Part shown: positions 1 through 64,000 of the stretch, piece by piece
Layout of the letters: each line of letters begins with the position of its first letter
Position numbering within the stretch: the stretch's first letter is position 1
Assembly: GCA_035714745.1 (NCBI GenBank)
Contig: DASTLR010000008.1
Coordinates: 7,394 to 71,393 of the forward strand
DNA: 64,000 nt
Direction of reading: 5' to 3'
Source of the DNA: Minisyncoccota bacterium
GTDB lineage: Bacteria; Patescibacteriota; Minisyncoccia; Phycocordibacterales; UBA6065
The notes under the pieces: generated by a model
The model's database searches: none
What the model was told of the DNA's origin: nothing
What the model saw: the letters and a program-made list of their open reading frames with translations, nothing else
Translations under genes and position numbers: made by a program

Positions 1-1
1 C

Positions 2-1099
2 TTGGCCCTCGACAGTTACACGGGAAACATCGTCGACCTCTTTGAGGGCCAGAAAGACCTGGGAAAGGGCATTATCCGCACGGTAGGCGACCCTCACGAG
101 AGGCTATCCGAGGACGCCCTGCGTATCATGCGAGCTATACGTATAGCCGCAGAATTAGGGTTTTCCATCGAAAAGAACACCCTGGAAGCCTTGAGAACGC
201 ATGCACCGCTCCTGGGCCATATCGCCAAAGAGCGCATCCGCGACGAATTCACACGGATCATCATGTCGGATACTCCAATGGATGCGTTGAAGATGGCTCG
301 AGACATTGGCATCCTACGGTTTATAGCCCCAGAATTGGAGGAGGGGGTGGGCATGAAACAGCCCCAGGCGCACGCATACGATGTCTGGGAACACCTCCTC
401 CGAACGATACAGCACGCCGCCGACAAGAAATATAGCCTGGAAATTAGGCTCGCGGCGCTCTTTCACGATATCGGCAAACCCAGGACGCGTCGGATTTCAC
501 ATGAAACAGGGCAATATACGTTCTACGGCCACGAGGTTGTCGGCGCCAATATGACGAGAAAAATCCTCAAGGACCTGCGTTTCACCAATAAGGTCATAGA
601 CGAGGTGGTGAAACTGGTCCGCTGGCACATGTTCTTCTCGGATACCGAGCAGATAACCCTGTCTGCCGTCAGGCGCATGGTCGCGAACGTGGGCAAGGAT
701 CGCATCTGGGACCTAATGAACGTGCGCATCTGCGACAGGATCGGTACCGGCCGCCCAAAGGAAAACCCATACCGCCTGCGCAAATACCGGGCGATGGTCG
801 AGGAAGCCCTGCGCGATCCGATCTCCGTCGGCATGCTCAAGATCGACGGCAAAAAGATCATGGAGACCGCCGGCCTGAAGCCTAGCGCAAAGATCGGCCT
901 GATATTGAATGCTCTGATGGAAGAAGTGCTCGAAGAGCCACGAAAGAACACGGAGGAACACTTGATACAGAGAACACGGGAACTGCAAGAACTTCCCGAA
1001 ACAGAGCTGAAAAAGCTGGCAGCCATAGGCAAGGAAAAGAAGATGAAGGCCGAGGAAGAGGAGATAGCCAGGATCAGAGGCAGGCACGGAGTAGAGTAA
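2..1099 (+). CDS. cca: CCA-adding tRNA nucleotidyltransferase, 5'-truncated at window start (polymerase head domain, HD motif FHDIGKP, Lys/Glu-rich tail)
   Basis: ORF translation reads GDPHERL...RIMRAIRIAAELGF followed by an HD domain HD..FHDIGK. The ORF is open to the window edge. Confidence 0.75.
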   Translation: MALDSYTGNIVDLFEGQKDLGKGIIRTVGDPHERLSEDALRIMRAIRIAAELGFSIEKNTLEALRTHAPLLGHIAKERIRDEFTRIIMSDTPMDALKMARDIGILRFIAPELEEGVGMKQPQAHAYDVWEHLLRTIQHAADKKYSLEIRLAALFHDIGKPRTRRISHETGQYTFYGHEVVGANMTRKILKDLRFTNKVIDEVVKLVRWHMFFSDTEQITLSAVRRMVANVGKDRIWDLMNVRICDRIGTGRPKENPYRLRKYRAMVEEALRDPISVGMLKIDGKKIMETAGLKPSAKIGLILNALMEEVLEEPRKNTEEHLIQRTRELQELPETELKKLAAIGKEKKMKAEEEEIARIRGRHGVE

Positions 1100-1548
1100 A
1101 ACGGCTCTACATAGCCGCTTTTTGCTACTTAGGCAGATACAAATAACCGCCTGCACGGAATCCGTACAAGCGGCTCCCAAAGGATCGCTTGATGAGTGTA
1201 GGGCGCTTAACCGCAAGGTTAGCGCGCATAAAATTGTATGATGTCGCCATTTGAACGGCTAACGTCACTGCACTCGTCTGAGAGATCTTTTGGATTGCTG
1301 GGGAGCGAATAAGTCGCGTCACCCGAGATAAGATCGCTGGGCTACGGGACGCCCAGCAAACTAGATTCTTTCGGAAGAATCCACTTTGCTGAGCAGCGCG
1401 CAGACCGATCGCGACCGAAACCAAAACCTTTACCGACCGAACATATTTGGAAGAGCTCGTCCTGGAGATATTCTAGCAGTCATAAAGGACATGTAAAGGA
1501 CAATAGTGTGGATAACTTGTCCCTTATAAAGGACATAAAAAGATGGCT

Positions 1549-2346
1549 CTACAGAGCGATGTCCAGCAATACCGGACAATGGTCCGAGCCCATCACTTCC
1601 GGCAAGATATCTGCCTTCGTTATTTTCTTCTCTAAAGATTTCGAGGTCAGGACGTAGTCGATCCTCCAGCCGACGTTCCTCGCCCGCGCGTTGGCGAAAT
1701 GAGACCACCAGGTGTAGAAGCCGTTGCCTGTGTGAGATATGCGGAAGGTATCGACGAAGCCGGCGTCGACGAATCTCTGGAAGCCCTCGCGCTCCTCGTC
1801 GGTAAAGCCCTTCAGCCCGACGTTCTCCTTTGGCCGGGCTAGGTCGTCCGAGGTATGCGCCACGTTCAGGTCGCCGCAAAAGATGACCGGCTTTTTCTTC
1901 TCCAATTCTTTGCAGTAGGCGAGAAAGGCCGGGTCCCAGTGCTTGTGGCGCAAGGGAATGCGGGTCAGGTCGTCCTTGGCGTTGGGGGTATAGACCGTGA
2001 CGACGTAGAAATCCTTGTATTCAGCCGCTATGACGCGGCCTTCAGTACGCGGATCCCCATATTCGTCAGCGATTAGGCCATATTTCTGGCAAATCTTGTC
2101 CGGAATGCCGTTCATGACGGCCATAGGCTTCTCTCTAGTGAATATGGCCGTGCCGGAATAGCCCTTCTTTTGGGCGGAGTTCCAGTATTCCTCGTAATCT
2201 GGCAAGTCGATCACAGCCTGGCCTTGCTCGGCCTTGGTCTCTTGGAGGCAGAGGATATCGGGACGATATTTCTCTATAAATGGCAAGAAAAGGCCCTTTT
2301 TATGGACAGCGCGGATGCCATTGACGTTCCAGGAGATGATCCTCAT
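1549..2346 (-). CDS. xth: Exodeoxyribonuclease III (ExoIII/APE1 family)
   Basis: MRIISWNVNGIRA...ILCLQETK...SDHCPV, the classic ExoIII signature. Start taken at the internal Met of the 275 aa ORF. Confidence 0.85.
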   Translation of the reverse strand: MRIISWNVNGIRAVHKKGLFLPFIEKYRPDILCLQETKAEQGQAVIDLPDYEEYWNSAQKKGYSGTAIFTREKPMAVMNGIPDKICQKYGLIADEYGDPRTEGRVIAAEYKDFYVVTVYTPNAKDDLTRIPLRHKHWDPAFLAYCKELEKKKPVIFCGDLNVAHTSDDLARPKENVGLKGFTDEEREGFQRFVDAGFVDTFRISHTGNGFYTWWSHFANARARNVGWRIDYVLTSKSLEKKITKADILPEVMGSDHCPVLLDIAL

Positions 2347-2408
2347 CCAGATAGTATAGCAAGAAAGTCCTTGCATTTCTCATTTATATGTGCTATCCTG
2401 GTCAGACC

Positions 2409-2675
2409 ATGCTTTCAACCACCAAGAAAACCAAGGTTATCAGGAGCGTCGGCGTCCACGACAAGGACACGGGCTCGCCCGAGGTACAGATCGCCCTTTT
2501 GACTTCGAAGATCGAGGAACTGGCGAAGCATCTCAAGAAGCACGACAAGGACAAGCACTCCCGCAGGGGACTCCTGGCCATGGTCGCAGACCGCCAGAAT
2601 CATATGAAGTACCTCCAGAAGAAGCACCCAAAGAGATACTCGGCGATCGCAGCAAAGCTCGAGCTCAAGAAGTAA
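2409..2675 (+). CDS. rpsO: 30S ribosomal protein S15
   Basis: MLSTTKKTKVI...HSRRGLLAMVADRQNHMKYLQKK, typical of S15. Start at the internal Met. Confidence 0.9.
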   Translation: MLSTTKKTKVIRSVGVHDKDTGSPEVQIALLTSKIEELAKHLKKHDKDKHSRRGLLAMVADRQNHMKYLQKKHPKRYSAIAAKLELKK

Positions 2676-2785
2676 CGATAACCTCCGCCTCTTGGCGGAT
2701 TGGTTATTTAGGGCTATCGTTAAGCATGGTACGTCGGTTTTTAATACAGACGGTATATCTTATATATCGATAAGCAACTATTTAT

Positions 2786-3400
2786 ATGGCGATCATCAAG
2801 CACAAAGAGCAGCGCGTAGGGGTATTCCTGGACGCGCAGAACCTCTACCACAGCGCCAAGAACCTCCACCGAGGCCGCGTCAATTTCGACAACGTCCTGA
2901 AAGACGCGGTCGGGGACAGGCAGCTCGTCCGGGCCATCGCCTATGTCATCACCACGGAATCAGGCGAAGAATCGGGATTCTTTGAGGCGCTCAACAAGAT
3001 CGGCATCGAGACCAAGACCAAGGACCTGCAGATCTTCTCGTCGGGCTCGAAAAAGGCAGACTGGGACGTCGGCCTGGCTATCGACGCTGTAAAATTAGCG
3101 TCCAAGCTGGATGTAGTGGTGCTCGCCTCGGGCGACGGCGACTTCGTGCCGCTCGTCGAATACCTCAAGATGAACGGCTGCCAGGTCGAGGTCATCACCT
3201 TTGGCAAGTCGGCCTCAGGCAAGCTCAAGGAGGTTGCTGACGACTTCGTCGACCTTGACGAGAATCCGGCCCGCTATGTCATGGGCTCGTACGGAGGCAG
3301 GGCAGACAGGGGCGAAAGGCAACAGGATCGCGCAGACCGCTCCTCGACCCGTGAAGGTCGCGTCGGCGGCATGAGAAAGGTCATCCGCAAGATCCAGTAG
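2786..3400 (+). CDS. NYN-domain (LabA/YacP-like, PIN-like) protein with an Arg-rich C-terminal tail
   Basis: VGVFLDAQNLYHS...VVLASGDGDFVPLVEYL matches the NYN/LabA motif. Confidence 0.6.
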   Translation: MAIIKHKEQRVGVFLDAQNLYHSAKNLHRGRVNFDNVLKDAVGDRQLVRAIAYVITTESGEESGFFEALNKIGIETKTKDLQIFSSGSKKADWDVGLAIDAVKLASKLDVVVLASGDGDFVPLVEYLKMNGCQVEVITFGKSASGKLKEVADDFVDLDENPARYVMGSYGGRADRGERQQDRADRSSTREGRVGGMRKVIRKIQ

Positions 3401-3411
3401 CCGCATGAAGT

Positions 3412-3442
3412 AAAAAACGGCGCGATTCATCGCGCCGTTTTG
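3412..3442 (+). terminator. Rho-independent terminator after the NYN-domain gene
   Basis: ACGGCGCGA-ttca-TCGCGCCGT-TTTT. Confidence 0.6.
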
Positions 3443-3612
3443 ATATGCGGGACAGGAATGCCTATTTTATAGTGGACATCCTGTAGATGCGCTGGCCCCG
3501 CTTGCGGATACGGACGCGCGGCGCCTTTACTCGCGAGCGGTCTGACAGGGCTTTCGCCGAGGACTTCTTTGCGGAGAGCATACGCAGCCTAGTATAGCGT
3601 ATAATACAATCT

Positions 3613-4788
3613 ATGGGACCGCAGGAACAAAACAATAGCCGTGCGCAGGGAGTGCCGAAGCCGCCCGTTACTCCTGCCGCCGCTCGACCGAACGACGACC
3701 TGAACGCCGAAGGCATAGAGCTCGTCGGATCTGCCGTATCGTTCGACAACGAATTCACTACCGGAGCCACGGACGAACGGGAGGCCGCGCCCGTCGTCAT
3801 CCAATCCGCCGACGAAGCCCCACAGGAGCCCGAGAGCCCTGCGCGCGCCGTTCCCCAGTCGCCGACGCCCCCGGTTCCTCCAGCGCCGCCGACGCCAAAA
3901 GCCTCGCAGCAGCCGCGACCAGCTCAGGACGCGCCCCGGAACGATCCGTCGATAAAACCGATCCGTACCTATAGAAGCGACGCGGAAGAGGCGGTCAGAT
4001 ACGGCGGGGCTTCCAAGGTCAGCATGGCCGTCGCGGAGCAGCAGAAGAAGGAAAGGGAAGGAATCATGGATCTATCCCCCCGCCGATCATCGCTGGCAGG
4101 AGCGCTTGCAGCGTTCGGGCTCGTGGCGATCATTGCCGCGGGCGGTGCCTACTACTGGCTTTACCTGTCGCCAGGCGTACGGCAGGACGCGCCGTCGCAG
4201 GCGGCCTCCATATCCACGATGATACCGGCAGCGAAAGCGTCGCTCGTCGTCGTCGAACCAGAGAGCAAGCCGCTCCAGACGATCGCGCGCAAGCTGCAGG
4301 GCGCCGACGCCGGGCTCGGCAACGTCTATGCCATCATCCCTGTCTCTACGGCCACCTCGACCAGCATGGCTCCGGTCTCATCGGTCTTTGCCGGCACCAG
4401 GATGCCGAACCGCCTGCTCCGCTCGCTCGGCGAGCGCTATATGGTCGGACTCTATACCTTCGAGACGCCAAGCCCCTTCATCATCCTGACCGACACCTAT
4501 TTCCAGAACGCCTTCTCGGGAATGCTCGAGTGGGAAAGAGACCTGGCCGAAGATCTCCAGGGCTTCATATCCCTAGCGCATCCGGACGCCGCCTCTGCGG
4601 CCTTGGATAAGGCGTCATTCAAAGACGAAGTGATATCTAACGTCGATACGCGCATACTCCAGGGCGAGGATGGGCAGACCCTCTTGGCCTACGCCTTTGC
4701 GGACAAGGACACGCTCGTCATAGCAACGACCGAGACATCCCTTACATACGCCCTCGAAAGGCTCCTGCAGGTACGTACTATACAGTAA
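3613..4788 (+). CDS. Hypothetical Pro-rich protein with a single TM helix
   Basis: Long ORF with a Pro/Ala-rich N-terminus and one hydrophobic segment (LAGALAAFGLVAIIAAGGAYYWLYL). No motif recognised. Confidence 0.4.
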   Translation: MGPQEQNNSRAQGVPKPPVTPAAARPNDDLNAEGIELVGSAVSFDNEFTTGATDEREAAPVVIQSADEAPQEPESPARAVPQSPTPPVPPAPPTPKASQQPRPAQDAPRNDPSIKPIRTYRSDAEEAVRYGGASKVSMAVAEQQKKEREGIMDLSPRRSSLAGALAAFGLVAIIAAGGAYYWLYLSPGVRQDAPSQAASISTMIPAAKASLVVVEPESKPLQTIARKLQGADAGLGNVYAIIPVSTATSTSMAPVSSVFAGTRMPNRLLRSLGERYMVGLYTFETPSPFIILTDTYFQNAFSGMLEWERDLAEDLQGFISLAHPDAASAALDKASFKDEVISNVDTRILQGEDGQTLLAYAFADKDTLVIATTETSLTYALERLLQVRTIQ

Positions 4789-4806
4789 GCGCGATTATAG
4801 GTATGA

Positions 4807-5193
4807 TTGGCCAATAACTACAGACACATGAATACGGAACACCACAAGAAAGCGCTGGAAAAGGAGCTCAAGACCCTCGAGGCCGAGCTGAAAAGCGTCG
4901 GGCACAAGAATCCGGCGAACCCAAAGGATTGGGAGCCTCGCGCGACCGACGTGGACATCGAATCTTCCGACGTAGCCGACACCGCTGACAATATCGAGAA
5001 CTACGAATCGAACACCGCCATCCTCAAACAGCTGGAGAAACAGTACAATGACGTAAAATCGGCCTTGGACAAGATCAAAAAGGGCACCTACGGCCTCTGC
5101 GAAGTAGACGGCAAGCCGATCGAAGAGGATCGCCTCAAGGCCAATCCGTCCGCGCGCACCTGCATGAAGCACGTCGACCAGGAGAAGCGATAG
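4807..5193 (+). CDS. DksA/TraR-family C4-type zinc-finger protein
   Basis: A coiled-coil N-terminus followed by CEVDGKPIEEDRLKANPSARTCMKH, a C4 zinc finger typical of DksA/TraR. Confidence 0.6.
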   Translation: MANNYRHMNTEHHKKALEKELKTLEAELKSVGHKNPANPKDWEPRATDVDIESSDVADTADNIENYESNTAILKQLEKQYNDVKSALDKIKKGTYGLCEVDGKPIEEDRLKANPSARTCMKHVDQEKR

Positions 5194-5274
5194 CACTCCC
5201 CCTGTACATCTCTCGCGGAAAGTTGTTAAATTTTCTTTATCGTTCCTTTATCTGCCCTTTGCTAGGGTAGAGGG

Positions 5275-6825
5275 ATGAGATTTTCAAAAATAGCCAGCGC
5301 CCAGAATTATCTTTTGCGGCCGCAGATCGTCACGGTCGAGACCGACATATCGAACGGCCTGCATAGCTTTTCGATCGTCGGCCTGCCGGACAAGGCAGTC
5401 GAGGAGGCCCGCGACCGCGTGAGCGCGGCTATCAAGAACTCTGGCTTCAAATCTCCGAAGCAGACGAACACGAAGATCACCGTCTCCCTGGCGCCCGCCG
5501 ATATGAAGAAAGAGGGGCCGCTCTTCGACCTGCCAATCGCCCTCGGCTATCTGACGGCGGCAGACCTCTTGCGCTTCGACCCCGAGGGCAGGCTCTTCGT
5601 CGGCGAGCTAGCCCTCGATGGGAGGCTCAGGCCGATTTCGGGAGCGCTCTCGTACGCGCGGCTGGCGCGAGAGCTGGGCATGCGCGAGATCTTCGTGCCT
5701 ATCGAGAACGCGGCCGAAGCGGCGCTGATCTCGGGCATCGACGTCTATGGGGCCGAGACGCTCGCCCAGGTCGTCTCGCACCTCGACGGATATTCAGGAG
5801 AAAAGCTCTGCGTCACGCCCGCCATCGACCCGCTCTCGCTCGCGCCCGATCGCGAGCCGGCTTCCGACCTCGACGATGTGGTAGGGCAGGACATCGCCAA
5901 GCGCGGCTTGGTAATCGCCGCGGCTGGACGCCACAACATCGCCCTCTTCGGCCCGCCCGGCACTGGCAAGACCATGCTGGCGAGAGCGCTCATGTCCATC
6001 ATGCCGCCCTTATCGCTCCAGGAGATGCTCGAAGTCACCGAGATCCACTCCGTAGCCGGCATATTGGACGGCGCGATCATGACGCGCCCGCCTGTCAGAT
6101 CGCCCCACCATACGTCATCGTATATCGCCATCGTCGGAGGGGGAGGAACCCTGCCAAAGCCCGGCGAGATCACCTTGGCCCACCGCGGCGTGCTCTTTAT
6201 GGACGAGTTCCCCGAGTTCGACAGCCGGGTCATCGAATCGCTGCGACAGCCGCTCGAGGACCGCACCATCTCCTTGGCCAGGGCAAAGGGCAGCGCCAAA
6301 TATCCAGCCGATTTCATCTTGATAGCGGCCCTGAATCCTTGTCCCTGCGGCAACAAGGGCATCATCGGCAAGACTTGCAAATGCACCCTGGGCGACATCA
6401 GGCGCTACGAAAGGCGCATCTCCGGACCGATCATAGACAGGATCGACATGTGGATCGAGGTATCGAAAGTCGAGCACGCCATGCTCATCAGGCACCGGCG
6501 AGGCTCGGCGGAGACCGATGCGGCGCGCCAGACCGTCCTCAGGGCGCGCGAGCTGCAGACGAAGCGGGCCCAAGAGCTCGGCTTAGAAACCGTATCGAAC
6601 TCCGCCGTGGCCGTTCGCGACCTGGCGCGCATCGCGCGGCTCTCCGCATCGGCGCGCGAGACTCTCGAGCGTGCCGCTCGCGTCTATGACCTTTCAGGCC
6701 GCGGATACCACCGCACGGTCAAATTGGCCCGCACCATCGCGGATATTAGCGGGTCCGAAACGATAGAAGCGCCCCACGTGCTGGAGGCGCTCCAATACAG
6801 ACAACGATATTTTATGGGGATTTAG
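5275..6825 (+). CDS. comM: Mg-chelatase-like AAA+ ATPase of the YifB/ComM family
   Basis: An N-terminal Lon-like domain followed by GPPGTGKTMLA, a Walker B box and the ComM C-terminus. Confidence 0.85.
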   Translation: MRFSKIASAQNYLLRPQIVTVETDISNGLHSFSIVGLPDKAVEEARDRVSAAIKNSGFKSPKQTNTKITVSLAPADMKKEGPLFDLPIALGYLTAADLLRFDPEGRLFVGELALDGRLRPISGALSYARLARELGMREIFVPIENAAEAALISGIDVYGAETLAQVVSHLDGYSGEKLCVTPAIDPLSLAPDREPASDLDDVVGQDIAKRGLVIAAAGRHNIALFGPPGTGKTMLARALMSIMPPLSLQEMLEVTEIHSVAGILDGAIMTRPPVRSPHHTSSYIAIVGGGGTLPKPGEITLAHRGVLFMDEFPEFDSRVIESLRQPLEDRTISLARAKGSAKYPADFILIAALNPCPCGNKGIIGKTCKCTLGDIRRYERRISGPIIDRIDMWIEVSKVEHAMLIRHRRGSAETDAARQTVLRARELQTKRAQELGLETVSNSAVAVRDLARIARLSASARETLERAARVYDLSGRGYHRTVKLARTIADISGSETIEAPHVLEALQYRQRYFMGI

Positions 6826-6826
6826 G

Positions 6827-7816
6827 CTAGAAAGGATTCGTCGCCCCGCGGATCTCGAAGTGGACGTGCGGACCGGTAGACTTGCCGGTCGAGCCCAAGA
6901 GGCCGATGGTATCGCCCTGGCCGACAGCCTGGCCCTGGACGACGTCGACTCTGCTCATATGGCCATAGAGAGTCTGGGTGCCGTTCGGATGGGAGATGAC
7001 GACATATGAGCCGTAGCCTCCGTTATAGCCGCCGGAACGCGCCACGATGACGATGCCGCTCGCCGAGGCATGGATGGGCGTGCCTGTAGGCGCAGCCAGG
7101 TCGACGCCGTTATAGCCGTGAAGGCCCTGAGACTTCCTACCGCCATCGATAGGACGGATATAGTAATCCTTGTATACAGGACCGCCGGCGCCGCGCAGGG
7201 CCTCGGTAGGATTGGCGGCGGCCCCAGGGATGGAGGCGGGAGCGGGAGCAAGCTGGGCCTCGCCGTCAGGCACGATGATAGTCGAACCCACGGAAAGCAT
7301 CCCGTCCGCTGGCAGATCGTTATAGGCGATTATGTCATTCATGTCGGCCTTGTATTTCGTGGCTATCGAACGAACGGTGTCGCCTTTAGCGACCTTGTGG
7401 CTGACGCCGTTGATCGGCAGGATGACCAGCTCGTCTCCTTCGCGGATAGGGCCTTTGATATTGTTAGCCCAGATGATGGTATTAGCAGAGACGCCGTACA
7501 TCTTTGCGATCTGAGAAAGGGAATCGCCCTGGCGCACGACATACAGGCTGATCTGGGTCGATCGGCCTTCTTGGATATCTGCCTGGGTGCCGCTCGCGCC
7601 GCTCTCCTGGATCAGGGCCATACCGTTCAGCATGGCGATATCGCCCCCGCCGACGCCTGCCGTAGCGCTCGGGCCGACGTTCGCCTGGAGGACGCCGAGG
7701 ACTTCGGACGAGCGGGCGGCCACCTTTGCGTCAGCTTCTTTATTGCCGATAAGGTCAGAAATAAAAGAAAATACGCCCGCATAGGACGTACATGGCGCGA
7801 ATATGGTAAAAAGCAA
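6827..7816 (-). CDS. Peptidoglycan hydrolase with two LysM domains and an M23 metallopeptidase domain
   Basis: LysM repeats (YVVRQGDSLSQIAKMYGV and HKVAKGDTVRSIATKY) and the M23 motifs HxGVDLAA...GSTGKSTGPHVHFE. Confidence 0.8.
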   Translation of the reverse strand: MLFTIFAPCTSYAGVFSFISDLIGNKEADAKVAARSSEVLGVLQANVGPSATAGVGGGDIAMLNGMALIQESGASGTQADIQEGRSTQISLYVVRQGDSLSQIAKMYGVSANTIIWANNIKGPIREGDELVILPINGVSHKVAKGDTVRSIATKYKADMNDIIAYNDLPADGMLSVGSTIIVPDGEAQLAPAPASIPGAAANPTEALRGAGGPVYKDYYIRPIDGGRKSQGLHGYNGVDLAAPTGTPIHASASGIVIVARSGGYNGGYGSYVVISHPNGTQTLYGHMSRVDVVQGQAVGQGDTIGLLGSTGKSTGPHVHFEIRGATNPF

Positions 7817-8104
7817 AGAAAGCTTTACGCCGTAAAGCCCGATATTAAGCCATATATTTGACCGACGTGGAACAGACGTAGAAATAGTGCTGAAATTATC
7901 CGGGAATCGCGGGGTTTTCTGGCGATATGGCCTTGTTGAGCCATATTTTCAGGTAATCTGAGTTCGGTGTCCCTCCACTATACCTGCCCAGAGGGATACG
8001 TCAATCACATTTGTCCACCTGCTGTCCCCAGAGATATCTACAGCGTTGTATATGGCCTAACAAAGCCATATATTGGAAAATTTAGGCTATGATATAATCG
8101 ACTT

Positions 8105-10048
8105 GTGAACCACCTCGATAGCCTGAACGACCGACAGAGAGAAGCCGTGCTCAAGACCGAGGGTCCCGTGCTTATTCTGGCCGGCGCAGGGGCGGGCAAG
8201 ACCAAGACCATCACCCACCGTATCCTCCACCTCATAAAATCGGGGATAAAGCCCTCGAACATCCTGGCCATCACCTTTACCAATAAGGCTGCCAAAGAGA
8301 TGCGCGAGCGAGTCTTCGCCCTTATCAAGGGGGACAAGGAGTTGAACCTGCCCATATCCTTTGACGAAAGGCCGTTCGTCAGCACCTTCCACTCCCTGGG
8401 CGTCCACATCATCAAGGAGAACGCCCACCGCATAGGCCTGACCCGCCATTTCACCATTTTCGACCGTAGCGACTCGCGGCGGGCGATAAAAGAGGCCGTC
8501 ATGGAGCTCGGCCTCGACCCAAAGCAATACGACCCCAGCGTCATCCTCTCCGTCATCTCGCGGGAGAAGGGAAACGGCATCGGCTTGGACCGTTTTCAGG
8601 ACAGCGTCGGGAACGACTATATGAGAGAGGTCGTCTGGAAGGTCTGGCAGAAGTATGAGGCAGCGCTTCGCAGGGAGAAAGCCCTGGATTTCGACGACCT
8701 CCTTCTGCGCTCGGCCGAGATGCTCGAGAAGCATGCCGAAGTGCGAACTCATTACGAAAAAGCATGGAAGTACGTTCATATCGACGAGTATCAGGACACG
8801 AATAAGGTCCAGTACAAGATCGCCCGGCTCATCAGCGGCGAGACGAAGAACATCTGCGTGGTCGGCGACGTCGACCAGAACATCTACAGCTGGCGAGGCG
8901 CCGATATCAAGAACATCCTGAACTTCGAGCGCGACTATCCGGGAGCGGCCATGGTCACGCTCGAGGAGAACTACCGCTCGACCCAGACCATCCTGGAGGT
9001 GGCGAACCACATCATCCAGAAGAACAAGAACCGCTTCGAGAAGAATCTCTACACCAGGCGCGGGGAAGGAGACAAGATCCTCGTCTATAACGCCTTTGAC
9101 GAGAACGACGAGGCGCGCTTCGTGGCTGAAAAAGCGGCGGCCCTGATCGAGGGCGGCACCGATCCTCGCGAGATCGCCGTCCTTTACCGCGCCAACTTCC
9201 AGTCGCGCGCCTTGGAAGAGGCCATGATCGCCCGTGAAGTCCCATACCAAGTCCTGGGCGTGAAGTTCTTCGAGCGCAAAGAGGTGCGCGACGCGCTCTC
9301 ATACATCCGCGCCGCCCTGAACCGCGACTCGCTCTCGGACCTGCAGCGCGTCATAAACGTGCCCGCGCGCGGCATCGGCAAGGTGACGATAGCAAAGATC
9401 TTCTCGGGCATGATCGACAGCCTCTCGAACGCCCACGCCGAGAAGTGGAAGAATTTCAATCTGATACTCGACGACATCGCCGCCGCGGCCGGACGGGAGA
9501 AGCCGTCCGACCTGATCAAATTCGTCCTCAGGCGAACGGGTCTCGAGGACATGCTCAAGGCCGGCACCGACGAGGACCTGGAGCGCCTGGAGAACGTCCG
9601 CGAGCTGGCGACCCTGGCGACGAAATACGACTTCATGATGCCAGGGGAGGGGGTGTCAAAGCTCCTGGAGGACGCCGCCCTGGCCACCGATCAGGACGAG
9701 ATGGAGGAAGACAAGCCCGCAGCCAGGATGATGACGGTCCATGCCTCGAAAGGCCTGGAATTCGAGCACGTCTTCATCACCGGCCTCGAGCAGGACCTCT
9801 TCCCGCACCGCGGCATGGAGTCGTCGAAGCGCGAGAAGCGCGACGAGGAAGAGGAGCGCCGCCTCTACTACGTGGCTCTCACGCGAGCTAAAAAGAGGCT
9901 GTACCTGAGCCATGCCTCGATGAGGACTATCTTTGGCTCGCGCCAGGTGACCGTGCCGTCAGAGTTCGTCTTCGACATCCCGGAAAAATACCTAGAGACC
10001 GAGGAGCGGGCCCGCATCGGCGGGAAAGTGATATATTTCGACATATGA
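8105..10048 (+). CDS. pcrA: UvrD/PcrA-family ATP-dependent DNA helicase
   Basis: LNDRQREAV...AGAGAGKT, helicase motifs I-VI, the VHASKGLEFEHVF box and the C-terminal YVALTRAK motif. GTG start. Confidence 0.9.
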   Translation: MNHLDSLNDRQREAVLKTEGPVLILAGAGAGKTKTITHRILHLIKSGIKPSNILAITFTNKAAKEMRERVFALIKGDKELNLPISFDERPFVSTFHSLGVHIIKENAHRIGLTRHFTIFDRSDSRRAIKEAVMELGLDPKQYDPSVILSVISREKGNGIGLDRFQDSVGNDYMREVVWKVWQKYEAALRREKALDFDDLLLRSAEMLEKHAEVRTHYEKAWKYVHIDEYQDTNKVQYKIARLISGETKNICVVGDVDQNIYSWRGADIKNILNFERDYPGAAMVTLEENYRSTQTILEVANHIIQKNKNRFEKNLYTRRGEGDKILVYNAFDENDEARFVAEKAAALIEGGTDPREIAVLYRANFQSRALEEAMIAREVPYQVLGVKFFERKEVRDALSYIRAALNRDSLSDLQRVINVPARGIGKVTIAKIFSGMIDSLSNAHAEKWKNFNLILDDIAAAAGREKPSDLIKFVLRRTGLEDMLKAGTDEDLERLENVRELATLATKYDFMMPGEGVSKLLEDAALATDQDEMEEDKPAARMMTVHASKGLEFEHVFITGLEQDLFPHRGMESSKREKRDEEEERRLYYVALTRAKKRLYLSHASMRTIFGSRQVTVPSEFVFDIPEKYLETEERARIGGKVIYFDI

Positions 10049-10866
10049 TCGGCAAGCCGCAGAGATCGATAGCCGCCAAAAAATCCCTTGGCCAGAACTT
10101 CCTCATCTCGCCGCGCGTCGTCGAGGCCATCGCCGCGGCAGGAGAGCTAAGGGCAGAGGACGCCGTGATTGAAATAGGTCCGGGAAAGGGCGTATTGACC
10201 CGCGCGCTGCTCGCGAGCGGCGCGCGGGTCGTCGCCATAGAAAAGGATGACCGCCTTGTTCCCTTGCTCGCTGAAGAATTCAAACAGGAAATTGCCGCGG
10301 GCTGGCTACAGGTCGTTCATGGAGATGTTCTTGAGATCATGGCCGATAGCTCTCCTCTCCCTGAAAGCTGGCAGCTGAAAGCTGAAAGCTATAAAGTCAT
10401 CGCCAACATCCCGTACTACATCACCGGCCAGATCGTCAGGCTCTTCCTCTCGGCCAAGCAGAAGCCCGCGCTCATGGTCCTGATGGTCCAAAAGGAGGTA
10501 GCGGCCAGGGTCATCGCCCGCGACGGCAAGGAGAGCATCCTCTCGCTCTCGGTAAAAGCCTATGCCACGCCAGAGCTCGTCATGAACGTCTCGCGAGGGA
10601 ATTTCTTTCCCGTCCCGAACGTCGACTCGGCGGTCATCAAGCTTACGAATATACAAAACCCCTTTGCGGATAGAGCAGCGGAAGACCGCTTTTTTGAGAT
10701 AGTAAAGGCCGGCTTCTCGCAGAAGCGAAAGAAGCTTATCTCGAACCTGGAGGCGGTCATGCCGCGCGCCGAACTAGAAGCGAGGTTCGCCGCGCTCCGA
10801 CTCGATTCAAACGTGCGTGCCGAGGATGTACCGCTCGAGACGTGGATCGCCCTCGCCTCACGCTAG
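10045..10866 (+). CDS. rsmA: 16S rRNA (adenine1518/1519-N6)-dimethyltransferase
   Basis: KSLGQNFL...EIGPGKG...IANIPY, the KsgA signature. The ATGA start overlaps the pcrA stop. Confidence 0.9.
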   Translation: MIGKPQRSIAAKKSLGQNFLISPRVVEAIAAAGELRAEDAVIEIGPGKGVLTRALLASGARVVAIEKDDRLVPLLAEEFKQEIAAGWLQVVHGDVLEIMADSSPLPESWQLKAESYKVIANIPYYITGQIVRLFLSAKQKPALMVLMVQKEVAARVIARDGKESILSLSVKAYATPELVMNVSRGNFFPVPNVDSAVIKLTNIQNPFADRAAEDRFFEIVKAGFSQKRKKLISNLEAVMPRAELEARFAALRLDSNVRAEDVPLETWIALASR

Positions 10867-11255
10867 AATCCTGAAGATCCGACCGTCGAGGTGATCTTGC
10901 CCATGGCTGGGACGACGCTACAAGACGTGCCCACATAGATCTTGCACTGGCTCCTCGTCGTCGGATCGTACAGACCCAGTACCTTTGCGGCATAGGGGAG
11001 ATTCTTGTTGGCATACTTTTGCGTGCCGGCTTGATAGGTGAGCGTCACTTTGCTCGTGCCAGAAAAGATGGTCATGTAATAAACCCCGCTTGGACTGCAT
11101 GTACAAGGAAAAGAGAGGGGAAAAGTCGCCACAGTCCCTCCAAAAGGTACATCCTTGCCCACAATGTTCCCGAGAGTGAAAGCAAGAGCGCACACCGGCA
11201 GAGCAACGCCCGCAAGGATCGTTGCCGTCAGATATATTCTGCGTCTTATCATGCT
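10863..11255 (-). CDS. Hypothetical small secreted protein with a signal peptide (start at the internal Met MIRRRIYL)
   Basis: N-terminal signal-like segment ILAGVALPVCALA. No known motif. Confidence 0.35.
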   Translation of the reverse strand, partial: SMIRRRIYLTATILAGVALPVCALAFTLGNIVGKDVPFGGTVATFPLSFPCTCSPSGVYYMTIFSGTSKVTLTYQAGTQKYANKNLPYAAKVLGLYDPTTRSQCKIYVGTSCSVVPAMGKITSTVGSSGF

Positions 11256-11302
11256 CCCAGTATACCTCATACTGCAGTCGTGCGTGATATACTGGAGAGA
11301 CC

Positions 11303-12166
11303 ATGCGCGCTCTCCTGGGTTTCTTTGGGACAAAGATCGGCATCGCCGTCCTGGCGGCCATCGTCATCGTCGGCGCGGCAGCCGGATTCAAGTACAGCCG
11401 CTCGGCTCAGGAGAAGCAGAAAGGCGCCGCCACCCTCGTCGTCGAGCAGATCATCAAGGATTCCCTCAAGAACCTGAACGAGATAGAAGGGGACAGCGCC
11501 TTCGTCGCCTCGACCACCGGCCCAGACGACGCCGCTCCCCAGGAGCCGGCAGTGCCCTATACGGCTACCGACCGCTTCTCCCAGCAGATCTTCCGCGAAT
11601 ACATCTCGGCCAAGCAAAACGGCAAAGAGGTCGACGCCGACACCTCTGCCCGCATCGCCGAGAGCGTTCTTGCTCAAGATTATAGCGATAGAACGCCAGC
11701 CTACTCGGTTCTCGACCTCCATATCAGCGCCGACGAATCCGCCTCCTCTCTTAGAACGTACGGAAATAGCCTGGGAGCCATACTTTCAGCCCCGCCGGCG
11801 GCCAAAGAAAATGAATTAGAGATATTCCTCAAGCTCTCGTCAAAGTCGACAGACGACTATGGAAAAGAGCTGGCGGCCATACAAAAGCGCTATATTTCGA
11901 TGCGGACGGCGCTTTTGGCCCTGCCGGCGCCCAAAAGCTTTGCCGCGGCGCAGGTCGACATCCTTAATTCCCTCAACCTCTTCGTCGACGCCATAGACGG
12001 AGCGCTGAATATAGACGCTGACCCAATCGGGGCATTGAACAAGATAGCGCGGCATGACGACGGCATGACGGCCCTCCAAAAGGCCCTCGCTTCGATCAAA
12101 AAGACCTTCGCCGCAAAAGGCATGACCTTCGCGGCCAAAGAAAAAGGATTTATCCTCACAGAATAA
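11303..12166 (+). CDS. Hypothetical membrane-anchored protein
   Basis: An N-terminal TM helix (IGIAVLAAIVIVGAAAGF) followed by a soluble domain. It lies directly upstream of the T4SS-like locus. Confidence 0.4.
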   Translation: MRALLGFFGTKIGIAVLAAIVIVGAAAGFKYSRSAQEKQKGAATLVVEQIIKDSLKNLNEIEGDSAFVASTTGPDDAAPQEPAVPYTATDRFSQQIFREYISAKQNGKEVDADTSARIAESVLAQDYSDRTPAYSVLDLHISADESASSLRTYGNSLGAILSAPPAAKENELEIFLKLSSKSTDDYGKELAAIQKRYISMRTALLALPAPKSFAAAQVDILNSLNLFVDAIDGALNIDADPIGALNKIARHDDGMTALQKALASIKKTFAAKGMTFAAKEKGFILTE

Positions 12167-12195
12167 GGCCACATCGGTGGTATAATTTCCATATC

Positions 12196-14388
12196 ATGAA
12201 AGGCGGACTGCACCAAAAGATCGTTCTCTCGCTTCTCGTGCCCTTGCTCGCCGCCTCGAGCATGGTCTTTGGCACGGAAACCGCCTCTGCCGCCGTCGCG
12301 GGCTGTACCGCCAACGTCATCAGCGCCGCCGTAGGTAAAGGGGCGCTCGGAAAAGTGCTCGGCTCCGTCGTGCCGGTAGGCGACACCGTCACCAACATCG
12401 GCGTGACAGGCAGCTTCACCAAAGACTGCATCCTCACGCCGATCGCCATAAAGATGGCCCGCACCATGGCCAGGAACATCTCGAACAGCATCGTCAATTG
12501 GATCAATAGCGACTTCAAGGGCAAGCCTGCCTTCGTCACCGATTTCGGCAGCCTGGCAAAGGATAGCGCCGACGAGGTCATCGGCAACTTCATCTACGGC
12601 AGCGACTTGAACTTCCTCTGCCAGCCGTTCTCCTTCAAGATCCGCCTGGCCCTGGCCACGAAGTATCAGCAGCCCTTCCAGGAACAGATCCGCTGCCGCG
12701 TGACGGACGTGACCAAGAACGTCTCGAGCTTCGTCAAGGCAAACGGGGGAGCGGGCTGGAACAACTGGCTCGAGATCACCACTCAGCCGCAGAACAACGT
12801 ATACGGCGCATACCTGATGGCCGATTCCCAGCTTGCCCAGAACGTCCAGAGCGCCCTGAACGTCAAGAACGACCAGCTCAAGATGGGCAATGGATTCTTG
12901 GACTTCCAGGTCTGCGAGAAATGGATAGAGCCCGGAAAGTCGAGCGGCATCGTCGCAGACAGCGCAGCGTCGGCCGCGGCCCAGTCCAGCACCTATTCCT
13001 CGAGCCCCTTCAACTCGACGCTCCAGCCGACGAATACGAGTCTGACCGGCGGATCGCTGGGCGCGTCTGGAAATTCTCCACTCCAGGGCGCTAGCGTCGG
13101 CTTCGGCGTTCCTGTGACGGCCAACACCCTGCCTACCTTCAAAGACAGCGCCGGAAAGACCTTTGGAGTCGAGAAAACCTGCAGCAAATGGGTCACAAAG
13201 ACTCCTGGCGCCTATGTCGCCGAGCTCGGCAAGCCTGTGTTGGGCGGCTGGGCGGATCAGCTGAATCTCGCCACCGATATCGATCAGATCGTCGGAGCGC
13301 TCATCAACCACTTCGGGGAGAAGGTCGTGAGCGGCGCCCAAGGCTTCCTCGGGCTGTCGTCAAAGGGCGGCTACGCGCAGAGCAACCTGAACTATGCGCA
13401 GGCTTCCACATTCGCAGACGACGCCTCGAATCCCGAGAATGCCGGCCTGGGCGATGCCGGCGCCGCCGCTTCGGACAGCTTCTCGGCGCTCTTTTCGGCC
13501 ACCCAGGTCAGCCTGGGCGACAGCCTGGCGGCAGGCAAGGCGGTCTCGATGTCGAGCCCCGGCATCGGCAGCTCGGCATGGGTCGTCGACGGGGACACCG
13601 GCACGGCCGCCGCCACTGCCGAGACAGTCAATCCATGGATTGAGGTGGACCTGGGCGAGCCTGCAGAGATCAGGGAGATCCATATCTGGAGCCCTACCGA
13701 CCAGACACCGGCAGAAAGCGTCGGAACCTTTGACGTCGTCGTCTCGAAGTCGCAGGGCGGCCGCGACTGGGTCAGTCCGCAGGCTACGCAGACGGAGACC
13801 AGTCCGAACCCCGCCGTCGTCTCGGTAGGCCAGACCGGCAGATATATCAGGATAGAGCGCTCAAGGAACTCATACGAATGCGGCGACCCAGAGCAGGGCT
13901 CGCAGACCTGCTACTATCCGCTCCGAGTGGGGGAGATCGAGGTCGTCGGCCCTGCCGCCGGTACGGAACAAGACGGCGCAGCCCAGAGCGCGAGCGTCTC
14001 GTTCGGCACGCCGAGCGGGGCCACCTCTATCCGTCCTTCCTCGGCCTTCTCCTTTACCATCCCTGTCAACGCGACCTCCGAGACGAACATCGCCTTCGTA
14101 GAGGTCAGGCTCTACGCCGGAACCGAGCTCGCGCCGTTCGCCTCGGCCTTTTCCAACGGCTCGGTCGGCCTGAAACAGAGCGGCGCCACCCGCAACGTCT
14201 ATCCCGCAGGCGCTCCCGGCGTAGATTTCACGGGCGTTTCGGCCGGTCCGACCTCTGGAACCGCCATCACTGTCGCCGGTACCGCCCTGCCGCCGGGCGC
14301 CACGAGCGCGTACAAGATCGTGCTCACCGCCCGCGACGCAAATAGGGAAATCCTCGATACGGCTACTGTCAATTTCATAGTACAATAG
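12196..14388 (+). CDS. Large secreted protein with an F5/8 type C (discoidin) domain, a putative surface adhesin of the T4SS-like locus
   Basis: Signal peptide MKGG..LLAASSMVFG. The segment SAWVVDGDTGTAAATAETVNPWIEVDLGEPAEIREIHIW..RYIRIERS reads as a discoidin/F5-8C signature. Confidence 0.55.
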   Translation: MKGGLHQKIVLSLLVPLLAASSMVFGTETASAAVAGCTANVISAAVGKGALGKVLGSVVPVGDTVTNIGVTGSFTKDCILTPIAIKMARTMARNISNSIVNWINSDFKGKPAFVTDFGSLAKDSADEVIGNFIYGSDLNFLCQPFSFKIRLALATKYQQPFQEQIRCRVTDVTKNVSSFVKANGGAGWNNWLEITTQPQNNVYGAYLMADSQLAQNVQSALNVKNDQLKMGNGFLDFQVCEKWIEPGKSSGIVADSAASAAAQSSTYSSSPFNSTLQPTNTSLTGGSLGASGNSPLQGASVGFGVPVTANTLPTFKDSAGKTFGVEKTCSKWVTKTPGAYVAELGKPVLGGWADQLNLATDIDQIVGALINHFGEKVVSGAQGFLGLSSKGGYAQSNLNYAQASTFADDASNPENAGLGDAGAAASDSFSALFSATQVSLGDSLAAGKAVSMSSPGIGSSAWVVDGDTGTAAATAETVNPWIEVDLGEPAEIREIHIWSPTDQTPAESVGTFDVVVSKSQGGRDWVSPQATQTETSPNPAVVSVGQTGRYIRIERSRNSYECGDPEQGSQTCYYPLRVGEIEVVGPAAGTEQDGAAQSASVSFGTPSGATSIRPSSAFSFTIPVNATSETNIAFVEVRLYAGTELAPFASAFSNGSVGLKQSGATRNVYPAGAPGVDFTGVSAGPTSGTAITVAGTALPPGATSAYKIVLTARDANREILDTATVNFIVQ

Positions 14389-14393
14389 ACAGG

Positions 14394-16787
14394 ATGAGAA
14401 AGTTCCTGCCCCAATTCCTCCTTGCAACGACCGCGCTCGTCGGAGTAGGCTTCTTTTTCGCGCCGCATGAGGCGCACGCGTTCGAAGCGATAGACACCCT
14501 CGTGAAATTCCTGACCTTCAGCTCGGACATCGTCTATGGCACCCTGGGCAAGCTCTTCTGGTTCGGCACCGTGCCGATCACCAGCTTCGTGCTCTGGCTG
14601 GTCGGCATGATGATCGACCTGGCCACCAACCTCTCTCTGACTAACAATTTCTTTAACGCTCCCGCCATCGCCACGGCATGGAGCATCATCCGCGACCTCT
14701 GCAACATGGTCTTCATCTTCGTCCTGATCTGGGCGGGACTGAGGACCATCCTGAACCTCGGCAACGCGGTGACGGTCAAGAAGACCATCACCGGCGTGGT
14801 CATCGCCGCCCTTTTCATCAACTTCAGCCTCTTCATCACCAAAGCCATTATCGACGTCAGCAATATCGGCACGGCCTGGTTCGTCAAAGGCGTCGAGAAC
14901 GTCGGGGGAGGGACGAGCGTCAGCGATTCCGTGCGAAGCGTCCTCCAGATGAACAAGCTCGTCGAGAACAAGGACGCCGGCAAAGGCGCCTGGAGCCTGC
15001 AGTCGTTCGTCGCAGGCTTCGCCCTGACCATCTTGAACTGCGTCGCCATCTACGTGCTCTTCAAAGTCGCCTTCTTCCTGGTAGCCAGGATCGTATCGTT
15101 CTTCTTCTTGCTCGTCACCGCGCCGCTCGGCTTCGTCGGCGGGCTCGAGATACCGCAGCTCTCGGCCTATTCGAAGAAATGGTGGGACGAGCTCCGCAAC
15201 CAGGCCCTGATGGCCCCGATGTTCTTCCTCATGCTCTATATCACGCTCTACATCGTCGATCAGGTTGACGCTCTCGTCTTTGCCAACGGCGCGGCGAGCT
15301 CGGTCGATCCCGTCACTGGCTCCGGCTTCACCCCCGCGAACTACGTGATGTTCGCCATCATCGTCCTCATGCTCAATAAATGCCTCTCCACCGCCGAGGA
15401 ATACAGCGGCGAGCTCGGCGGCCAGATCGCGGGGTATCTCAAGAGCGCTACCTCATTCGTTGGCGGCGCGGCTCTCATGGGAACGGTGGGCCGGGCAGCT
15501 ACTTGGGCCAAGAATAACAAAAGCTTCCAAAGCCTCGCGGGCAGGAGCGCGATCGCCGGCGCTCTTTATGGCGGGACAACGAAAGTCGCCGAGTCTGGCT
15601 TCGGCGTAAAATCTAATTATAACCAGCTCGCAAAATCCACCGGCCTCAGCTCCATCGATCTGACTAAAAACGCGTTCAAAGGCGCAGACAGCTATGAGAA
15701 ACAGAGGAAATTCGAAATCGATGAGAAGAAGAAATTCGCCAAAACGCTTGGAAAGGGGCCTGAAGGGGAGGCTAACAGGATCGCATACGCCAATCGGCTG
15801 GACAAAGGCGTCTACGCTCAGACTGTCGGCAGGCTGACCGGAGACAAGGCCAACCTCAAGGAAGCCGCAAAGGATATGGCGAAAGACGCGAAGACGGCCA
15901 TGACCAAGGGAGTCAAAGACGACGCCAAGAAGAAAGCGACCGCGAAGCAGAATCAGGTTGTCGTAGCAGAAACCGTCCAGGGTATGCTCAAGAAGCCTAT
16001 GAACAGCGCCGACGTGGGCGAAGTCGACAAGGCAGCTAAATCCGGGAAGAAGCTCCTGGCAGAATTGAGGAAAGACCTCAAAGAAGAGAACAAGGACGAC
16101 TACCTGAAATTCGTAAGCGGATACGAGGAATCAAAAGGAAGAATAGATCCGGAGAGCAAGGCAGACAAAATCGGGATTGACATTGCCCGTCTCCAGACCG
16201 AGAAAATGGAAGCGGAATGGGCGTTGAATAGGAATCCTAAAGACAGAGACGCCGAGAAGAAATTCTCTGAGGTTAATGCAAAGATAGCTGAAAAGACCAA
16301 GGAGAAGGAAGAAGCAGCCGCTCAGGAGTCTAAACAGAGAGAGCGCTTCGCCGAGCTAGCTAAAAAGATAACCGCTGAGGATAGGAAAGAAGCTGCCAAG
16401 AAATTCTCTGGAATCTCCGCCAAAGAATGGACCAAGATAGCCGAGCAACAAGTCGCATACGAAGACGAGATCATCAAGAATATCGATGCCGCTGAAAAGG
16501 CCCTTGATAATGCGCTAGAGAAGGCGGAATACATAGGGACTAAGAAAGAGAACCTCATGGAGGCGCAAAAAGCCCTTGAGACCGTCATCGGAAAGACTCC
16601 GAAGTTCAAGGGCGGCAAAAAAGGTCAGCCGCGAGAAATCGACAAAGATAATCCAGGATCAGGCCTCAAGAAGCAGGCAGCCGATCTTAAAGAGAAGTTC
16701 AATGATAAGAACAAGGAGCTCACTATAGGCAAAGACGAACCAGAGAAAAAAGAGGAGAAACCTCCGGAAGCAGCTCCTTCTAAATAA
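14394..16787 (+). CDS. VirB6/TrbL-like polytopic membrane protein with a Lys/Glu-rich coiled-coil tail of about 400 aa
   Basis: At least six hydrophobic helices in the first 400 aa in a VirB6-like arrangement, followed by a low-complexity K/E/A-rich region. Confidence 0.55.
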   Translation: MRKFLPQFLLATTALVGVGFFFAPHEAHAFEAIDTLVKFLTFSSDIVYGTLGKLFWFGTVPITSFVLWLVGMMIDLATNLSLTNNFFNAPAIATAWSIIRDLCNMVFIFVLIWAGLRTILNLGNAVTVKKTITGVVIAALFINFSLFITKAIIDVSNIGTAWFVKGVENVGGGTSVSDSVRSVLQMNKLVENKDAGKGAWSLQSFVAGFALTILNCVAIYVLFKVAFFLVARIVSFFFLLVTAPLGFVGGLEIPQLSAYSKKWWDELRNQALMAPMFFLMLYITLYIVDQVDALVFANGAASSVDPVTGSGFTPANYVMFAIIVLMLNKCLSTAEEYSGELGGQIAGYLKSATSFVGGAALMGTVGRAATWAKNNKSFQSLAGRSAIAGALYGGTTKVAESGFGVKSNYNQLAKSTGLSSIDLTKNAFKGADSYEKQRKFEIDEKKKFAKTLGKGPEGEANRIAYANRLDKGVYAQTVGRLTGDKANLKEAAKDMAKDAKTAMTKGVKDDAKKKATAKQNQVVVAETVQGMLKKPMNSADVGEVDKAAKSGKKLLAELRKDLKEENKDDYLKFVSGYEESKGRIDPESKADKIGIDIARLQTEKMEAEWALNRNPKDRDAEKKFSEVNAKIAEKTKEKEEAAAQESKQRERFAELAKKITAEDRKEAAKKFSGISAKEWTKIAEQQVAYEDEIIKNIDAAEKALDNALEKAEYIGTKKENLMEAQKALETVIGKTPKFKGGKKGQPREIDKDNPGSGLKKQAADLKEKFNDKNKELTIGKDEPEKKEEKPPEAAPSK

Positions 16788-16793
16788 CCAGCC

Positions 16794-17309
16794 ATGGACA
16801 CACAACAAATAGCTGAAAAGATACTTTCGGTGGGAAAAGCCCATAGCCTGAACCTCGAACAGATCGGCATGCTCGAGAGCATCGTCAGAGACGTCGTTGA
16901 GGGCAGGACTTCAGCTGGGGACTTCGTCAGTAGCATAGAAGACGCACTGAACCTCGAAGACGACGAACTGACTTCGCTTGCCGCTGACATCAACCTTGAA
17001 GTGCTCATGCCTATCAGGGAGAGCCTGATCGAAGATCAGGCGAGCGATACAGAGGAAGACCTGACAGAAAAAGAAACCGACGACACCCGCGAATCCATCC
17101 TCGCCGAGATCGAGAATCCGAGCCCGACCGTCCATCCGATATCTGCCGCCGACCAGACGGTGGCGGGGCCTGCCGCGGCCAGGGAAGTGATCGCCGAGCG
17201 CCTGAGCCAGCCGGTCAGCTCGCCCGCCCAAACGATCGTCGTACCGCCGAAAGCGCCGGAAAAGCCCCGCGGCTACGCCGTAGATCCGTATCGCGAGCCG
17301 ATCAATTAG
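16794..17309 (+). CDS. Hypothetical acidic protein inside the T4SS-like locus
   Basis: Asp/Glu-rich ORF with no TM segment, tightly linked to its neighbours. Confidence 0.4.
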   Translation: MDTQQIAEKILSVGKAHSLNLEQIGMLESIVRDVVEGRTSAGDFVSSIEDALNLEDDELTSLAADINLEVLMPIRESLIEDQASDTEEDLTEKETDDTRESILAEIENPSPTVHPISAADQTVAGPAAAREVIAERLSQPVSSPAQTIVVPPKAPEKPRGYAVDPYREPIN

Positions 17310-17344
17310 ACGGCGGGCCCATGCCGGCATGCTAGACTATAGCC

Positions 17345-17791
17345 ATGCGTTTCCAGGTCCCTCAATTCATCGAGGTCGAGGACAAGATCTTCGGCCCTCT
17401 GACCATCAAGCAGTTCATCTACCTCCTGGGCGGGGCCGGCCTCTCCTTTATCGTCTATAGCTTCGTCGGCAACCTCTTTCTGAGCGCCGTCTTCATCGTG
17501 CCGATCATGGCCTTTGCCCTGGCTCTGGCCTTCTACAAAGTGAACGGCAAGCCCTTCATCAACGTCGTCGAGGCGGCCTTTACTTACTTCGTCAACAGCA
17601 AGCTCTATATCTGGAAGAAGGTCGACAAGGTCCCGGTAGCCAAGAACGCCCCGACCGCGGCAGGCGCCGCCTCGCCCGATTTCTATGTGCCAAAGCTGTC
17701 GGATTCCAAGCTCAAGGACCTGACCTGGTCGCTCGACATCAAGCAGAGCCAGAACCCCGCCCAGAACCAGAAAGGGAAGAGCAATTTCTAG
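17345..17791 (+). CDS. PrgI/VirB3-like small membrane protein
   Basis: Two TM helices (LGGAGLSFIVYSFVGNLFLSAVFIVPIMAFALALAF) sit directly upstream of the VirB4 gene, as in Gram-positive conjugation loci. Confidence 0.5.
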   Translation: MRFQVPQFIEVEDKIFGPLTIKQFIYLLGGAGLSFIVYSFVGNLFLSAVFIVPIMAFALALAFYKVNGKPFINVVEAAFTYFVNSKLYIWKKVDKVPVAKNAPTAAGAASPDFYVPKLSDSKLKDLTWSLDIKQSQNPAQNQKGKSNF

Positions 17792-17807
17792 ATGATATAC
17801 TTCTAAG

Positions 17808-18443
17808 ATGGCAGTGAACGCAAAAACGACCCAGGAATTCGTGCCGATCAAGGAGATCCGCCAGGGTGTGGTCATCCTCAAGGACGATTCCCTGCGGGGC
17901 ATCGTCATAGCCTCGTCCCTGAACTTCGCCCTGAAGTCCGCCGAGGAGCAGCAGTCGATCATCCTGCAGTTCCAGAACTTCCTGAACTCGCTCGATTTCT
18001 CCGTGCAGATCTTCATCCAGTCCCGAAAGCTCGACATCAGGCCCTATATCGCTCTATTAGAGAACAGACTCAAGGAGCAGGTGGGCGACCTCTTGAAAAT
18101 GCAGACGCGCGAGTACATCTCATTCATCAAGAACTTCACCGAGAGCCAGAACATCATGAGCAAGACCTTCTTCGTCGTGGTGCCCTATACTCCGGCACCG
18201 GTGAGCGCCAGCGGCATCGCCGACGTCCTGGGGAAAAAGAAGACGGCGACCGAGACGGCCGAGCAGCGCCTGGCCGAATTCGAGGAGCACAGGAGCCAGC
18301 TGGAGCAGAGGATGGGCGTGGTGACCCAGGGCCTGGTGCGCTGCGGCATCCGCACCATCGAGCTGGGCACCGAGGAGGTCGTCGAGCTCTTCTACAAGAT
18401 CTTTAACCCGGGCGATACGGAAAAGCCTATTCCACTTTCATAA
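17808..18443 (+). pseudogene. virB4: VirB4-family ATPase, N-terminal fragment of about 211 aa, separated from the rest of the gene by a stop plus a +1 frame change
   Basis: TQEFVPIKEIRQGVVILKDDSLRGIV matches the N-terminal motif of Gram-positive VirB4/TraE/Orf16 proteins. The ORF ends at TAA 4 nt before the next ORF, which is in another frame. Confidence 0.55.
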
Positions 18444-18447
18444 TCCT

Positions 18448-20250
18448 ATGGGAATATTCGATTTTCTAAAGAAGAAGAGCAAGGTAGAGATAGCTCCGAT
18501 CCTACCTCAAGAAATATACGAAGCGGGCGTCTTGGAATTAAAAGACGTCATCGCCCCGTCGGCCCTCAAGGTATCGCCGCGCGAGCTCTCCCTGGGTGAC
18601 AAGATCGTCAGGTCCTTCTTCGTCATCTCGTACCCGCGCTTCCTCTCGGAGAGCTGGTTCGCCCCGATCATCAACTTGGACAAGGTCTTCAACATCTCTA
18701 TCTTCATCCACCCGGTCGAGACGGCCAAGGTCCTCCGCCAATTCCAAAAGAAAGTAGCCGAGGTCCAGAGCCAGATCTCCATCAGGGAACAGAAAGGATT
18801 AGTGCGCGATCCGATGCTCGATACGGCATACCAGGACCTGGAATCGCTCCGCGACAACCTCATGCAGGCTCAGGAGAAGCTCTTCGACGTGGGCGTCTAT
18901 ATCTCGATCTACGGCGACAGCGCCAGCGAGCTGGACAAGACCGAGTCCGAGATCAAGTCGATCCTGGAGTCCAAGCTGGTCTACGTCAAGCCGGCCCTCT
19001 TCCAACAGGAGCAGGGCTACAAGAGCAACCTGCCGACAGCCACCGACCAGCTTTTGGTCCATTCCAAGCTGAATTCCAGCCCTCTTTCCAGTCTTTTCCC
19101 GTTCATCTCCTTCGACCTGACCTCGGACAAGGGCATCCTCTACGGCATCAACAGGCATAACTCGTCCCTGGTGCTCTTCGACCGCTTCTCGCTCGAGAAC
19201 TACAACTCCATCACCTTTGCCAAGTCCGGCGCCGGAAAGTCATACGCCACCAAGCTGGAGATCCTGCGAACGCTGATGTTCGACACCGACGTCATCGTCA
19301 TCGACCCCGAGAAAGAATACGAATACCTGGCCGAATCGACGGGAGGCAAATACTTCAACATCTCGCTCAATTCCGAGCATCGCATCAATCCCTTCGACCT
19401 GCCGCTGCCGCGCGAGGACGAGTCGCCAGCCGACGTCCTGCGCTCGAACATCATCAACCTGGTCGGCCTGTTCCGCATCATGATGGGCGGCCTGACGCCC
19501 GAGGAGGACGCCATCATCGACCGCGCCATCACCGAGACCTACGCCCTCAAGGACATCACCCCGGACACTGACTTCTCGCACACCGAGGCGCCGCTGCTCT
19601 CGGACTTCGAGCTGGTGCTCGCCGGCATGGAGGGAGGGGAGTCCCTGGTCCAGCGCCTGACGAAATACACCAAGGGCACCTGGTCCGGCTTCATCAACAG
19701 GCCGACGAACGTCGACATCGGCGCCAAATTCGTGGTCTTCTCGCTCCGCGACATGGAGGACGAGCTCAAGCCGGTGGCCATGTATATCGTCACCCACTAC
19801 ATCTCGAACGCCGTGAGGAAGAACGTCAAGAAGCGCCTGCTCGTCATCGACGAGGCGTGGTGGATGATGAAATCCGAAGACACGGCCTCGTTCCTCCTGG
19901 GCTTGGCCAAGCGCGGACGCAAGTATTTCCTAGGCCTGGCCACCATCACCCAGGACGTCGACGACTTCCTTAAATCGCCGTACGGCCTACCGATCATCAC
20001 CAACTCCTCGATCCAGGTCCTCCTCAAGCAATCGCCGTCGTCGATCGACCGTCTCCAGCAGGTCTTCAATCTCACCGACGAGGAGAAATACCTCCTCCTC
20101 GAGTCCGACGTGGGAGAGGGCATATTCTTCGTCGGCTTGAAACACGTGGCCATAAAGGTCATCGCCTCGTATACCGAGGACCAGATCATCACCTCGGACC
20201 CCGCCCAGATATTGGCTATAAAGGAAGCGAAGAAGAATCTGGCGCAGTAG
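18448..20250 (+). CDS. virB4: VirB4-family ATPase, C-terminal 600 aa piece with a Walker A box
   Basis: IAPSALKVSPRELSLGDKIVRSFFVISYPRF is the VirB4 mid-N-terminal motif. Later come the Walker A box AKSGAGKSY, a Walker B box LLVIDEAWWMM and the C-terminal TraC/VirB4 motifs. Confidence 0.8.
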   Translation: MGIFDFLKKKSKVEIAPILPQEIYEAGVLELKDVIAPSALKVSPRELSLGDKIVRSFFVISYPRFLSESWFAPIINLDKVFNISIFIHPVETAKVLRQFQKKVAEVQSQISIREQKGLVRDPMLDTAYQDLESLRDNLMQAQEKLFDVGVYISIYGDSASELDKTESEIKSILESKLVYVKPALFQQEQGYKSNLPTATDQLLVHSKLNSSPLSSLFPFISFDLTSDKGILYGINRHNSSLVLFDRFSLENYNSITFAKSGAGKSYATKLEILRTLMFDTDVIVIDPEKEYEYLAESTGGKYFNISLNSEHRINPFDLPLPREDESPADVLRSNIINLVGLFRIMMGGLTPEEDAIIDRAITETYALKDITPDTDFSHTEAPLLSDFELVLAGMEGGESLVQRLTKYTKGTWSGFINRPTNVDIGAKFVVFSLRDMEDELKPVAMYIVTHYISNAVRKNVKKRLLVIDEAWWMMKSEDTASFLLGLAKRGRKYFLGLATITQDVDDFLKSPYGLPIITNSSIQVLLKQSPSSIDRLQQVFNLTDEEKYLLLESDVGEGIFFVGLKHVAIKVIASYTEDQIITSDPAQILAIKEAKKNLAQ

Positions 20251-20266
20251 AGGCCTGTGGTACAAT

Positions 20267-21289
20267 ATGCGCATGTCGCGCTTAGCAAAAAGCACTTTCT
20301 TTATCCTATCTTCTCTGGTGTTCTTGGTGTTCTCTGTGCTCTCTGTCTCTTCCGTATCGGCCCAGGGCATCCCCGGCATCTCCGCTCCTCTCATCCTCAC
20401 CATGGAGCCAGCCAATCCCAAGCCGCTCCAGACCGTCAACCTCTCGCTAAAAAGCTTCAGCCTCGACATCGACAAGGCGTCCATATCATGGACCGTCAAC
20501 GGTAAAGTAGCCGCCCGCGGCATAGGCATGAAGGTCTTTAGCGTCCAGGCTGGGTCTTTGGGCTCCTCAAAGACCGTTGAAGCGGTGGTCGCCACCGACT
20601 CCGAGGGCGATTTGAGCCAGACGGCAGTCATCCGTCCGGCCGACCTGACCTTGATATGGCAGGCCGCGTCATACGTTCCGGCTTTTTACAAGGGAAAGGC
20701 CCTGCTTTCCTACGGCGGCGCCTACAAAGTCGTGGCATTGCCCGAGATCCTCGACGCGAACGGGCGAAAGATAGATCCGCGCACGCTCATTTACGCCTGG
20801 AAAAAGAACGAGGCGGCCCAGCAGGAGGCTTCAGGCTATGGAAAATCCTACTTCGTCAGCAGCCAGAGCAGCTTCGTCCGCCAGGGCGACGAGATCGCGG
20901 TCGAAGTGACCTCCCCGGCCGATGGCTTCACCGTCTCGGCGCAGACCACCGTCGTGCCGGTCGCCCCCGAGCTTCATTTCTATGAGGATAGCCCCCTGTA
21001 TGGCGTCGTCTTCGAGAAAGAGGCTGCGGGCAGGATGAAGCTGGCAAACGAGGAGGTCACGCTGGCCGCCGAGCCGTTCTTCTTTTCTGCTGTCGACAAG
21101 GGGAGCGCGCTCCTGGGCTACACGTGGACGCTCGGCGGGGCTGCGGTCCCGGAATTCCAGGATAAGCCCTCGATAACCCTGCGCCGCGCCACGGCGGCGG
21201 CCGGCTCGGCCTCTATCGGCCTGTCGGTAGGGAACAGCGCCAGGCTCCTGCAGGGCGCCGAACAGAGCCTTTTAATACAATATGAATAG
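20267..21289 (+). CDS. Hypothetical secreted protein of the T4SS-like locus
   Basis: Signal peptide LSSLVFLVFSVLSVSSVSAQG. The start is translationally coupled to the virB4 stop. No motif recognised. Confidence 0.45.
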   Translation: MRMSRLAKSTFFILSSLVFLVFSVLSVSSVSAQGIPGISAPLILTMEPANPKPLQTVNLSLKSFSLDIDKASISWTVNGKVAARGIGMKVFSVQAGSLGSSKTVEAVVATDSEGDLSQTAVIRPADLTLIWQAASYVPAFYKGKALLSYGGAYKVVALPEILDANGRKIDPRTLIYAWKKNEAAQQEASGYGKSYFVSSQSSFVRQGDEIAVEVTSPADGFTVSAQTTVVPVAPELHFYEDSPLYGVVFEKEAAGRMKLANEEVTLAAEPFFFSAVDKGSALLGYTWTLGGAAVPEFQDKPSITLRRATAAAGSASIGLSVGNSARLLQGAEQSLLIQYE

Positions 21290-22520
21290 GATGAAAAAAA
21301 CCTTTGCCGCCGTCGCATTCTCGCTCTACCTGGCGTTGGGCTTCGCGGCTGCCGCATCAGCTCAGGTAGATACCAACTACATACCTCTGACGACCGTTCC
21401 CGGCGCCTTTGAAGCCGGCAAGATCACGAACCCGGTAAAGGTAGTGGCGGGCGTCTACGGCATCGCCATCGGCATCGGATCGATCATCGCCGTCGTCATG
21501 ATCATCCTGGCCGGCTTCAAATATATGTACCAGGAGTCGATCGACGGCAAGTCAGACGCCAAAGAGCAGATCACCAACGCCTTCATAGGCCTCTTCGTCA
21601 TCCTCGGCTCGTATATCATCCTCAAGACCATCAATCCCGCGCTCGTCGACTTCGACGTCGAGCTCCGGGGCGGAAGCGGAAAGGTGTCCGGGCTCATCGC
21701 CATACAAAAGGAGCTCGATGCGACTCAATCAAAAGTAGCTCAAGCTAACGCCGCCACAGCCGAGCGGCAAAAAGAAATCGACGCTCTCAAGACTACGACT
21801 CTACCTAACAAGGAAAAAGAGATCCAAGCGATGAAAGACAGGATCGCAGCCGCAGAAAAGACAGCAGGCGGGCCGGGAAAAAAAGCCGTGCTCGACGAAC
21901 TTAATGGCCAACTCGCCAAGCTGGAGGGTGAGAAAGCCCAGATACTCGACACTATCAGCATAAAGACGATTGATAACCTAAAGACCATCGCCCAAAATAA
22001 TGTCACCCTTGGAAGAGACAATGTCTTCAAGAACGAGATCACCTCGCTCACCAAGATAACAGACCCGACCCAGGCTTCGGTTGAGGCAAGGGAATCCCTT
22101 CGAAGACTGGCGGTCCAGACAGACAGCCTTAAACTCGCGATGGAAAAGAAGATAGCCGAGGCCGAAACAATTGACGTAGCGATCGGCTCAAAAAGCGAGG
22201 TGGCTAAGCAAGAGTACTTCAATGCTGCCAACCAGGATTTGACATATATCAATCAATCAAAAAGCCTCATCACCGAAGCTCATGACACAATAAACGCCAA
22301 CTCTGGCGGTACAGACAAGCAAAATTCTGAATACAATGCGCTGCTCAGCAAATATGCGGGCTATGTTAAAGAACTTCAAGATTCCAATAGAAAGGACTTG
22401 GCAGACCGACTCCAAACCGATATTGATAGCGTGACCAAGATAATGAAAATCCGCCAAGCGGTGAATTGCGCGACATATGATGCGGCTCGTCGACAGCAGC
22501 TTACTCTCTGCCAACCATAG
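21282..22520 (+). CDS. VirB2/TrbC-like pilin-fold protein (signal peptide plus two TM helices) with a C-terminal coiled-coil extension of about 280 aa
   Basis: Signal peptide followed by two hydrophobic helices (VVAGVYGIAIGIGSIIAVVMIILAGF and AFIGLFVILGSYIILKTI), which is the TrbC/VirB2 topology. The rest is heptad-rich. Confidence 0.45.
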   Translation: MNRMKKTFAAVAFSLYLALGFAAAASAQVDTNYIPLTTVPGAFEAGKITNPVKVVAGVYGIAIGIGSIIAVVMIILAGFKYMYQESIDGKSDAKEQITNAFIGLFVILGSYIILKTINPALVDFDVELRGGSGKVSGLIAIQKELDATQSKVAQANAATAERQKEIDALKTTTLPNKEKEIQAMKDRIAAAEKTAGGPGKKAVLDELNGQLAKLEGEKAQILDTISIKTIDNLKTIAQNNVTLGRDNVFKNEITSLTKITDPTQASVEARESLRRLAVQTDSLKLAMEKKIAEAETIDVAIGSKSEVAKQEYFNAANQDLTYINQSKSLITEAHDTINANSGGTDKQNSEYNALLSKYAGYVKELQDSNRKDLADRLQTDIDSVTKIMKIRQAVNCATYDAARRQQLTLCQP

Positions 22521-22522
22521 CC

Positions 22523-23749
22523 ATGTCAAAGAAACTGTTCTTCTTCATCATACTGGCGGTCATCGCGGTCCTGGGCGTGGCGGGATGGTGGTTCCTGCGC
22601 CTACAGGTGGCGGCGCCGGCGGTACAGCAGCCTGACCAGACGGGGGAGGACCTCTTTCCTTTTGGCTCGGGAGCGGTAAAGCCGAGCGAGGCCAAGCCTG
22701 CAACCACCACCCAGCCTGTCTCGAACGTCACGGCTCCGACTTCGCCCGCGGCCCAGCCAAGGCTCCGCAAGCTCTCGTCCGAGCCTGCCGTCTCCGCGGC
22801 TTTCGTCTATTCAGCGACGTCGACGCGCGCCGTCCGCTTCGTCGACCGCGCCACGGGCCATATCCTGGAAGCGGCGGTAGATTCGGCCCTTCAGTCCACA
22901 CCGTCGAACGTCACCATCCCCCAGGTCAGGGAAGCGCTGTGGGGAGACAAGGCTTCGTCATTGGTCTATCGCTATCTGAAAGGCTCGACCGTCCAATCGT
23001 TCTACGCCGCTCTTAAATCCGGCACGGCGACGAGCTCCCAGCCGATCGAGGGCATATTCCTGCCGAGCGACATCCGATCGATGGCGGTGACCGGCGGCAA
23101 GATCCTCTATTTCGATCCTTCCGTCGAAAGCGGCCGCCTGATCATGGCGAATATGGACGGATCAAAGAAAGCCACGGTCTGGACCTCTGATTTCGGCGAG
23201 TGGGCAATCTCCTCGGTAAATCCCGCAAAGGCTTTCATATATACCAAACCGAGCGCCTCAGCTAACGGCGTCGGCTACATCGTCGACACTACAAAGGGCA
23301 CGGCTACGAAGGTCGTCGGCGACGCTGCCGGCCTCGAGGGTTCGATCGGCCCGTCCGGCGACTACGTCTTCCTCTCGGCCGCTTCGGGCTCGGGAATCGC
23401 TTCAGCGTCGTATTCGGCCGCCAAAAAGACGGTCAGCCAGCTCTCCCTGAGCACGCTAGCCTCCAAATGCGCCTGGAGCGGCGCATCGAAAAAGACGGTC
23501 TACTGCGGAATCCCTGCGAACCTTGAAAGCGCCGCATACCCTGACGACTGGTACAAGGGCTCCGTCAGCTTCTCTGACAGGCTCTGGAAGATCGACATGG
23601 AAACGGGAGAGACCGAGGTCGTCTTGGACCCCTTCCTCGACAGCCTGAACGAATTCGACATGACGAACCTGACGGTCGATCCGACGGATACCTATCTGGC
23701 CTTTGTGAACAAGAAAGACCTCTCGCTCTGGCTGTACAAGATCAAATAA
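22523..23749 (+). CDS. Hypothetical membrane-anchored extracytoplasmic protein, last gene of the T4SS-like locus
   Basis: N-terminal TM helix FFFIILAVIAVLGVAGWWF, a Pro/Thr-rich linker, then a beta-rich domain. Confidence 0.45.
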   Translation: MSKKLFFFIILAVIAVLGVAGWWFLRLQVAAPAVQQPDQTGEDLFPFGSGAVKPSEAKPATTTQPVSNVTAPTSPAAQPRLRKLSSEPAVSAAFVYSATSTRAVRFVDRATGHILEAAVDSALQSTPSNVTIPQVREALWGDKASSLVYRYLKGSTVQSFYAALKSGTATSSQPIEGIFLPSDIRSMAVTGGKILYFDPSVESGRLIMANMDGSKKATVWTSDFGEWAISSVNPAKAFIYTKPSASANGVGYIVDTTKGTATKVVGDAAGLEGSIGPSGDYVFLSAASGSGIASASYSAAKKTVSQLSLSTLASKCAWSGASKKTVYCGIPANLESAAYPDDWYKGSVSFSDRLWKIDMETGETEVVLDPFLDSLNEFDMTNLTVDPTDTYLAFVNKKDLSLWLYKIK

Positions 23750-23761
23750 GAGGCCGAAAGG

Positions 23762-24505
23762 CTATTTCGCCGCCTTCTCTCGGGCGATCTGCCTCCTGAT
23801 ATAGAGCTCCTGGCCGATCATAAAGAGGTTGCTGGTGATCCAGTAGATCGCCAGGGCGCCGGCGACGTTCCACGAGATGAAGAATATCATCACCGGAAAG
23901 ACGTATTTCATCTGGGCCTGCATGTTGCGCGCCAGGTCCTCGTGAAGCTTGGCTCCCGCCGCCGGCCGAGCCGCGGCTTTTGGGACGGAGATCGAGATCT
24001 GCAAGTACTGCGAGAGCGCGGCGAGCGCGGCCAAAAAGACGCTTTTCTGGGTCACGTCGATGAGGTCGAGGAAATGCGTGCCGATAGCAGGCGGGATGGA
24101 TACCCAGCTATAGAGGAGCTCGGTATGAACGGTCGAGAAACCGGTCGTATAAAAGATCCTATAGAGGGCGATGATGATCGGCAGCTGGATGAAGAGCAAG
24201 AGGATGCTGGAGAAGGGATTTATCTTCTTTTCCTTGTACAATGCCATGGTCTGTATCGCCTGGGCCTGCTTGTCGTCCTTGTATTTCTCCTTTATGGCGG
24301 CGAGCTCGGGCTCGACGGTCTTCATGACGACCTGCGTGCGAGCGGCTTTCTTCGAGATAGGGAAGAGCACCAGCCGAACGATGATGGTAAAGAGGATGAC
24401 GACCATGCCCGCGTCGATCCATGGAGCGAATCGAGCCGAGTTCATCAGGATGACCAGGCCGTTATAGAGGGGGTTATAGACGACCGTCGTATAGAGATAA
24501 TGCAT
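23762..24505 (-). CDS. yidC: Membrane protein insertase YidC (short, Gram-positive type)
   Basis: The YidC/Oxa1 core helices and the conserved rpmH-rnpA-yidC synteny. Confidence 0.85.
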   Translation of the reverse strand: MHYLYTTVVYNPLYNGLVILMNSARFAPWIDAGMVVILFTIIVRLVLFPISKKAARTQVVMKTVEPELAAIKEKYKDDKQAQAIQTMALYKEKKINPFSSILLLFIQLPIIIALYRIFYTTGFSTVHTELLYSWVSIPPAIGTHFLDLIDVTQKSVFLAALAALSQYLQISISVPKAAARPAAGAKLHEDLARNMQAQMKYVFPVMIFFISWNVAGALAIYWITSNLFMIGQELYIRRQIAREKAAK

Positions 24506-24526
24506 ATTGATGAGTATAGACGCTGA

Positions 24527-24847
24527 TTATAGCACCCGAGAGAGCAGGGAGTGGACCTCGGCGGAGAGCCGCTCAGCGGGCGCCGTCAGAGCCTCCTTCT
24601 TCGGCATGAACATCACGAACGCCGGCTCTGCCGAGCGCAGGCGCTCCATGTCGAGCACGCCGTAGACGCGGCGGCGGGCGCGGTTGCGCTCGACGGCGGT
24701 CTTGAAGACCTTCTTTGACGCAGAAACGGCGAACTTGAGCCGTTTCGCGGGAATATAGCGCAAAGAAACAAGCGTCCCAAAGACGCTTTTTCCTTGCGCG
24801 AGGCATTCGATCTCACCAGACGCGAGTCGATCGCCCTTCTTGAGCAT
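24527..24847 (-). CDS. rnpA: Ribonuclease P protein component
   Basis: Basic 106 aa protein (RNRARRRVYG) in the canonical position between rpmH and yidC. Confidence 0.85.
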   Translation of the reverse strand: MLKKGDRLASGEIECLAQGKSVFGTLVSLRYIPAKRLKFAVSASKKVFKTAVERNRARRRVYGVLDMERLRSAEPAFVMFMPKKEALTAPAERLSAEVHSLLSRVL

Positions 24848-24984
24848 TAGACGTTCACTATCCTGGCTCGGCCTTTGTGTCGCCTGCGAGCCATGACCTT
24901 CTTTCCGGTCGGAGTGCTCTTGCGAGCGAGGAATCCGTGAGCGCGGGCTCGCTTTCGGTTACGGGTTTTGTATACGATCGCCAT
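24847..24984 (-). CDS. rpmH: 50S ribosomal protein L34
   Basis: My hand translation of the minus strand gives MAIVYKTRNRKRARAHGFLARKSTPTGKKVMARRRHKGRARIVNV. It is absent from the ORF track because it is shorter than 60 aa. Its stop overlaps the rnpA start (TAATG). Confidence 0.85.
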   Translation of the reverse strand: MAIVYKTRNRKRARAHGFLARKSTPTGKKVMARRRHKGRARIVNV

Positions 24985-25094
24985 AAAAATCTTGTTAACA
25001 GCTTGTGAACATATTATTAACATATTTACTTCGCATTCACAAGTACTAAAATTCCTTAAAGCGACTATACTTAATCCACTTCATCCGAGAGATC

Positions 25095-26438
25095 ATGGAT
25101 ACTAAAAAACTTTGGGAGAACGTGTCGGGCGCCATCGAGCTCCAGGTGTCGAAAGCGACCTTTAATACCTGGTTCCGCGACACCCACATCCACAAGATCG
25201 ACGAAGGGGTAGTGTACGTGGCGGTCCCTAATCCCTTTGTAAAGGACTGGCTCTCTGAGAAGCTCCACAAGGTCATCCTGAAATACCTCCGAGACTTCGG
25301 CAGCGACGTCAGGTCCATAGAATACGTCATCTCCAAGACTCCCGAGCGAAAAGAGCCCGTAGAAGACGCCTCGAGGCCTTCGCCGGTCTTCGAGTTGCCT
25401 CTCCAGGAGCACTATATAAACAAAGAGGATAACCTCAATCCTAAATATACGTTCGATTCATTCGTGGTCGGGCCCTTTAACGAGCTTGCCCATGCAGCCG
25501 CACAGGCGGTCCTCAAGAGCCCCGGAGTGGCCTATAACCCTCTTTTCATCTATGGCGATACCGGGCGAGGCAAGACGCACATCATGCAGGCAGTCGGGAA
25601 CGCTATAAAAGCCAACTATCCCGATAAAAAGGTCTTCTACGTCACCTCCGAGCGCTTCGCGGTCGACTACATGAACTCGCTCCAGCTGGGAACCGCAAAT
25701 AAATTCAAAGAACGCTATAGGAAATACGATGTCCTTATCATGGACGACGTACAGTTCTTCGCCAGCAAGGAAAAGATCCAAGAGGAGTTCTTCCACCTTT
25801 TCAATACCCTCAAAGAGAACAACAAACAGCTGATCTGCTCGTCCGATCGCCATCCGAACAACATCCCTGAGCTCGAAGACCGCATAAAATCGCGCTTTAA
25901 TGCCGGCATGATCGTCGACGTGGCCGCCCCGGACCTGGAATCCAGGCTCTCCATCCTGAAGGCGAAGCTATCGAAGCAGGGCATCAGCCTGCCGGCAGAG
26001 CTCATCGAATATATAGCCACCACTATAGAAGGTAACGTCCGCGAGCTTGAAGGAGTCATCAACTCGATCGCCATGCAGACCCAGCTAAAGGGCAGGGAGC
26101 TGAATATCATCGAGATCAAGGGCATCCTCAAGAACAATGCGAAACCAAAGAAATCCGTCTCGGTAAAAGATGTGGTGAAGGTCGTGACCGACTTCTATAA
26201 CATCGAGGAGAACAACATTTACGAAAAGACCCGTAAAAAGGAGGTGGTCAAACCGCGCCAGGTCATCATGTACCTCTTGCGAGAGGACTTGAATATCTCG
26301 TACCCCTCCATCGGCGAGAAATTAGGAGGCCGCGACCATACCACCGTCATCCATTCGTGCGAAAAGATAAAGGAAGACATAAAATCCAACCAAACGCTGG
26401 TGCAGGAGCTGAATCATATACGATCGCTTATCCTCTAG
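25095..26438 (+). CDS. dnaA: Chromosomal replication initiator DnaA
   Basis: The DnaA N-terminus, an AAA+ domain (GDTGRGKTH), a sensor box and a C-terminal DnaA-box-binding domain. Confidence 0.95.
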
Positions 26439-26721
26439 GGCGCGGCATGCGTTGGGGAAAAAGCTGTGGAGAAGCGGGAAAGAGCGCGGGGATAACCTTG
26501 AAAATCGAAAGAGGGAAATGGGGACAAAAAAAGGATAACTTCCCGGAAAACGACGAAACAAAATTAGTTGTTCGAACGTAGTGGGGGATATCCACCGATG
26601 GGCCCGGAGCTATTTTTTAAAGGACCCTTTGCCAGAGCGCTGTAAAAAGTTATTCACATATCAACACCGGTAATAGTAATAGTAGTTTTCTTTTAAGAAT
26701 ATTAAGAGATATAGTAGGGAC
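26439..26721. promoter_or_regulatory. Candidate oriC: DnaA-box cluster plus an AT-rich unwinding element in the dnaA-dnaN spacer
   Basis: DnaA-box-like 9-mers GGGATAACC, AGGATAACT, ATATCCACC and TTATTCACA (consensus TTATCCACA). The 45-nt AT-rich tract taatagtaatagtagttttcttttaagaatattaag lies just before dnaN. Confidence 0.55.
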
Positions 26722-27822
26722 ATGAAAATCGAATGCATCAAAGACAAGCTGATCGACGGAATCTCCAAAGCTGATCGACTGACCGGCAAGAACCTCTCAT
26801 TGCCTATCCTGGCGTGCATCTATCTCAAGGCCGTAAAGAATACCTTGGTCATCCGCGCAACCAACCTGGATTGCGGCATAGAGGTCAGGATCCCCGCTAA
26901 AGTCGAAGCCGAGGGCGAGGTAGCCCTCCAGGGAGCGGTTCTAAACTCCCTTTTGGCCGGACTGCCTCGCGAAAAGAATATCGTTTTGCAGTCGAAAGAC
27001 GGAAATCTCCTGGTATCGACTTCGGCGAATACGACCCTTATAAAGACGTTCTCTCCGGACGAATTCCCTACGATCCCAAAGCTTGATACCCAGCGCACCA
27101 TCGAGATGAGCCCTAAAGTCCTCGTAAAAGGCTTTAAATCGGTCGTATACAGCGCTTCTCAATCGACGGTGAAGCCTGAGCTGTCGAGCGTCTACGTCTA
27201 CAAGGACGGGGCGGACCTGGTCTTCGTCTCGACCGATTCGTTCCGCCTGGCCGAAAAGAGGATAAAAGTGAAGGAGGATATGGATTTTCCTTCAGTCATC
27301 ATTCCTGGCAAGAATGTGAACGACATAATCAGGACCCTGGAGAGCTCTACCGAAGACGTCAGAGTGCTCTTTGATAAGAACCAGATCGCTTTCGAGGGCA
27401 AGGACGTCTACCTGATGTCCCGCGTCATCGACGCGACGTTCCCGGATTACAAGCAGATCATCCCAAAGGTTTTTGTCACCGAGGTAGTGGTCCTCAAGCA
27501 GGACTTCGTGGATTCGCTCAAGACCTCGCACGTGTTCTCGGATAAATTCAATCAGGTCAACGTGAAGGCCCTGCCTTCCAAGAAGTCGTTCATCATCTCG
27601 ACCAAGAACAGCGATATCGGGGAATATACGAATACCATCGATTCCAGTGTCACCGGGCAGGATGTCGAGATCAATTTCAACCATAAGTATCTTTCGGATT
27701 GCTTCCAGTCTATCGACGCCGATAGCCTCTCTATCTCGATCAGCGGCGCCAACAAGCCATTGGTCATGAGGGGGGTTTCCGACAAGTCCTTCACCTATCT
27801 GGTGATGCCTATGAATAGGTAA
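26722..27822 (+). CDS. dnaN: DNA polymerase III beta sliding clamp
   Basis: 366 aa with the three-domain beta-clamp pattern, downstream of dnaA. Confidence 0.9.
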   Translation: MKIECIKDKLIDGISKADRLTGKNLSLPILACIYLKAVKNTLVIRATNLDCGIEVRIPAKVEAEGEVALQGAVLNSLLAGLPREKNIVLQSKDGNLLVSTSANTTLIKTFSPDEFPTIPKLDTQRTIEMSPKVLVKGFKSVVYSASQSTVKPELSSVYVYKDGADLVFVSTDSFRLAEKRIKVKEDMDFPSVIIPGKNVNDIIRTLESSTEDVRVLFDKNQIAFEGKDVYLMSRVIDATFPDYKQIIPKVFVTEVVVLKQDFVDSLKTSHVFSDKFNQVNVKALPSKKSFIISTKNSDIGEYTNTIDSSVTGQDVEINFNHKYLSDCFQSIDADSLSISISGANKPLVMRGVSDKSFTYLVMPMNR

Positions 27823-27858
27823 TCGACAGGCTTTGATTCGGGGCTTGTCTACCGCTCC

Positions 27859-28110
27859 ATGTTCAATATCTCTGATTATTTCAAGAAATTCGCCCGCCTG
27901 GAGGGCGAATCTCTGCTTCAAAAAGAAGCCATCGAACAGGCTCTGAAAGAAGTGTGCGGCATCCCGCATGCGGGCTACAGCCTAAAAAAAGGGGTCCTGA
28001 CCGTCAAAGGTTCGCCTATGTTGAAGTCAGTGGTCTTTACCAAGAAGCAGCAGCTTCTTGCGGCTCTACAGGCGTCGCTGCCGCAGGGCAGGATCACCGA
28101 CGTCCGCTAG
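27859..28110 (+). CDS. DUF721-domain small protein (DciA-like fold), 83 aa
   Basis: KKGVLTVKGSPMLKSVVFTKKQQLLAALQASLPQGRITDVR matches the DUF721 C-terminal pattern (GvLvV..s.....L.....ll..L...L....i.d). It sits in the dnaN-adjacent position typical of DUF721 genes. Confidence 0.45.
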   Translation: MFNISDYFKKFARLEGESLLQKEAIEQALKEVCGIPHAGYSLKKGVLTVKGSPMLKSVVFTKKQQLLAALQASLPQGRITDVR

Positions 28111-30681
28111 CTATCGTCCCTCTATCGCGACTTTCAGCGTGACCGTCGTATCTCTTTTGTTATAGATGGAGTCCTGAGTCGAGACGCGTACGGTGTTAGT
28201 CTCGCGGATGCTGCCGATATCCTTTGGCGCGAAGCGGAAGATGAATGGTTGACGGTCAAGGGTAGCGGCGAACTGGTCGTTGATATAGAGCGAGGCTTTC
28301 TGGACCGAGTATGGCCCAGTCGAATTGACCAGGATGGAGATCGGCTCGTTCAAGCCGTATGTTCGCGCTGGGTCGATTCCTTGGATAGTGACGGTCGAGG
28401 CGCTCGACTGGGTATGGAGATTGTCGGTGGCCGTCGGAATGACCGCGCTGGTCTGGTCGGTATAGCCATTTCTGAGCGCCCAGGCGCGCACAGGCGTCTC
28501 CCAGCGGATGAATTGAGGGTCGTCCTCTGGATGGGCGGGTGGCGGGCCGAGGGGATCGTTCTTGTCGACCCAATAGAGGATGTCATGGATCGATTGCACC
28601 GCTACCTCCTTGCGCGTTTCCGGCGGCGTGAATTCCGTCGCCAGCTTGCCGGTGACGGTGTCTATGGTATAGGTCTGGCCCCCTTGCCAGATGCCTCTCA
28701 TGACAGGCTTGAGAACGGAGGGGTCGGCGGGCGTCGGCGGCACGAAGCTCTCGTCAGGCAGAGTCGCGAGCGCCTGATGCATGAACGAGCTCCACATCGG
28801 CGCCACGATCTGGCCGGCGACCTTCTTGACCATGGGGCTGTTGTCGTTATTGCCTGCCCAGACGCCCACGACGATGTTCGGGGCATAGCCGACAGTCCAT
28901 GCGTCGCGCGAATCGTTCGTCGTACCTGTCTTTGCCGCTACGTCTCGATCGGGGAAGTAGAGCACGGAATTGGGGCTGTAGGCGGGCGTGCGGGCCTGGT
29001 TGTCCGAGAGAATGCTCGATATGGTCTCGGCCACGTTCGCCGGCAGGACGCGGCTCTGCTTGTCGCGGGGCAGGGCCACCTCGGAGCCTTTGGAGTCGAA
29101 GACGTGCAGGACCGGCTTGTAAGGGACGCGCACGCCGTCGTTGGCGAAGATGCCGTAGGCGCTCGTCATCTCTAGGAGCGATATCTCGCCGCCTCCCAGC
29201 ACCAAGGTCAGGCCGTATTGGTCGGCGTTCGTCAGGCTGGTGATGCCCATGTCCTTTGCCAGGGCGAGCGACGGCTTGATGCCGGCCAGATAGAGCGTCT
29301 TGATAGCCGGGATGTTGATCGACTGGGCCAGAGCCTCGCGCATGGTGATCGGTCCGCGGAACTTGTCGTCGTAGTTCTGTGGGTTATAGCAGACCTTTGG
29401 GTCGATTGAGGGGTCGATCGGCTTGCTCTGTCCCGTCTCGTCCATCAAGCACTGCGTGCTGAATTCCGTCTCTAGGTCAAAGAGCACGGTGTCGGGGGTA
29501 AAGCCCTTGATGAAGGCCTCGGAATAGATGATCGGCTTCATGGTCGAGCCGGGCTGGCGGTTCTTGGAGACGGCGACGTTGAATTCTCCGTCGATGGCCT
29601 TGTCGAAATAGTCGCGCGAGCCGACCATGGCCAGGATGCCGCCGGTCTTTGGGTCCAAGGCGACCAGGGCGGCGTTCGAAGCGGTGAAGTTCTTCTCGTT
29701 CGACAGCGCGGTGGTCTTTACCAGGTCCTCGGCCTTGGTCTGGAGGTCGGCGTCCAGGGTAGTGATGACCTTGTAGCCGCCGTCATCCAAGGAGCCTGCG
29801 CCCAAGATCTTCTCCAGATAGTCTTTGACGAAGAACACGAAGTGCGGCGCCTTGATGCCGAGGTTGTTCTTGGGCTGGAATTTGACCTGCTCGGCCTTTG
29901 CTTCGGCATATTGCGCGTCGGTGATGAAGTGGAGGTCGAGCATCTTGCGCAGGACGGTGTTCTTGCGCGCCTCCAGCTGGGCCACGTTCTTGCCGTAGGG
30001 GGAATAATAGGTCGTCGCCTGGGGGATGGCGGCCAGGTAGGCGGCCTCTGCCAAAGTCACGTCCCTGGCGTCCTTGCCGAAGAATTGCCGAGAAGCCTCC
30101 TCGACGCCATAGACGCTGCCGCCGTAGGGATTCTCGTTCAGATAGCTCGTCAGGATGGCGTCCTTGCTGAGGGTCTTGTCCAGTTTGATCGCCAGGACCC
30201 ATTCCTTGAGCTTGCGCGAGATGGTCTTGTCGCCGGTCAGCAAGGTATTCTTGACCACCTGTTGGGTGATGGTCGAGCCGCCCTGGCTGTAGCCGCCGGA
30301 AACGATGTTGGCGAGGATGGCGCGGATGATCGAGGTGATCTTGATGCCGTGGTGCTGATAGAAAGTCTCGTCCTCGATCGCCACCGTGGCGTTCTTTATG
30401 TAGGGCGAGATGTCGGCGGAAGGCAGGAGGGTGCGCTTGATGCCGTCGTGCAGGTCGTAGAGCAGGACCGTGCCGGTCTTGTCGTAGATCTTGGTCGATT
30501 CGGTGACCTTGCGGTTCTCGAAGGAGGACAGGTCAGGCAGGCGGAACGAGGAGATCCATAAGATCAAGACGCTGAGGAACACGAAGATCACAGAGAACGT
30601 CAGAATGAGGATGTCGCGTTTGGTGTGGGCTTTGACGTGCTGCCTGAGCCAGCGCAGGCGCCTGAAGGTCGTTTTTTTCAT
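28111..30681 (-). CDS. mrcA: Class A penicillin-binding protein (PBP1A: glycosyltransferase plus transpeptidase) with a C-terminal extension of about 220 aa
   Basis: N-terminal TM helix, GT51 motifs (EDETFYQHHGI, GGSTITQQ), transpeptidase motifs STMKP, SxN and KTGT. Confidence 0.85.
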   Translation of the reverse strand: MKKTTFRRLRWLRQHVKAHTKRDILILTFSVIFVFLSVLILWISSFRLPDLSSFENRKVTESTKIYDKTGTVLLYDLHDGIKRTLLPSADISPYIKNATVAIEDETFYQHHGIKITSIIRAILANIVSGGYSQGGSTITQQVVKNTLLTGDKTISRKLKEWVLAIKLDKTLSKDAILTSYLNENPYGGSVYGVEEASRQFFGKDARDVTLAEAAYLAAIPQATTYYSPYGKNVAQLEARKNTVLRKMLDLHFITDAQYAEAKAEQVKFQPKNNLGIKAPHFVFFVKDYLEKILGAGSLDDGGYKVITTLDADLQTKAEDLVKTTALSNEKNFTASNAALVALDPKTGGILAMVGSRDYFDKAIDGEFNVAVSKNRQPGSTMKPIIYSEAFIKGFTPDTVLFDLETEFSTQCLMDETGQSKPIDPSIDPKVCYNPQNYDDKFRGPITMREALAQSINIPAIKTLYLAGIKPSLALAKDMGITSLTNADQYGLTLVLGGGEISLLEMTSAYGIFANDGVRVPYKPVLHVFDSKGSEVALPRDKQSRVLPANVAETISSILSDNQARTPAYSPNSVLYFPDRDVAAKTGTTNDSRDAWTVGYAPNIVVGVWAGNNDNSPMVKKVAGQIVAPMWSSFMHQALATLPDESFVPPTPADPSVLKPVMRGIWQGGQTYTIDTVTGKLATEFTPPETRKEVAVQSIHDILYWVDKNDPLGPPPAHPEDDPQFIRWETPVRAWALRNGYTDQTSAVIPTATDNLHTQSSASTVTIQGIDPARTYGLNEPISILVNSTGPYSVQKASLYINDQFAATLDRQPFIFRFAPKDIGSIRETNTVRVSTQDSIYNKRDTTVTLKVAIEGR

Positions 30682-30719
30682 GTGTATTAGTATGATACAG
30701 TATTTCTATATATACCAAT

Positions 30720-31931
30720 ATGGATAGTACGAAGGAGATCCAGTCTTTTGTGACGCGCGGAATCGAGAACGTCTTTCCTTCCCGCGAAGCGCTCGCGGCC
30801 GCGCTTTCGCGCGCGCATGCGGAAGGCAAAAGGCTGACGATCTATCTGGGCATCGATCCGACCGGCCCCACCCTCCATATCGGCCATGCTATCCCCCTCA
30901 TGAAGCTGGGCGCCCTACAGAAGATGGGCCACCGCATCATCCTCCTTATGGGCGATTTCACGGCCATGATAGGCGACCCGACCGACAAGATGGCTGCCCG
31001 CAAGCAGCTCACACGCAAGGAGGTGCTGAACAACCTGAAGCTCTACAAGAAGCAGGCCTCGGTCTTCCTCTCTTTTAGCGGCAGGAACAAGGCCGAGATC
31101 AAGTACAACAGCAAATGGTTGGGCAAGATGTCGTTCGAGGACGTGGTCAGGCTGGCTTCGAACATGACCGTCGACCAGATGCTCAAGCGCGACATGTTCA
31201 GAGCGCGCATGGACGCGGGCAAGCCGGTCTATCTCCACGAGTTCCTGTACCCCTTGATGCAGGGTTACGATTCCGTGGCTATGGACGTCGACGCCGAGAT
31301 AGGCGGCAATGACCAGACCTTCAACATGCTGGCCGGGCGCGACCTGATGCGCTCGCTGCGGGACAAAGAGAAGTTCGTCATCGCTACCAAGCTCCTGGTC
31401 GACCCGACCGGCAAGAAGATGGGCAAGACCGAGGGCAATATGATCACCCTGGCAGACGAGCCCGCCGATATGTTCGGCAAGGTCATGAGCTGGAGCGATC
31501 CGCTCATCATCCCAGGCTTTGAGCTCTGCACGCGCGCTTCGGACGCCGAGATCGCTGCCGAGAGAGCTCTCTTGGACGGCGGAGCCAATCCTCGCGACTC
31601 AAAGGCGAAGCTCGCTCACGCCATCGTCGAACTCTACCGGGGCAGGGAGGCCGCCGACAAGGCCCACGAATCGTTCTTCTCCGCCTTCTCCAAGGGCGGT
31701 ATGCCGGATGACGTTCCGATGGCGGCTGTCGCCAAGGGTGCGTCGCTCGCCGATACGCTGGTCGCGCACCAGATAGTCTCCTCAAAGACCGAATTCAGGC
31801 GCCTCCTGACCGAAGGGGCCATCAAAGACCTGGCGAGCGGCCGTCAGCTCGGCCCGGAGGACCAGCTCGTCTCGTCGGACCTCGACCTCAAGATAGGCAA
31901 GCACCGCTTCCTCAAGATCAGGGCAAAATAG
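30720..31931 (+). CDS. tyrS: Tyrosine--tRNA ligase
   Basis: HIGH motif (LHIGHAIPL), KMSKS-type motif (KMGKT) and a C-terminal S4-like domain. Length typical of TyrRS. Confidence 0.8.
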   Translation: MDSTKEIQSFVTRGIENVFPSREALAAALSRAHAEGKRLTIYLGIDPTGPTLHIGHAIPLMKLGALQKMGHRIILLMGDFTAMIGDPTDKMAARKQLTRKEVLNNLKLYKKQASVFLSFSGRNKAEIKYNSKWLGKMSFEDVVRLASNMTVDQMLKRDMFRARMDAGKPVYLHEFLYPLMQGYDSVAMDVDAEIGGNDQTFNMLAGRDLMRSLRDKEKFVIATKLLVDPTGKKMGKTEGNMITLADEPADMFGKVMSWSDPLIIPGFELCTRASDAEIAAERALLDGGANPRDSKAKLAHAIVELYRGREAADKAHESFFSAFSKGGMPDDVPMAAVAKGASLADTLVAHQIVSSKTEFRRLLTEGAIKDLASGRQLGPEDQLVSSDLDLKIGKHRFLKIRAK

Positions 31932-31969
31932 AGAAAAGCCCCGGATTTCCGGGGCTTTTCTATGGAGGG

Positions 31970-32215
31970 CTACCAGCTGTCCTCCTCCGTAATGAAGTCT
32001 TTGATAGGGTCATCCTCCTCGCCGGACTCTTCCTCGTCGAGGAGGTCGTCGCCCAGCTCCGCTACCTCTTCCTCGTCGTCATCGGAGGCGATCTTCTTTG
32101 GGCTTGGGTCGTCCTCCGCCTCGTCCTCGTCGTCCTTGAGCCTGACCGGCTTCTCGTCGAGCTCGCTGATGTCTCGCTGTGGCGCTTCTGCTGGTTGTGT
32201 TCTCTTTCGCGGCAT
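31970..32215 (-). CDS. Hypothetical highly acidic small protein (Asp/Glu about 45%)
   Basis: 81 aa ORF rich in Asp/Glu and followed by a terminator-like hairpin. The call is uncertain. Confidence 0.3.
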   Translation of the reverse strand: MPRKRTQPAEAPQRDISELDEKPVRLKDDEDEAEDDPSPKKIASDDDEEEVAELGDDLLDEEESGEEDDPIKDFITEEDSW

Positions 32216-32291
32216 GTGTTTTTTCTTGAATATCGCTATTTGTAGCAGATCCCTTTTTGTTTGGGAAGCTTGCCTTCTGTGGAAAAGTATT

Positions 32292-32780
32292 TTATGAGAG
32301 CCTTTCGCAGGCGAAGCAGGTCAGGCCGACGGCGATAGCGTCGTATTCGTCGTCGTAGCGGATGGCGTCGGCGCCCTTTTTGACGTCGATGAGGCGGGGG
32401 ATCATGGCGATGACCTGTTTCTTGTCGCTCTTGCCGTGGCCGGTGACCGCTACCTTTATCTGGCCGGGGCCGTACTCGTAGACTTTCAAGCCGTGACGCG
32501 CCGCCGCGGCCAGTATGACGCCGCGGACCTCCGCCACTTTGGTGGCGGTCTTCTGGTTGACGCTGAAGAAGAGCGTCTCGAGGCAGAGCGCCTGCGGCGC
32601 GTAGAGGGCGATGACGCGGTCGAGCTCGGTCGCCACCAGGCCCAGGCGCTGGTCGTGGGGGAGGGCCTTGTCGGTCTGGAAGCACTCAGAATAGACGAGC
32701 GATTCGCGCTCGCGGGGATTCTTTTCGAGGATAGCGACCCCGAGGCGCTCGTACCCTGGGTCGATGGCGATGATGCGCAT
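32292..32780 (-). CDS. ruvC: Crossover junction endodeoxyribonuclease RuvC
   Basis: MRIIAIDPGYERLGVA plus the catalytic Asp/Glu pattern. Confidence 0.9.
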   Translation of the reverse strand: MRIIAIDPGYERLGVAILEKNPRERESLVYSECFQTDKALPHDQRLGLVATELDRVIALYAPQALCLETLFFSVNQKTATKVAEVRGVILAAAARHGLKVYEYGPGQIKVAVTGHGKSDKKQVIAMIPRLIDVKKGADAIRYDDEYDAIAVGLTCFACERLS

Positions 32781-32789
32781 GCGCCTATT

Positions 32790-33317
32790 CTACTCTACAT
32801 TCGTGAACACCTCCTGCACCTCTTCGTTCGCCTCCAGCGCCTCGACGAGCTTCTGTAGCAGCTCGAGGTCTGCGTCCGAGAGGTCGACGCTCATGGTGGC
32901 CTTCCATGCGGCGCCTTCGCGGGCAAATGCCCATGAGGCGCTGCCTGGGGCCGCCAGGGCGTAGCCGTTGTCGGCCAGGATGTGCTTGACCTCTTGGGCG
33001 GCTTTGTTCTTGTTCGTCGTCAGGGCCTCTATCATCAGGGCGCAGCCGCCCGGGCCGTACGCCTCATAGATGATGGATTCCAGGGCCTGGCCAGGCTCGG
33101 AGGCTTTCTTGACCGCGCGCTCGATGACCTCGTTCGTCACGTCCTCGGATTTGGCGCGGTCGATGAGGGCGCGCAGCGAGGGCGAGTTCCTGTCGCCTTT
33201 GACTTTCTGCGCCTCGGCGGAGATGAGCTTGGAATATTTAGAGTAGAGCTTAGACTTCGCTCCGTCGGTCTTGGCTTTCTTGTCCTTGATCTGCTTCCAT
33301 TTATTGTGTCCGGCCAT
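32790..33317 (-). CDS. yebC: YebC/PmpR-family transcriptional regulator (short form)
   Basis: MAGHNKWKQIKDKKAKTDGAKSKLYSK matches the YebC N-terminus. Syntenic with ruvC as in many bacteria. Confidence 0.8.
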   Translation of the reverse strand: MAGHNKWKQIKDKKAKTDGAKSKLYSKYSKLISAEAQKVKGDRNSPSLRALIDRAKSEDVTNEVIERAVKKASEPGQALESIIYEAYGPGGCALMIEALTTNKNKAAQEVKHILADNGYALAAPGSASWAFAREGAAWKATMSVDLSDADLELLQKLVEALEANEEVQEVFTNVE

Positions 33318-33364
33318 ATTTTTAACTTATGACTAACAACCTACAACGTACAACGGAAACCTGG

Positions 33365-34387
33365 CTATAACAACTTCTTGTTGTGGGTTGTCTGGTGTCT
33401 GTTGTCGGTTATCTTCATATGCCCATACGCCTTCTCGGTGACCTTGCGGCCGCGCGGGGTGCGCTCGATGAGGCCCAGCTGGAGGAGATATGGCTCGTGC
33501 ACCTCTTCGATGGTTGCTTCCTCCTCGGCTAGGGAGGCGGCCAGAGTGTTCAGGCCCACCGGCCCGCCGCCGAATTTGTCGATGAGGGTGCGCAGGAGCT
33601 CGCGGTCGGCCTGGGTCAGGCCCAGCTCGTCGATGCCGAGCATGGAGAGGGCGCGGTCGACGATCTCGACCGAGACGGTCGCCTTTTCCACCTGGGCCAG
33701 GTCGCGCACGCGCTTGAGGAGGAAGTTTGCCGTCCTCGGCGTGAAGCGGCTGCGCTGGGCGATCTTCTCCGACGATTTTTCGTCGATGTCGATCTTCAGG
33801 AGCTTGGCCGAGCGGTGGATGATGGTCTGGATCTCCTTGTCCGTATAGAATTCCAGCCTAAAGGTGCCGCCCGAGAAGCGCGAGCGCAGCGGAGCCGAGA
33901 GCATGGCCACGCGCGTGGTGGCGGCGATGAGGGTGAAGGGAGGGAGCTCCAGCTGGATGGTGCGGGCGCTCGGGCCCTTGCCGATGATGATGTCGAGCGA
34001 GCCCGACTCCATGGCGGGGTAGAGGACTTCCTCGATGTTCTTGTTCAGGCGGTGGATCTCGTCGATGAAGAGGATGTCGCCCGCAGCCAGGTTCGTCAGG
34101 ATGGAAGCCAGGTCGCCGACCTTCTCGATGGCCGGACCCGAGGTGGCCTTTAGCTGGGAGGCTGTCTCTTTGGCGATCAGATGGGCCAGGGTGGTCTTGC
34201 CCAGGCCGGGAGGGCCATAGAAAAGGACGTGCTCGGGCGGGTGCTTGCGCTCGGCGGCGGCCTTCAAAAGGACCTTGAGGTTCTCCTTGATGGTCTTTTG
34301 ACCGATATATTCGTCCCAGGACGACGGGCGCAGGGTCGTATCCAGGAAGAGCTCGTCGGCGCTGATGTTCTTGGGAGTACTTGACAT
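33365..34387 (-). CDS. ruvB: Holliday junction branch-migration ATPase RuvB
   Basis: LDEYIGQ...VLFYGPPGLGKTTLA...DEIHRL plus a winged-helix C-terminus. Confidence 0.95.
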   Translation of the reverse strand: MSSTPKNISADELFLDTTLRPSSWDEYIGQKTIKENLKVLLKAAAERKHPPEHVLFYGPPGLGKTTLAHLIAKETASQLKATSGPAIEKVGDLASILTNLAAGDILFIDEIHRLNKNIEEVLYPAMESGSLDIIIGKGPSARTIQLELPPFTLIAATTRVAMLSAPLRSRFSGGTFRLEFYTDKEIQTIIHRSAKLLKIDIDEKSSEKIAQRSRFTPRTANFLLKRVRDLAQVEKATVSVEIVDRALSMLGIDELGLTQADRELLRTLIDKFGGGPVGLNTLAASLAEEEATIEEVHEPYLLQLGLIERTPRGRKVTEKAYGHMKITDNRHQTTHNKKLL

Positions 34388-34705
34388 ATAGGATGCTTTG
34401 TGCTAAGATACCACCGTAGTCGATTCTCGGCCTTTTCCGATCATTCCAGGGTATAAATCTCTAAGCAATTAAACCTTCGGTTTACTGGGCGAAACTCATA
34501 GGACGCTCTGGTTAGACTCCGGTCTTCCTACTGGGGCTATCCTACGACCTCGCCCTAGCTTTCGATGCACTTCGCAAGTATTGCTTAGAGATTTATGCTC
34601 TGGAACTTTCTTTTTCCATACTACTCCTCCCATCTGCGGACGCAATACTCGTTTTCCAAGGGAACACGGGGCCGAAGGGCAGGCAACTAGCTCTCATTCC
34701 TCTCG

Positions 34706-35050
34706 TTACGCCGCCTTTTTGAATGACGACCTCTTTTCTTCGTTCAAGGCCTCTTCAAGGACGTGGTGAAGGCGCTGAAGCTCCATCTCGTGAGCCTTGT
34801 GCTCGTTCTGGAACTTCGCCAGCTCGCGCTGGGCGATGAGGAGCGCCGCTTTGTCGCGCTGCAGGTTCCTTTCGTGCTCGCGCTTCTTCTCCTCGGCTTC
34901 CTTGAGGCCGGCTTCAGAGGCGCGGATGGCTTCGTTGAGCTTTTGTACGGCGACTTCTTTCTCTTGGAATTCGTGCGCGCTCCTATCCATGGCCGCCTCG
35001 AGCGCGTGGACCTGCGCGGTGATGTTCTGTGATTGTATACCCATAGGCAT
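34706..35050 (-). CDS. Hypothetical coiled-coil protein (about 114 aa) co-transcribed downstream of pilB
   Basis: Start at the internal MPMGIQ 10 nt after the pilB stop, with a GGAGG ribosome-binding site. The upstream part of the tracked 196 aa ORF is a low-complexity Ser/Arg artefact. Confidence 0.45.
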   Translation of the reverse strand: MPMGIQSQNITAQVHALEAAMDRSAHEFQEKEVAVQKLNEAIRASEAGLKEAEEKKREHERNLQRDKAALLIAQRELAKFQNEHKAHEMELQRLHHVLEEALNEEKRSSFKKAA

Positions 35051-35060
35051 TCTTTGATTA

Positions 35061-36737
<1,677 letters not shown>

Positions 36738-36905
36738 GGAGATATTTTAGCACGACCCTGCTCGGCTTTGTGATTTTGGAGGGTATGGATATTCGCCTGC
36801 TGGCGAATTCCTCGTGCTCGCCCCGTCGGGCTCGCAAGCCCCTCCAAGATCACAAAGCCGAGCAAGGAAGCGGTGGAACGCCTTCGTGGACCTGCCGGAG
36901 CAGTA

Positions 36906-36934
36906 TTGACAGCATGGTATTAAAGGTGTATAAT
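36906..36934 (+). promoter_or_regulatory. Consensus sigma70-type promoter (TTGACA, 17 nt spacer, TATAAT) upstream of the lipoprotein gene
   Basis: The sequence reads TTGACAgcatggtattaaaggtgTATAAT. Confidence 0.5.
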
Positions 36935-36994
36935 AGAAGAAGTGAGCGTGGTATGGCGCCGCGCTTCGGAAATCCTGGTCGGTCTCCTTTTTCC

Positions 36995-37393
36995 ATGAAA
37001 ACCTCGAAATTCGTTCTTTTTAGCGTGATGGCGGCGGTCGCATTCCTTTCTTTTGGCTGCGCGCATCGGGCCGATCCGAACTGGCGGCCGTCGGCCCGGG
37101 TCGACTTCGTCAATTCGACGCCGGGCGCCCACGTCCGCGTGCGGGACAACTACGACAACACGTGGAGTCCCTTCGTTCCGTATGGCCAGAGCGTCTGGGT
37201 GCCGCTCCATATGAGCTACTACTCCGTCATCGCCTCGGCGACGGTGGAAGTGGTGGCGAACGGACGGAGCAGCATGCTGCCCTATCAGAACAGCTGGAGC
37301 ACCGGGCAGGGCGGGATCTTTTACGCCAACGTCCTGGTCCAGGGCGGCGGCCGGGGTCCAAGCGTCTCGCTCGTAGCCTCGACGGCGTATTGA
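36995..37393 (+). CDS. Hypothetical lipoprotein or secreted protein
   Basis: Signal peptide MKTSKFVLFSVMAAVAFLSFGC with a Cys at the cleavage position. Internal start of the tracked 207 aa ORF. Confidence 0.45.
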   Translation: MKTSKFVLFSVMAAVAFLSFGCAHRADPNWRPSARVDFVNSTPGAHVRVRDNYDNTWSPFVPYGQSVWVPLHMSYYSVIASATVEVVANGRSSMLPYQNSWSTGQGGIFYANVLVQGGGRGPSVSLVASTAY

Positions 37394-37477
37394 GCGGCGG
37401 TTTCGGCCCAAGCGCCTGCTTTTCGAAGGCTCGCCTCGCGCGGGCCTTTTTCATTTCTCTGTGTATATAATGCAGGC

Positions 37478-37915
37478 ATGATATCGAGAAGCCTGGAAGA
37501 GACGGCAAAGATCGCTGCCGATCTGGCAAAGAGCCTGGAGCCGGCGGCAGGCGGGGGAGCGACGGTCGTCGCCCTCTCGGGCGACCTGGGCGCGGGCAAG
37601 ACTACGTTCGCAAAGGCGTTCGCGGCGGCTCTCGGCCTGCGTCCAGAGGACGTCACCAGCCCGACCTTCGTCATCGAGAAGCGCTTCGATATCGGCGACC
37701 ATGCGCATTTCCGCCGCTTCATCCATATAGACGCCTATCGGCTGGAGAAAGCCGGCGAGGTCATGCGCCTGGGCTGGGCCGAGACCGTGGCCGATCCGGC
37801 GAACCTCGTCCTCATCGAATGGCCCGAGAACATCGGCGACGCCCTGCCGGCGGACGCGGTGCGGGTCAACTTTGCATATGTGAGCGAAGAGGCAAGGGAG
37901 ATAGTCGTTCAATAA
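37478..37915 (+). CDS. tsaE: tRNA threonylcarbamoyladenosine biosynthesis ATPase TsaE (YjeE)
   Basis: VALSGDLGAGKTTFAKAF...LIEW, the TsaE signature. Confidence 0.8.
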   Translation: MISRSLEETAKIAADLAKSLEPAAGGGATVVALSGDLGAGKTTFAKAFAAALGLRPEDVTSPTFVIEKRFDIGDHAHFRRFIHIDAYRLEKAGEVMRLGWAETVADPANLVLIEWPENIGDALPADAVRVNFAYVSEEAREIVVQ

Positions 37916-37946
37916 AAAAGCCGCTCATAGAGCGGACCGGAGGGTT

Positions 37947-38429
37947 TTACGAAACGAACGGAGGCAAAGAGTTCCAAAGAGCAGACCAGCTGTCGCTAGC
38001 GAGAGCTGTGAAGTGCTCCCTGAATTCCAGAGAAAGCGGGCTTGAATCGCCGAGGGGGTCGCCTTTCGCAAGATCGTTGATCCGTAGAACGCACATATGG
38101 CAGAGCGGCAGGTCTTCGAGGCGACCGGAAGCATACAGCATGCAGGCGGCGCGGTAGAGGTCATTGGCGCCGACGATCCAGCCGACCCAGAATTTTTCCT
38201 TTACTAGGTCGGCCCGCCCATAGCGCGCGGCTTTTTCATCTTCGTGGATGTTGTGTCGAATTTCCCAACGCTCGACGGTTTGGGGGCCTTTGCCGGGCTG
38301 TAAGTCGCTTTCACGGCTTAAGCTTGTCAGGTGCCGCTCGAAAAGGACGGCTAGGATTTCGTCAGGTTTGAATGAGGCCATAAGGGGAGGTTCTGGTCCG
38401 TATTCTCCATACATTGAAGACGGGGTCAA
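37947..38429 (-). CDS. Hypothetical protein, weakly supported
   Basis: 160 aa ORF filling the tsaE-polA gap. No motif recognised. Confidence 0.25.
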   Translation of the reverse strand: MTPSSMYGEYGPEPPLMASFKPDEILAVLFERHLTSLSRESDLQPGKGPQTVERWEIRHNIHEDEKAARYGRADLVKEKFWVGWIVGANDLYRAACMLYASGRLEDLPLCHMCVLRINDLAKGDPLGDSSPLSLEFREHFTALASDSWSALWNSLPPFVS

Positions 38430-38469
38430 GGACCATAGCGTTGCTTCAAAAATGAGCTATGCTGTAGCC

Positions 38470-40899
38470 ATGTCCAAACGCCTCATCCTCCTCGACTCTC
38501 ACGCCATCCTCCATCGGGCGTACCACGCCCTGCCTGACTTCGCTACCTCGAAAGGCGAGGCTACGGGCGCTCTCTATGGCCTCTGCACCATGATCCTCTC
38601 GGCCGTGGAGAAGCTCAAGCCTGACTATATCGTGGCGGCCTACGACTTGCCCAAGCCGACCCATCGCCACGAGGCCTACAAGGACTACAAAGCCGGTCGG
38701 GCAAAGACCGACGACGCGCTGGTCCAGCAGATCATCCGCTCGCGCGACATCTTTGCCGCCCTCGGCATCCCTGTCTATGATAAGGAAGGCTTCGAGGCCG
38801 ACGACATCCTGGGCACCATCGTCGAGAAGACCCGTCCTCAGTGGGAGAAGAAAGGCGACCTGGAGGTCATTATCGCTTCAGGGGACATGGATACCCTGCA
38901 GCTGGTCTCGGGCGAGAAGGTGCGCGTCTATACTCTGAAGAAAGGCATCAAGGATACCATCATCTACGACGAGGAGAGCGTGCGCGAGAGGTTCGGCTTT
39001 GGGCCGGAGCTTTTGCCGGACTACAAGGGCCTGCGCGGCGATCCATCGGACAATATCATCGGCATCAAGGGCATCGGCGAAAAGACCGCCACCGCCCTCA
39101 TCACTGCTTTCGGCGGCATCGAGGGCATGTACAAGGCCCTGAAAAAAGACAAGGGATCCTTTGCCAAGAAAGCCGGCCTGACGCCGCGCCTAGTCCAGAT
39201 CATCGAAGAGGGCCAGGAGGACGCGGAATTCTCCAAGGTCCTGGCTACTATCCGCCGCGACGCGCCGATCGACTGGGCCTTGCCGGCCCAGACCTGGCGC
39301 GAGGCCATCGACGTCGAGAGGGCGACCAAGCTCTTTGCCGAGCTGGAGTTCCGCGCTATGGCGACGCGGTTAAAGCACGTCCTGGGAAGGGATGTCTTGG
39401 CAGAAGCCGAACGGAATGACTCTGCGGAGGCTTCCGCAGCGCGACGGCGCGAGGACGAGGGCCTGGTCCATCAGGACCAGAGCCCGTACTCCGCAGAGTC
39501 ATTCCGCGAGGCTGCTGTCATGCTCTGGCTGGTCAAATCCGACATGACCGACCCGTCGCCCCAGGACATCATGGAATTCACCGGCGCCAAGACCTTTGAC
39601 GAGGCGTACCAGACCCTCGCCGCCGAGGTCAAGAAGCGCGGCCTCTCGCGCGTCTGGGAAGAGATCGAGAAGCCGCTTATGCCCATCGTCGACAAGATGA
39701 AGGGGGACGGGGTGAAGATCGACGTCGCGTATCTGGAGAAGCTGGGCGCCGAATACCACAAGGAGCTGGCGACCATCGAGAAGTCTATCCATCGCATGGC
39801 CGGCGTCGAATTTAACATCGCCTCGCCGAAGCAGCTGGGGGAGGTCCTCTTCGTCAAGCTGGGCCTGAAGCCCTCGAGCGGCCGCCAAAAGAAAACGGCC
39901 GGCGGCGCCCTCTCGACCAAGGAGTCTGAGCTCGAAAAGCTGGCGGACGAGCATCCGATCATCGACGAGATCCTCAAATACCGTGAGCTGGCCAAGCTTC
40001 TGGGCACCTATATCGATACTATCCCGACCTATGTAGACGAGAACGACCGCATCCACCCGACCTCCATTCAGGCCGGCGCCGCTACCGGCCGCATGGCCAC
40101 CAAGGACCCGGCCATCCAGAACATCCCGAACCGCACCGACCTGGGCCGCCGCATCCGGAACGCCTTTATCGCCGAGAAGGGTTGGAAGCTGGTCGCCTTT
40201 GATTACTCCCAAATCGAGCTCCGCATCGCCGCCTTCCTTTCACAGGACGAGACGTTCGTCGACATCTTCCGCAGGGGAGAGGACGTCCACGCCGCCGTGG
40301 CGGCCCAGGTCTTTGGCGTGCCGGTCGATTCCGTGACCAAGGCCATGCGCTCCCAGGCAAAGGTCATAAACTTCGGCGTGATGTACGGCATGGGCGTGAC
40401 GGCCTTGCAGAAGAACATGGGCGTCGACCGCAAGGCGGCCCAAAAGTTCTACAACGACTATTTCGAGAGGTTCCACGGCCTGGCCGGCTACCTGGCCGCC
40501 GTAAAGGCCGAGGCCGCGCGCAAGGGCTATACCGAGACCTATTTCGGCCGCCGCCGCTACTTCGAGGGCCTCAGGTCAAGGCTGCCCTTCATCCGCGCCG
40601 CCGCCGAGCGCATGGCCATCAACGCGCCCATCCAGGGCACCGAGGCCGATATCGTCAAGCTGGCCATGGTCAGGATCGACGAGTACATCCGCGCGAAAAA
40701 GCTGGGCGATCAGGCCCGCATCCTCATGCAGGTGCACGACGAGATCGTCATCGAGGCCAAGGACGCCGTGGTACGGAAGATCGTTCCGGACATCAAGGAG
40801 ATCATGGAGGGCATCATCCCGCCCAAGGACATCCAGGGCATCACCATCGTCGCCGAGGCCAAAGCAGGGGAGAATTGGGGGGAGATGGAGAAGGTATAA
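38470..40899 (+). CDS. polA: DNA polymerase I (5'-3' exonuclease plus polymerase domains)
   Basis: MSKRLILLDSHAILHRAYHA is the 5'-nuclease N-terminus. Polymerase motifs A, B (RSQAKVINFGVMYG) and C (QVHDE). The start is chosen at an internal Met; the upstream part of the tracked ORF overlaps the promoter region. Confidence 0.9.
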   Translation: MSKRLILLDSHAILHRAYHALPDFATSKGEATGALYGLCTMILSAVEKLKPDYIVAAYDLPKPTHRHEAYKDYKAGRAKTDDALVQQIIRSRDIFAALGIPVYDKEGFEADDILGTIVEKTRPQWEKKGDLEVIIASGDMDTLQLVSGEKVRVYTLKKGIKDTIIYDEESVRERFGFGPELLPDYKGLRGDPSDNIIGIKGIGEKTATALITAFGGIEGMYKALKKDKGSFAKKAGLTPRLVQIIEEGQEDAEFSKVLATIRRDAPIDWALPAQTWREAIDVERATKLFAELEFRAMATRLKHVLGRDVLAEAERNDSAEASAARRREDEGLVHQDQSPYSAESFREAAVMLWLVKSDMTDPSPQDIMEFTGAKTFDEAYQTLAAEVKKRGLSRVWEEIEKPLMPIVDKMKGDGVKIDVAYLEKLGAEYHKELATIEKSIHRMAGVEFNIASPKQLGEVLFVKLGLKPSSGRQKKTAGGALSTKESELEKLADEHPIIDEILKYRELAKLLGTYIDTIPTYVDENDRIHPTSIQAGAATGRMATKDPAIQNIPNRTDLGRRIRNAFIAEKGWKLVAFDYSQIELRIAAFLSQDETFVDIFRRGEDVHAAVAAQVFGVPVDSVTKAMRSQAKVINFGVMYGMGVTALQKNMGVDRKAAQKFYNDYFERFHGLAGYLAAVKAEAARKGYTETYFGRRRYFEGLRSRLPFIRAAAERMAINAPIQGTEADIVKLAMVRIDEYIRAKKLGDQARILMQVHDEIVIEAKDAVVRKIVPDIKEIMEGIIPPKDIQGITIVAEAKAGENWGEMEKV

Positions 40900-40906
40900 T
40901 CAAGCG

Positions 40907-41626
40907 ATGCTCTACGTCATCCACGGCACCGACATCGAGAAGGCGCGCGAGAAATCGCATGCGCTGTTCGAGGCGCTCCGGGCGAAGAAGCCGGACGCTT
41001 CGGCGGGCATCGTGCGCGGCGAGGAGGTGACGCCGGAAAAGATCGAGGAGTGGACCCAGACGCAGGGATTGTTCGAGAACAAGCAGATCATCTTCCTGGA
41101 TAGGACGCTCGAGAATCCCGACATCCGCGAGGTCATGCTCGACCGGATCGACGCCATCCGGGAATCGCCGAACATCTTCATCTTCTTCGAGGGCAAGCTT
41201 ACGAAGGAAGTCCTGAAAAAGCTGGAGAAGCGCGCCGAAAAGATCACCGAATACGAGGCCGCCGCGGGCGGCACGGCGAAAAAGGATGGCTCATTCTTTG
41301 CCCTGGCCGACGCTCTGGGCTCGCGCGACAAGAGATCTCTCTGGATCCTCCTCCGCGAAGCCCTTGATCAAGACGCCGCGCCCGAGGAGATCCACGGCAT
41401 CCTCTTTTGGCAGGCAAAGTCGCTCGCTCTGGCGGCACGCTGCGCCTCGGCGGGCGAGGCCGGCCTCAATCCCTTTGTCTATGGCAAAGCCAAGCGCTTC
41501 GTCTCGAACTTCAAGCCGGGAGAGGTCGACGCCCTCCTTACGAAGCTCGTTTCCATGTATCATCGCGCCCATCGCGGCCAGGCGGATTTCGCCGTGGAGC
41601 TGGAGAAGCTGGCGCTCGATATCTAG
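40907..41626 (+). CDS. Putative DNA polymerase III delta subunit (HolA-like, short form)
   Basis: Position downstream of polA and a weak resemblance to the HolA N-terminus and helical domains. Uncertain. Confidence 0.4.
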   Translation: MLYVIHGTDIEKAREKSHALFEALRAKKPDASAGIVRGEEVTPEKIEEWTQTQGLFENKQIIFLDRTLENPDIREVMLDRIDAIRESPNIFIFFEGKLTKEVLKKLEKRAEKITEYEAAAGGTAKKDGSFFALADALGSRDKRSLWILLREALDQDAAPEEIHGILFWQAKSLALAARCASAGEAGLNPFVYGKAKRFVSNFKPGEVDALLTKLVSMYHRAHRGQADFAVELEKLALDI

Positions 41627-41697
41627 CGGCCGCTCCGCGCCTTTTGGAGCAAGAAAAAGCCCCGCGCGATGCGGGGCCGGTAGTTCGACTCTCTTGG

Positions 41698-42168
41698 CTA
41701 GCCGTTGGCAAAGGCCGGGTCGAAAGCCGCGAAGCGCGACTTGGGCGCCGGGGCGAATCGCGGAGCGGCGGGACGGGGATAGTTCGCGGCGGTCCTCGGG
41801 AGGATCCTCCGGAAACCCCATTCTTCGATCGAGAACAGAAAATCGGTGACAGGTTCGCAGATGATCCGCTCGTTCCCGTCGGCGCCGACGATGCGGCCCT
41901 TGGCGACGCAGATACCGCCCGAGGCGACGGTGCGCTTTCGGGTGCTGCGCTCGCTCTGGGGGATGGCGTCCAGGAGGCTCCGTGACAGGGGGAATTTCTT
42001 GGAAGGATCGTCGACGTGGCAGGCCACGAGGATGTTTCCCGAGATCGCTTGTCCGCTTTCAGTGCAGCTGGTCATGGTGTGTGCTTCGAAGAGCTCGCGA
42101 TAGACCCTCGCGCAGGGTATGTTCCGTGGATGTACGGAGCAACCCGTATAGACTAGCTCCGAGGCCAT
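41698..42168 (-). CDS. Hypothetical Cys-rich protein
   Basis: 156 aa ORF followed by its own rho-independent terminator on the minus strand (41654-41677). Confidence 0.35.
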   Translation of the reverse strand: MASELVYTGCSVHPRNIPCARVYRELFEAHTMTSCTESGQAISGNILVACHVDDPSKKFPLSRSLLDAIPQSERSTRKRTVASGGICVAKGRIVGADGNERIICEPVTDFLFSIEEWGFRRILPRTAANYPRPAAPRFAPAPKSRFAAFDPAFANG

Positions 42169-42243
42169 AGAAAGTCAAAGCGCCATGGAAATTCTGCGGT
42201 TCTGTGGTACTATCGCGATACGACGGCGGCCGTACGGCCATAC

Positions 42244-42316
42244 CCGCCCATAGCTCAGTCGGTAGAGCAGCTCCCTTTTAAGGAGAGGGTCCCAGGTTCG
42301 ATTCCTGGTGGGCGGA
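42244..42316 (+). tRNA. tRNA-Lys (anticodon UUU)
   Basis: Cloverleaf folded by hand: acceptor CCGCCCA/TGGGCGG, D arm GCTC-AGTCGGTA-GAGC, anticodon loop CUUUUAA, T loop TTCGATT. No encoded CCA. Confidence 0.8.
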
Positions 42317-42329
42317 CTAAGTGTTCCCT

Positions 42330-42803
42330 ATGAAGCGCCAGATCTGCATCCTCCTCCACGATATCCGCTCGGTCTACAACGTCGGGGCGATCTTTCGCAC
42401 CGCGGATGCGGTCGGCGTCTCAAAGATCTATCTGACGGGCTATTCGCCGACGCCTCTGGATCGCTTTGGCCAGCCGCGCTCTGATTTCGCCAAATGCGCC
42501 CTGGGCGCCGAGCGCTCTGTGCCGTGGGAATACGCCAAGACTCCGGACGATATCGTCGCAAGGCTCAAGGCCGATGGTTTTTCGCTCCTCTGCGTCGAAC
42601 AGGCTCCGCGATCGGTCGATTATAAAAAAGCGGAGCCGCCGGCCCGCTCGCTCGTGGTCTTTGGCAATGAGGTCGCAGGAATATCGAAAGAGTTGCTCGA
42701 GATCTGCGACGTCGTGGCCGAGATCCCTATGCGCGGCGAAAAGGAGTCGCTGAACGTCTCGGTCTCCGCCGGTATCGTCCTCTTTCGCTGGTTCGACAGA
42801 TAG
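42330..42803 (+). CDS. trmH: SpoU/TrmH-family RNA 2'-O-methyltransferase
   Basis: ILLHDIRSVYNVGAIFRTADAVGV...VFGNEVAGIS...ESLNVSVSAGIVLF matches the SPOUT motifs. Confidence 0.75.
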   Translation: MKRQICILLHDIRSVYNVGAIFRTADAVGVSKIYLTGYSPTPLDRFGQPRSDFAKCALGAERSVPWEYAKTPDDIVARLKADGFSLLCVEQAPRSVDYKKAEPPARSLVVFGNEVAGISKELLEICDVVAEIPMRGEKESLNVSVSAGIVLFRWFDR

Positions 42804-42812
42804 GCGTCCGCG

Positions 42813-43631
42813 CTAGTATGTCAGGGCGTCGACGACCTTGCCTTTGGCGTCGACGAGCTTGATGATGTCGCTCGAATCGCCCCACAGCTCGACGGTCTGG
42901 CCCAGGAATATCCTCCATTCGTTCGTGTAGAAGCCCGATTCTTCGCCGTGGCGGGCGGCGCACTCTTTGTAGGTCATCGTTCCCGAATACGCCGATTTGC
43001 GGAGGGCGGGGACGAGACGAGACGCGCCCGACAGATAGCTGCTGCAGGCGTCGACGCGGAAGTTGCCGCCCACAGGAGAGACGCCGGTCGAGACGACGAC
43101 GCGGTCTCCGGGAGCGAGCCAGATGTCCTGCTTGGCCGCCGACTGGGGCAGGGGAATAGTGCCGTCGAAATAGCCGCCTTCCAGGGTCAGGCCGGATATC
43201 TTGATAGGCGTGCTCGCTAGGCCGCTCGCCACTAGGCGCAGGTATTCGGCGTTCGGGTCCTTGGCCCGCGCTCCGGCCACGCCGTCGAACGACAGGCTGT
43301 GAGTCAGGACGGAGGTGGCGTGGATGCGCTCGGCCTCTTTCGATTTGGCGAAGAAGTTCTCGATGGCGGTCTCGGCGTGCCTGATGACTTCGGCAGGCGC
43401 GTCGGGCAGGTTGAGGGTCGCTTTTGCCGCGCTTGGCGCTCCGGCGTAGTAGCGGCCGTAGACCTCGCCGGTGTCGACCGGGGCCAGGGGCTTGATGTAC
43501 GCCCCTTCGTGAGCGCTCTGCCTATCGGCTCCGCCGTTCCAGAACCAGATGATGCCGATGACAGCCAGCCCGCCCAGGAGCCAGCCAAATTCTTCCCACA
43601 GCTTTGAAAAGAGGCCTTTGATGATATCCAT
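42813..43631 (-). CDS. Hypothetical membrane-anchored protein (start at the internal MDIIKGLF)
   Basis: TM helix WLLGGLAVIGIIWFW followed by an extracytoplasmic domain. The upstream Ala/Pro-rich extension of the tracked ORF is judged spurious. Confidence 0.45.
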   Translation of the reverse strand: MDIIKGLFSKLWEEFGWLLGGLAVIGIIWFWNGGADRQSAHEGAYIKPLAPVDTGEVYGRYYAGAPSAAKATLNLPDAPAEVIRHAETAIENFFAKSKEAERIHATSVLTHSLSFDGVAGARAKDPNAEYLRLVASGLASTPIKISGLTLEGGYFDGTIPLPQSAAKQDIWLAPGDRVVVSTGVSPVGGNFRVDACSSYLSGASRLVPALRKSAYSGTMTYKECAARHGEESGFYTNEWRIFLGQTVELWGDSSDIIKLVDAKGKVVDALTY

Positions 43632-43635
43632 GCCG

Positions 43636-44550
43636 CTAAGTATAGAGCTTCTGGTGGCCATCGCAATAATGTCCGCTCCTGCCGCCGACGACCAGGCGGC
43701 GGATGGTGCCGTGGCAGCCGCGCCGGCCGCAGGGCTCGCCGGTCCGGCGGTAGGCGTTATGACGGCCCTGAAAGGCGCCGCGCTCGCCATGGATGTTGCG
43801 ATAGTCTGACATCGAGTCTCCGCCGAAGTCGATGCCGCTCGCGAGCGTCTCGCGCATGGCAGAGAACATCAGAGGGAGCTTCGCGGCAGGGATGGCCCGC
43901 ACGATCGAGAGGGGATGGACGCCCGCGCGCCAAAGGATCTCGTCCGAATAGATGTTGCCGATGCCCGAGACCGTCTGGTGGTCCATGAGCACAGTCTTTA
44001 TCGGGCCCTCCGGTCGGGCAAGCAGGGCGGATTTGAAATCGGCTACAGTAAAATCCGGGTCGAGAGGCTCGGGTCCGTGCTCGGAAAGGTGGACCGATTG
44101 GGACATAGAGGCTGTCTCTACCAGGGTGACCTTGGCGAATTTGCGCATATCGCAGAGGGCCAGGCTGTAGCCGTTGGTGAAATTCAGGATGAAATGGACG
44201 AAGCGATTGAAGGGGTCGTCTCTCAATGGTCCCGGATCGGTCGCGACCCATGCTTTGCTTTTCTGCACGTACCTGCCGTACATGACGTGCCCCGTCATCT
44301 TCATATGGATGAGGATAGTCTTGCCATTCGACAGATGGATTAGCACGTTCTTGCCGCGGCGCGAGGTGTCGGCGATGATCGCTCCACGCACGGCTTTTCG
44401 GAAGCGGGCAAAGAACGCTGGGTCGGCGATGTTGTCCTTGCCGACGTGGAAGGCACTGCCATAGTCAGTCCAAGCGTCCTTGATGGTCAGGCCCAGGGCC
44501 AGCTTTTTGATGCCATTGACCGTCGTCTGTACTTCAGGCAGTTCGGGCAT
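43636..44550 (-). CDS. mutM: Formamidopyrimidine-DNA glycosylase (Fpg/Nei family)
   Basis: MPELPEVQT N-terminus, an H2TH domain and a C-terminal CxxC zinc finger. Confidence 0.85.
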   Translation of the reverse strand: MPELPEVQTTVNGIKKLALGLTIKDAWTDYGSAFHVGKDNIADPAFFARFRKAVRGAIIADTSRRGKNVLIHLSNGKTILIHMKMTGHVMYGRYVQKSKAWVATDPGPLRDDPFNRFVHFILNFTNGYSLALCDMRKFAKVTLVETASMSQSVHLSEHGPEPLDPDFTVADFKSALLARPEGPIKTVLMDHQTVSGIGNIYSDEILWRAGVHPLSIVRAIPAAKLPLMFSAMRETLASGIDFGGDSMSDYRNIHGERGAFQGRHNAYRRTGEPCGRRGCHGTIRRLVVGGRSGHYCDGHQKLYT

Positions 44551-44584
44551 ATGGCAAAGGCTATCGCACCTTGGCCTTATTTAC

Positions 44585-44610
44585 AAAAAAAAGAGCGCGC
44601 GGGCGCTCTT
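44585..44610 (-). terminator. Rho-independent terminator ending the Mur ligase / small-ORF transcript
   Basis: The minus strand reads AAGAGCGCccgcGCGCTCTT followed by TTTTTTTT. Confidence 0.6.
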
Positions 44611-44627
44611 GTCGAGATGGTCGGCGG

Positions 44628-44822
44628 CTAGTGCCGCGAACGATATATCATGACGGCGACCGCCGCCGCAAAGGCGAGGGCCGCGATGAGGACGAGATAT
44701 CCCTTGCGGAAGACGGCGATGATGTCGCCCATGCCTTCGTCTGATTCGGCGTCTCGGCCGAGATGATCCTGTTCGAAATGGTCGTGGAGGGGCATTCGGG
44801 GAGGGGTGAGGGTCTGCGCCAA
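44628..44822 (-). CDS. Hypothetical small membrane protein
   Basis: 64 aa with a C-terminal TM helix, 14 nt downstream of the Mur ligase gene. Confidence 0.25.
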   Translation of the reverse strand: MAQTLTPPRMPLHDHFEQDHLGRDAESDEGMGDIIAVFRKGYLVLIAALAFAAAVAVMIYRSRH

Positions 44823-44835
44823 GACTACTCCCGCT

Positions 44836-46104
44836 TCACCGCTTCGTCAATTTCTCCAACTCCTCGCGCGCGACTGCGGCGTCGCTCCAAGGGACCTTGG
44901 TGTTCTTTGGCCCCATGATGTAGGGATCGGTGCCCTTGCCGGTGATGAGCACGGCGTCGCCTGGGCGGGCCATGCGCAGGGCGGTATGGATGGCCTCGCG
45001 GCGGTCCATGACGAGGTAGGGGGTCTTTGTGGTGATGGCGCTGGCCATGTCCGCGACGATCTTCATTGGGTCGTCGTCGTAGGGGTCCTCGTTGGTCAGG
45101 ATGATCTCGTCGCAGTCGCGCTCGGCGATGCGGGCCATCTCGTCGCGCTTCCAGACGTCGCGGCCGCCGCCTGTATTGCCCAAGACGCAGATGCGGCGCG
45201 AGCCCCGGTAGACTTTGTAAAGCTTTTCGAGCGAGTCCGGCGTGTGGGCATAGTCGACAACGACTGTGAAGTCCTGACCGGCGTCCACCTTCTCCACTCT
45301 GCCGCGGATTCCTGCCAGCTTCTCGATGGCCCGCTTGCAGGCCTCGAGCGTCACGCCGAGCTCCTGGGCCATATAGATCGCCGCTAGCTCGTTCAGTATA
45401 TTGAATTCGCCCGAGAGGTTCGAATGGATTTTCGTTCCATGCACGGTCATGTCGAAGCCCTCCTTGTGGAGCTCGTAGGGCTGGGCGTCGGCCAGGGAGT
45501 AGCCGATGCGCAGGTCGAAGTCCTTGGCCATGAAGCGAGGCGTTTCCTTGTCCTCTGCGTTCGCCACCAGGATGCGCTCAGGCTTGCGGGAGCGCGAGAC
45601 GGCCTCGGCGATGGCGAGCTTGGCCTGTACGTAGCTCTCGTACGAGCCGTGCGCCTCGATGTGCTCGGGGGCCAGGTTGGTAAAGATCAAGCCATCGAAG
45701 TCGATGAACCTATGGCGGTGCAGGGCTGCTCCCTGGGAAGTGACCTCGACGACGGCATGGCTGCAGCCCGCGTTGACGGCCCGGCGCAGGAAGCGCTGGA
45801 GGAACATGCGCCCCGGCATGGACATCTTGAAGAGGTTCTCCTCGCTCCTCTCGCCGACCTTGAAGCGGATGGTGTTCGAGAGGGCGGTCTTGTACCCGGC
45901 CTCTTCGAGGATGGCGTTCAGGATCTCGGTGACGGACGACTTGCCCTTGGTGCCCGTGACGGCGATGACGGTCAGGCGCCGCGAAGGGAAGCGATATGCC
46001 AGAGCGGCAACGAGCGCCATGGAATAGTGATAGAACGGCTGGGCCCAGGCAAAGACCTTTCGTGGTATGAGGGCGCGGACGCGGTAGAGGATGGAGTCGA
46101 GCAT
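44836..46104 (-). CDS. murE: Mur ligase family protein, MurE-like (UDP-MurNAc-tripeptide synthetase)
   Basis: P-loop TGTKGKSS, a Mur ligase central domain and a MurE-like C-terminus (ITGKGTDPYIMGPK...WSD..VARE). The short N-terminus leaves MurE versus another Mur ligase unresolved. Confidence 0.6.
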   Translation of the reverse strand: MLDSILYRVRALIPRKVFAWAQPFYHYSMALVAALAYRFPSRRLTVIAVTGTKGKSSVTEILNAILEEAGYKTALSNTIRFKVGERSEENLFKMSMPGRMFLQRFLRRAVNAGCSHAVVEVTSQGAALHRHRFIDFDGLIFTNLAPEHIEAHGSYESYVQAKLAIAEAVSRSRKPERILVANAEDKETPRFMAKDFDLRIGYSLADAQPYELHKEGFDMTVHGTKIHSNLSGEFNILNELAAIYMAQELGVTLEACKRAIEKLAGIRGRVEKVDAGQDFTVVVDYAHTPDSLEKLYKVYRGSRRICVLGNTGGGRDVWKRDEMARIAERDCDEIILTNEDPYDDDPMKIVADMASAITTKTPYLVMDRREAIHTALRMARPGDAVLITGKGTDPYIMGPKNTKVPWSDAAVAREELEKLTKR

Positions 46105-46107
46105 GGT

Positions 46108-46674
46108 TTATTTGCCTAGGATCTTGAGGGCTTTCTTGACTCTCTCGCCAGTGTCGGTGATGGATTGATCAACTGATTTGAGGGCTTCGCGAGCCTCGGC
46201 GTGCTTGAAGCCCAGGGCTTTAAGGGCCTCTAGGGCGTCGACTTCGTCGCGGAGCGAGATGCCGTCGCTCTCTTCGCCGCCGAACTTGCCCTTGAGCTCA
46301 AGGACGATCTTGTCGGCGAGCTTCTTGCCCACGCCGGAGACCTTGGTCAGGTGAGAGGTGTCGCCGGTCGAGACGGCCTTGCGGATGTTCGCCACCGACG
46401 AGACGTTCAGGATGCCCAGGGCGGTCTTTGGCCCGATGCCCGAGACCGAGATGAGGAGCTCGAAGAAGCCGAGCTCGTCCTTTGTAGGGAAGCCGAAAAG
46501 GGTGTGGGCGTCCTCGCGCACGGCCAGGTGGGTCCAGAGGGATATCTCGCGGCCCTCGCGCGCCTGTTCGGCTGTCGCCGCTGTGACGAAGGCCTTGTAG
46601 CCGACGCCGGCCACGTCCACGACCAGGGCGCGCTCCTCCTTGTCTATGATGGTGCCTTTTATATGGGTGATCAC
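46108..46674 (-). CDS. ruvA: Holliday junction DNA helicase RuvA
   Basis: ITHIKGTIIDKEERALVVDVAGVGY, an HhH domain (SGIGPKTALGIL) and a C-terminal domain III. Probable GTG start within the tracked ORF. Confidence 0.85.
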   Translation of the reverse strand: MITHIKGTIIDKEERALVVDVAGVGYKAFVTAATAEQAREGREISLWTHLAVREDAHTLFGFPTKDELGFFELLISVSGIGPKTALGILNVSSVANIRKAVSTGDTSHLTKVSGVGKKLADKIVLELKGKFGGEESDGISLRDEVDALEALKALGFKHAEAREALKSVDQSITDTGERVKKALKILGK

Positions 46675-47115
46675 GCGCCCAGTATAGCAAATACCACGCA
46701 AAATACCGTCCGGAGACGGTATTTCGGGCCTGCTTCAGCTTCGATGCTGTACGGGGGCTTTCGCTCCACAGGTCTAGCAAGTATAGGGCGTCGGCAGGGC
46801 TTGAGTCGATATGAAATAAGTTATTGAATTTTCTTTATCATTTCTTTATCGCTGATTTCCTAGATTCGCCATCCTATCTATACTGGGAGGGGACGTAGAA
46901 GGAGTAGAGGCGGCATGATAAGGAGGTTCAGACTCCTGCCGCTTGCCGTGGTAATCGTTCAAAGAGTCGAGCATATTTCAGAATATTCCCACAGAGGCGA
47001 CGATGAATATTGGCCTTTGGTCCGGCAGAACGTGACGGTCGTTCTGAGACGTGTCGGCAACGGCGCCACACATTTCTATAGCGTCATGGATTAGCGCGCG
47101 GTTCAGGCCCTAAAC

Positions 47116-47144
47116 TTGCATTTAGAGCGCTCTGCTGGTAGAGT
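47116..47144 (+). promoter_or_regulatory. Putative rpsT promoter (TTGCAT, 17 nt spacer, TAGAGT)
   Basis: Sequence elements sit 12 nt upstream of the rpsT ATG. Confidence 0.4.
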
Positions 47145-47155
47145 AACCGCCACAT

Positions 47156-47419
47156 ATGGCAATCACATCTTCAGCGAAAAAGGCGCTCAGGGCTTCGAAA
47201 AAGAAGCGCGTCTTCAATATCAGGCACCGCGACGCCGTCTCTGATGTCGTCAAAGAAATCAAGAAGCTGGTGGCGGCAGGCAACAAGGGCGAGGCCATGA
47301 AGCTCCTCCCAAAGGCCTACGCAGAGCTCGACAAGGCGGCAAAGACCAATTACCTGAAAGCCAACACGGCATCCCGCAAGAAATCCCGCCTCTCGGCCCT
47401 GATCAGGAAGGCGAAATAA
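47156..47419 (+). CDS. rpsT: 30S ribosomal protein S20
   Basis: MAITSSAKKALRASKKKRVFNIRH, the S20 signature. Confidence 0.9.
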   Translation: MAITSSAKKALRASKKKRVFNIRHRDAVSDVVKEIKKLVAAGNKGEAMKLLPKAYAELDKAAKTNYLKANTASRKKSRLSALIRKAK

Positions 47420-47446
47420 GAAAGCAAGAAAGCGGATCAAGGCAAG

Positions 47447-47480
47447 AAAAATCCCCGGCTCTCCGGGGATTTCTCTATTC
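47447..47480 (+). terminator. Rho-independent terminator after rpsT
   Basis: The stem ATCCCCGG, loop ctct, stem CCGGGGAT is followed by a TTCTCTATTC run. Confidence 0.6.
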
Positions 47481-47638
47481 AGGAATCGACCCTTACAGGG
47501 TCAGTGTCCTGTTTGGATTTTCTTTTCGCTCGGAGAGCTCAAGAAAATCTCAAACAGGCTTCTATTCCTGCACGGACGCCCGCTGGGCGTCCTCTTGAGC
47601 ACCATATGAAAAGATCCCTTGTGAGGGACCTTTTCATA

Positions 47639-47713
47639 TGGTGCTCTCGGCAGGAATCGAACCTGCATTTCTTCCTTCGCAGGGAAGTGTCCTATCCATT
47701 GAACGACAAGAGC
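47639..47713 (-). tRNA. tRNA-Arg with anticodon GCG (genomically encoded G34), CCA encoded
   Basis: Hand-folded cloverleaf: acceptor GCTCTTG/CGAGAGC, a perfect 5-bp anticodon stem CTTCC/GGAAG, loop CUGCGAA, T loop TTCGATT and a 3' ACCA. Confidence 0.7.
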
Positions 47714-47776
47714 GCGAAACCGCCTCTGACTGCTCTAACTTACAGGAAAACGGCCAAAAGTAAACTCGGCGCCGGA

Positions 47777-48235
47777 TCAGAAGCCCAGCCTCTCGAAGAC
47801 GGTATGCATGAAATTCTGGGGGAACTTCTCTGATCTCAGGTGCCGCTCGAGGTGCTCGCGGAGGTCGTCGAGGCCGTCATGCATGATCGGCACGGTGATC
47901 AAGGGGACGATGGGCTTCTTCGAGCGTAGGACCAGGCGCGGGCCGTGGTGGTGCTCCTCGTCGACCGAGAACGATTCGAGCTCGGCGTAGGGGAAGAGGG
48001 TCTTGCCGATGACGACGCCCCTGTCCGTGACCTCGACCGAGACGACGTTCGGCGGCCGCGAGGCGAAGACCGCCAGGGTGAAGGCCGCGATGGCCAAGAC
48101 GACGCCGAAGAGGATGTCGCCCAGGATGATGGCCGTGACGACCAGGGCGGCGGTGATGATGCCGACGGTCCAGTACCAGTCGTTCGACTTTTCGAAGTGG
48201 ATGTATTCAGGCGTCTGCCACGAGAATTTCGCCAT
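47777..48235 (-). CDS. Hypothetical membrane protein (two TM helices plus a cytoplasmic domain)
   Basis: Hydrophobic hairpin WYWTVGIITAALVVTAIILGDILFGVVLAIAAFTLAVF followed by a soluble domain. Confidence 0.45.
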   Translation of the reverse strand: MAKFSWQTPEYIHFEKSNDWYWTVGIITAALVVTAIILGDILFGVVLAIAAFTLAVFASRPPNVVSVEVTDRGVVIGKTLFPYAELESFSVDEEHHHGPRLVLRSKKPIVPLITVPIMHDGLDDLREHLERHLRSEKFPQNFMHTVFERLGF

Positions 48236-48314
48236 GCGGGAATTATACCACCAATCTTTGCCCCGCGGTCGGCTTTGTTGTAAGTTGTAGGGGCGGCAAA
48301 GAGCGATACTTGAC

Positions 48315-48401
48315 GGATAGGTGCCGGAGTGGTCTAACGGAACAGTCTTGAAAACTGTCGTCCCTTTACGGGGACCGTGAGTTCGAATCTCACCCTATCC
48401 G
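48315..48401 (+). tRNA. tRNA-Ser (anticodon UGA), type II with a long variable arm
   Basis: Acceptor GGATAGG/CCTATCC, anticodon stem ACAGT/ACTGT, loop CUUGAAA, variable arm CGTCCCTTTACGGGGACC and a T loop TTCGAAT. Confidence 0.8.
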
Positions 48402-48412
48402 CATAACGTCAT

Positions 48413-48817
48413 ATGAGACTCCTAGGCATCGATTACGGCAAGAAGAGAGTGGGCGTGGCCCTGTCTGACGACAAGGGCTTGATGGCGTTCCCAAAGGCGG
48501 TTTTGCCGAACGACAACTATCTCTTTACCGAGGTGCGCCGGCTGATCGAGTCGAACGAGATCGATACGGTGGTGGTAGGGGAGTCGAAGGATTACGCTAT
48601 GAGGGACAATTCCATTATGTCCAAGGCGCGCGCGTTCGCCGATGAGCTCAAGCGCGAGCTCGACGTCGTAGTGGTATACGAGCCGGAGCTCCTGACCTCG
48701 CACCAGGCCGCGCAGACCGGGCACGCTTTGGGAAAAACGGATATGATAGACGCGTCTGCGGCCGCGATTATCTTGCAAAGCTACATAGACAGGAAGAAGG
48801 AAGGGGAGAGAATTTAG
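48413..48817 (+). CDS. ruvX: Putative pre-16S rRNA nuclease / Holliday junction resolvase-like YqgF (RuvX)
   Basis: MRLLGIDYGKKRVGVALSD matches the YqgF/RuvX N-terminal motif. Confidence 0.85.
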   Translation: MRLLGIDYGKKRVGVALSDDKGLMAFPKAVLPNDNYLFTEVRRLIESNEIDTVVVGESKDYAMRDNSIMSKARAFADELKRELDVVVVYEPELLTSHQAAQTGHALGKTDMIDASAAAIILQSYIDRKKEGERI

Positions 48818-48842
48818 AATCTGGGATTTAGAATTTAGAATC

Positions 48843-49250
48843 TTGAACATGATTTCATACGACGATTTCGCAAAGGTGGAGATAAAGGCAGGCAAGATCC
48901 TCTCGGCCGAAAAGGTTCCCGAGACCGACAAGCTGCTCAAGCTCTCGGTCGATTTCGGCCCGCTGGCCCAGACCGTCGCTACGCTCTCGGTCGACGGCGC
49001 CCCGGCGGCCGAAGTGCAGATGACCGAGATGAAGCGCGACGTTCGCCAGATTGTCTCGGGCATCTCGATGTATTTCCCTGACCCTCAGGCCCTCGTCGGC
49101 AGGAAGTGCATGTTCGTCACCAACCTGGAGCCGCGCACCATCAAAGGCCTGCAGTCGAATGGCATGCTTTTTGCTCTGTCGACGAACGACGGCAAGTTCT
49201 CGCTCCTCGAGCCAGGCGCCGATATCCCCGAGGGCACCAAGGCCAAATAA
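48843..49250 (+). CDS. tRNA-binding protein (CsaA/Trbp111-type OB fold)
   Basis: FAKVEIKAGKILSAEKVPETDKLLKLSVDFG matches the MetRS-C/EMAP-like tRNA-binding domain. Confidence 0.7.
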   Translation: MNMISYDDFAKVEIKAGKILSAEKVPETDKLLKLSVDFGPLAQTVATLSVDGAPAAEVQMTEMKRDVRQIVSGISMYFPDPQALVGRKCMFVTNLEPRTIKGLQSNGMLFALSTNDGKFSLLEPGADIPEGTKAK

Positions 49251-49251
49251 T

Positions 49252-49872
49252 ATGTTCGAATTCCTGCAGCCGCAGCACCTGATCGCCGTCGCGGGCCTGG
49301 CCGGCGTCATCGCCGCCGTTTTCGCCGAGTCGGGGCTATTCTTTGGCTTCTTTTTGCCGGGCGATTCGCTCCTCTTTACCGCGGGCCTGGTGGCTTCGCA
49401 GGGCGCGCTCGATATCTGGTGGCTGGTCATAGGCTGCGCCATAGCCGCCATAGTGGGCGACAGCGTGGGCTACGCATTCGGCAAGAGGGTGGGACCCGCG
49501 CTCTTCTCGCGCGAGGATTCTCTCTTCTTCCATAAAAAGCATGCCGAACGGGCCAAGGCCTTCTATGGCCGGCACGGCCGCAAGGCGATCGTCCTGGCCC
49601 GCTTCGTGCCGATCGTCAGGACCTTTGCCCCTATCGTGGCGGGCGTCGGCGGCATGGCCTATCGCACCTTTGTCGCTTTTAACGTCATCGGCGGCGTGGT
49701 ATGGACCTTCCTTCTGACCCTGGCCGGCTATTTTCTGGGTCGGGCCTTTCCCCAGACCGAGAGGTATCTCTCGTATATCGTCGTCGGCATCATCGCCGTC
49801 TCGCTCGTGCCTGTAGCGGTCGAATGGCTCCGCGGCCGCGCCGCCGCTCGAAAGGCCGCTGCGGACCTGTAG
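49252..49872 (+). CDS. DedA/SNARE-associated family membrane protein
   Basis: ESGLFFGFFLPGDSLLFTAG...RFVPIVRTF, typical of DedA. Internal start of the tracked ORF. Confidence 0.8.
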   Translation: MFEFLQPQHLIAVAGLAGVIAAVFAESGLFFGFFLPGDSLLFTAGLVASQGALDIWWLVIGCAIAAIVGDSVGYAFGKRVGPALFSREDSLFFHKKHAERAKAFYGRHGRKAIVLARFVPIVRTFAPIVAGVGGMAYRTFVAFNVIGGVVWTFLLTLAGYFLGRAFPQTERYLSYIVVGIIAVSLVPVAVEWLRGRAAARKAAADL

Positions 49873-49884
49873 TATAATCTGTGG

Positions 49885-50880
49885 GTGAATTCTTTCATCA
49901 AAAAGGCGTTTCCCGTCCCTCGCGCCCTCATCATGGCCGACGTCTCGGTCGATACGAACGACGGCGAGCTGCGCTTCTTTGAATTCTCGCGCAAGGCGGG
50001 CACGCTCCGCCCGAAACGCTGCGGCGTCCTGGAGTTCCCGCGCACCCATGGCCCGGGCAGCGAGGAGAACGCCGCCCAGGCGGCTGCCGCCCTCAAGAAG
50101 TTCGCCGAGAGGTACGGCTATCAGACTGTCCAGTGCGTCATCCACGAGGGCGACGCCTATATCTTCAAGCAGAAGGTCCCGACGACCGATCCCTCGCTCC
50201 TGCGCGCCGCCATCGAAGCCTCGCTCGAAGAGAACGTGCCGATGCCTCCCGCCGAGGCGATCTTCGAGTATGACGTCCTCGCCATAGACAAGGTCCGCGG
50301 AGAGAGCACGGTCGTAGTCTCGGCCGTCTCGGAGAAGGTGGTCGAGAGATATCGAGCCCTCCTCGAGTCTGGGACGCTCGCGCCCGTCTCGTTCGAGACC
50401 GAGTCGCACGCCATCGCCCGCGCCTCTATACGCAAGGGAGACCAGGCTACCCACGCCGTCCTTTGCATCAAGGGCCACCATACCGTGGTCTTTATCGCCG
50501 AGAGGGGCAAGGTCTCGTTCAGCTCCTCTATAGAGGTGGGGTCGGCCGACATCGAGGCCGCCAGCGCCAAGGACCCCGGCTCATTCGACGCCCTCTTGCC
50601 CGTGTTCTCGACGCTGCAGGACGAGCTTGGAAAGATATTGACCTATCATAAGGCCGCCGCCAAGAAAGAAGGGGTCGAGCAGGATATCGCCGATGTCATC
50701 CTGCTGGGCAGCTGCGCCCGCATCCCGGGGTTCTCGCGCTATATATCCTTGGCGTCCAAGCTGCCCGTGCGCGTCGGCTCGGTCTGGGCGAACGCTCTGT
50801 CGCCCGAGAGCGAGGTGCCCGACCTGGATGAAAAGAGCTCGCTCGACTATGCGGCCCTGATCGGCATGTATCTGAACTGA
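49885..50880 (+). CDS. pilM: Type IV pilus assembly protein PilM (actin-like ATPase fold)
   Basis: 331 aa with the PilM architecture, directly followed by pilN- and pilO-like genes. Confidence 0.7.
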   Translation: MNSFIKKAFPVPRALIMADVSVDTNDGELRFFEFSRKAGTLRPKRCGVLEFPRTHGPGSEENAAQAAAALKKFAERYGYQTVQCVIHEGDAYIFKQKVPTTDPSLLRAAIEASLEENVPMPPAEAIFEYDVLAIDKVRGESTVVVSAVSEKVVERYRALLESGTLAPVSFETESHAIARASIRKGDQATHAVLCIKGHHTVVFIAERGKVSFSSSIEVGSADIEAASAKDPGSFDALLPVFSTLQDELGKILTYHKAAAKKEGVEQDIADVILLGSCARIPGFSRYISLASKLPVRVGSVWANALSPESEVPDLDEKSSLDYAALIGMYLN

Positions 50881-50881
50881 T

Positions 50882-51418
50882 ATGCTCACCTTTCTCCCGC
50901 GCACATACAGGATCGAGGTCGAACGCGAATATCGCCGCCGCGTCTATGCGGTCGCCGCCTGGCTCTTGGCGTTGCTCATGCTCGTCGGGGCGGCCCTGGT
51001 CCTGCCGACGTACGCGAGGCTCTCTTCCGAGAAGGCCGCGGCCGAGGCCGCACTGCGGGCGGCGTCTCAGTCCGCCGGCGGGGATGCGAGCCTCGTCGAT
51101 ACGCGGTTGGCCGACCTTCAGGACAAGGCCAAGGCCCTCGACGACCTGGCTGCAAGGCGGAGCCTTGTCTGGGCCGTGGAGCGGGTCGCGGCCGCTCGGG
51201 AGCAGGCCGGCGTCTCCATCACCGGGCTCGGCATAAAAAGAGGAGGGGGCGCCGGCTCGATCAGCGTCTCGGGCACGGCATCGTCCAGAGAGGCGCTCGT
51301 CGCCTTTACCAAGGCCCTCCAGGCGGAGCCGTCGTTCAAGGACGTCTCCTTGCCGGTATCCGCCCTGGCAAAGAGCGTCAGCTTGCCGTTCTCGCTCGGC
51401 ATCGACACGAATCTCTGA
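50882..51418 (+). CDS. pilN: PilN-like bitopic protein
   Basis: N-terminal TM helix plus a coiled coil, in the pilM-pilN-pilO gene order. Confidence 0.5.
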   Translation: MLTFLPRTYRIEVEREYRRRVYAVAAWLLALLMLVGAALVLPTYARLSSEKAAAEAALRAASQSAGGDASLVDTRLADLQDKAKALDDLAARRSLVWAVERVAAAREQAGVSITGLGIKRGGGAGSISVSGTASSREALVAFTKALQAEPSFKDVSLPVSALAKSVSLPFSLGIDTNL

Positions 51419-51422
51419 TCCC

Positions 51423-51974
51423 ATGTATATCCGCACCAGCTACAAAGCGTCTCTCGTCATCGCTCTCGCCGCCGCGGTCGCGCTGGCGGCGGCATGGGGC
51501 TTTATCGCCTACCGCTCTTCCGTCCTGCGGGATCAGATCGTCGGCCTCGAGGAGAAGGCGGCGGCGGCTTTGGCTCGCGGGCAGCGGGCGCAGGAGGCTC
51601 GCGCAGCCTTGCGCGAGACTGGGGCTGCTATCCGCTCCGTAGATGCCCGCTTCCTCTCAAAGGACGACATCCCAGGTTTTATCAGCCTAGTAGAAAGCCA
51701 AGGCGCCGCTGCCGGGGTAAAGGCTGACGTCGGCTCGATCGACCTGGACGAGAAGGGCGACCTCTCGGAGCTCAAGACCCTGCGCTTGCGCCTGACCGCC
51801 AAGGGGGCATGGAAGGACTGCGTGGCCTACGCCGCCGCTCTCGAGGACCTGCCGTACGCCGTCCAGGTGGACGCGCTGGCCCTTTCCAAGGCGGCGGGGG
51901 CGGCAGGCGTCTGGAATATGACCGTCGAGATGACGGCCTTGGTAGACTTACAGAGAACCGATGAGACGATTTAA
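51423..51974 (+). CDS. pilO: PilO-like bitopic protein
   Basis: N-terminal TM helix, a coiled coil and a C-terminal PilO-like domain, in operon position. Confidence 0.45.
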   Translation: MYIRTSYKASLVIALAAAVALAAAWGFIAYRSSVLRDQIVGLEEKAAAALARGQRAQEARAALRETGAAIRSVDARFLSKDDIPGFISLVESQGAAAGVKADVGSIDLDEKGDLSELKTLRLRLTAKGAWKDCVAYAAALEDLPYAVQVDALALSKAAGAAGVWNMTVEMTALVDLQRTDETI

Positions 51975-52236
51975 CCTTCACATCCGCAGGCTAGGAGAGG
52001 ATCCCGCTTCCGACTGGCATCGATGCCTGGCGCTGTTCGCCGCATGCCTAGTCTTTGCGGCGCTCGTCGATGGGGCTCTCTATCTGACCCTGGCGCGCGG
52101 GGCGTCCGAGCTTCAGGCCGTCTCGGCGATCCAGGCGCCTGCCGCGCCGTCGACGCCCGTGCGCCTTGGCGCCGCGGCAGCCGAAAAGGCGCCGAGGACG
52201 GTCTCTCCGGCCGCCCAGAGAGACCCATCGCTCTAG
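51961..52236 (+). CDS. Hypothetical small membrane protein (possible PilP-like anchor)
   Basis: 91 aa with one TM helix, overlapping the pilO stop. Confidence 0.3.
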   Translation: MRRFNLHIRRLGEDPASDWHRCLALFAACLVFAALVDGALYLTLARGASELQAVSAIQAPAAPSTPVRLGAAAAEKAPRTVSPAAQRDPSL

Positions 52237-52280
52237 GCTTGCCTGGACAATGTCCGGCGAAAGCGCTTTGATGGGCCGAC

Positions 52281-52353
52281 GCCCCCGTAGTTCAATGGAT
52301 CAGAACACTGGACTTCTAAGCCAGTTATGTTGGTTCGATTCCAACCGGGGGCA
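52281..52353 (+). tRNA. tRNA-Arg (anticodon UCU)
   Basis: Acceptor GCCCCCG/CGGGGGC, anticodon loop CUUCUAA and a T loop TTCGATT. Confidence 0.75.
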
Positions 52354-52370
52354 CACGCGAAATGTACGCG

Positions 52371-52394
52371 AAAAGCCGGCATGTGCCGGCTTTT
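52371..52394. terminator. Bidirectional rho-independent terminator between convergent tRNA genes
   Basis: AAAA-GCCGGC-atgt-GCCGGC-TTTT. Confidence 0.6.
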
Positions 52395-52397
52395 CAG

Positions 52398-52473
52398 TGG
52401 TGCGCCCTGAGGGACTTGAACCCCCGACCTTCTCAGTGTAAATGAGCTGCTCTACCAACTGAGCTAAGGGCGC
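52398..52473 (-). tRNA. tRNA-Val (anticodon UAC), CCA encoded
   Basis: Acceptor GCGCCCT/AGGGCGC, D arm GCTC-AGTTGGTA-GAGC, anticodon loop UUUACAC and a 3' ACCA. Confidence 0.8.
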
Positions 52474-52602
52474 ATGGTATATGGCTGCGATGAGCTACGA
52501 CAGAGAAACAATAACGGATTTCGCCCGAAAACTCAAATAAACGCCGTTTTCTTGCTCATTTTTGGCTCGTATGTTAGATTGGTGTCCTATCACGCAACCC
52601 GC

Positions 52603-53040
52603 ATGGAAAGCAAAGTAATCACCTCTCCGGTAGACATGAAGGCCCGAGTAGCCCTCGGCCTCCGCTCGGGCGACACCGTCCGCGTCTGGCAAAAGATCAA
52701 GGAGGGCGACAAGACCCGCCTCCAGGCCTTCGAGGGCCTCATCCTCTCCCGCAAGCACGGCGACGAAGCCGGCGGCACCTTCACCGTCCGCAAGGTCATC
52801 GACGGCGTCGGCGTCGAGAGGATCTTTCCGCTCTATTCGCCCCTCATCGACGAGGTCGAGGTCATCCGCAGGTCCAAGGTCCGCAGGTCGAAGCTCTACT
52901 TCGTCCGCGAGAAGGCGGCCAAGGCCGTCAGGAAGCAGATGCGAAACCTCCGCGCCGAGAAGCCGGGCAAGGACACCAAGGCAGGCAAGCTAGAGGAGCC
53001 AGAGGCTCCTGCAGCAGCTCCAGAGGCGCCGGCGAAGTAA
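52603..53040 (+). CDS. rplS: 50S ribosomal protein L19
   Basis: [38 protein letters not shown] matches L19. Internal start of the tracked ORF. Confidence 0.9.
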
Positions 53041-53060
53041 TCTCCATACAGCGCAAACGA

Positions 53061-53085
53061 AAAACAGCCCGCGGGCTGTTTTTCT
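53061..53085 (+). terminator. Rho-independent terminator after rplS
   Basis: AAAAA-CAGCCCGCGGGCTG-TTTTTC. Confidence 0.65.
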
Positions 53086-53095
53086 CTGTCTTGGG

Positions 53096-53177
53096 TGCGC
53101 GGAAGAGGACTTGAACCTCCATGCCTTGCGGCGCTACCACCTCAAGGTAGTGTGTCTGCCAATTCCACCATCCGCGC
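53096..53177 (-). tRNA. tRNA-Leu (anticodon GAG), type II
   Basis: Acceptor GCGCGGA/TCCGCGC, a 3-bp D stem, anticodon stem CTACC/GGTAG, loop UUGAGGU, a 13-nt variable arm and a T loop TTCAAGT. Confidence 0.75.
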
Positions 53178-53258
53178 ATGTATGTCGAACCGTCCCGACG
53201 TGCGGCCATAATAGCCGATTGCTCACATTTTATCAATATCCGTCCTATACTAGGCGGT

Positions 53259-53735
53259 ATGAACGAAAAGAAGCTGCGGGTCATATTCGTGGCGAGCCTC
53301 TGCCTCAAGGCCTTGGGCGCCGCTCTCCAGATCGGCCTGGGCTCGCTTCTGCTCGTCACGGGCAGGGTCAGTTCCCTCATAGCCGCGGCCGCCGCGAACG
53401 AGCTTATCGAGGATCCTAACGATTTCTTTGCCCGCCATGCCGCGTCGGCGCTCTCGCACTTCTCGCCCCACCTGCAATACGTCGGGGCCGCGTACCTCCT
53501 CCTCCACGGCGCGGCAAAGGTCGTCCTGATCTGGGCGCTGATAAAAGAGAAGCTCTGGGCCTATCCCGCCTCGCTCGCCCTCTTCTCGCTCTTCATCGTC
53601 TACCAGCTGGTCCATGCCACGTGGGGAAGCCTGTTCCCCTTGGCTGCTTTCGCCGCCTTCGAAGTGTTCCTCCTCTGGCTCATCTGGCACGAATACCACT
53701 ACGTCCTCCGCAAGCGCGGACTGCCAATAGAATAG
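53259..53735 (+). CDS. DUF2127-like membrane protein
   Basis: Four hydrophobic helices, start at the internal MNEKK. The N-terminal extension of the tracked ORF overlaps tRNA-Leu. Confidence 0.45.
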   Translation: MNEKKLRVIFVASLCLKALGAALQIGLGSLLLVTGRVSSLIAAAAANELIEDPNDFFARHAASALSHFSPHLQYVGAAYLLLHGAAKVVLIWALIKEKLWAYPASLALFSLFIVYQLVHATWGSLFPLAAFAAFEVFLLWLIWHEYHYVLRKRGLPIE

Positions 53736-53824
53736 GGGAGGGACGGCCAGAGCTCGATTTTACGGCCTGAATCTGATATAACTGTCTTGCTCCGACAGCC
53801 CGTTCCCGCCGCGCGCGAGCAGCA

Positions 53825-53897
53825 TGGTGCCTATAGTTTAGTGGTAAAACTCCGGATTGTGGTCCCGGCATTGTGGGTTCGATTCCCACTAGGCACC
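53825..53897 (+). tRNA. tRNA-His (anticodon GUG) with a G(-1) extra base; boundary of the AT-rich island
   Basis: G-1 plus acceptor GTGCCTA/TAGGCAC, anticodon loop UUGUGGU, T loop TTCGATT and discriminator C. Confidence 0.75.
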
Positions 53898-55490
53898 CCT
53901 TAAGTCTGTTATTCCGATAGTCTCTCGGAAAGCAGGACTCTTTTCTGCAAAAGCCTTTTCCATTGGGAAAGGTTTTTGCTTGTTATTGAGGCAAAGCGTA
54001 CCAGTGGCAATCAACGCCTCCATAATTGGGCTAGGGACAGCTTTAGCGATCTTGCGGTCAGATACCTCAAATCTCTCCCAAAATATGCTCAAGTACGTCC
54101 TTTTAAGCTCTGGAGAAGCCTGTTGGTAAGCCTCGCCTAGGTTTCGAGCAAGAAGTATTACCTTCTGAATTACATCAACTTTGATGTTCTTATTGGCATC
54201 GAGCTTGGCGAGTTCGCTTCCACAAGAAACTATTATCTCCCTTTGTCTTTCTTTGATTCGAGTGAAGTCGTTATCATCAAGTACGCCAGAGATAAGCTTT
54301 TCCTCAGCGAGCTGGAGTTTTGATTCGGCGGCAGACTTAGTCGCCAGAATCTTTCGCTTCTCACGTTCCGTATCCTGCTTTTTCAGTGAATAGATGAACT
54401 TGACCCTCTCAAGCAGACGCTCAATGAACTTCTCAGAGAACTGAATTCCTCGAAAGTGTTCGACTACCTGATCTTCGAGGTCTTTTACGTTAACTCCTCG
54501 ATCGTTATCTGGAATAACGAATGGTTTCTGTTTATTCGTTGCATAAGGACGATAGTAGCTTTTATCCTTTTTCTTCTCATGGTTCTCGCCTATGAATCTC
54601 AAACCGCTTATAGCTGAGAACACATAGCCACGAAGAAGGAAATCATATTTTCGCCTCCGGCAGACACCATGACCATTATTCAATCGAACTTGTCGGCATC
54701 TTTCAAAGACTTCCTGAGATGTGAGAGGCGTGTGTTTACCCATTTTTCTCATTTCACCCCAGACCATTTCTCCATGGTAAAAAGGGTTTGCAATAATCTT
54801 AAACATATTCGCCAGACCGAGCTTTCCTCCCGTGTGTGATGTAAGTCCTTTCTTGAAAATCCATTCTCGCAATTCGAGCATTGGATGGTTACCCGTAGCG
54901 TACTTTCGGAAAAGTTCTGTAACAACCGGACCTTTTATTGGATCAACGACGATAATGCGTTTATCGGGATTATTTTCTTCGCCGACATTGAGATAACCAA
55001 GCGTAGCTCGCGTAGGCCACCAGCCGTCATTAAACCGCTGTTGCATGCTCTTCTTGGTCTTACGAGACGTTATCTGTGATTGAAGCTGATTAACGCCTGC
55101 AATGATCGTATCCATGAAGTTTCCCTCTGGAGTATCTTCAATTCCTGGCTGGGAGATAGAAACGAGCGTCGCAGAGTATTTCTTCAGAAGTGCCTTTATG
55201 GTGGTGTGATCGTTCACGTTGCGGGCAAGCCTGTCGGTATCGAGTACGAAGACCGCCCTGATATCTTTCTCTTGCACACGAACGAGCATATCCTGAAGAG
55301 CGGGACGATTCATTGTTGTAGCTGACTTACCAGCATCTACGAAGACCCCATTGTCCGTCAGTTCGTATTTACCGCTTTCTGTAATTGTTTTCTTACAGAG
55401 ATCCTCCTGTGTAGCAAGCGAATAACGCCCGCCCTTTGCCTGCTCCTCTGTGGAGACACGGCAATATATAACTGCTTTATCTTTGGTCAT
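53889..55490 (-). CDS. Large serine recombinase (resolvase/invertase N-terminal domain, recombinase domain and zinc ribbon)
   Basis: AVIYCRVSTEEQ with the catalytic Ser, resolvase domain motifs and a long C-terminal recombinase region. Its 3' end overlaps the tRNA-His 3' end by about 9 nt. Confidence 0.85.
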   Translation of the reverse strand: MTKDKAVIYCRVSTEEQAKGGRYSLATQEDLCKKTITESGKYELTDNGVFVDAGKSATTMNRPALQDMLVRVQEKDIRAVFVLDTDRLARNVNDHTTIKALLKKYSATLVSISQPGIEDTPEGNFMDTIIAGVNQLQSQITSRKTKKSMQQRFNDGWWPTRATLGYLNVGEENNPDKRIIVVDPIKGPVVTELFRKYATGNHPMLELREWIFKKGLTSHTGGKLGLANMFKIIANPFYHGEMVWGEMRKMGKHTPLTSQEVFERCRQVRLNNGHGVCRRRKYDFLLRGYVFSAISGLRFIGENHEKKKDKSYYRPYATNKQKPFVIPDNDRGVNVKDLEDQVVEHFRGIQFSEKFIERLLERVKFIYSLKKQDTEREKRKILATKSAAESKLQLAEEKLISGVLDDNDFTRIKERQREIIVSCGSELAKLDANKNIKVDVIQKVILLARNLGEAYQQASPELKRTYLSIFWERFEVSDRKIAKAVPSPIMEALIATGTLCLNNKQKPFPMEKAFAEKSPAFRETIGITDLRGA

Positions 55491-55987
55491 TGTTTATAGA
55501 TGAACTCCATTGGGACGAATCCCTTCCGTGAAGTGAATTGCCCGTCGAGTATTCTGATCTCTCGTACTCCCAATGAAGAATTGCTAAGTACCAACACTTT
55601 CGTTCCCGCCTTAACAAAATAGGCTTCATTGTTGCCGATAAGCTCGATCAGTCCATCTGAATCGTTAGCGATTGCAGACTTTGAGTATTTATCAAATGCT
55701 TCCTTGGTTGAAGGAACCATGACTTCGTCTTTTCCTTCGATTCTGAGATAACCCTCTTCACCCACGCTTACTCGAGTAGAAGTTTGAGGAGTGGAGGTTA
55801 CTGCACGCTCACTTACATTGTTAGATGCCTTAGCGAGAGATATGGTTATAAATAAAAAGAAGATCAGTGCGACGACAGCAAGAGGATGCCTACGTGCCCA
55901 TGATCTTAAATCTGCCTTACAATTCGGACATCGTTTCGCTTTCTTAGGGATATCCGTCTGACACTCCTTACATTTTTTTGTTTCCAC
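55487..55987 (-). CDS. Hypothetical zinc-ribbon membrane protein, translationally coupled to the recombinase
   Basis: N-terminal CKECQ..CPNC zinc ribbon, a TM helix and an extracytoplasmic domain. The stop overlaps the recombinase start (ATGA). Confidence 0.4.
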   Translation of the reverse strand: METKKCKECQTDIPKKAKRCPNCKADLRSWARRHPLAVVALIFFLFITISLAKASNNVSERAVTSTPQTSTRVSVGEEGYLRIEGKDEVMVPSTKEAFDKYSKSAIANDSDGLIELIGNNEAYFVKAGTKVLVLSNSSLGVREIRILDGQFTSRKGFVPMEFIYKQ

Positions 55988-56256
55988 GTGATTAGAAATA
56001 AACGATTAATCCCGTGGAAAGCTCCCACACAAAAAACCTGCCACAGGTAGGAACCGAAGTCCCTCGTGAAGGTTTCCCCGCACGGCCAGTTAGACAACCC
56101 TATGACAGGCTCTTTATGTCTAACTGGACTTATAGCCATGCTCTGGAGAAAACTCCAGAGGTTAGGCTCATGAACGCTATTTAGTTGTAAGGTAATTATG
56201 CTCTTTTTCATCCTTTTTGCCAAAATGACTTTGAAACGCTGACGCCTATACGTTTT

Positions 56257-56472
56257 TTAGTTGTCGGCTATAGGCGGTTTAGTCGCTTCTGACTGAGAGT
56301 CGCCAGTTTCCTTTTTGACGTTATCCACCAAGACCGCCCGTCTTTCTCTCATGTATCTCTCAAAAATGCTGTAAACCAGTTGATTAATGGACACCTTTTC
56401 ACAAAGAGCATCAATTTTGAGAAATGAATGCTGTTCGCGGGTAACTTTTATGTGTTTGGTGAACTTGAACAT
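56257..56472 (-). CDS. Hypothetical small protein (71 aa)
   Basis: ORF in the island followed by a hairpin. No motif recognised. Confidence 0.3.
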   Translation of the reverse strand: MFKFTKHIKVTREQHSFLKIDALCEKVSINQLVYSIFERYMRERRAVLVDNVKKETGDSQSEATKPPIADN

Positions 56473-56842
56473 GTAATTAAGTTGTTAACGCTATAGGGTA
56501 GGCGGAGCCCATATCCCTCGTCGGTAAATAATTGAAAGGTGTTACTCAGATTTCTCTCTGCACCTTTTGTAGAAAGACTTAAAGTGAATGGCGGTCTTCA
56601 CCCGAAGCTTCTCGGTTTCCCCGATGGCTTTCTTTAACGCCACACCTTCTACTTCATTCATGTGGCGGGAATCGCGAACCCTATAGGTATAGGCATCGCC
56701 CTGTATCGCGGCACTTTTTTAACGACGCACACCGCTCTACCCCTCACGTCGGAACTGAAAAGAGCCCTAATTTAGAAGGGCAGACCAGTACCCCCTAAAT
56801 CAGGGCTCGTTTCAGAGCTTAATTACTGGTCTGTCCCAAATA

Positions 56843-56981
56843 TTACTTATTGCCTTTCAATTCAGCCTCAATGAGCTCGATTGCCTCCTGGAGAAGAAGA
56901 TCAGCAACTCGGCGAGCCAAAGTAACCTCTGGGTCTTTTACCCAAGTAGGCTCTTCTATTCGCTTATCCTGCTTCTTTGCC
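56843..56981 (-). CDS. Hypothetical small protein (46 aa) followed by a strong hairpin terminator
   Basis: My hand translation gives MAKKQDKRIEEPTWVKDPEVTLARRVADLLLQEAIELIEAELKGNK. It is followed by nested inverted repeats at 56761-56837. Below the ORF-track size cutoff. Confidence 0.3.
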
Positions 56982-57059
56982 ATAATTTATTATTTGCAGG
57001 GCGATTATAAAAAAGCAGAGCAAGTTCATTGCTCCGCTTAAAGGGGGTGGTTAAGAGGG

Positions 57060-57752
57060 TTATAGTTTTCTACTCTTTATTTTGGCCATTATTTTTCTTG
57101 CCTGCGAGAGAGACACTCTCAAATGTCCGGCCATTTTTTCATCACCGCAATCAGGATTTGCCTTCAAAAACTCCTTGGCTTCCCATTCGAGGTTTTTTGT
57201 TTTTTCTTCTTTCGGTTTAACTTTTTTTGAGAGTGGATGCTTCGATGAAATTGAGTTCTTAAGACTCCTGTCGATTTCTGACCAATTGTCCTCAATGTAT
57301 TTAATGAGCTCAGGTTTGCTAGCCCCAGGTTCGACGTAGATTTCTGCGTAAGCGAAATTCTCGATGTCATCACCAGCATTTTTTATTTTATGAGAAACTC
57401 CCAAGGATGTATTCGAAATCCCTCCGAACAGGGTTTTTTCTACTATTGCCGCTACGACCAAGCCGTTATCAAAATTAAATTTTTTTGATACCGAATCATA
57501 CAACTCTGATTGTGCTTCCAGGAAAATCCTCTGAGTTTCTGGTTGGCGTATGGTATGACCTGCCAGTTTCATACCTCGCGTCAGTTTTATTTGTTCGATG
57601 TCGGAGAGCCATTTCCGAAACTCTTGAACAGTTTTAACCTCGTTTCTAAAAGGCAAAAAAGCTACCTTAAGTGCGTCTATGTCCTCATCCAGGTCGATTT
57701 TGAGCATCAATTTATCTACCCACTCTTCTAGTCTGTTGGCTGGTCTCTCCAT
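57060..57752 (-). CDS. Hypothetical protein with a possible C-terminal helix-turn-helix
   Basis: 230 aa. The C-terminal segment EKMAGHLRVSLSQARKIMAKIK resembles an HTH. Confidence 0.4.
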   Translation of the reverse strand: MERPANRLEEWVDKLMLKIDLDEDIDALKVAFLPFRNEVKTVQEFRKWLSDIEQIKLTRGMKLAGHTIRQPETQRIFLEAQSELYDSVSKKFNFDNGLVVAAIVEKTLFGGISNTSLGVSHKIKNAGDDIENFAYAEIYVEPGASKPELIKYIEDNWSEIDRSLKNSISSKHPLSKKVKPKEEKTKNLEWEAKEFLKANPDCGDEKMAGHLRVSLSQARKIMAKIKSRKL

Positions 57753-57805
57753 AGCTTAATCTTATGTCATTTTGGACGTGCATAAAATGACAAAAGGAAT
57801 AGTAT

Positions 57806-58942
57806 GTGGGTATGCCAGATATTCCCAAACAGTATTTTCTATACTATTTCCCTTACCTCACAATGAGAGATGTCGAGGAGATAGATTTTGGATTTATCAA
57901 GATTTGGAACTTTGATAAGAAGAAGGATGCTTATATCTCTGACCCTGCTCTTAAGGCAAAAATTACACAGATTCTTGCTAACTACCAATCCCAGTTTTAT
58001 CCAGTTAGAGGTATTGGAATAGCTTCTATTGGTACTAATGATTTTAGGAAATTTACACCTGAAGAGGCGGCGGATCTTCATACTGCAAAATACATTCTTT
58101 TCATTTCCGCTCTTGCATATAACAACCTCCATACTGCAAATGTAAATATCGGACACGCTATGTTTAGTTCGGAAAATTTCGAGAGCATGATATTTAGCAT
58201 GGTCTTAGACAGTGAGTACATGTCTGAACCTGGAGGATTCGTCATAAATATGCTTCATGGAGGTATTGAGATAAGTAAGAATCTCCAAAAGACACCCTCT
58301 TACATATTAAATCCGTCTCGCCTGAATTTAGATGTGGATTTGTTTAATACACTCATCAAACTAAGGAAGCGTAGGCCAAAATTCTTTAAAAGATTAATAT
58401 CGGCAATCGAAGTTTTCTATGAAAGCTATTACAATTCGCCTCAAGTCAGTGAAAAGGCACGTATCTTGCTCCTTACAAGTGCTTTTGAGATGCTTTTACA
58501 GTCTGAACCTGGGGCAGGCAGAGAAAAGACAAAAAACTTTATCGCTTTGCATGCTAACGTTCCCGAAGATCGAAAATATTCTTATTACTCCGAGAGAAGA
58601 GGTGGTGTAGTCAGGGAGAGCGGAACCCGAAAGGAAATATGGGCTGATAGGTTTTTTAGTCTTCGAAATCATATTGCTCACGGAGATATCGTTCCTAAGA
58701 CAGAATTTCTTTATAAGTCACAAAGGCACTTCGATATTGCCCCGCTATTCTTTGTCTTTACTCTTAAAAAGAAAATAGACCTGTATTTAAGGAGAGATAT
58801 CTTTGGTGACGAAATTGAGTGGAAGAAGTGGACAGATGAAAATACAATCCCTATTACGGAGTATGAGGGGTTTGCGTACAATGCAACTAAAGGGAAATTG
58901 AGAAAACTTTTTAATAAACTAAGAAAGAGGAAACGCCCATGA
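57806..58942 (+). CDS. HEPN-motif protein (Rx4H), putative abortive-infection or RNase-type defence protein
   Basis: LRNHIAHGD contains the R-x4-H HEPN catalytic motif in the C-terminal third. 378 aa with a basic tail. Confidence 0.45.
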   Translation: MGMPDIPKQYFLYYFPYLTMRDVEEIDFGFIKIWNFDKKKDAYISDPALKAKITQILANYQSQFYPVRGIGIASIGTNDFRKFTPEEAADLHTAKYILFISALAYNNLHTANVNIGHAMFSSENFESMIFSMVLDSEYMSEPGGFVINMLHGGIEISKNLQKTPSYILNPSRLNLDVDLFNTLIKLRKRRPKFFKRLISAIEVFYESYYNSPQVSEKARILLLTSAFEMLLQSEPGAGREKTKNFIALHANVPEDRKYSYYSERRGGVVRESGTRKEIWADRFFSLRNHIAHGDIVPKTEFLYKSQRHFDIAPLFFVFTLKKKIDLYLRRDIFGDEIEWKKWTDENTIPITEYEGFAYNATKGKLRKLFNKLRKRKRP

Positions 58943-59658
58943 AAAACCTACCCAAAGTAAAAAACAATTCCCAGACCGATCCCTTGGAGTCGGTTGAGTT
59001 ATCTGGAAAGCAAATAAAAGATGTCATTGAGTCCTCCGGAGTAAATCTAGTCGCCAGTTTTATTCCTGGACTTGGCAAGTTTCTTGAATGTATAGACTAT
59101 GCAAACCAAAAAATAAGAGAAGAGAAACTGAATAATGTATTAAAGATTTTCATATCTCATTTCGATTCATTGGATGAGGCTCTCGCTCAAATTAAGAAAC
59201 TCGTCAGCAATCGATCTGGAATTATTTTGTTTCAAAAAATAATACAGATCGTAGACAACGGGTCTTCTGATGATGAATGGTTAAACATACTAGCAAACAT
59301 ACTGAAAAACATAGCGGAGGAAGATATTACTAAACACTTTGATGAAAGGAGTTATTTTCTCGCACAAATTGATCGCCTAACACCACAGGCCTTGATTATT
59401 ATTAGTAAATACGACCTCTGGATGCAGGCTCATATCCAAGATACAACCACTACTAGCGGACAAACAGCCTCTGGTAATTGGAGTGAGCAAGTTACTGGTT
59501 TTCTCAAAACAAAAATTGGAATTTCTGATGGTCAGACTGGAGCTAGGATCAATCATTCCTTCCGTGAACTGGAATCGGCGGGGATGATTAAATTGGAAGG
59601 ACACCAAATCAGGCTCACCCCTGTTGGTAACGAGATTCGCCGAATGATGAAAAAATAA
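58939..59658 (+). CDS. Hypothetical protein, overlapping partner of the HEPN gene
   Basis: The start overlaps the HEPN gene stop (ATGA). No motif recognised. Confidence 0.4.
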   Translation: MKNLPKVKNNSQTDPLESVELSGKQIKDVIESSGVNLVASFIPGLGKFLECIDYANQKIREEKLNNVLKIFISHFDSLDEALAQIKKLVSNRSGIILFQKIIQIVDNGSSDDEWLNILANILKNIAEEDITKHFDERSYFLAQIDRLTPQALIIISKYDLWMQAHIQDTTTTSGQTASGNWSEQVTGFLKTKIGISDGQTGARINHSFRELESAGMIKLEGHQIRLTPVGNEIRRMMKK

Positions 59659-59663
59659 ATTCA

Positions 59664-60437
59664 ATGAAAGAAGGAACTTGTAAATTATGTCTGGAATACA
59701 AAAAGTTATGCAAAGAATCTCATATAATTCCGAAGTCTTTATATAGACTTCTAGCTGGAGAAAATAATCAACTGATATATATCAACGAGGAGAAATCGAA
59801 ACCTAAATACAATAGCGAATACGAAGGCGGTATTTTGTGTGAGAATTGCGATAACAAAGTGATTGGGTTACTTGATGACTATGCGGCAAAATTCATCTAC
59901 GGCGAGTTTCCAAATAAAGGGACTTCGGGGACGGAATGGATAGAAGGGCGTGAGACTGTAATTCGAGAAAACGATCCGAGTTACGATTATTCGCGTTTTA
60001 AACTATTTCTGCTTTCTGTTTTATGGAGAGCTAGTATCTCTTCGAGACCTTTCTTTCAAAAACTGAAGCTTCCTTCCGCCATAGAAGAAGATTTGAGGCA
60101 AAGAATCCTTACGGGTAGCCCAGGACAACCAGACGAATATCCATGTTTCATACACTTGCCCCCATTAATCACTCAACCGGACGGAAGGCGTGGTTTTGAG
60201 ACGTTCTACATGCAAACTATGTCTCCAATTTATATGGATAGGGGTGAGCTGAAAATGTGTGAGTTCATCATTCAAGGTATGCACTATTACTTCATAATTG
60301 CTCGTCCTGCGAACATGAATGTTCTTCCTTCGGTTGATACAAACAGACTAACCATGGCTTTTAGTAAGCCTGAGGAACATACCCAAATTATTCAAACCAT
60401 ACTCGATTTTATGAAGGGGCATCCTAAACGGAAATGA
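59664..60437 (+). CDS. HNH-like nuclease domain protein (CxxC..ESHIIP..CxxC N-terminus)
   Basis: GTCKLCLEYKKLCKESHIIPKS ... CENCDNK resembles an HNH zinc-finger nuclease core. Confidence 0.4.
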   Translation: MKEGTCKLCLEYKKLCKESHIIPKSLYRLLAGENNQLIYINEEKSKPKYNSEYEGGILCENCDNKVIGLLDDYAAKFIYGEFPNKGTSGTEWIEGRETVIRENDPSYDYSRFKLFLLSVLWRASISSRPFFQKLKLPSAIEEDLRQRILTGSPGQPDEYPCFIHLPPLITQPDGRRGFETFYMQTMSPIYMDRGELKMCEFIIQGMHYYFIIARPANMNVLPSVDTNRLTMAFSKPEEHTQIIQTILDFMKGHPKRK

Positions 60438-60487
60438 AACTAATGCACATTTGTTGACTATACCCCTAGGGGGTATATACTTTCGAC

Positions 60488-60757
60488 ATGACAAAAAATC
60501 CATCGAAAACAAAATTATCTCGTCGTCTCAAAATCGTTGAGGGTCAAATCAGAGGCCTTCAAGAGATGATCGAAAAGGACGCGTATTGTATAGACGTCAT
60601 CACCCAAACCTCGGCCGTGAAGCAAGCTCTCTCGGGTATTGAGGACGCTCTTATGGAACATCACCTCTCTACCTGTGCTGTAGATCAGATGCAGGGCGGC
60701 AAGTCTGAGAAAACTAAGCAAGAAATCCTTAAGGTCTATAGGCTTAAGCGAAAATAA
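60488..60757 (+). CDS. csoR: CsoR/RcnR-family metal-sensing transcriptional repressor
   Basis: RLKIVEGQIRGLQEMIEKDAYCIDVITQ...H...C, the CsoR Cys-His-Cys signature. Lies directly upstream of copA. Confidence 0.8.
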   Translation: MTKNPSKTKLSRRLKIVEGQIRGLQEMIEKDAYCIDVITQTSAVKQALSGIEDALMEHHLSTCAVDQMQGGKSEKTKQEILKVYRLKRK

Positions 60758-60760
60758 TCT

Positions 60761-63052
60761 ATGTATACCCAAACCTACAAAGTAAAAGGAATGCATTGTG
60801 CCTCATGTGCAGGCATAATCGAAAAAACCTTCAAAAAAACGGAGGGTGTGAAATCTGCTGAGGTAAATTACGGAACTGAGACTGCAAAAGTCGCTTTTGA
60901 TACTTCTAAAGTAAATCCACACCGCCTTTCAGAGAAAATCGAGAAATTGGGGTACTCTCTCGTCGTGCCTTCCGCAGAGGATATGAATATGTCGTCATCT
61001 GAACACGCGGCTCACCTAGGTCTCAACCAATCTAAAAAAGAAAAGCTTATTGAGATAAAAGATATGCAAAGCAAGGTCTTTTCCGTCATCCCACTCGCAG
61101 TCTTTAGTATCTTCGTCATGGGATGGGATATTCTCGCTCAGTTCGGCGTTCTGCCCGAAATGAGTCGAACGATATATGAGTTCTTCCACCACCTACTCCC
61201 AATATTCGCGACATACACTCTTTTCGTAGTCGGCAAGCCGTACCTTATGGGCATGTTCCGTTTCTTCCGCTATGGCAAGGCGAACATGGACACGCTCATA
61301 GGCATAGGAACGTCAGTGGCTTTTCTCTATAGCTTTATTGTTACTGCATTTGAAGAATCTCTCGCTCCATATATTAACGTTGAGCATAATTATTACGACG
61401 TAACGATTGTCGTCATCACATTCATTGCTCTCGGTAAATACCTTGAAGCCCGTGCAAAGGTGAAAACAGGCGATGCAATCGAAAAGCTTGTTGGCCTTCA
61501 GGCAAAGACCGCTTTGGTTATAAGGGACGGCAAGGAGCAAGAGATCGCCGTATCGGATGTAAGGCATGGAGACCTCATCATCGTAAAGCCAGGTGCAAAG
61601 ATCCCTGTAGATGGAGTTGTAGTTGAGGGTGCTTCATTTATAGATGAATCAATGATCACGGGTGAACCAATGCCCGTCGAGAAGAAAGTAGGAGATTCTG
61701 TCGTGGCGGGTACCATAAACACTAATAGCACTTTTACATTCAAGGCTACAAAAGTCGGTTCTGAAACGCTTATTGCTCATATCATAAAAATGGTAGAGGA
61801 AGCTCAGGGCAGTAAAGCTCCCATTCAAGCCCTCGCAGATAAAATATCGGCTGTATTCGTCCCCATAGTCCTCGTAGTCGCTTTTGTTACCCTTGGAGTG
61901 TGGTTACTTGTTGGAACAAGCTCTTTTGGTTTCTCTCAGGCTCTCTCATACGGATTAACTTCATTTGTAGGCATACTTGTCATCGCTTGCCCATGTGCCC
62001 TCGGCCTTGCCACTCCCACCGCAATCATCGTCGGCGTAGGTAAAGGTGCTAAGGAGGGCATCCTCATTAAGGACGCCGCTACGCTCGAAAAGCTCCACAA
62101 AGTTGATACCATCGTCGTAGATAAGACGGGTACGATCACCAGAGGCAAACCAGAACTTACGAGCATACAGAACCACTCAAAGCTTCCTGACGATAAGATC
62201 ATTTCTATCCTTACTTCTCTCGAAAGCAAATCGGAGCATCCTATAGCTCACGCTGTCATTGAATATGCCAAGGCTAAGTCTATTAGTCTCGTACCTGTTG
62301 AAAAACCAGAGATCATCAAGGGTAAAGGAATCAAAGGGACTATCTCGGGTACAGAATATTTCGCAGGCAACACGAGGCTTCTTTCCGATCTCGGCCTTTC
62401 GATCGATACCCAAAAGCTCGAGGTTGATACGAAAGAAGGAAAGACGCCTGTCATACTCTCAACCAAGAGCGAAATTCTAGCTGTCGTCATGGTCGCAGAT
62501 GCCGTGAAGAACGAAGCAGTGGAAGCAGTTAAGAGCCTTCACAAGCTTGGTATCAAAATCGTTATGCTCACGGGCGATAATAAACATACCGCTCAAGCTA
62601 TCGCAAAAGAGGTCGGCATTGATGATGTGGTCGCTGAAGTGTTGCCAGACGACAAACTTAATAAGATCAAAGAACTTCAAGAAGCGGGTCATATCGTAGC
62701 TATGGCGGGAGACGGCGTTAATGACGCTCCTGCTCTCGCTCAGGCGGATGTCGGCATTGCTATGGGCACAGGAACCGATGTCGCTATAGAGACCGCAGGC
62801 ATTACGCTTCTTCATGGAGATATTTCAAAGCTTGTGAAAGCAATACGGCTCTCGAAGTTAACAATGCGAGGCATCAAGCAGAATCTTTTCTGGGCGTTTA
62901 TCTATAACGTAGTCGGCATTCCTCTCGCCGCAGGATTATTCTTCCCATTCTTCGGGTGGCTTCTCAGTCCCGTATTCGCAGGTCTCGCTATGGCGTTCTC
63001 AAGCGTTTCAGTCGTTGGAAATTCGCTTCGCCTTAAAGCTAAAAACTTATAA
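60761..63052 (+). CDS. copA: Copper-translocating P1B-type ATPase
   Basis: N-terminal heavy-metal-associated (HMA) domain GMHCASCA, a TM CPC motif (ACPCALG), DKTGT phosphorylation site and GDGVNDAP. Confidence 0.9.
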
Positions 63053-63055
63053 TCA

Positions 63056-64000
63056 TGAAAACATACACTTTCCACATCCAAGGAATGCACTGTAAAGCAT
63101 GTATAGCTCTTACCGAAAGTGAACTCGGCGATATTCAGGAGATCACGCACGCTAAAGCATCGCTTGATAATCACACAGTGACAATTTCTGGTGAATTTGG
63201 AGACAAAACTCCTGAAGAGATAGCGAACAGCCTTACGTCAGTTCTCAAACCACACGGCTACACACTTTCTGTCGAGAAACAGAATCATGTAGTTAATTGG
63301 TCGCAGTTTAAAGTAGCCCTCCCAATCGCGGCCGCATTTGTCGCCGTATTTATCATTCTCCAAAAGCTTGGAATAGTGAATCTCGTGACCACGTCGAATG
63401 TCGGATACGGGACGGCGTTTCTAATCGGTATGATTGCTTCAGTATCAACTTGCATGGCAGTCGTGGGTGGACTTGTTCTCTCCATGTCGGCCAACTATGC
63501 GAAAGAGAATGATAAAGTTCGCCCGCAAGTTCTTTTCCATATCGGCAGACTTGTATCATTCTTCGTGCTTGGTGGCGTAATTGGGGCTATCGGGTCAGCA
63601 TTTCAGCTTAACGGAACAGGTACATTCATTTTGAGTCTCCTTGTTGCGATAATCCTTTTGATCCTTGGCATAAACCTGCTTGATATATTCCCGTGGGCAA
63701 AGAAGCTTCAACCTTCGCTTCCAAGCTTTATAACGAATCATGTTCGAGGCTTGAAAAAAATAAACCACACACTTACACCCCTTCTTATCGGCGTTGCCAC
63801 CTTCTTCCTTCCATGTGGGTTCACTCAATCCATGCAAATATACTCGCTCACAACGGGTAGTTTCTGGACTGGAGCGATGACGATGTTTTTCTTTGCACTT
63901 GGAACGCTTCCTGTACTCGCGATTCTATCCTTTAGCTCGATGGGAATACACGACAAGGTGAAGTCGGGCATCTTCTTCAAATCGGCAGGTCTCATCGTAT
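63056..64000 (+). CDS. HMA-domain (GMHCKAC) protein fused to a multi-TM domain with paired TM cysteines (CcdA/TauE-like); 3'-truncated at the window end
   Basis: My hand translation from the ATG at 63056 gives MKTYTFHIQGMHCKACIALTE followed by six or more TM helices including FFLPCGF. No stop before the window end. Confidence 0.5.

What the first reader, a model, noticed from the sequence alone, without database searches (positions are those of the whole stretch)
1100..1548. 450-nt region between the convergent cca and xth genes containing a minus-strand promoter, a DnaA box presented in a hairpin loop, and four copies of an AAGGACA motif
Convergent genes normally leave only a terminator between them, yet 450 nt are left here. 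Near the xth end the sequence cataaaggacatgtaaaggacaatagtgtggataacttgtcccttataaaggacata holds three direct ATAAAGGACA repeats, one inverted copy, and a perfect DnaA box TGTGGATAA (1507-1515) sitting in the loop of a GGACAA/TTGTCC hairpin. On the minus strand a near-consensus promoter (TTTACA, 16 nt spacer, TAGAAT; -35 at 1492-1497 and -10 at 1470-1475) would drive a roughly 360-nt transcript running to the bidirectional terminator at about 1100-1128. This could be an unannotated non-coding RNA, an iteron-like or DnaA-titration element, or a regulatory site.
Basis: seen in the sequence. Interest (0 to 1): 0.5.

Follow-up and report, generated by a model that had tools for sequence, protein, structure and literature searches.

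The report
Conserved non-coding RNA gene beside cca
The 450-base gap between the xth and cca genes holds a previously uncatalogued non-coding RNA gene. Its promoter, which carries a perfect DnaA box and repeated 9-base sites, is conserved almost letter for letter across more than a hundred uncultured Paceibacteria (candidate phyla radiation), while the RNA itself evolves fast and its function is unknown.

Summary
Comparison with related genomes shows they form a real promoter, not an origin or iteron array.

Layout on the minus strand:
- 18-bp palindrome TGTCCTTTA/TAAGGGACA (1535-1518)
- DnaA box TTATCCACA (1515-1507)
- two direct TGTCCTTTA copies 11 bp apart (1502-1494 and 1491-1483); the first contains the -35 TTTACA
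- extended -10 TGcTAGAAT, with the start near 1463

The core AGTTATCCACA-N4-5-TGTCCTTTACA-N16-17-TAnnnT recurs in about 130 Paceibacteria loci. It almost always abuts the 3' end of cca, in either orientation.

The transcript is about 325 nt (1463 to about 1139). It begins with a boxA-like word, has a covariation-supported 3' domain, and ends in its own terminator (1175-1145). It matches no Rfam family, tRNA or tmRNA, and no ORF in it is conserved.

The replication origin is about 25 kb away, in the dnaA-dnaN spacer. The 9-mer is absent from the origins of six relatives.

Verdict: a new lineage-specific ncRNA family with a tightly regulated promoter, probably bound by DnaA and an unknown 9-mer-binding factor. 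The RNA's function is unknown. Interest is moderate.

The parts
1139..1463 (-). Predicted non-coding RNA, about 325 nt, from the inferred start near 1463 to the U-rich tail after the 1175-1145 hairpin. Read-through could extend it to about 1100.
   Evidence: Start inferred from the -10 position. Fold z-score is -5.1. The whole region aligns with L005-L008. No Rfam, tRNA or tmRNA match. The 99-aa ORF at 1125-1424 is not conserved.
1470..1478 (-). Extended -10 element TGcTAGAAT (hexamer at 1475-1470).
   Evidence: In related loci the hexamer varies as TAnnnT, at 16-17 nt spacing in 131 of 143 instances.
1492..1497 (-). -35 hexamer TTTACA, embedded in the 9-mer copy at 1494-1502.
   Evidence: TGTCCTTTACA is invariant in the Xth-selected relatives.
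1483..1491 (-). 9-mer TGTCCTTTA, spacer copy (-28..-20), 11 bp downstream of the -35 copy.
   Evidence: A direct copy at +10 to +12 is present in 80 of 141 non-redundant promoters; others carry an inverted copy at +17/+18.
1494..1502 (-). 9-mer TGTCCTTTA, the -35 copy (-39..-31).
1507..1515 (-). Perfect DnaA box TTATCCACA (-52..-44). The extended form AGTTATCCACA is conserved.
   Evidence: It is conserved in all Xth-selected loci that have cca next door. It lies 4-5 nt from the -35 9-mer in 118 of 141 promoters. The origins of this lineage use the same box.
1518..1535 (-). 18-bp palindrome made of two 9-mers, TGTCCTTTA (1535-1527) and TAAGGGACA (1526-1518), at -72..-55.
   Evidence: L008, L015 and L017 carry the perfect palindrome TGTCCTTTATAAAGGACA. 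An inverted copy immediately upstream of the DnaA box occurs in about 41 of 141 promoters, and further upstream in others.
1446..1456 (-). boxA-like word GCUCUUCCAAA at +8..+18 of the RNA. It is the window's variant of the family motif (U/A)GUUCUUU(G/C/A)AAAA.
   Evidence: GTTCTTT is the most enriched word in the RNAs, present in 68 of 92 against at most 10 in shuffles. Flanking consensus. The gamma-proteobacterial boxA consensus is GYTCTTTAANA (PMC5725501). The assignment is by resemblance only.
1343..1401 (-). Long near-perfect hairpin in the middle of the RNA.
   Evidence: It was picked up spuriously as a miRNA-like hairpin. L006 and L008 have a hairpin at the same place with different sequence.
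1178..1292 (-). 3' domain closed by a long-range helix (1292-1265 pairing with 1202-1178) that encloses smaller hairpins.
   Evidence: 87% of cells are paired against 33-45% in slid controls, 24 pairs change on both sides against 4-9, and 0 of 500 shuffles reach this. Coordinates.
1139..1175 (-). Intrinsic terminator of the RNA: a 14-bp hairpin GCCGC...GCGG followed by UUAUUUGU.
   Evidence: Every family member ends in a homologous AAGCCGCC...GGCGGUUUU hairpin.
1100..1119 (.). Second hairpin, serving as the cca terminator (plus strand) and a possible back-up terminator for the RNA.
   Evidence: plus strand, 1102-1117. It is conserved, with compensatory changes, in L005-L008 (helix 7).

Best explanation
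The gap holds a self-contained transcription unit for a structured, non-coding RNA of about 325 nt on the minus strand.

Shown or well supported by comparison:
- A sigma-70-type promoter (-35 TTTACA, 16-nt spacer, extended -10 TGcTAGAAT) is embedded in a nearly invariant module. From upstream to downstream this is a 9-mer palindrome, the DnaA box AGTTATCCACA at -52..-44, and two TGTCCTTTA copies 11 bp apart covering -39..-20.
- The RNA has a conserved fold in its 3' half and ends at its own intrinsic terminator.
- The unit always sits at the 3' end of cca and has been inverted in place in some lineages.

Inferred:
- DnaA binds the box and modulates initiation, which would tie expression to replication status.
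- An unidentified sequence-specific protein binds the 9-mers and gates the promoter. The geometry resembles tandem sites of winged-helix response regulators that overlap a -35.
- The same 9-mer arrangement precedes tRNA-Pro(UGG) in some relatives, so the RNA would belong to a small regulon.
- The 5' word GYUCUU(U/C) acts as a boxA, loading NusB/NusE so that the untranslated transcript escapes Rho.

The action of the mature RNA is not known. My best guess is a trans-acting regulatory RNA that uses exposed pyrimidine-rich segments.
For: Promoter:
- Matches 10 of 12 consensus positions, plus TG.
- The core is conserved in 27 of 27 Xth-selected loci where the cca end lies within 1.7 kb of xth, and is absent where cca is not nearby.
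- The -10 varies as TAnnnT at 16-17 nt spacing in 131 of 143 instances.

Linkage to cca:
- A metagenome scan with the 18-base pattern returned 120 loci.
- Of the 139 exact matches found in those loci and the Xth-selected genome loci together, 86 are convergent with cca, 17 follow cca in tandem, 27 are on contigs too short to tell, and about 7 are chance hits.

RNA:
- z = -5.1.
- In the window's subfamily the 3' domain is 87% paired against 33-45% in slid controls, with 24 pairs changed on both sides and 0 of 500 shuffles reaching this.
- In a second clade of 23 members, 21 of 27 pairs show compensatory changes.
- All members end in a terminator.
- No conserved ORF.

boxA-like word: GTTCTTT in 68 of 92 RNAs, compared with GYTCTTTAANA.

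DnaA box: the origins of this lineage use canonical TTATCCACA boxes.

Shared operator: 9-mer clusters lie upstream of tRNA-Pro in 13 of 49 cases, against 0 of 77 for tRNA-Arg and 0 of 91 for tRNA-Gly.
Against: - There is no expression data, so the start site and the 3' end are predictions.
- The RNA body diverges so fast that most members are BLAST singletons. A covariance model of one clade does not detect the window's RNA, so homology across clades rests on the promoter, synteny, the boxA-like word and the terminator.
- The window's own boxA-like word departs from the family motif at two positions. The motif is only slightly more accessible than the rest of the RNA (0.46 against 0.40).
- No rRNA leader from this lineage was available to calibrate its boxA.
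- The metagenome loci were selected by the promoter pattern, so its invariance there is partly circular. The unbiased evidence is the Xth-selected set.
- Binding by DnaA or by any 9-mer factor is untested.
Confidence: 0.75

Rival explanations
1. The selected element is primarily a chromosomal DNA site that binds DnaA and a partner protein. It could be a datA-like titration site, a DARS-like site, or a DnaA-box cluster of the Bacillus type. On this reading transcription and the RNA are secondary.
For: - The DNA module is far better conserved than the RNA body.
- The locus is origin-proximal, about 24 kb from dnaA.
- A second conserved element with DnaA boxes and 9-mers lies about 2.3 kb away, downstream of tRNA-Gly, in the source scaffold and in L009, L164 and L182.
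Against: - There is only one DnaA box.
- The -10 hexamer, its spacing, the boxA-like word, the terminator and the RNA helices are also under selection. A pure DNA site would not need these.
- The 9-mers sit at promoter-specific positions.
Confidence: 0.12
2. It is a replication origin or an iteron array.
For: A DnaA box sits next to short direct repeats.
Against: - dnaA (25095-26438) and dnaN lie 24 kb away.
- The dnaA-dnaN spacer carries several DnaA-box-like sites and an AT-rich unwinding region, both here and in six relatives.
- The cumulative GC skew turns at about 24-26 kb.
- The 9-mer is absent from the relatives' origins.
- The element is flipped relative to its neighbours in some genomes.
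Confidence: 0.02
3. It is a very divergent copy of a universal RNA, such as RNase P RNA, tmRNA, 6S or SRP RNA. This is plausible at first sight because of the tRNA-related neighbourhood and because rnpA is present in these genomes.
For: - The unit is adjacent to cca and to tRNA genes.
- It shares an operator with tRNA-Pro.
- The RNase P protein is encoded next to dnaA in relatives.
Against: - No Rfam match even at E up to 1-10, in the window or in three other clades. None at gathering score in 26 loci.
- ARAGORN finds no tmRNA.
- Length ranges from 150 to 460 nt. The only universally conserved words are the boxA-like motif and the terminator, whereas all those RNAs have invariant cores.
Confidence: 0.04
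4. The repeats are the terminator or 3' UTR of xth, or the gap encodes a small protein.
For: - The palindrome starts 13 nt after the xth stop codon.
- A 99-codon ORF exists at 1125-1424 on the minus strand.
Against: - In 17 or more loci the same module follows cca instead of xth.
- The palindrome has no U-tract.
- The ORF has no tblastn match even in L005-L008, whose DNA aligns throughout.
- Indels in the alignments are not multiples of three.
Confidence: 0.03

Closest known systems
Orphan lineage-specific structured ncRNA families of candidate phyla (for example LOOT RNA, RF03000) and other conserved bacterial ncRNAs of unknown function (raiA, OLE, ROOL)
   Same: - An intergenic, independently transcribed RNA with covariation-supported helices and a terminator.
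- Restricted to one bacterial lineage, with function unknown.
- A LOOT RNA lies in the same window at 56049-56168.
   Different: - No sequence or structure match to any of them.
- The RNA body is much less conserved than in those families.
- The promoter is the best conserved part.
rRNA-operon leader (nut-like boxB-boxA) and other boxA-bearing untranslated transcripts, such as CRISPR arrays (PMC7665894) and the suhB leader (PMC5725501)
   Same: - A GYUCUUU-type word lies close to the 5' end of an untranslated transcript.
- In many members it is preceded by a variable hairpin, matching the boxB-boxA order of rrn leaders.
- The expected role is protection from Rho.
   Different: - No rRNA or CRISPR array follows.
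- Position 8 is variable, and the window's copy has two departures.
- Some members have two or three tandem copies.
- NusB/NusE binding is untested.
DnaA-regulated promoters (dnaA, nrdAB and mioC in E. coli; sda, ywlC and others in B. subtilis; from general knowledge)
   Same: A consensus high-affinity DnaA box lies at a fixed position next to a sigma-70-type promoter, outside oriC.
   Different: - The product is a non-coding RNA.
- The box is flanked on both sides by sites for a second, unknown factor.
- No DnaA-controlled sRNA is known to me.
Pho-box and OmpR-family response-regulator promoters (from general knowledge)
   Same: Two direct repeats beginning TGTC, 11 bp apart, cover about -40 to -20 and overlap or replace the -35.
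   Different: - The repeat is TGTCCTTTA, not CTGTCAT.
- Many promoters use an inverted second copy and an upstream palindrome.
- The binding protein is unidentified and no phosphate-related genes are involved.

Membership tests
Any Rfam 15 RNA family (including RNase P, tmRNA, 6S, SRP, LOOT and riboswitches) | A covariance-model score at or near the family's gathering threshold | tested here: not met
   The only hit in window 900-1800 at E up to 1 is a spurious miRNA hairpin at 28.9 bits against a threshold of 63. Nothing is found in the equivalent region of relatives.
tRNA / tmRNA | A cloverleaf or tRNA-like domain detectable by ARAGORN | tested here: not met
   None in 1100-1548 or in the RNA regions of 26 relatives.
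Sigma-70-type promoter | -35 and -10 hexamers at 16-18 nt spacing, with the -10 positions T1, A2 and T6 conserved across relatives | tested here: met
   Matches 10 of 12 positions plus TG. TAnnnT at 16-17 nt spacing in 131 of 143 related promoters.
Sigma-70-type promoter | Transcription actually starts downstream of the -10 | not testable with these tools
   No RNA-seq or 5'-end data are available.
Structured ncRNA | Base pairs maintained by compensatory changes beyond controls | tested here: met
   Window subfamily: 24 of 53 pairs change on both sides against 4-9 in slid controls, and 0 of 500 shuffles reach this. That subfamily has only 5 sequences. Second clade: 21 of 27 pairs.
Structured ncRNA | Not protein-coding | tested here: met
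   The longest ORF is not conserved, and indels are not in multiples of three.
boxA (NusB/NusE antitermination element) | Sequence GYTCTTTAANA or the lineage's own rrn boxA | tested here: inconclusive
   The family motif (T/A)GTTCTTT(G/C/A)AAAA matches positions 1-7 exactly. The window has GCTCTTCCAAA. No rRNA leader of this lineage was available for calibration.
boxA (NusB/NusE antitermination element) | Single-stranded, near the 5' end of an untranslated transcript | tested here: inconclusive
   The median position is about +46. The unpaired probability is 0.46 against a transcript mean of 0.40, p = 0.009.
boxA (NusB/NusE antitermination element) | Binds NusB/NusE and suppresses Rho termination | not testable with these tools
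   Requires a binding or antitermination assay.
DnaA box | 9-mer TTATCCACA | tested here: met
   Exact match at 1507-1515. It is conserved with its AG flank in relatives. The same consensus is used in the dnaA-dnaN origins of the lineage.
DnaA box | Bound by DnaA with a regulatory effect | not testable with these tools
   Requires ChIP, EMSA or a reporter assay.
oriC / iteron origin | A cluster of several initiator sites next to an AT-rich unwinding element, at the GC-skew turning point | tested here: not met
   There is one box and no AT-rich unwinding region here. The features are found instead at 26.44-26.72 kb, and the skew minimum is at 24-26 kb.

The most novel reading that the evidence does not exclude
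The unit is a replication- or cell-cycle-gated riboregulator specific to Paceibacteria. DnaA and a dedicated 9-mer-binding regulator would jointly control an RNA that is antiterminated by Nus factors. Together with tRNA-Pro(UGG), and possibly with cca (which carries 9-mers inside its 5' coding region in many relatives), the RNA would couple chromosome replication status to tRNA maturation or translation capacity in these minimal-genome episymbionts. A variant reading is that its tandem boxA-like words make it a NusB/NusE decoy that tunes rRNA antitermination.
Probability: 0.1. Interest if true: 0.75.

Novelty: new member of a known kind. Interest (0 to 1): 0.5.

Why it matters
Candidate-phyla bacteria have tiny genomes, very few known regulators and almost no experimentally studied RNAs.

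- **New RNA family.** An RNA gene kept at the same place in well over a hundred species, with a promoter conserved almost base for base, is likely to be important for these organisms. It is missed by standard annotation.
- **Entry point for regulation.** The promoter gives a ready-made handle for finding a transcription factor regulon (the 9-mer TGTCCTTTA) and for testing DnaA as a transcription factor in this lineage.
- **Annotation.** The RNA could be added to Rfam. Origin-prediction tools should not be misled by the isolated DnaA box.

Tried and rejected
1. **Known RNA families.** I ran Rfam at permissive E-values on the window and on three other clades, and ARAGORN for tmRNA. Nothing was found.
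2. **Origin of replication.** Rejected. dnaA-dnaN, the skew minimum and the DnaA-box/AT-rich region are at about 25-27 kb.
3. **9-mer as an oriC component.** The window's origin has a one-mismatch copy, TAAAGGACC, near AGTTATTCACA. I fetched the origins of six relatives through DnaA homologues. None has the 9-mer, so that copy is probably chance.
4. **9-mer as a general stable-RNA promoter element.** Rejected. It occurs upstream of 0 of 77 tRNA-Arg and 0 of 91 tRNA-Gly genes, and only upstream of tRNA-Pro (13 of 49).
5. **One covariance model for the whole family.** A model of the best-sampled clade finds 23 members but not the window's RNA. The family is too divergent for a single model.
6. 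**Small protein.** Rejected.
7. **Literature.** Searches for the motif strings, for CPR ncRNAs and for LOOT gave nothing relevant. Arnvig et al. 2008 on boxA diversity is not held.
8. **rRNA leaders for boxA calibration.** I looked for rRNA genes in all fetched loci and found none.

Full report
**Source and setting.** The window is identical to part of a 306-kb metagenomic scaffold (ENA ERZ28572737, BAND20-1 scaffold_10). Its DnaA protein is named in NCBI as from 'Candidatus Paceibacterota', and the window contains a LOOT RNA. cca (tRNA nucleotidyltransferase) runs off the left edge of the window and ends at 1099 on the plus strand. xth (exonuclease III) is on the minus strand, 2346-1549. The interval 1100-1548 is therefore a real 449-bp gap between convergent genes.

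**Observation check.** On the minus strand, 5' to 3', the order is:
- TGTCCTTTA (1535-1527)
- TAAGGGACA (1526-1518); together with the previous copy this forms an 18-bp imperfect palindrome
- AG, then TTATCCACA (1515-1507)
- CTAT, then TGTCCTTTA (1502-1494)
- CA, then TGTCCTTTA (1491-1483)
- TGACTGC, then TAGAAT (1475-1470)

The three exact 9-mers are the only exact copies in 64 kb, and the one-mismatch count is well above shuffles (19 against 7.2). The DnaA box is the only exact one in the window, but alone it is not statistically remarkable. The promoter scan reports TTTACA, a 16-nt spacer and TAGAAT, matching 10 of 12 positions with a TG extension. It also reports a 14-bp terminator hairpin on the minus strand at 1175-1145 and the cca terminator at 1102-1117.

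**Comparative evidence for a promoter.** A genome scan with the Xth protein gave 80 loci from Patescibacteria assemblies.
- The whole 450 nt aligns with the four closest relatives, L005-L008.
- A 58-nt core is found much more widely: AGTTATCCACA, N4-6, TGTCCTTTACA, N16-17, TAnnnT.
- In this unbiased set the core is present in all 27 loci where the cca end lies within 1.7 kb of xth. It is absent from loci without cca nearby, and also from six loci where cca lies 2-3.4 kb from xth.
- The 139 exact instances found in those loci and the genome loci together split as follows: 86 have cca converging on the unit, with the cca end a median of 445 nt downstream; 17 have the unit directly after cca on the same strand, facing xth; 27 are on contigs too short to judge; about 7 are chance matches in unrelated DNA.

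The unit is thus tied to the 3' end of cca and has been inverted in place during evolution. That marks it as an autonomous module rather than the tail of xth. The -10 hexamer varies among species in the way a real -10 does (TATAAT, TATACT, TACAAT, TAGAAT and others), with T1, A2 and T6 kept and 16-17 nt spacing in 131 of 143 instances analysed.

**The RNA.** Downstream of the promoter every locus has 150-460 nt (median about 280) of non-coding sequence. This ends in a GC-rich hairpin of the form AAGCCGCC...GGCGGUUUU.

Sequence conservation of the body is low, and most members are singletons by BLAST. Structure is conserved where it can be tested:
- For the window's subfamily (window plus L005-L008, a plain MAFFT alignment), the RNAalifold structure of the 3' half has 87% of cells paired against 33-45% when partners are slid. 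24 pairs change on both sides against 4-9, and no shuffle out of 500 reaches these values. In window coordinates the closing helix pairs 1292-1265 with 1202-1178. Only five sequences support this.
- A second, better-sampled clade gave a covariance model that finds 23 members. 21 of its 27 pairs carry compensatory changes. It also has a conserved unpaired loop, CACCA...ACGCCCCUGCUCCUUUU, inside the terminal hairpin.
- That model does not detect the window's RNA. Homology across clades therefore rests on the promoter, synteny, the 5' motif and the terminator.
- The predicted window transcript (1463 to 1139) folds with z = -5.1.
- The 99-codon ORF in the gap has no match even in the relatives whose DNA aligns throughout.
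- No Rfam family, tRNA or tmRNA matches in any clade.

**The 5' motif.** The most over-represented word in the RNAs is GTTCTTT, present in 68 of 92 against at most 10 in shuffles.
- It lies a median of about 46 nt from the start. It is often preceded by a variable hairpin, and it is followed by an A-rich stretch: (U/A)GUUCUUU(G/C/A)AAAA.
- This resembles boxA, the NusB/NusE loading site of rRNA leaders. The gamma-proteobacterial consensus is GYTCTTTAANA (PMC5725501). In rrn leaders a dispensable boxB hairpin precedes boxA (PMC8632103). boxA also protects other untranslated transcripts, such as CRISPR arrays, from Rho (PMC7665894).
- The window's version is GCUCUUCCAAA at 1456-1446, with no preceding hairpin.
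- The motif is only modestly more accessible than the rest of the RNA, and I could not obtain an rRNA leader from this lineage. The boxA assignment is therefore an inference, with about even odds.

**The DnaA box and the origin.**
- dnaA is at 25095-26438, followed by dnaN.
- The spacer between them has several DnaA-box-like sites, including AGTTATTCACA, and an AT-rich stretch.
- The cumulative GC skew has its minimum at 24-26 kb.
- Six relatives fetched through DnaA homologues show the same rpmH/rnpA-yidC-dnaA-oriC-dnaN layout, with canonical TTATCCACA boxes.

The lineage's DnaA therefore recognises the canonical box. The origin is about 25 kb from the finding, and the box at 1507-1515 is an extra-origin site at -52..-44 of a promoter. 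None of the relatives' origins contains the 9-mer. The 9-mer-binding factor is therefore not an origin component.

**The 9-mer.**
- Copies occupy fixed positions. One overlaps the -35 in all promoters. A second is 11 bp downstream in direct orientation (80 of 141) or 17-18 bp downstream in inverted orientation. An inverted copy lies upstream of the DnaA box, immediately adjacent in about 41 of 141 and further away in others.
- Two direct TGTC-initiated repeats 11 bp apart covering -39..-20 recall response-regulator sites such as Pho boxes. This is from general knowledge and was not tested.
- The same arrangement (an inverted copy followed by one or two direct copies overlapping a -35) lies upstream of tRNA-Pro(UGG) in 13 of 49 cases. 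It never lies upstream of tRNA-Arg (0 of 77) or tRNA-Gly (0 of 91).
- Pairs of exact 9-mers also occur inside the 5' part of the cca coding sequence in many relatives, read as Ile-Lys-Asp codons. A further conserved element with two DnaA-box-like sites and 9-mers lies downstream of tRNA-Gly(GCC), including in the source scaffold at L001 9110-9190. I did not resolve whether those are functional.

**Interpretation.** The best-supported reading is an independent, tightly regulated ncRNA gene.
- I put about 0.75 on 'promoter plus non-coding RNA'.
- I put about 0.5 each on DnaA control and on the boxA function.
- I put no more than about 0.3 on the guess that the RNA acts in trans through its pyrimidine-rich unpaired segments.
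- The main rival is that the DNA module itself is the functional entity, as a DnaA-handling site, and the RNA is incidental. It is weakened by the selection visible on the -10, the terminator and the RNA helices.
- The origin or iteron, known-RNA, xth-terminator and small-protein readings are effectively excluded.

**Novelty and interest.** The RNA family is absent from Rfam 15, and I found no paper describing it or the motif. The kind of thing, a lineage-specific bacterial ncRNA with a sigma-70 promoter and an intrinsic terminator, is familiar.

The unusual features are:
- a promoter far better conserved than its product
- a consensus DnaA box bracketed by sites for a second factor
- a probable boxA on a short ncRNA
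- strict linkage to cca

Interest is moderate (0.5). It would be considerably higher if the DnaA-gated riboregulator reading were shown.

Noticed in passing
window 25095-27822: dnaA (25095-26438) and dnaN (26722-27822). The probable replication origin is in their 283-bp spacer, which has several DnaA-box-like sites (for example AGTTATTCACA at 26648-26658) and an AT-rich stretch. The cumulative GC-skew minimum is at 24-26 kb. The same layout is seen in six relatives.
   Followed up: yes
window 42244-42317 (+): ARAGORN calls this a 'tRNA-Stop' with anticodon UUA. The anticodon loop reads CUUUUAA, which is the canonical loop of tRNA-Lys(UUU). The suppressor call is almost certainly a register artefact.
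   Followed up: partly
window 56049-56168 (-): LOOT RNA (RF03000) at 84 bits, a candidate-phyla ncRNA of unknown function.
   Followed up: no
window 54000-64000: G+C drops from about 0.60 to 0.40-0.45 over the last 10 kb of the window. This may be a horizontally acquired or otherwise atypical segment, and it contains the LOOT RNA.
   Followed up: no
L001 9100-9190 (source scaffold, beyond the left edge of the window); also L009 7920-7990, L182, L164: A second conserved non-coding element downstream of tRNA-Gly(GCC). It has two DnaA-box-like sites (GGGGATAAC, TGTGGATTA) followed by an inverted and a direct 9-mer-like site about 28 nt apart, with a conserved GGCTTAA(A/C)AT between them. Its role is unknown.
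   Followed up: partly
L021 8076-8095, L077 7712-7739, L157, L160, L172, L173, L189, L191, L204 and others: The TGTCCTTTA operator arrangement precedes tRNA-Pro(UGG) in 13 of 49 loci, with leaders of 40-200 nt. It is never found before tRNA-Arg or tRNA-Gly. This suggests a small regulon shared with the ncRNA.
   Followed up: partly
cca coding sequence in relatives (for example L009 6401-6448, L010 6466-6513, L055 2853-2902); L001 8396-8404: Two or three exact copies of the 9-mer lie inside the 5' part of cca, read as Ile-Lys-Asp codons, in many genomes. I did not determine whether this reflects DNA-level selection (internal operator sites) or only the protein motif.
   Followed up: no
window 493-508 and 14-29 (inside cca); L001 9276-9290; intergenic regions near cca in L009, L018, L037, L132: parS-like palindromes (TTTCACGTGAAA-type; the window copies have 3 mismatches to TGTTTCACGTGAAACA). 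They are consistent with an origin-proximal location.
   Followed up: no
L205-L210, about 1870-2240: rnpA (the RNase P protein) lies upstream of dnaA in all six relatives. These organisms should therefore have an RNase P RNA gene somewhere. It was not seen in any sequence fetched here.
   Followed up: no

Follow-up and report, generated by a model that had tools for sequence, protein, structure and literature searches.

A putative operator-type palindrome conserved upstream of an M23/LysM peptidase gene in Candidatus Paceibacterota, possibly doubling as a leader hairpin

The CIRCE/HrcA operator (TTAGCACTC-N9-GAGTGCTAA) of heat-shock operons is a phylum-wide inverted repeat with invariant arms and a spacer of fixed length, located between the promoter and the start codon. 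The palindrome described here (henceforth the dyad) has the same properties and the same location, and because of this location each of the two would be a DNA operator and a hairpin of the leader RNA at once. The two elements differ in sequence, in the length of the arms (9 bp in CIRCE, 5-7 bp in the dyad), in that of the spacer (9 nt as against 4-6 nt), and in their targets, which are groES/dnaK for CIRCE and a cell-wall peptidase gene for the dyad. The regulator of CIRCE is HrcA, whereas none was found for the dyad. In the repressor loops of lac (O1/O3), gal (OE/OI) and deo, a main site near or downstream of the start is paired with an auxiliary site some 90-130 bp away, and the dyad spacings of 114, 124, 125 and 135 bp are likewise near integral helical turns. 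Unlike the loops of lac, gal and deo, a loop at the dyad is suggested by spacing in only four to five lineages, most lineages having one site. CIRCE/HrcA and the classical two-operator loops appear to be the nearest functional analogues of the dyad. LexA boxes are palindromic as well, and one copy of the dyad is found near a UvrD-family helicase gene; yet the dyad is unrelated in sequence to the LexA box classes compared, and it tracks the peptidase gene. At the level of translation, the AUU start of infC in E. coli is a parallel, in that a conserved non-canonical start (AUU or AUA in the case of the M23 gene) implies limited or regulated initiation, but the gene families differ and the start of the M23 gene is deduced from reading-frame conservation alone. 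A 2017 study (PMC5737381) described candidate leader motifs that precede M23 and lysM genes. Like the dyad, they are found 5' of genes for M23 or LysM peptidases, but they are multi-helix folds, whereas the dyad is a single short hairpin with invariant arms, and the motif models gave no match here.

Gene regulation is hardly charted in the CPR/Patescibacteria, which are uncultured and have tiny genomes with few recognisable regulators. The locus that we analyzed is a concrete and testable control region kept across the group. It entails a sigma70-type promoter with a DnaA box, the dyad, and a hydrolase gene with an apparent AUU start, set in a genome whose mRNAs appear to be mostly leaderless. 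The dyad could serve as bait for its regulator, which, if found, would reveal how these episymbionts keep a potentially lethal cell-wall enzyme in check. The tempting reading of the dyad as an SOS operator of a repair helicase is corrected by the analysis, as the element is reassigned both in gene and in pathway. We regard it as an operator-type element that possibly doubles as a leader hairpin.

The stretch of DNA under analysis (the window) comprises 64,000 nucleotides. An M23/LysM peptidase gene (6827-7885, minus strand) encodes an N-terminal signal/TM segment, two LysM domains and a Peptidase_M23 domain (PF01551, 2.8e-30; PF01476, 5.7e-22), and it is divergent from a gene for a pcrA/uvrD-type helicase (8105-10048, plus strand, GTG start). 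The region between the two genes holds copy 1 of the dyad at 7925-7946 (forward-strand sequence ATATGGCCTTGTTGAGCCATAT; minus-strand, M23-sense sequence ATATGGCTCAACAAGGCCATAT; core at 7943-7928; 32.5 bits with the covariance model) and copy 2 at 8050-8071 (ATATGGCCTAACAAAGCCATAT), 125 bp apart from start to start. The preliminary description of this DNA had reported two near-identical dyads with these coordinates and this distance, and both are exactly there. It had also placed a third half-site near 7843. We located a partial third copy at 7843-7858 (minus strand; M23 sense AATATATGGCTTAATA), with GCCATAT at 7849-7855 within TTAAGCCATATA (7845-7856). Each half-site of the dyad has the form (AT)ATGGCT (half-site sequence AGCCATAT). 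The partial third copy overlaps the N-terminal codons N-I-W-L of the M23 gene and is kept in four relatives (L002, L081, L082 and L084). A search for ATATGGC-N8-GCCATAT with up to two mismatches returned two sites in the 64 kb, both of them the dyads, where 0.11 were expected; at least two such sites were also seen in 2 of 100 shuffles of the window. The two copies align better when inverted (19/22) than when direct (17/22), because their 8-bp centre is asymmetric and is reversed between them, reading TTGTT in one and AACAA in the other.

The strongest argument against chance is the comparative recurrence of the element upstream of the M23 gene. Related loci (L001-L138) were collected by a pcrA-based search (80 loci, about 0.5 Mb) and by an M23-based search (75 loci). 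Some 35 related genomes and metagenome contigs, of 33-56% GC, contain the core (A)TGGCTC-N4-GAGCCA(T), 16-18 bp in length, and across these loci it is always upstream of an M23/LysM peptidase gene. With the relaxed core TGGCY-N6-RGCCA, the pcrA-based set gave seven CPR loci and no other match; in each of them the core precedes pcrA by 119-226 bp. All seven share the gene order comM, M23/LysM (on the opposite strand) and pcrA; the GC content of the 21 CPR pcrA loci to which they belong spans 29-55%. The metagenome scan with the M23 protein placed the core upstream of M23 in about 25 of the 75 loci. In L125/L127, L131 and L133 the core is beside M23 with no pcrA in the 3 kb upstream, and no core was found upstream of pcrA in L003, L004, L009, L010 and L014-L017, where M23 is not adjacent. 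By this distribution, the dyad belongs to the M23/LysM gene and not to pcrA or to DNA repair. The proposal that the paired palindromes are operators ahead of pcrA is not supported: a copy proximal to pcrA is confined to the clade of the window, and the element tracks M23 phylum-wide. Absence of the motif upstream of orthologous pcrA genes had been named in advance as counting against that proposal, and the motif is present there solely where M23 is the neighbor. We consider the dyad to be regulatory in all likelihood.

The pattern of conservation within the element is distinctive. In the M23-sense set, the N6 spacing gave 38 unique matches, whereas each of the other spacings between 2 and 12 stayed at a background of 5-12. 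All 25 aligned leader copies agree in the GGC/GCC arm pairs, and TGGCT/AGCCA hardly varies, while the 4-6 nt centre is free (AACA, AATA, TATA, CGTA, TGTA, TACA, AGTA and others). The asymmetric centre is inverted in place in L007 and L101, with the site kept. Copy 1 is the copy conserved across the phylum, and most lineages have it as their single copy; copy 2 of the window is confined to its clade. Second copies are present in L002 (125 bp away), L086 (124 bp), L084 (114 bp) and, in degenerate form, L081/L082 (about 135 bp). Together with the window, the distances between the two copies of 114, 124, 125, 125 and about 135 bp amount to 10.96, 11.92, 12.02, 12.02 and 12.98 turns of 10.4 bp, a helical phasing drawn from four to five lineages. 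In the window and in L081, the partial third copy is separated from copy 1 by 91-92 bp and is out of helical phase, which counts against the argument from phasing. A different arrangement is seen in L111, L113, L116 and L123, in which the dyad and GCCRTAT half-sites are all upstream of the promoter of the M23 gene. L113 and L116/L123 share the layout of half-site, 46 bp, dyad, 64 bp and half-site (110 bp overall), although their spacers, judged by eye and not by formal alignment, appear to be unrelated.

The promoter that faces the M23 gene, P1, is of the sigma70 type (7977-8004, minus strand), with TTGACG (8004-7999) separated by 16 nt from TATAGT (7982-7977). In 23 related loci it agrees with the consensus at 9 or more of 12 positions, and in 21 of these the -10 box is followed by the start of the dyad at a distance of 28-40 nt. 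In the window the core of copy 1 begins 33 nt past the -10 box, and the centre of copy 2 is located some 90 bp upstream of the P1 start site. A DnaA-box-like sequence (8012-8020; M23 sense GGTGGACAA, a 7/9 match) is 7 nt upstream of the -35 box. Among the relatives, a DnaA box with at least 8/9 match to TTATCCACA is found upstream of P1 in 11 of 25 loci, compared to 1.2% of background segments, and the distance between this box (TGTGGATAA / TTATCCACA) and the -35 box tends to be 5 or 17 nt. This enrichment and placement suggest control of the peptidase promoter by DnaA. Downstream of the dyad, a conserved CAGAAA box (7916-7921, minus strand), 6-8 nt past the core, possibly serves as the -35 box of a second promoter or belongs to the leader. 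A TAATTT box of the TAnnnT type (7893-7898, minus strand) lies 7 nt before the start codon; its geometry is that seen at the leaderless genes of the window, and it may be a promoter. Such a second promoter, P2 (CAGAAA, 15-17 nt, TAnnnT, 6-7 nt, AUU), is possible, its enrichment being modest. Against P2, the M23 mRNA is likely leadered, because orthologues carry long structured leaders.

The M23 gene very probably starts at AUU (7885-7883, minus strand) and not at the TTG at 7816. The motif RGGCTT-AT(T/A) places an ATT or ATA in frame with the M23 open reading frame in at least 23 distinct loci, often just 2-10 codons past an in-frame stop, and in 18 loci there is no ATG, GTG or TTG before the signal/TM segment. 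In the window, 39 nt separate the end of the 22-bp copy 1 from this start (42 nt from the core). The base ahead of TGGCT is A, G or T and never C, and for this reason the arm reads NTG GCT. A small gene that starts in the hairpin was considered and rejected: the upstream frame ranges from 2 to at least 50 codons (39 in the window) and its product is not conserved (MA*, MAQ*, MAQQSH...).

Other features of the leader were also recorded. A GACACCGAA-like conserved sequence just past the P1 -10 box (7955-7972 of the window, minus strand) is shared by the window, L002, L081, L083, L085 and L086. Four other relatives have a different conserved leader of about 210 nt, which extends from P1 to the AUA start of M23 (L124:2745-2985, L126:840-1085, L115:2725-2965 and L012:2590-2840, minus strand). 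It displays several compensatory base pairs and has no Rfam match, and it is a candidate for a new cis-regulatory RNA. Further leader types occur in L100/L110/L112 and in L111/L113. A scan of the window against Rfam 15, with 7650-8200 searched at E values up to 10 and the M23 and lysM motifs and ydaO included, gave no match at the locus, and no Rfam 15 family reached its gathering score in 38 related loci.

We put an even chance on the dyads being operators of a putative dimeric DNA-binding protein of Ca. Paceibacterota that controls the M23/LysM gene. This reading is favored because the arms are invariant, the centre is free at a fixed length, copies and half-sites are found outside the predicted transcripts, and the spacings are kept. 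Conserved half-sites about a spacer of fixed length and free sequence, association with a promoter, and conserved spacing of multiple sites are what an operator is expected to display, and all of these were found. The earlier assignment of the dyads to a divergent control region under repressor-type control agrees with their conservation, and control by a protein is still the best reading. We infer binding, repression and loop formation as follows. A dimeric protein on copy 1, at about +30 from the P1 start, would prevent or impede transcription of M23. In the clade of the window the same protein would also occupy copy 2, on the other side of P1. The two copies, 125 bp or about 12 helical turns apart, could then be brought together, with P1 and the DnaA box inside the resulting loop. 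Counted from the start of pcrA, copy 2 reaches from about -55 to -34 and adjoins the -35 region of the pcrA promoter; by touching this side of the promoter, the protein might co-regulate pcrA in this clade. The pcrA promoter is of the extended -10 type, hence it may not need the region of copy 2. Searches with Pfam returned no DNA-binding domain among the window ORFs near the locus, with small ORFs taken to E values up to 1, and thereby no regulator gene. Other observations also run against the operator. One-sided changes in the core pairs keep G-U in the M23-sense RNA, which a symmetric DNA site does not predict, and other lineages put a structured RNA leader in the same place. Because of the latter, control of M23 at the level of RNA is likely to exist.

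The alternative that survives best is that copy 1 acts as a hairpin in the leader of the P1-driven M23 transcript, where it would tune a gene with a weak AUU start by protein binding, stability, processing or attenuation, the extra DNA copies being local duplicates with no role or a separate one. We hold this to be possible but on balance doubtful. Within the predicted leader the position of the hairpin does not change: it lies about +30 from P1 and 39-46 nt ahead of AUU. Over the five core pairs and the first flanking pair (25 copies, M23 sense), one-sided changes gave nine G-U and no A-C; over all ten pairs the bias toward G-U is weaker, 15 vs 10, with 211 vs 206 paired cells. Pair 1/16 runs through U-A, U-G (L084 and L005) and C-G (L113), and the outer pairs covary weakly, with a score that was reached in 2 of 500 shuffles; the three G-C pairs of the stem never vary across the 25 copies. 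The hairpin folds at -9.4 kcal/mol (z = -3.1), while the whole leader of the window folds no better than its shuffles (z = -0.8). A U-rich 3' flank is present in L101, L102, L135 and L089. The orthologues in L124, L126, L115 and L012, with their different structured leader and its compensatory pairs, and the candidate motifs known upstream of M23 and LysM genes in other phyla (PMC5737381) also speak for the RNA. In contrast, the sequence of the stem is invariant and the loop is free, if fixed in length, which is the reverse of the usual protein-bound RNA hairpins. RNAalifold on 21 leaders predicted no structure besides the hairpin. Copy 2, for which no promoter is evident, the arrays of L111/L113/L116 and the lone half-sites upstream of P1 would be unable to fold in the transcript. 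Read in the M23 sense, the flipped copy of L101 contains two C-A mismatches. The two copies fold with similar energies on either strand (-9.4 to -11.7 kcal/mol), and the copy of the window has no U-tract. An intrinsic terminator or attenuator was rejected separately, as copy 1 of the window is followed by AUAUCGCC with no U-tract, and a U-tract is found in few relatives only.

The operator and the RNA evidence would be reconciled by a two-level element like CIRCE. As in CIRCE, the copy 1 hairpin within the P1 transcript could add an effect at the level of RNA to that of the operator. In its broadest form, the proposal is that a new regulator, found in Paceibacterota alone, has the dyad as its operator, that the dyad acts as DNA site and as leader hairpin, and that with the DnaA box of P1 and the AUU start it forms a phylum-wide module that ties expression of a septal or lytic hydrolase to the replication status, with PcrA covered as well in the clade of the window. 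We consider this extended form rather improbable.

Some features are reminiscent of repetitive DNA. Copies within one genome share their centre: AACAA in the window, CAATA in L002, ACACAG in L084 and AACAAA in L086. The same holds for two weak family members elsewhere in the window, both with CTACA. The first is a hairpin at 1100-1117 (CGGCTCTACATAGCCG, then CTTTTT; 24.3 bits, E 5e-5) right past the cca stop, and the second, at 1544-1559 (TGGCTCTACAGAGCGA; 19.1 bits, E 0.005), overlaps the xth stop. Exact repeats of 14 nt (L097:814-831) and 11 nt (L081:5220-5237) of the local dyad centre and 3' arm are found 1.7-2.3 kb away from the dyad, the former inside pcrA, where it codes for V-A-L-Q-S-D. 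Both are too long for chance. The shared centres, the distant partial copies and the cca/xth members suggest local duplication or gene conversion of the palindrome. One could propose accordingly that the hairpins are structural or repetitive palindromes of the REP or terminator type, which spread and homogenise locally with no dedicated regulator, and the A-tract and T-tract flanks in L086, L101 and L116, the related hairpins at the 3' ends of cca and xth, the shared centres and the distant partial copies in L097 and L081 would all fit. We find this unlikely. Unlike REP families, the dyad has held its place beside one gene family over deep divergence; there are just two strong and two weak copies in 64 kb; no gene of the RAYT type (REP-associated transposase) was found in the window; and the arms are under selection while the flanks have diverged.

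Very little weight is given to the possibility that the inverted copies are crossover sites for a site-specific recombinase, which would invert the 103-bp P1 segment and make the promoter phase-variable. The 7-bp arms around an asymmetric 8-bp centre do resemble miniature lox or dif sites, inverted copies flank P1 in the window, L002 and L084, and the centres match within each genome. However, P1 faces M23 in every sequence seen, the copies in L086 are direct, most lineages have a single copy, and the sole recombinase of the window is an integrase-type large serine recombinase beside tRNA-His, 46 kb away.

The least credible reading, that of LexA-like (SOS) operators which repress pcrA and other repair genes, draws on the adjacency of copy 2 to the pcrA promoter and on uvrD/pcrA and LysM-bearing division inhibitors such as YneA and ChiZ being SOS genes in some phyla, but the motif follows M23 and not pcrA, ruvA, ruvB, ruvC and polA (the repair genes of the window, which does not include lexA and recA) have no copy upstream, xth has just one weak family member, at its stop codon, and the dyad resembles no class of LexA box known to us (e.g. 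CTGT-N8-ACAG, GAAC-N4-GTTC). LexA-like control with repair genes had been suggested earlier and is not upheld by the upstream regions of ruvA, ruvB, ruvC and polA; the accompanying remark that the motif is not a canonical SOS box is sound, as the core TGGCTC-N4-GAGCCA fits none of the box classes compared. A sigma-54 promoter (TGGCAC-N5-TTGC) was also rejected by eye: the GC of the -12 element would be shifted by one position, and the site is a palindrome.

The promoter of pcrA has an extended -10 box (8090-8098, plus strand; TGATATAAT), in which TATAAT (8093-8098) is preceded by TG. A TATAAT close to the GTG and downstream of copy 2 had been noted before; we find copy 2 to end 21 nt upstream of it, and six nucleotides to separate it from the start codon. 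The nearest relatives of the PcrA protein are in Candidatus Paceibacterota and other CPR (81% identity in L002; 48-60% in L001 and L003-L021), which places the window in a Paceibacterota genome. Nearly every pcrA orthologue of this phylum has a TGnTAnnnT box 5-9 nt (mostly 6-7 nt) ahead of its start codon. TAnnnT stands at -12 or -13 relative to the start codon in about a dozen genes of the window, among which SD sequences are nearly absent. The kept position of the box across orthologues and window genes lends support to the suggestion that the pcrA transcript is leaderless, which is very probably the case. By the same sequence features, the leaderless start is the norm of this genome and no peculiarity of pcrA, and translation is predicted to be predominantly leaderless.

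The region of the weak hairpins deserves mention on its own. A perfect DnaA box (1507-1515) is found 28 nt from the xth-side hairpin, next to a strong minus-strand promoter (1497-1470) with TTTACA (1497-1492), 16 nt and TGcTAGAAT (1478-1470). The order of hairpin, DnaA box and minus-strand promoter is the same as that of copy 2, the DnaA box and P1, and copy 2 is as far from P1 as the similar xth-side hairpin is from its promoter. An open frame of 345 nt lies between the two weak hairpins (window 1095-1565); it has no Pfam or Rfam match and could be either a small basic protein or a non-coding RNA.

The window holds the replication origin region, since yidC, rnpA, dnaA and dnaN (23762-27822) are at the minimum of the cumulative GC skew, in an AT-richer stretch. 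It also has ruvA, ruvB, ruvC, polA, xth, a PBP1 gene, a type-IV-secretion-like cluster and a low-GC island. ARAGORN called a tRNA-Stop with anticodon TTA at 42244-42317 (plus strand), the loop of which, CUUUUAA, fits tRNA-Lys(UUU) in the usual register. TAA is used as the stop codon in 9 of the 28 annotated genes of the window, and this tRNA is probably not a suppressor. The low-GC island (53827-64000; 38-48% GC, compared to about 58% elsewhere) begins at tRNA-His, carries the gene for the large serine recombinase (53889-55490, minus strand) as well as a LOOT RNA (56049-56168, 84 bits), and probably represents an integrated mobile element.

Follow-up and report, generated by a model that had tools for sequence, protein, structure and literature searches.

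A cluster of ten co-oriented genes (11303-23749, + strand) encodes a real chromosomal type IV secretion system (T4SS) of the monoderm type in an ultra-small (Paceibacteria/CPR) bacterium, where it adjoins the origin of replication. Besides the VirB4 ATPase, whose N-terminal domain is encoded separately as a TrsD-like protein, the cluster comprises PrgI/VirB3, a VirB6 of extended type, a VirB2-like pilin ending in a coiled-coil tail and five further proteins, all within a 64-kb window (the whole stretch of DNA analyzed) of one genome. In our assessment, this is very probably the chromosomal T4SS that is typical of Patescibacteria (class Paceibacteria/Parcubacteria) and passed on vertically, derived from monoderm MPF_FATA conjugation machinery whose link to DNA mobilization has been lost. 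We infer that it works as a host-contact filament or conduit. The genes of the cluster and its flanks are as follows.

10045-10866, +, ksgA/rsmA (16S rRNA dimethyltransferase), upstream flank; Pfam RrnaAD 4.9e-54, same place in related loci
10866-11252, -, small secreted-protein gene, kept in four related loci
11303-12166, +, first cluster gene, 287-aa bitopic membrane protein with helix-rich ectodomain; TM segment aa 5-23
12196-14388, +, discoidin protein, 730 aa, secreted; N-terminal hydrophobic segment, Pfam discoidin
14394-16787, +, extended VirB6-like polytopic membrane protein, 797 aa; hydrophobic segments, orthologue Pfam matches, fold
16794-17309, +, acidic protein, 171 aa, probably cytoplasmic; composition, no TM segment
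17345-17791, +, PrgI/VirB3-like two-TM protein, membrane partner of VirB4; Pfam PrgI PF12666
17808-18443, +, TrsD-like protein, 211 aa, the VirB4 N-terminal domain as a separate polypeptide; NCBIfam TrsD 2.1e-5
18448-20250, +, VirB4 ATPase (C-terminal motor part), signature T4SS protein; NCBIfam, Pfam, Walker motifs
20267-21289, +, beta-rich protein, 340 aa, secreted or anchored; N-terminal hydrophobic segment
21282-22520, +, VirB2-like T4SS pilin with coiled-coil-like extension; Pfam T4SS_pilin, topology
22523-23749, +, last cluster gene, 408 aa, N-terminal TM anchor (aa 5-23) and Pro/Thr/Ala-rich linker
23762-24505, -, yidC, origin region; Pfam 60KD_IMP
24527-24847, -, rnpA, origin region; named by eye from the ORF translation
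24847-24984, -, rpmH, origin region; named by eye from the ORF translation
25095-26438, +, dnaA, origin region; Pfam Bac_DnaA
26722-27822, +, dnaN, origin region; Pfam DNA_pol3_beta

All of the T4SS-like genes that the initial annotation had described in tight succession by oriC are present on the + strand, with neighboring genes separated by 1-35 nt gaps or joined by short overlaps. The cluster is flanked by ksgA on one side and by yidC-rnpA-rpmH and dnaA-dnaN on the other, and its GC content (0.54-0.61) equals that of these housekeeping flanks. The interval 10863-12166, previously read as one gene, was found to hold two, 10866-11252 (-) and 11303-12166 (+). No VirD4/T4CP, relaxase or VirB1-type hydrolase was identified among the 40 window ORFs scanned with Pfam, which include only part of those of 150-330 aa, in agreement with the absence of all three from the locus noted earlier, and a coupling protein was not found anywhere in the 64-kb window, in which every ORF of at least 400 aa was judged accounted for. 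At the T4SS locus itself there was no relaxase, T4CP, integrase, repeat or integration signature, no recognized VirB8-like or VirB1-like component, no candidate effector or immunity gene and no nuclease, and no locus protein had a nucleic-acid-binding domain in Pfam or NCBIfam. A mobile island of low GC, with a serine recombinase (53889-55490) at tRNA-His, is located in the same window, 30 kb from the T4SS.

The VirB4 protein matched the NCBIfam family conju_CD1110 at 1.1e-108 (364.6 bits, above the cut-off of 325) and Pfam P-loop_TraG at 1.9e-26, with AAA_10 also matched, and carries Walker A (GAGKS, aa 261) and Walker B (LLVIDE, aa 464) motifs. Its best 80 relatives were all from Patescibacteria MAG loci (79-94% identity). 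The Gram-positive-type N-terminus that had been attributed to this ATPase does exist, but as a separate gene (17808-18443) outside the virB4 ORF, whose product aligns with positions 2-119 of the CD1110 model and, at 6.4e-11, with positions 101-233 of a full-length VirB4 model, and has a precomputed Pfam match to TraC-like PF26593. Its ORF stops at a TAA 4 nt ahead of the virB4 ATG. A frameshift as the origin of this split was ruled out, since nearly all of the 77 related loci examined also encode the TrsD-like protein in an ORF of its own, 202-221 aa long.

PrgI matched Pfam PF12666 at 7.5e-12 (46.1 bits; cut-off 27), has TM segments at aa 24-42 and aa 44-62, and has a median identity of 57% over 45 related loci. 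The earlier assignments of VirB4, VirB3/PrgI and VirB2 all held in HMM searches (Pfam, NCBIfam), with E-values far beyond chance; TrsD is likewise a member of its family, and the membership of VirB6 is weaker. The VirB6-like protein has six hydrophobic segments in aa 1 to ~400, followed by a 397-aa Lys/Glu/Ala-rich tail (75 K, 46 E) that corresponds to the Lys/Glu-rich tail of roughly 400 aa originally proposed. The window protein itself had no direct VirB6 match in the Pfam search; Pfam TrbL/VirB6 was matched by five of 36 orthologues (best 7e-5) and by P0071, a homologue 52% identical to it. The three best Foldseek matches of its AlphaFold model (pTM 0.57, pLDDT 63) among 350,542 PDB chains were R388 TrwI/VirB6 (8rt9_F, 8rtd_L and 7o3v_F; probability 0.99-1.0, weak E of 0.01-0.04, TM 0.27-0.43), and hhalign against TrwI reached only E 0.015. 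As such, the VirB6 assignment is supported indirectly, by transitive Pfam matches and by the predicted fold. The acidic protein encoded next to it (35 D+E versus 13 K+R) had no TM segment and no Pfam or NCBIfam family match. Its conserved N-terminal domain is followed by a Pro-rich linker that varies and, at the C-terminus, by the DPYREPI motif, which is near-invariant; a DPYRE-type motif forms the C-terminal end in 24 of 26 orthologues. It is possibly an adaptor.

The pilin matched Pfam T4SS_pilin over aa 1-133 (27.6 bits; gathering score 26.6), and among its orthologues this family was matched in 39 of 41 and TrbC/VirB2 in eight. A signal segment and two TM helices (aa 1 to ~125) precede a coiled-coil-like tail of ~287 aa, close to the 280 aa extension first described. 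The tail is weakly conserved, orthologue lengths being 140-473 aa save for one over-extended call of 784 aa, and the locus has one pilin gene rather than an array. With a 287-aa extension, the pilin may not polymerize like VirB2.

Several cluster proteins have features of secreted or surface proteins. The 287-aa protein had no match in Pfam, NCBIfam or PDB sequences; orthologues lie at the equivalent place in 31 related loci, and in nine of 29 of them Ca-binding TSP3 repeats, which the window copy does not have, directly follow the TM segment, which argues for an extracytoplasmic domain. The large secreted discoidin protein of the initial annotation was recovered at 12196-14388, where Pfam (5e-12 and 1e-9) assigns aa 457-554 to a discoidin domain of the F5/8 type C/NedA-like kind. 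Its N-terminal module (aa ~61-240 and 331-390) is kept, while the C-terminal part, here discoidin plus a beta-rich tail, is variable, and homologues have C-terminal discoidin, PKD or Ig-like domains, or none detected. The family is very large (6258 50%-identity clusters at E<=1e-3). The protein had no detectable similarity to TrwJ/VirB5, the only link being a DUF4141/TraI (VirB5-linked) motif at the mature N-terminus of 13 of 90 family members, in all cases under the Pfam cut-off; it is a candidate VirB5/TraI-like surface or tip adhesin. The two further proteins predicted as secreted (20267-21289 and 22523-23749) each have an N-terminal hydrophobic segment. The first is probably a string of Ig-like domains, judging from weak signals (T4 Hoc at E 0.003) and from a pooled scan of three families including this one, in which BiPBP_C, Ig_3, PKD_3 and Big_2 were matched in a few members. 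A beta-propeller domain is probable for the second, given a weak TolB signal (E 0.018) and matches to DPPIV_N, PD40 and DUF5050 in five of 41 orthologues.

The cluster had been described as an unusual accessory gene set. Comparison with related genomes, as the initial annotation proposed, indicates instead that such a set, conserved and syntenic, is normal for the class: an equivalent gene order between housekeeping genes was found in 45 loci, from about 45 Paceibacteria genomes of different genera. The order uvrD-ksgA-[10 T4SS genes]-yidC-dnaA-dnaN is kept across 21-kb related loci, and yidC-rnpA-rpmH-dnaA-dnaN (23762-27822) is common to all 45. VirB4, TrsD, PrgI and the Ig-like and propeller-like proteins were present in 45/45 loci and the remaining T4SS genes were detected in 19-42. 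Median identity to the window proteins was 82% for VirB4, 65% for TrsD, 61% for DnaA and 50% for DnaN, and VirB4 exceeded DnaA in 45/45 loci, although the loci were picked by VirB4 similarity, which inflates its apparent conservation. The nearest relatives of every locus gene were in Paceibacteria/Parcubacteria MAGs and, together with the lack of an integration signature, this supports the earlier proposal of a chromosomal, non-conjugative machine like those of ultra-small epibiotic bacteria.

We propose that the VirB4 motor, made up of the TrsD-like N-terminal protein and the ATPase, would dock on PrgI/VirB3 and on the polytopic extended VirB6, which may serve as a channel in the membrane or as a platform for assembly. 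From VirB6 and VirB4, the VirB2-like pilin would be fed into a filament, or a short conduit, through the thin monoderm wall, with the pilin's coiled-coil C-terminal extension decorating the outside. The discoidin protein, whose domain is of a sugar- or lipid-binding type, is the leading candidate for an adhesin, at the tip or on the surface, that selects the host cell; the Ig-like, anchored beta-propeller-like and bitopic 287-aa proteins could form an extracytoplasmic scaffold, and the acidic DPYREPI protein may be a cytoplasmic accessory factor. Such a machine would join the epibiont to its host cell and move macromolecules, and in the source organism it would probably be indispensable.

One possibility, which we hold only tentatively, is that the T4SS imports nucleic acids from the host (RNA, or DNA as H. 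pylori ComB and archaeal Ced do) or other macromolecules for a cell unable to make nucleotides. It ranks as a sub-hypothesis within the best explanation, the same machine with its substrate specified, and does not compete over locus identity. A coupling protein is absent from the locus, as in ComB (PMC12857230), VirB4 has weak similarity to CedB, the Ced DNA-import ATPase (NCBIfam, 2.9e-8, far under the cut-off), and extreme conservation suits a housekeeping nutritional role. Nucleotide acquisition was proposed by reviewers because competence is dispensable and the T4SS essential in Southlakia (PMC11665869), and a cultured Minisyncoccota strain is reported to take up host RNA and to form tubular connections (bioRxiv 10.64898/2026.06.21.733656). 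However, nothing in the sequence specifies direction, and the locus has no ComB-type outer components, nucleic-acid-binding domains or nuclease. Injection of effector proteins into the host, or a purely adhesive, Bartonella Trw-like display of variable pili or adhesins, appears unlikely. The conserved module with its interchangeable binding domains (discoidin, PKD, Ig-like) and the variable, exposed pilin tail would suit it, Trw-type systems lack a T4CP and depend on variable VirB2/VirB5 (PMC12857230), and Saccharibacteria have been proposed to deliver effectors (PMC11665869); but candidate effector or immunity genes are absent from the locus, its single pilin gene forms no array, adhesion alone hardly explains an ATPase more conserved than DnaA, and folded-protein export without a coupling protein requires a two-step route that no evidence supports. 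A conjugative element integrated near oriC by chance, intact or as a decaying remnant, and serving, now or formerly, DNA transfer between cells, is largely refuted and very improbable: VirB4 does belong to the conjugative ATPase family of Gram-positive ICEs (the conju_CD1110 equivalog, above cut-off), PrgI and TrsD are conjugation-plasmid families and a mobile island exists in the window, but that island is 30 kb off, the locus has flank-like GC and no relaxase, T4CP, integrase or repeats, its place and gene order are identical between housekeeping genes in about 45 genomes, relaxases are scarce in Patescibacteria (103/3,035 genomes) and seldom near virB4 (PMC12102498), and VirB4 conserved above DnaA is the opposite of a decaying element.

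The vertically inherited T4SS favored here is the standard conserved form already described for the phylum in 2023-2025, and the literature already contains the idea of a chromosomal, non-conjugative T4SS near dnaA/dnaN/ksgA (PMC12102498, PMC12857230). Quiñonero-Coronel et al. 2025 (PMC12102498) reported a phylum-wide Patescibacteria T4SS clade with TrsD, PrgI, VirB6 and VirB2-like pilins near virB4, sited beside dnaA/dnaN/ksgA/rnpA/rpmH in Paceibacteria and Microgenomatia and without relaxases; genes lacking a family match were drawn grey and no adhesins were detected. New here are the conservation of VirB4 over DnaA, the discoidin-protein N-terminal module of a very large family with swappable C-terminal adhesin-like domains, and the DPYREPI end of the acidic protein. 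Tn-seq found the T4SS, with its VirB2-like pilins, essential in the Saccharibacterium Southlakia epibionticum (PMC12857230), and the tubular structures observed in the cultured Minisyncoccota strain, which run from parasite to host, are possibly T4SS pili.

With the Patescibacteria clade (PMC12102498; and S. epibionticum ML1, Wang et al. 2023, cited after PMC12857230) the locus shares an MPF_FATA-type VirB4 with separate TrsD, genes for PrgI/VirB3, VirB6 and a VirB2-like pilin close to virB4, the lack of a relaxase or T4CP at the locus, and a chromosomal site by dnaA, dnaN, ksgA, rnpA and rpmH. In contrast to Southlakia with its array of six short pilins, it has one pilin gene, whose product carries a coiled-coil extension of ~287 aa, and downstream of virB4 it has neither peptidase nor lysozyme genes; for the five accessory proteins conserved in the Paceibacteria version, no counterparts have been described. 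With monoderm MPF_FATA systems (pCF10 Prg/Pcf, pGO1 Trs, the C. difficile CTn2 CD1110 family) it shares a VirB4 best matched by the CD1110-family equivalog above cut-off, PrgI and TrsD homologues and the absence of an outer-membrane core. In contrast to them, it lacks a relaxase, T4CP (PcfC/VirD4), VirB1-like hydrolase (PrgK/TrsG), recognizable VirB8-like protein (PrgL/PrgD) and PrgB-type adhesin, has a VirB2-like pilin, which Gram-positive systems do not, and is chromosomal and vertically inherited. R388 and Agrobacterium VirB (MPF_T) share the pilin topology and VirB2 Pfam matches, a VirB6-like fold nearest TrwI and a secreted-protein gene directly upstream of virB6, the virB5 slot; unlike them, the locus has no VirB7-B11, its VirB6 has a 397-aa charged tail and its pilin is three to four times the length of VirB2. 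H. pylori ComB (DNA uptake), Bartonella Trw (adhesive pili) and B. pertussis Ptl likewise do without a coupling protein at the locus and serve purposes other than conjugation, but they are diderm systems with VirB7-B10 cores, and their sequence kinship to the locus is limited to the VirB2, VirB3, VirB4 and VirB6 families.

The ten plus-strand genes at 11303-23749, which are spaced by 1-35 nt or overlap, make up a real type IV secretion system (T4SS) locus that is a typical member of the known, recently described Patescibacteria kind. The window is chromosomal (~58% GC), and the cluster and its nearest neighbors are as follows:

10045-10866, ksgA, the upstream flank of the cluster
10866-11252, minus strand, small gene between ksgA and the cluster
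11303-12166, plus strand, bitopic 287-aa protein
12196-14388, plus strand, secreted modular protein with a discoidin domain
14394-16787, plus strand, VirB6-like polytopic protein
16794-17309, plus strand, acidic protein
17345-17791, plus strand, PrgI/VirB3
17808-18443, plus strand, TrsD-like protein
18448-20250, plus strand, VirB4 ATPase
20267-21289, plus strand, 340-aa protein
21282-22520, plus strand, VirB2-like pilin
22523-23749, plus strand, 408-aa protein
23762-24984, minus strand, yidC-rnpA-rpmH, convergent with the cluster

The genes dnaA and dnaN come after yidC-rnpA-rpmH (the block spans 23762-27822 in all), and the other housekeeping genes of the window include those for a CCA-adding-type enzyme, a ComM-like ATPase, UvrD, PBP1A, TyrRS, RuvA, RuvB, PolA and a Mur ligase, besides KsgA, YidC, DnaA and DnaN. 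The window also carries type IV pilus genes for a PilB-type T2SSE ATPase (35061-36737, minus strand) and PilM (49885-50880, plus strand); besides the T4SS, the type IV pilus is the surface machine for which essentiality has been reported in Saccharibacteria. The small minus-strand gene at 10866-11252 encodes a Cys-containing secreted protein of ~129 aa and is kept at the same place in the related loci L003, L028, L043 and L077 (34-41% identity). The initial annotation had merged it with the next gene into a single flanking gene at 10863-12166, an assignment that we have revised.

Placement of the origin was based on the arrangement of rpmH-rnpA-yidC beside dnaA-dnaN, and GC skew was not used to confirm oriC since it tracks the coding strand in the window. 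The T4SS cluster, together with uvrD and ksgA (2786-23749), is transcribed toward the presumed origin in the gap between rpmH and dnaA (24985-25095), so that its transcription and the leftward replication fork would meet head-on; the orientation is kept in related loci. A scan of the T4SS locus for sigma-70 promoters and terminators was uninformative. A -10-like hexamer, TA[TCG]A[ACT]T, ended 0-9 nt before the start codon of 14 of 31 window genes versus 1.1% of random positions, with examples among the T4SS genes at the starts 12196, 14394, 17808, 20267 and 21282, while Shine-Dalgarno-like cores were at background level (4/31 versus 14%). Hexamers close to start codons and background-level Shine-Dalgarno cores suggest that leaderless transcripts may be widespread in the window, and that there may be a promoter before most T4SS genes rather than a single long operon mRNA.

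A set of 80 loci around VirB4 relatives (L001-L080) was fetched from species-representative genomes. All were from Patescibacteria MAGs, labeled Paceibacterota, Parcubacteria, Taylor-, Zambryski- or Campbellbacteria, or with the generic name "Saccharibacteria". The gene order, as judged by tblastn against the 80 loci, was identical in essentially every 21-kb locus: uvrD, ksgA, the 287-aa protein, the secreted protein, VirB6, the acidic protein, PrgI, TrsD, VirB4, the 340-aa protein, the pilin, the 408-aa protein, yidC on the minus strand, dnaA and dnaN. The accessory gene set, which had been considered unusual, is therefore not idiosyncratic, as the same order recurs across the related loci. 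For the conservation comparison we used the 45 loci with complete virB4, dnaA and dnaN, in all of which the arrangement beside dnaA, dnaN, ksgA, rnpA and rpmH is the same, this being the position reported for Paceibacteria. Median identities relative to the window proteins were 82% for VirB4, 65% for TrsD, 61% for DnaA, 57% for PrgI, 50% for DnaN, 48% for YidC, 47% for KsgA, 33% for the 340-aa protein and 30% for the 408-aa protein. VirB4 identity was higher than that of DnaA in 45 of 45 loci, and although this margin is inflated because the loci were chosen by VirB4 similarity, its direction is still striking. Such conservation only suggests that the cluster may be required for epibiotic growth in this organism.

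VirB4 matches the NCBIfam equivalog conju_CD1110 (the C. difficile CD1110 family; 1.1e-108, 364.6 bits versus a cut-off of 325) and Pfam P-loop_TraG (1.9e-26), has intact Walker motifs (Walker A GAGKS at aa 261 and Walker B LLVIDE at aa 464), and its best 80 genomic matches were all Patescibacteria MAGs at 79-94% identity, which would be in keeping with a grouping among Patescibacteria VirB4s and not those of plasmids or ICEs. Adjoining the TrsD and virB4 genes is PrgI/VirB3, which has two TM segments and matches Pfam PF12666 above the cut-off (7.5e-12). The sequence described as the Gram-positive-type N-terminus of VirB4 does exist and matches TrsD in a profile search (2.1e-5), as well as the N-terminal 100-230 residues of full-length VirB4 models (6.4e-11), but it is a separate polypeptide encoded directly upstream of virB4, with its own TAA stop 4 nt before the virB4 ATG. 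In nearly all of 77 related loci TrsD likewise has its own ORF, of 202-221 aa, which makes the split ancestral rather than an artefact of sequencing. At 42244-42317 on the plus strand ARAGORN called a "tRNA-Stop", which with an anticodon of UUA would be an ochre suppressor. This call placed the anticodon stem one base off; under canonical tRNA numbering the loop reads CUUUUAA, making the anticodon UUU and the gene a tRNA-Lys. Suppressor read-through or recoding at the TrsD/VirB4 junction is thus rejected on the basis of both this tRNA and the separate TrsD ORFs, and there is no sign of recoding.

The evidence for VirB6 was indirect but concordant. No direct HMM match was obtained for the window protein, and a search of its profile against the sequences of solved structures gave no direct link; of 36 orthologues, 5 matched Pfam TrbL/VirB6, as did a homologue at 52% identity. 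Even when run with a 36-sequence profile, a word-indexed homologue search found only 7 proteins, and the AlphaFold model of aa 1-420 (pLDDT 63.5, pTM 0.57) consequently rests on an 8-sequence alignment. When this model was compared by Foldseek with 350,542 PDB chains, the best three matches were chains of the R388 stalk complex (probability 0.99-1.0, E 0.01-0.04, TM 0.27-0.43), all three of which were confirmed by sequence as TrwI, the VirB6 of R388, and hhalign of the profile to TrwI gave a weak match. Taken with the Pfam matches of its relatives, the modeled fold points to a VirB6/TrbL polytopic protein. With its 397-aa charged tail (75 K and 46 E), the protein matches what the 2025 nomenclature review terms "extended VirB6" (PMC12857230). 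For the VirB2-like pilin, aa 1-133, comprising a signal segment and two hydrophobic helices, scored 27.6 bits versus the Pfam T4SS_pilin cut-off of 26.6, and among 41 orthologues 39 matched T4SS_pilin and 8 matched TrbC/VirB2. The remaining ~287 residues form a poorly conserved extension of variable length that is rich in K, E, A, Q and L. The VirB4, VirB3 and VirB2 assignments made in the initial annotation were thus upheld by the HMM searches, and that of VirB6/TrbL indirectly, with the aid of Foldseek.

Five of the ten syntenic cluster genes belong to no described family, and the only direct Pfam or NCBIfam match among the accessory proteins was the discoidin domain at aa 457-554 of the secreted modular protein. 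This protein has a conserved module at aa ~61-240 and 331-390, broken by a variable insert, and a C-terminal part after the module that is not conserved; its homologues bear discoidin, PKD or Ig-like domains at the C-terminus, or none that was detected. Searched against 1.84 billion representatives, its family profile matched 6258 50%-identity clusters at E<=1e-3, of which 4161 remained at E<=1e-30. The sole recurrent Pfam family among the members was DUF4141 (13/90, best 8.4e-10), which in the three members checked covered ~40 aa after the signal peptide at 18-25 bits versus a cut-off of 30; the window protein itself had no DUF4141 match. Based on gene order, we infer that DUF4141 is TraI of the Bacteroides conjugative transposons, located between traG (VirB4) and traJ (VirB6). 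TraI_CTnDOT has been reported to be homologous to VirB5 (Guglielmini et al. 2014, PMC4027160).

The 340-aa protein showed weak Ig-like signals only, with a weak Ig-like hint also in the PDB profile search. In the 408-aa protein, which begins with a TM anchor and a Pro-rich linker, there were weak propeller signals of the TolB, PD40 and DPPIV types, with a weak TolB-like hint in the PDB search. That search gave no match for the bitopic 287-aa protein, of which 9 of 29 orthologues have extracellular Ca-binding bacterial thrombospondin type 3 (TSP3) repeats immediately behind the TM segment. These number one or two per orthologue (e.g., L006 1051-2019, L013 625-1599 and L022 2370-3431); the window copy is without them, having either lost or never had them. 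The acidic protein has no TM segment and, in 24 of 26 orthologues (L001-L074), closes with a nearly invariant DPYRE(P)I, preceded by a variable linker rich in Pro. This peptide resembles a short docking motif, and the six-frame translation of the window contains it a single time. In most related Paceibacteria loci virB4 is directly followed by an extra gene encoding a small multi-TM protein, which in some cases bears an acidic tail (e.g., L017 11799-12272, L050 11866-12237 and L009 12281-13300), and it is this protein, and not a VirB1-like hydrolase, that the extra DNA at that position encodes. The window and its closest relatives (L001-L006) are without this gene, the 340-aa gene starting 16 nt after virB4.

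An ordinary integrative and conjugative element (ICE) would be expected to bring a relaxase or VirD4 together with integration signatures. The absence of VirD4, a relaxase and a VirB1-type hydrolase, claimed from the sequence at the outset, was borne out: none of these, nor a VirB8 family, was matched in the 40 window ORFs scanned, a set that takes in part of the ORFs of 150-330 aa. There was likewise no match to a VirD4/TcpA coupling protein (T4CP) within the 64-kb window, where the ORFs of at least 400 aa were all judged to be assigned to other functions, and no sequence-level match to an NTF2-like bitopic VirB8, a lytic transglycosylase or a CHAP hydrolase in any protein of the locus. The GC content of the locus equals that of its flanks, which are conserved housekeeping genes, and no integrase or compositional shift was seen around the T4SS genes, the sole recombinase being 30 kb away. 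Given that there is no relaxase or T4CP, that GC is flank-like and that the mobile signature is confined to a distant island, an ordinary ICE is excluded within the limits of a 64-kb window. With respect to that island, GC falls from ~0.6 to 0.38-0.47 right after tRNA-His (53827-53899), and the low-GC segment (53827-64000) opens with a large serine recombinase (53889-55490, minus strand) and a zinc-ribbon protein, followed by contents that include a LOOT RNA (RF03000, 56049-56168, 84 bits), a copper P-type ATPase (60761-63052) and several genes without a family match. The segment resembles an island integrated at tRNA-His, continues past the window end and is unrelated to the T4SS.

The most likely way for these components to work together can be proposed as follows. 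TrsD, VirB4 and PrgI would form a membrane-bound motor and the extended VirB6 a channel or assembly platform, with the VirB2-like pilin being pulled out of the membrane and then polymerised. In VirB2/F-pilin structures both pilin termini face outward, and as such the coiled-coil tail would coat the filament. The secreted modular protein may attach to the host surface via its exchangeable C-terminal domain, and the Ig-like, propeller-like and bitopic proteins may form a wall-spanning scaffold. It is possible to go further, to a joint reading that we regard, as one whole, as rather improbable: that the locus encodes a pilus-building feeding organelle with a VirB5/TraI-derived tip protein. Under this joint reading the Paceibacteria T4SS would build pili, unlike any other monoderm T4SS; host range would be set by the tip protein, which would dock on VirB6 through its conserved N-terminal module and whose C-terminal binding domain, of the discoidin, PKD, Ig-like or coiled-coil kind, would be swapped between lineages; and the whole would be a housekeeping organelle, its ATPase more conserved than DnaA, that feeds on host macromolecules such as RNA. 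If it were true, the family of >6000 clusters would supply the "adhesin/VirB5" that the phylum as a whole has been missing, and the coupling protein would have been replaced by the DPYREPI protein as a new cytoplasmic adaptor.

In a survey of 3,035 Patescibacteria genomes (Quiñonero-Coronel et al. 2025, PMC12102498), VirB4 formed a monophyletic clade nested in the monoderm conjugation class MPF_FATA, TrsD was the most abundant component associated with it, and PrgI/VirB3, VirB6 and VirB2-like pilins were found near virB4 with almost no relaxases, virB4 being close to dnaA, dnaN, ksgA, rnpA and rpmH in Paceibacteria and Microgenomatia. No adhesins were detected in that survey, a gap for which the secreted modular family is a candidate. 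The 2025 FEMS nomenclature review lists Patescibacteria T4SSs, and reads their pilins as a hint that a monoderm may build a pilus (PMC12857230); the T4SS is essential in Southlakia epibionticum by Tn-seq (Wang et al. 2023, via PMC12857230). A 2024 perspective called the role "completely unknown" and floated effector delivery or nucleotide uptake (PMC11665869), and for a Minisyncoccota parasite in culture a 2026 preprint reported tubular parasite-to-host structures, possibly T4SS pili, and host RNA uptake (bioRxiv 10.64898/2026.06.21.733656). Patescibacteria may account for a quarter of bacterial diversity, and before theirs no T4SS had been shown to be essential to its own carrier cell. In view of these phylum-wide accounts, the original interpretation of the locus as a chromosomal T4SS of ultra-small epibiotic bacteria, and not an ordinary ICE, was correct but already in the literature.

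The locus thus leaves the published picture unchanged, being a textbook Paceibacteria example, and its value is as a well-resolved reference for the class-specific set and the uncharacterised Paceibacteria-specific components. The testable leads it offers are a very large secreted family with swappable binding domains as a candidate host-recognition subunit, a pilin bearing a long exposed extension, and a small acidic protein whose C-terminal peptide is invariant in nearly all orthologues. Its arrangement is the same as that reported for the Patescibacteria T4SS (PMC12102498). Compared with Southlakia, which has an array of short pilins, the window has one pilin gene with a long extension and no peptidase or lysozyme genes after virB4, and its cluster has a class-specific set with five conserved proteins that lack described families.
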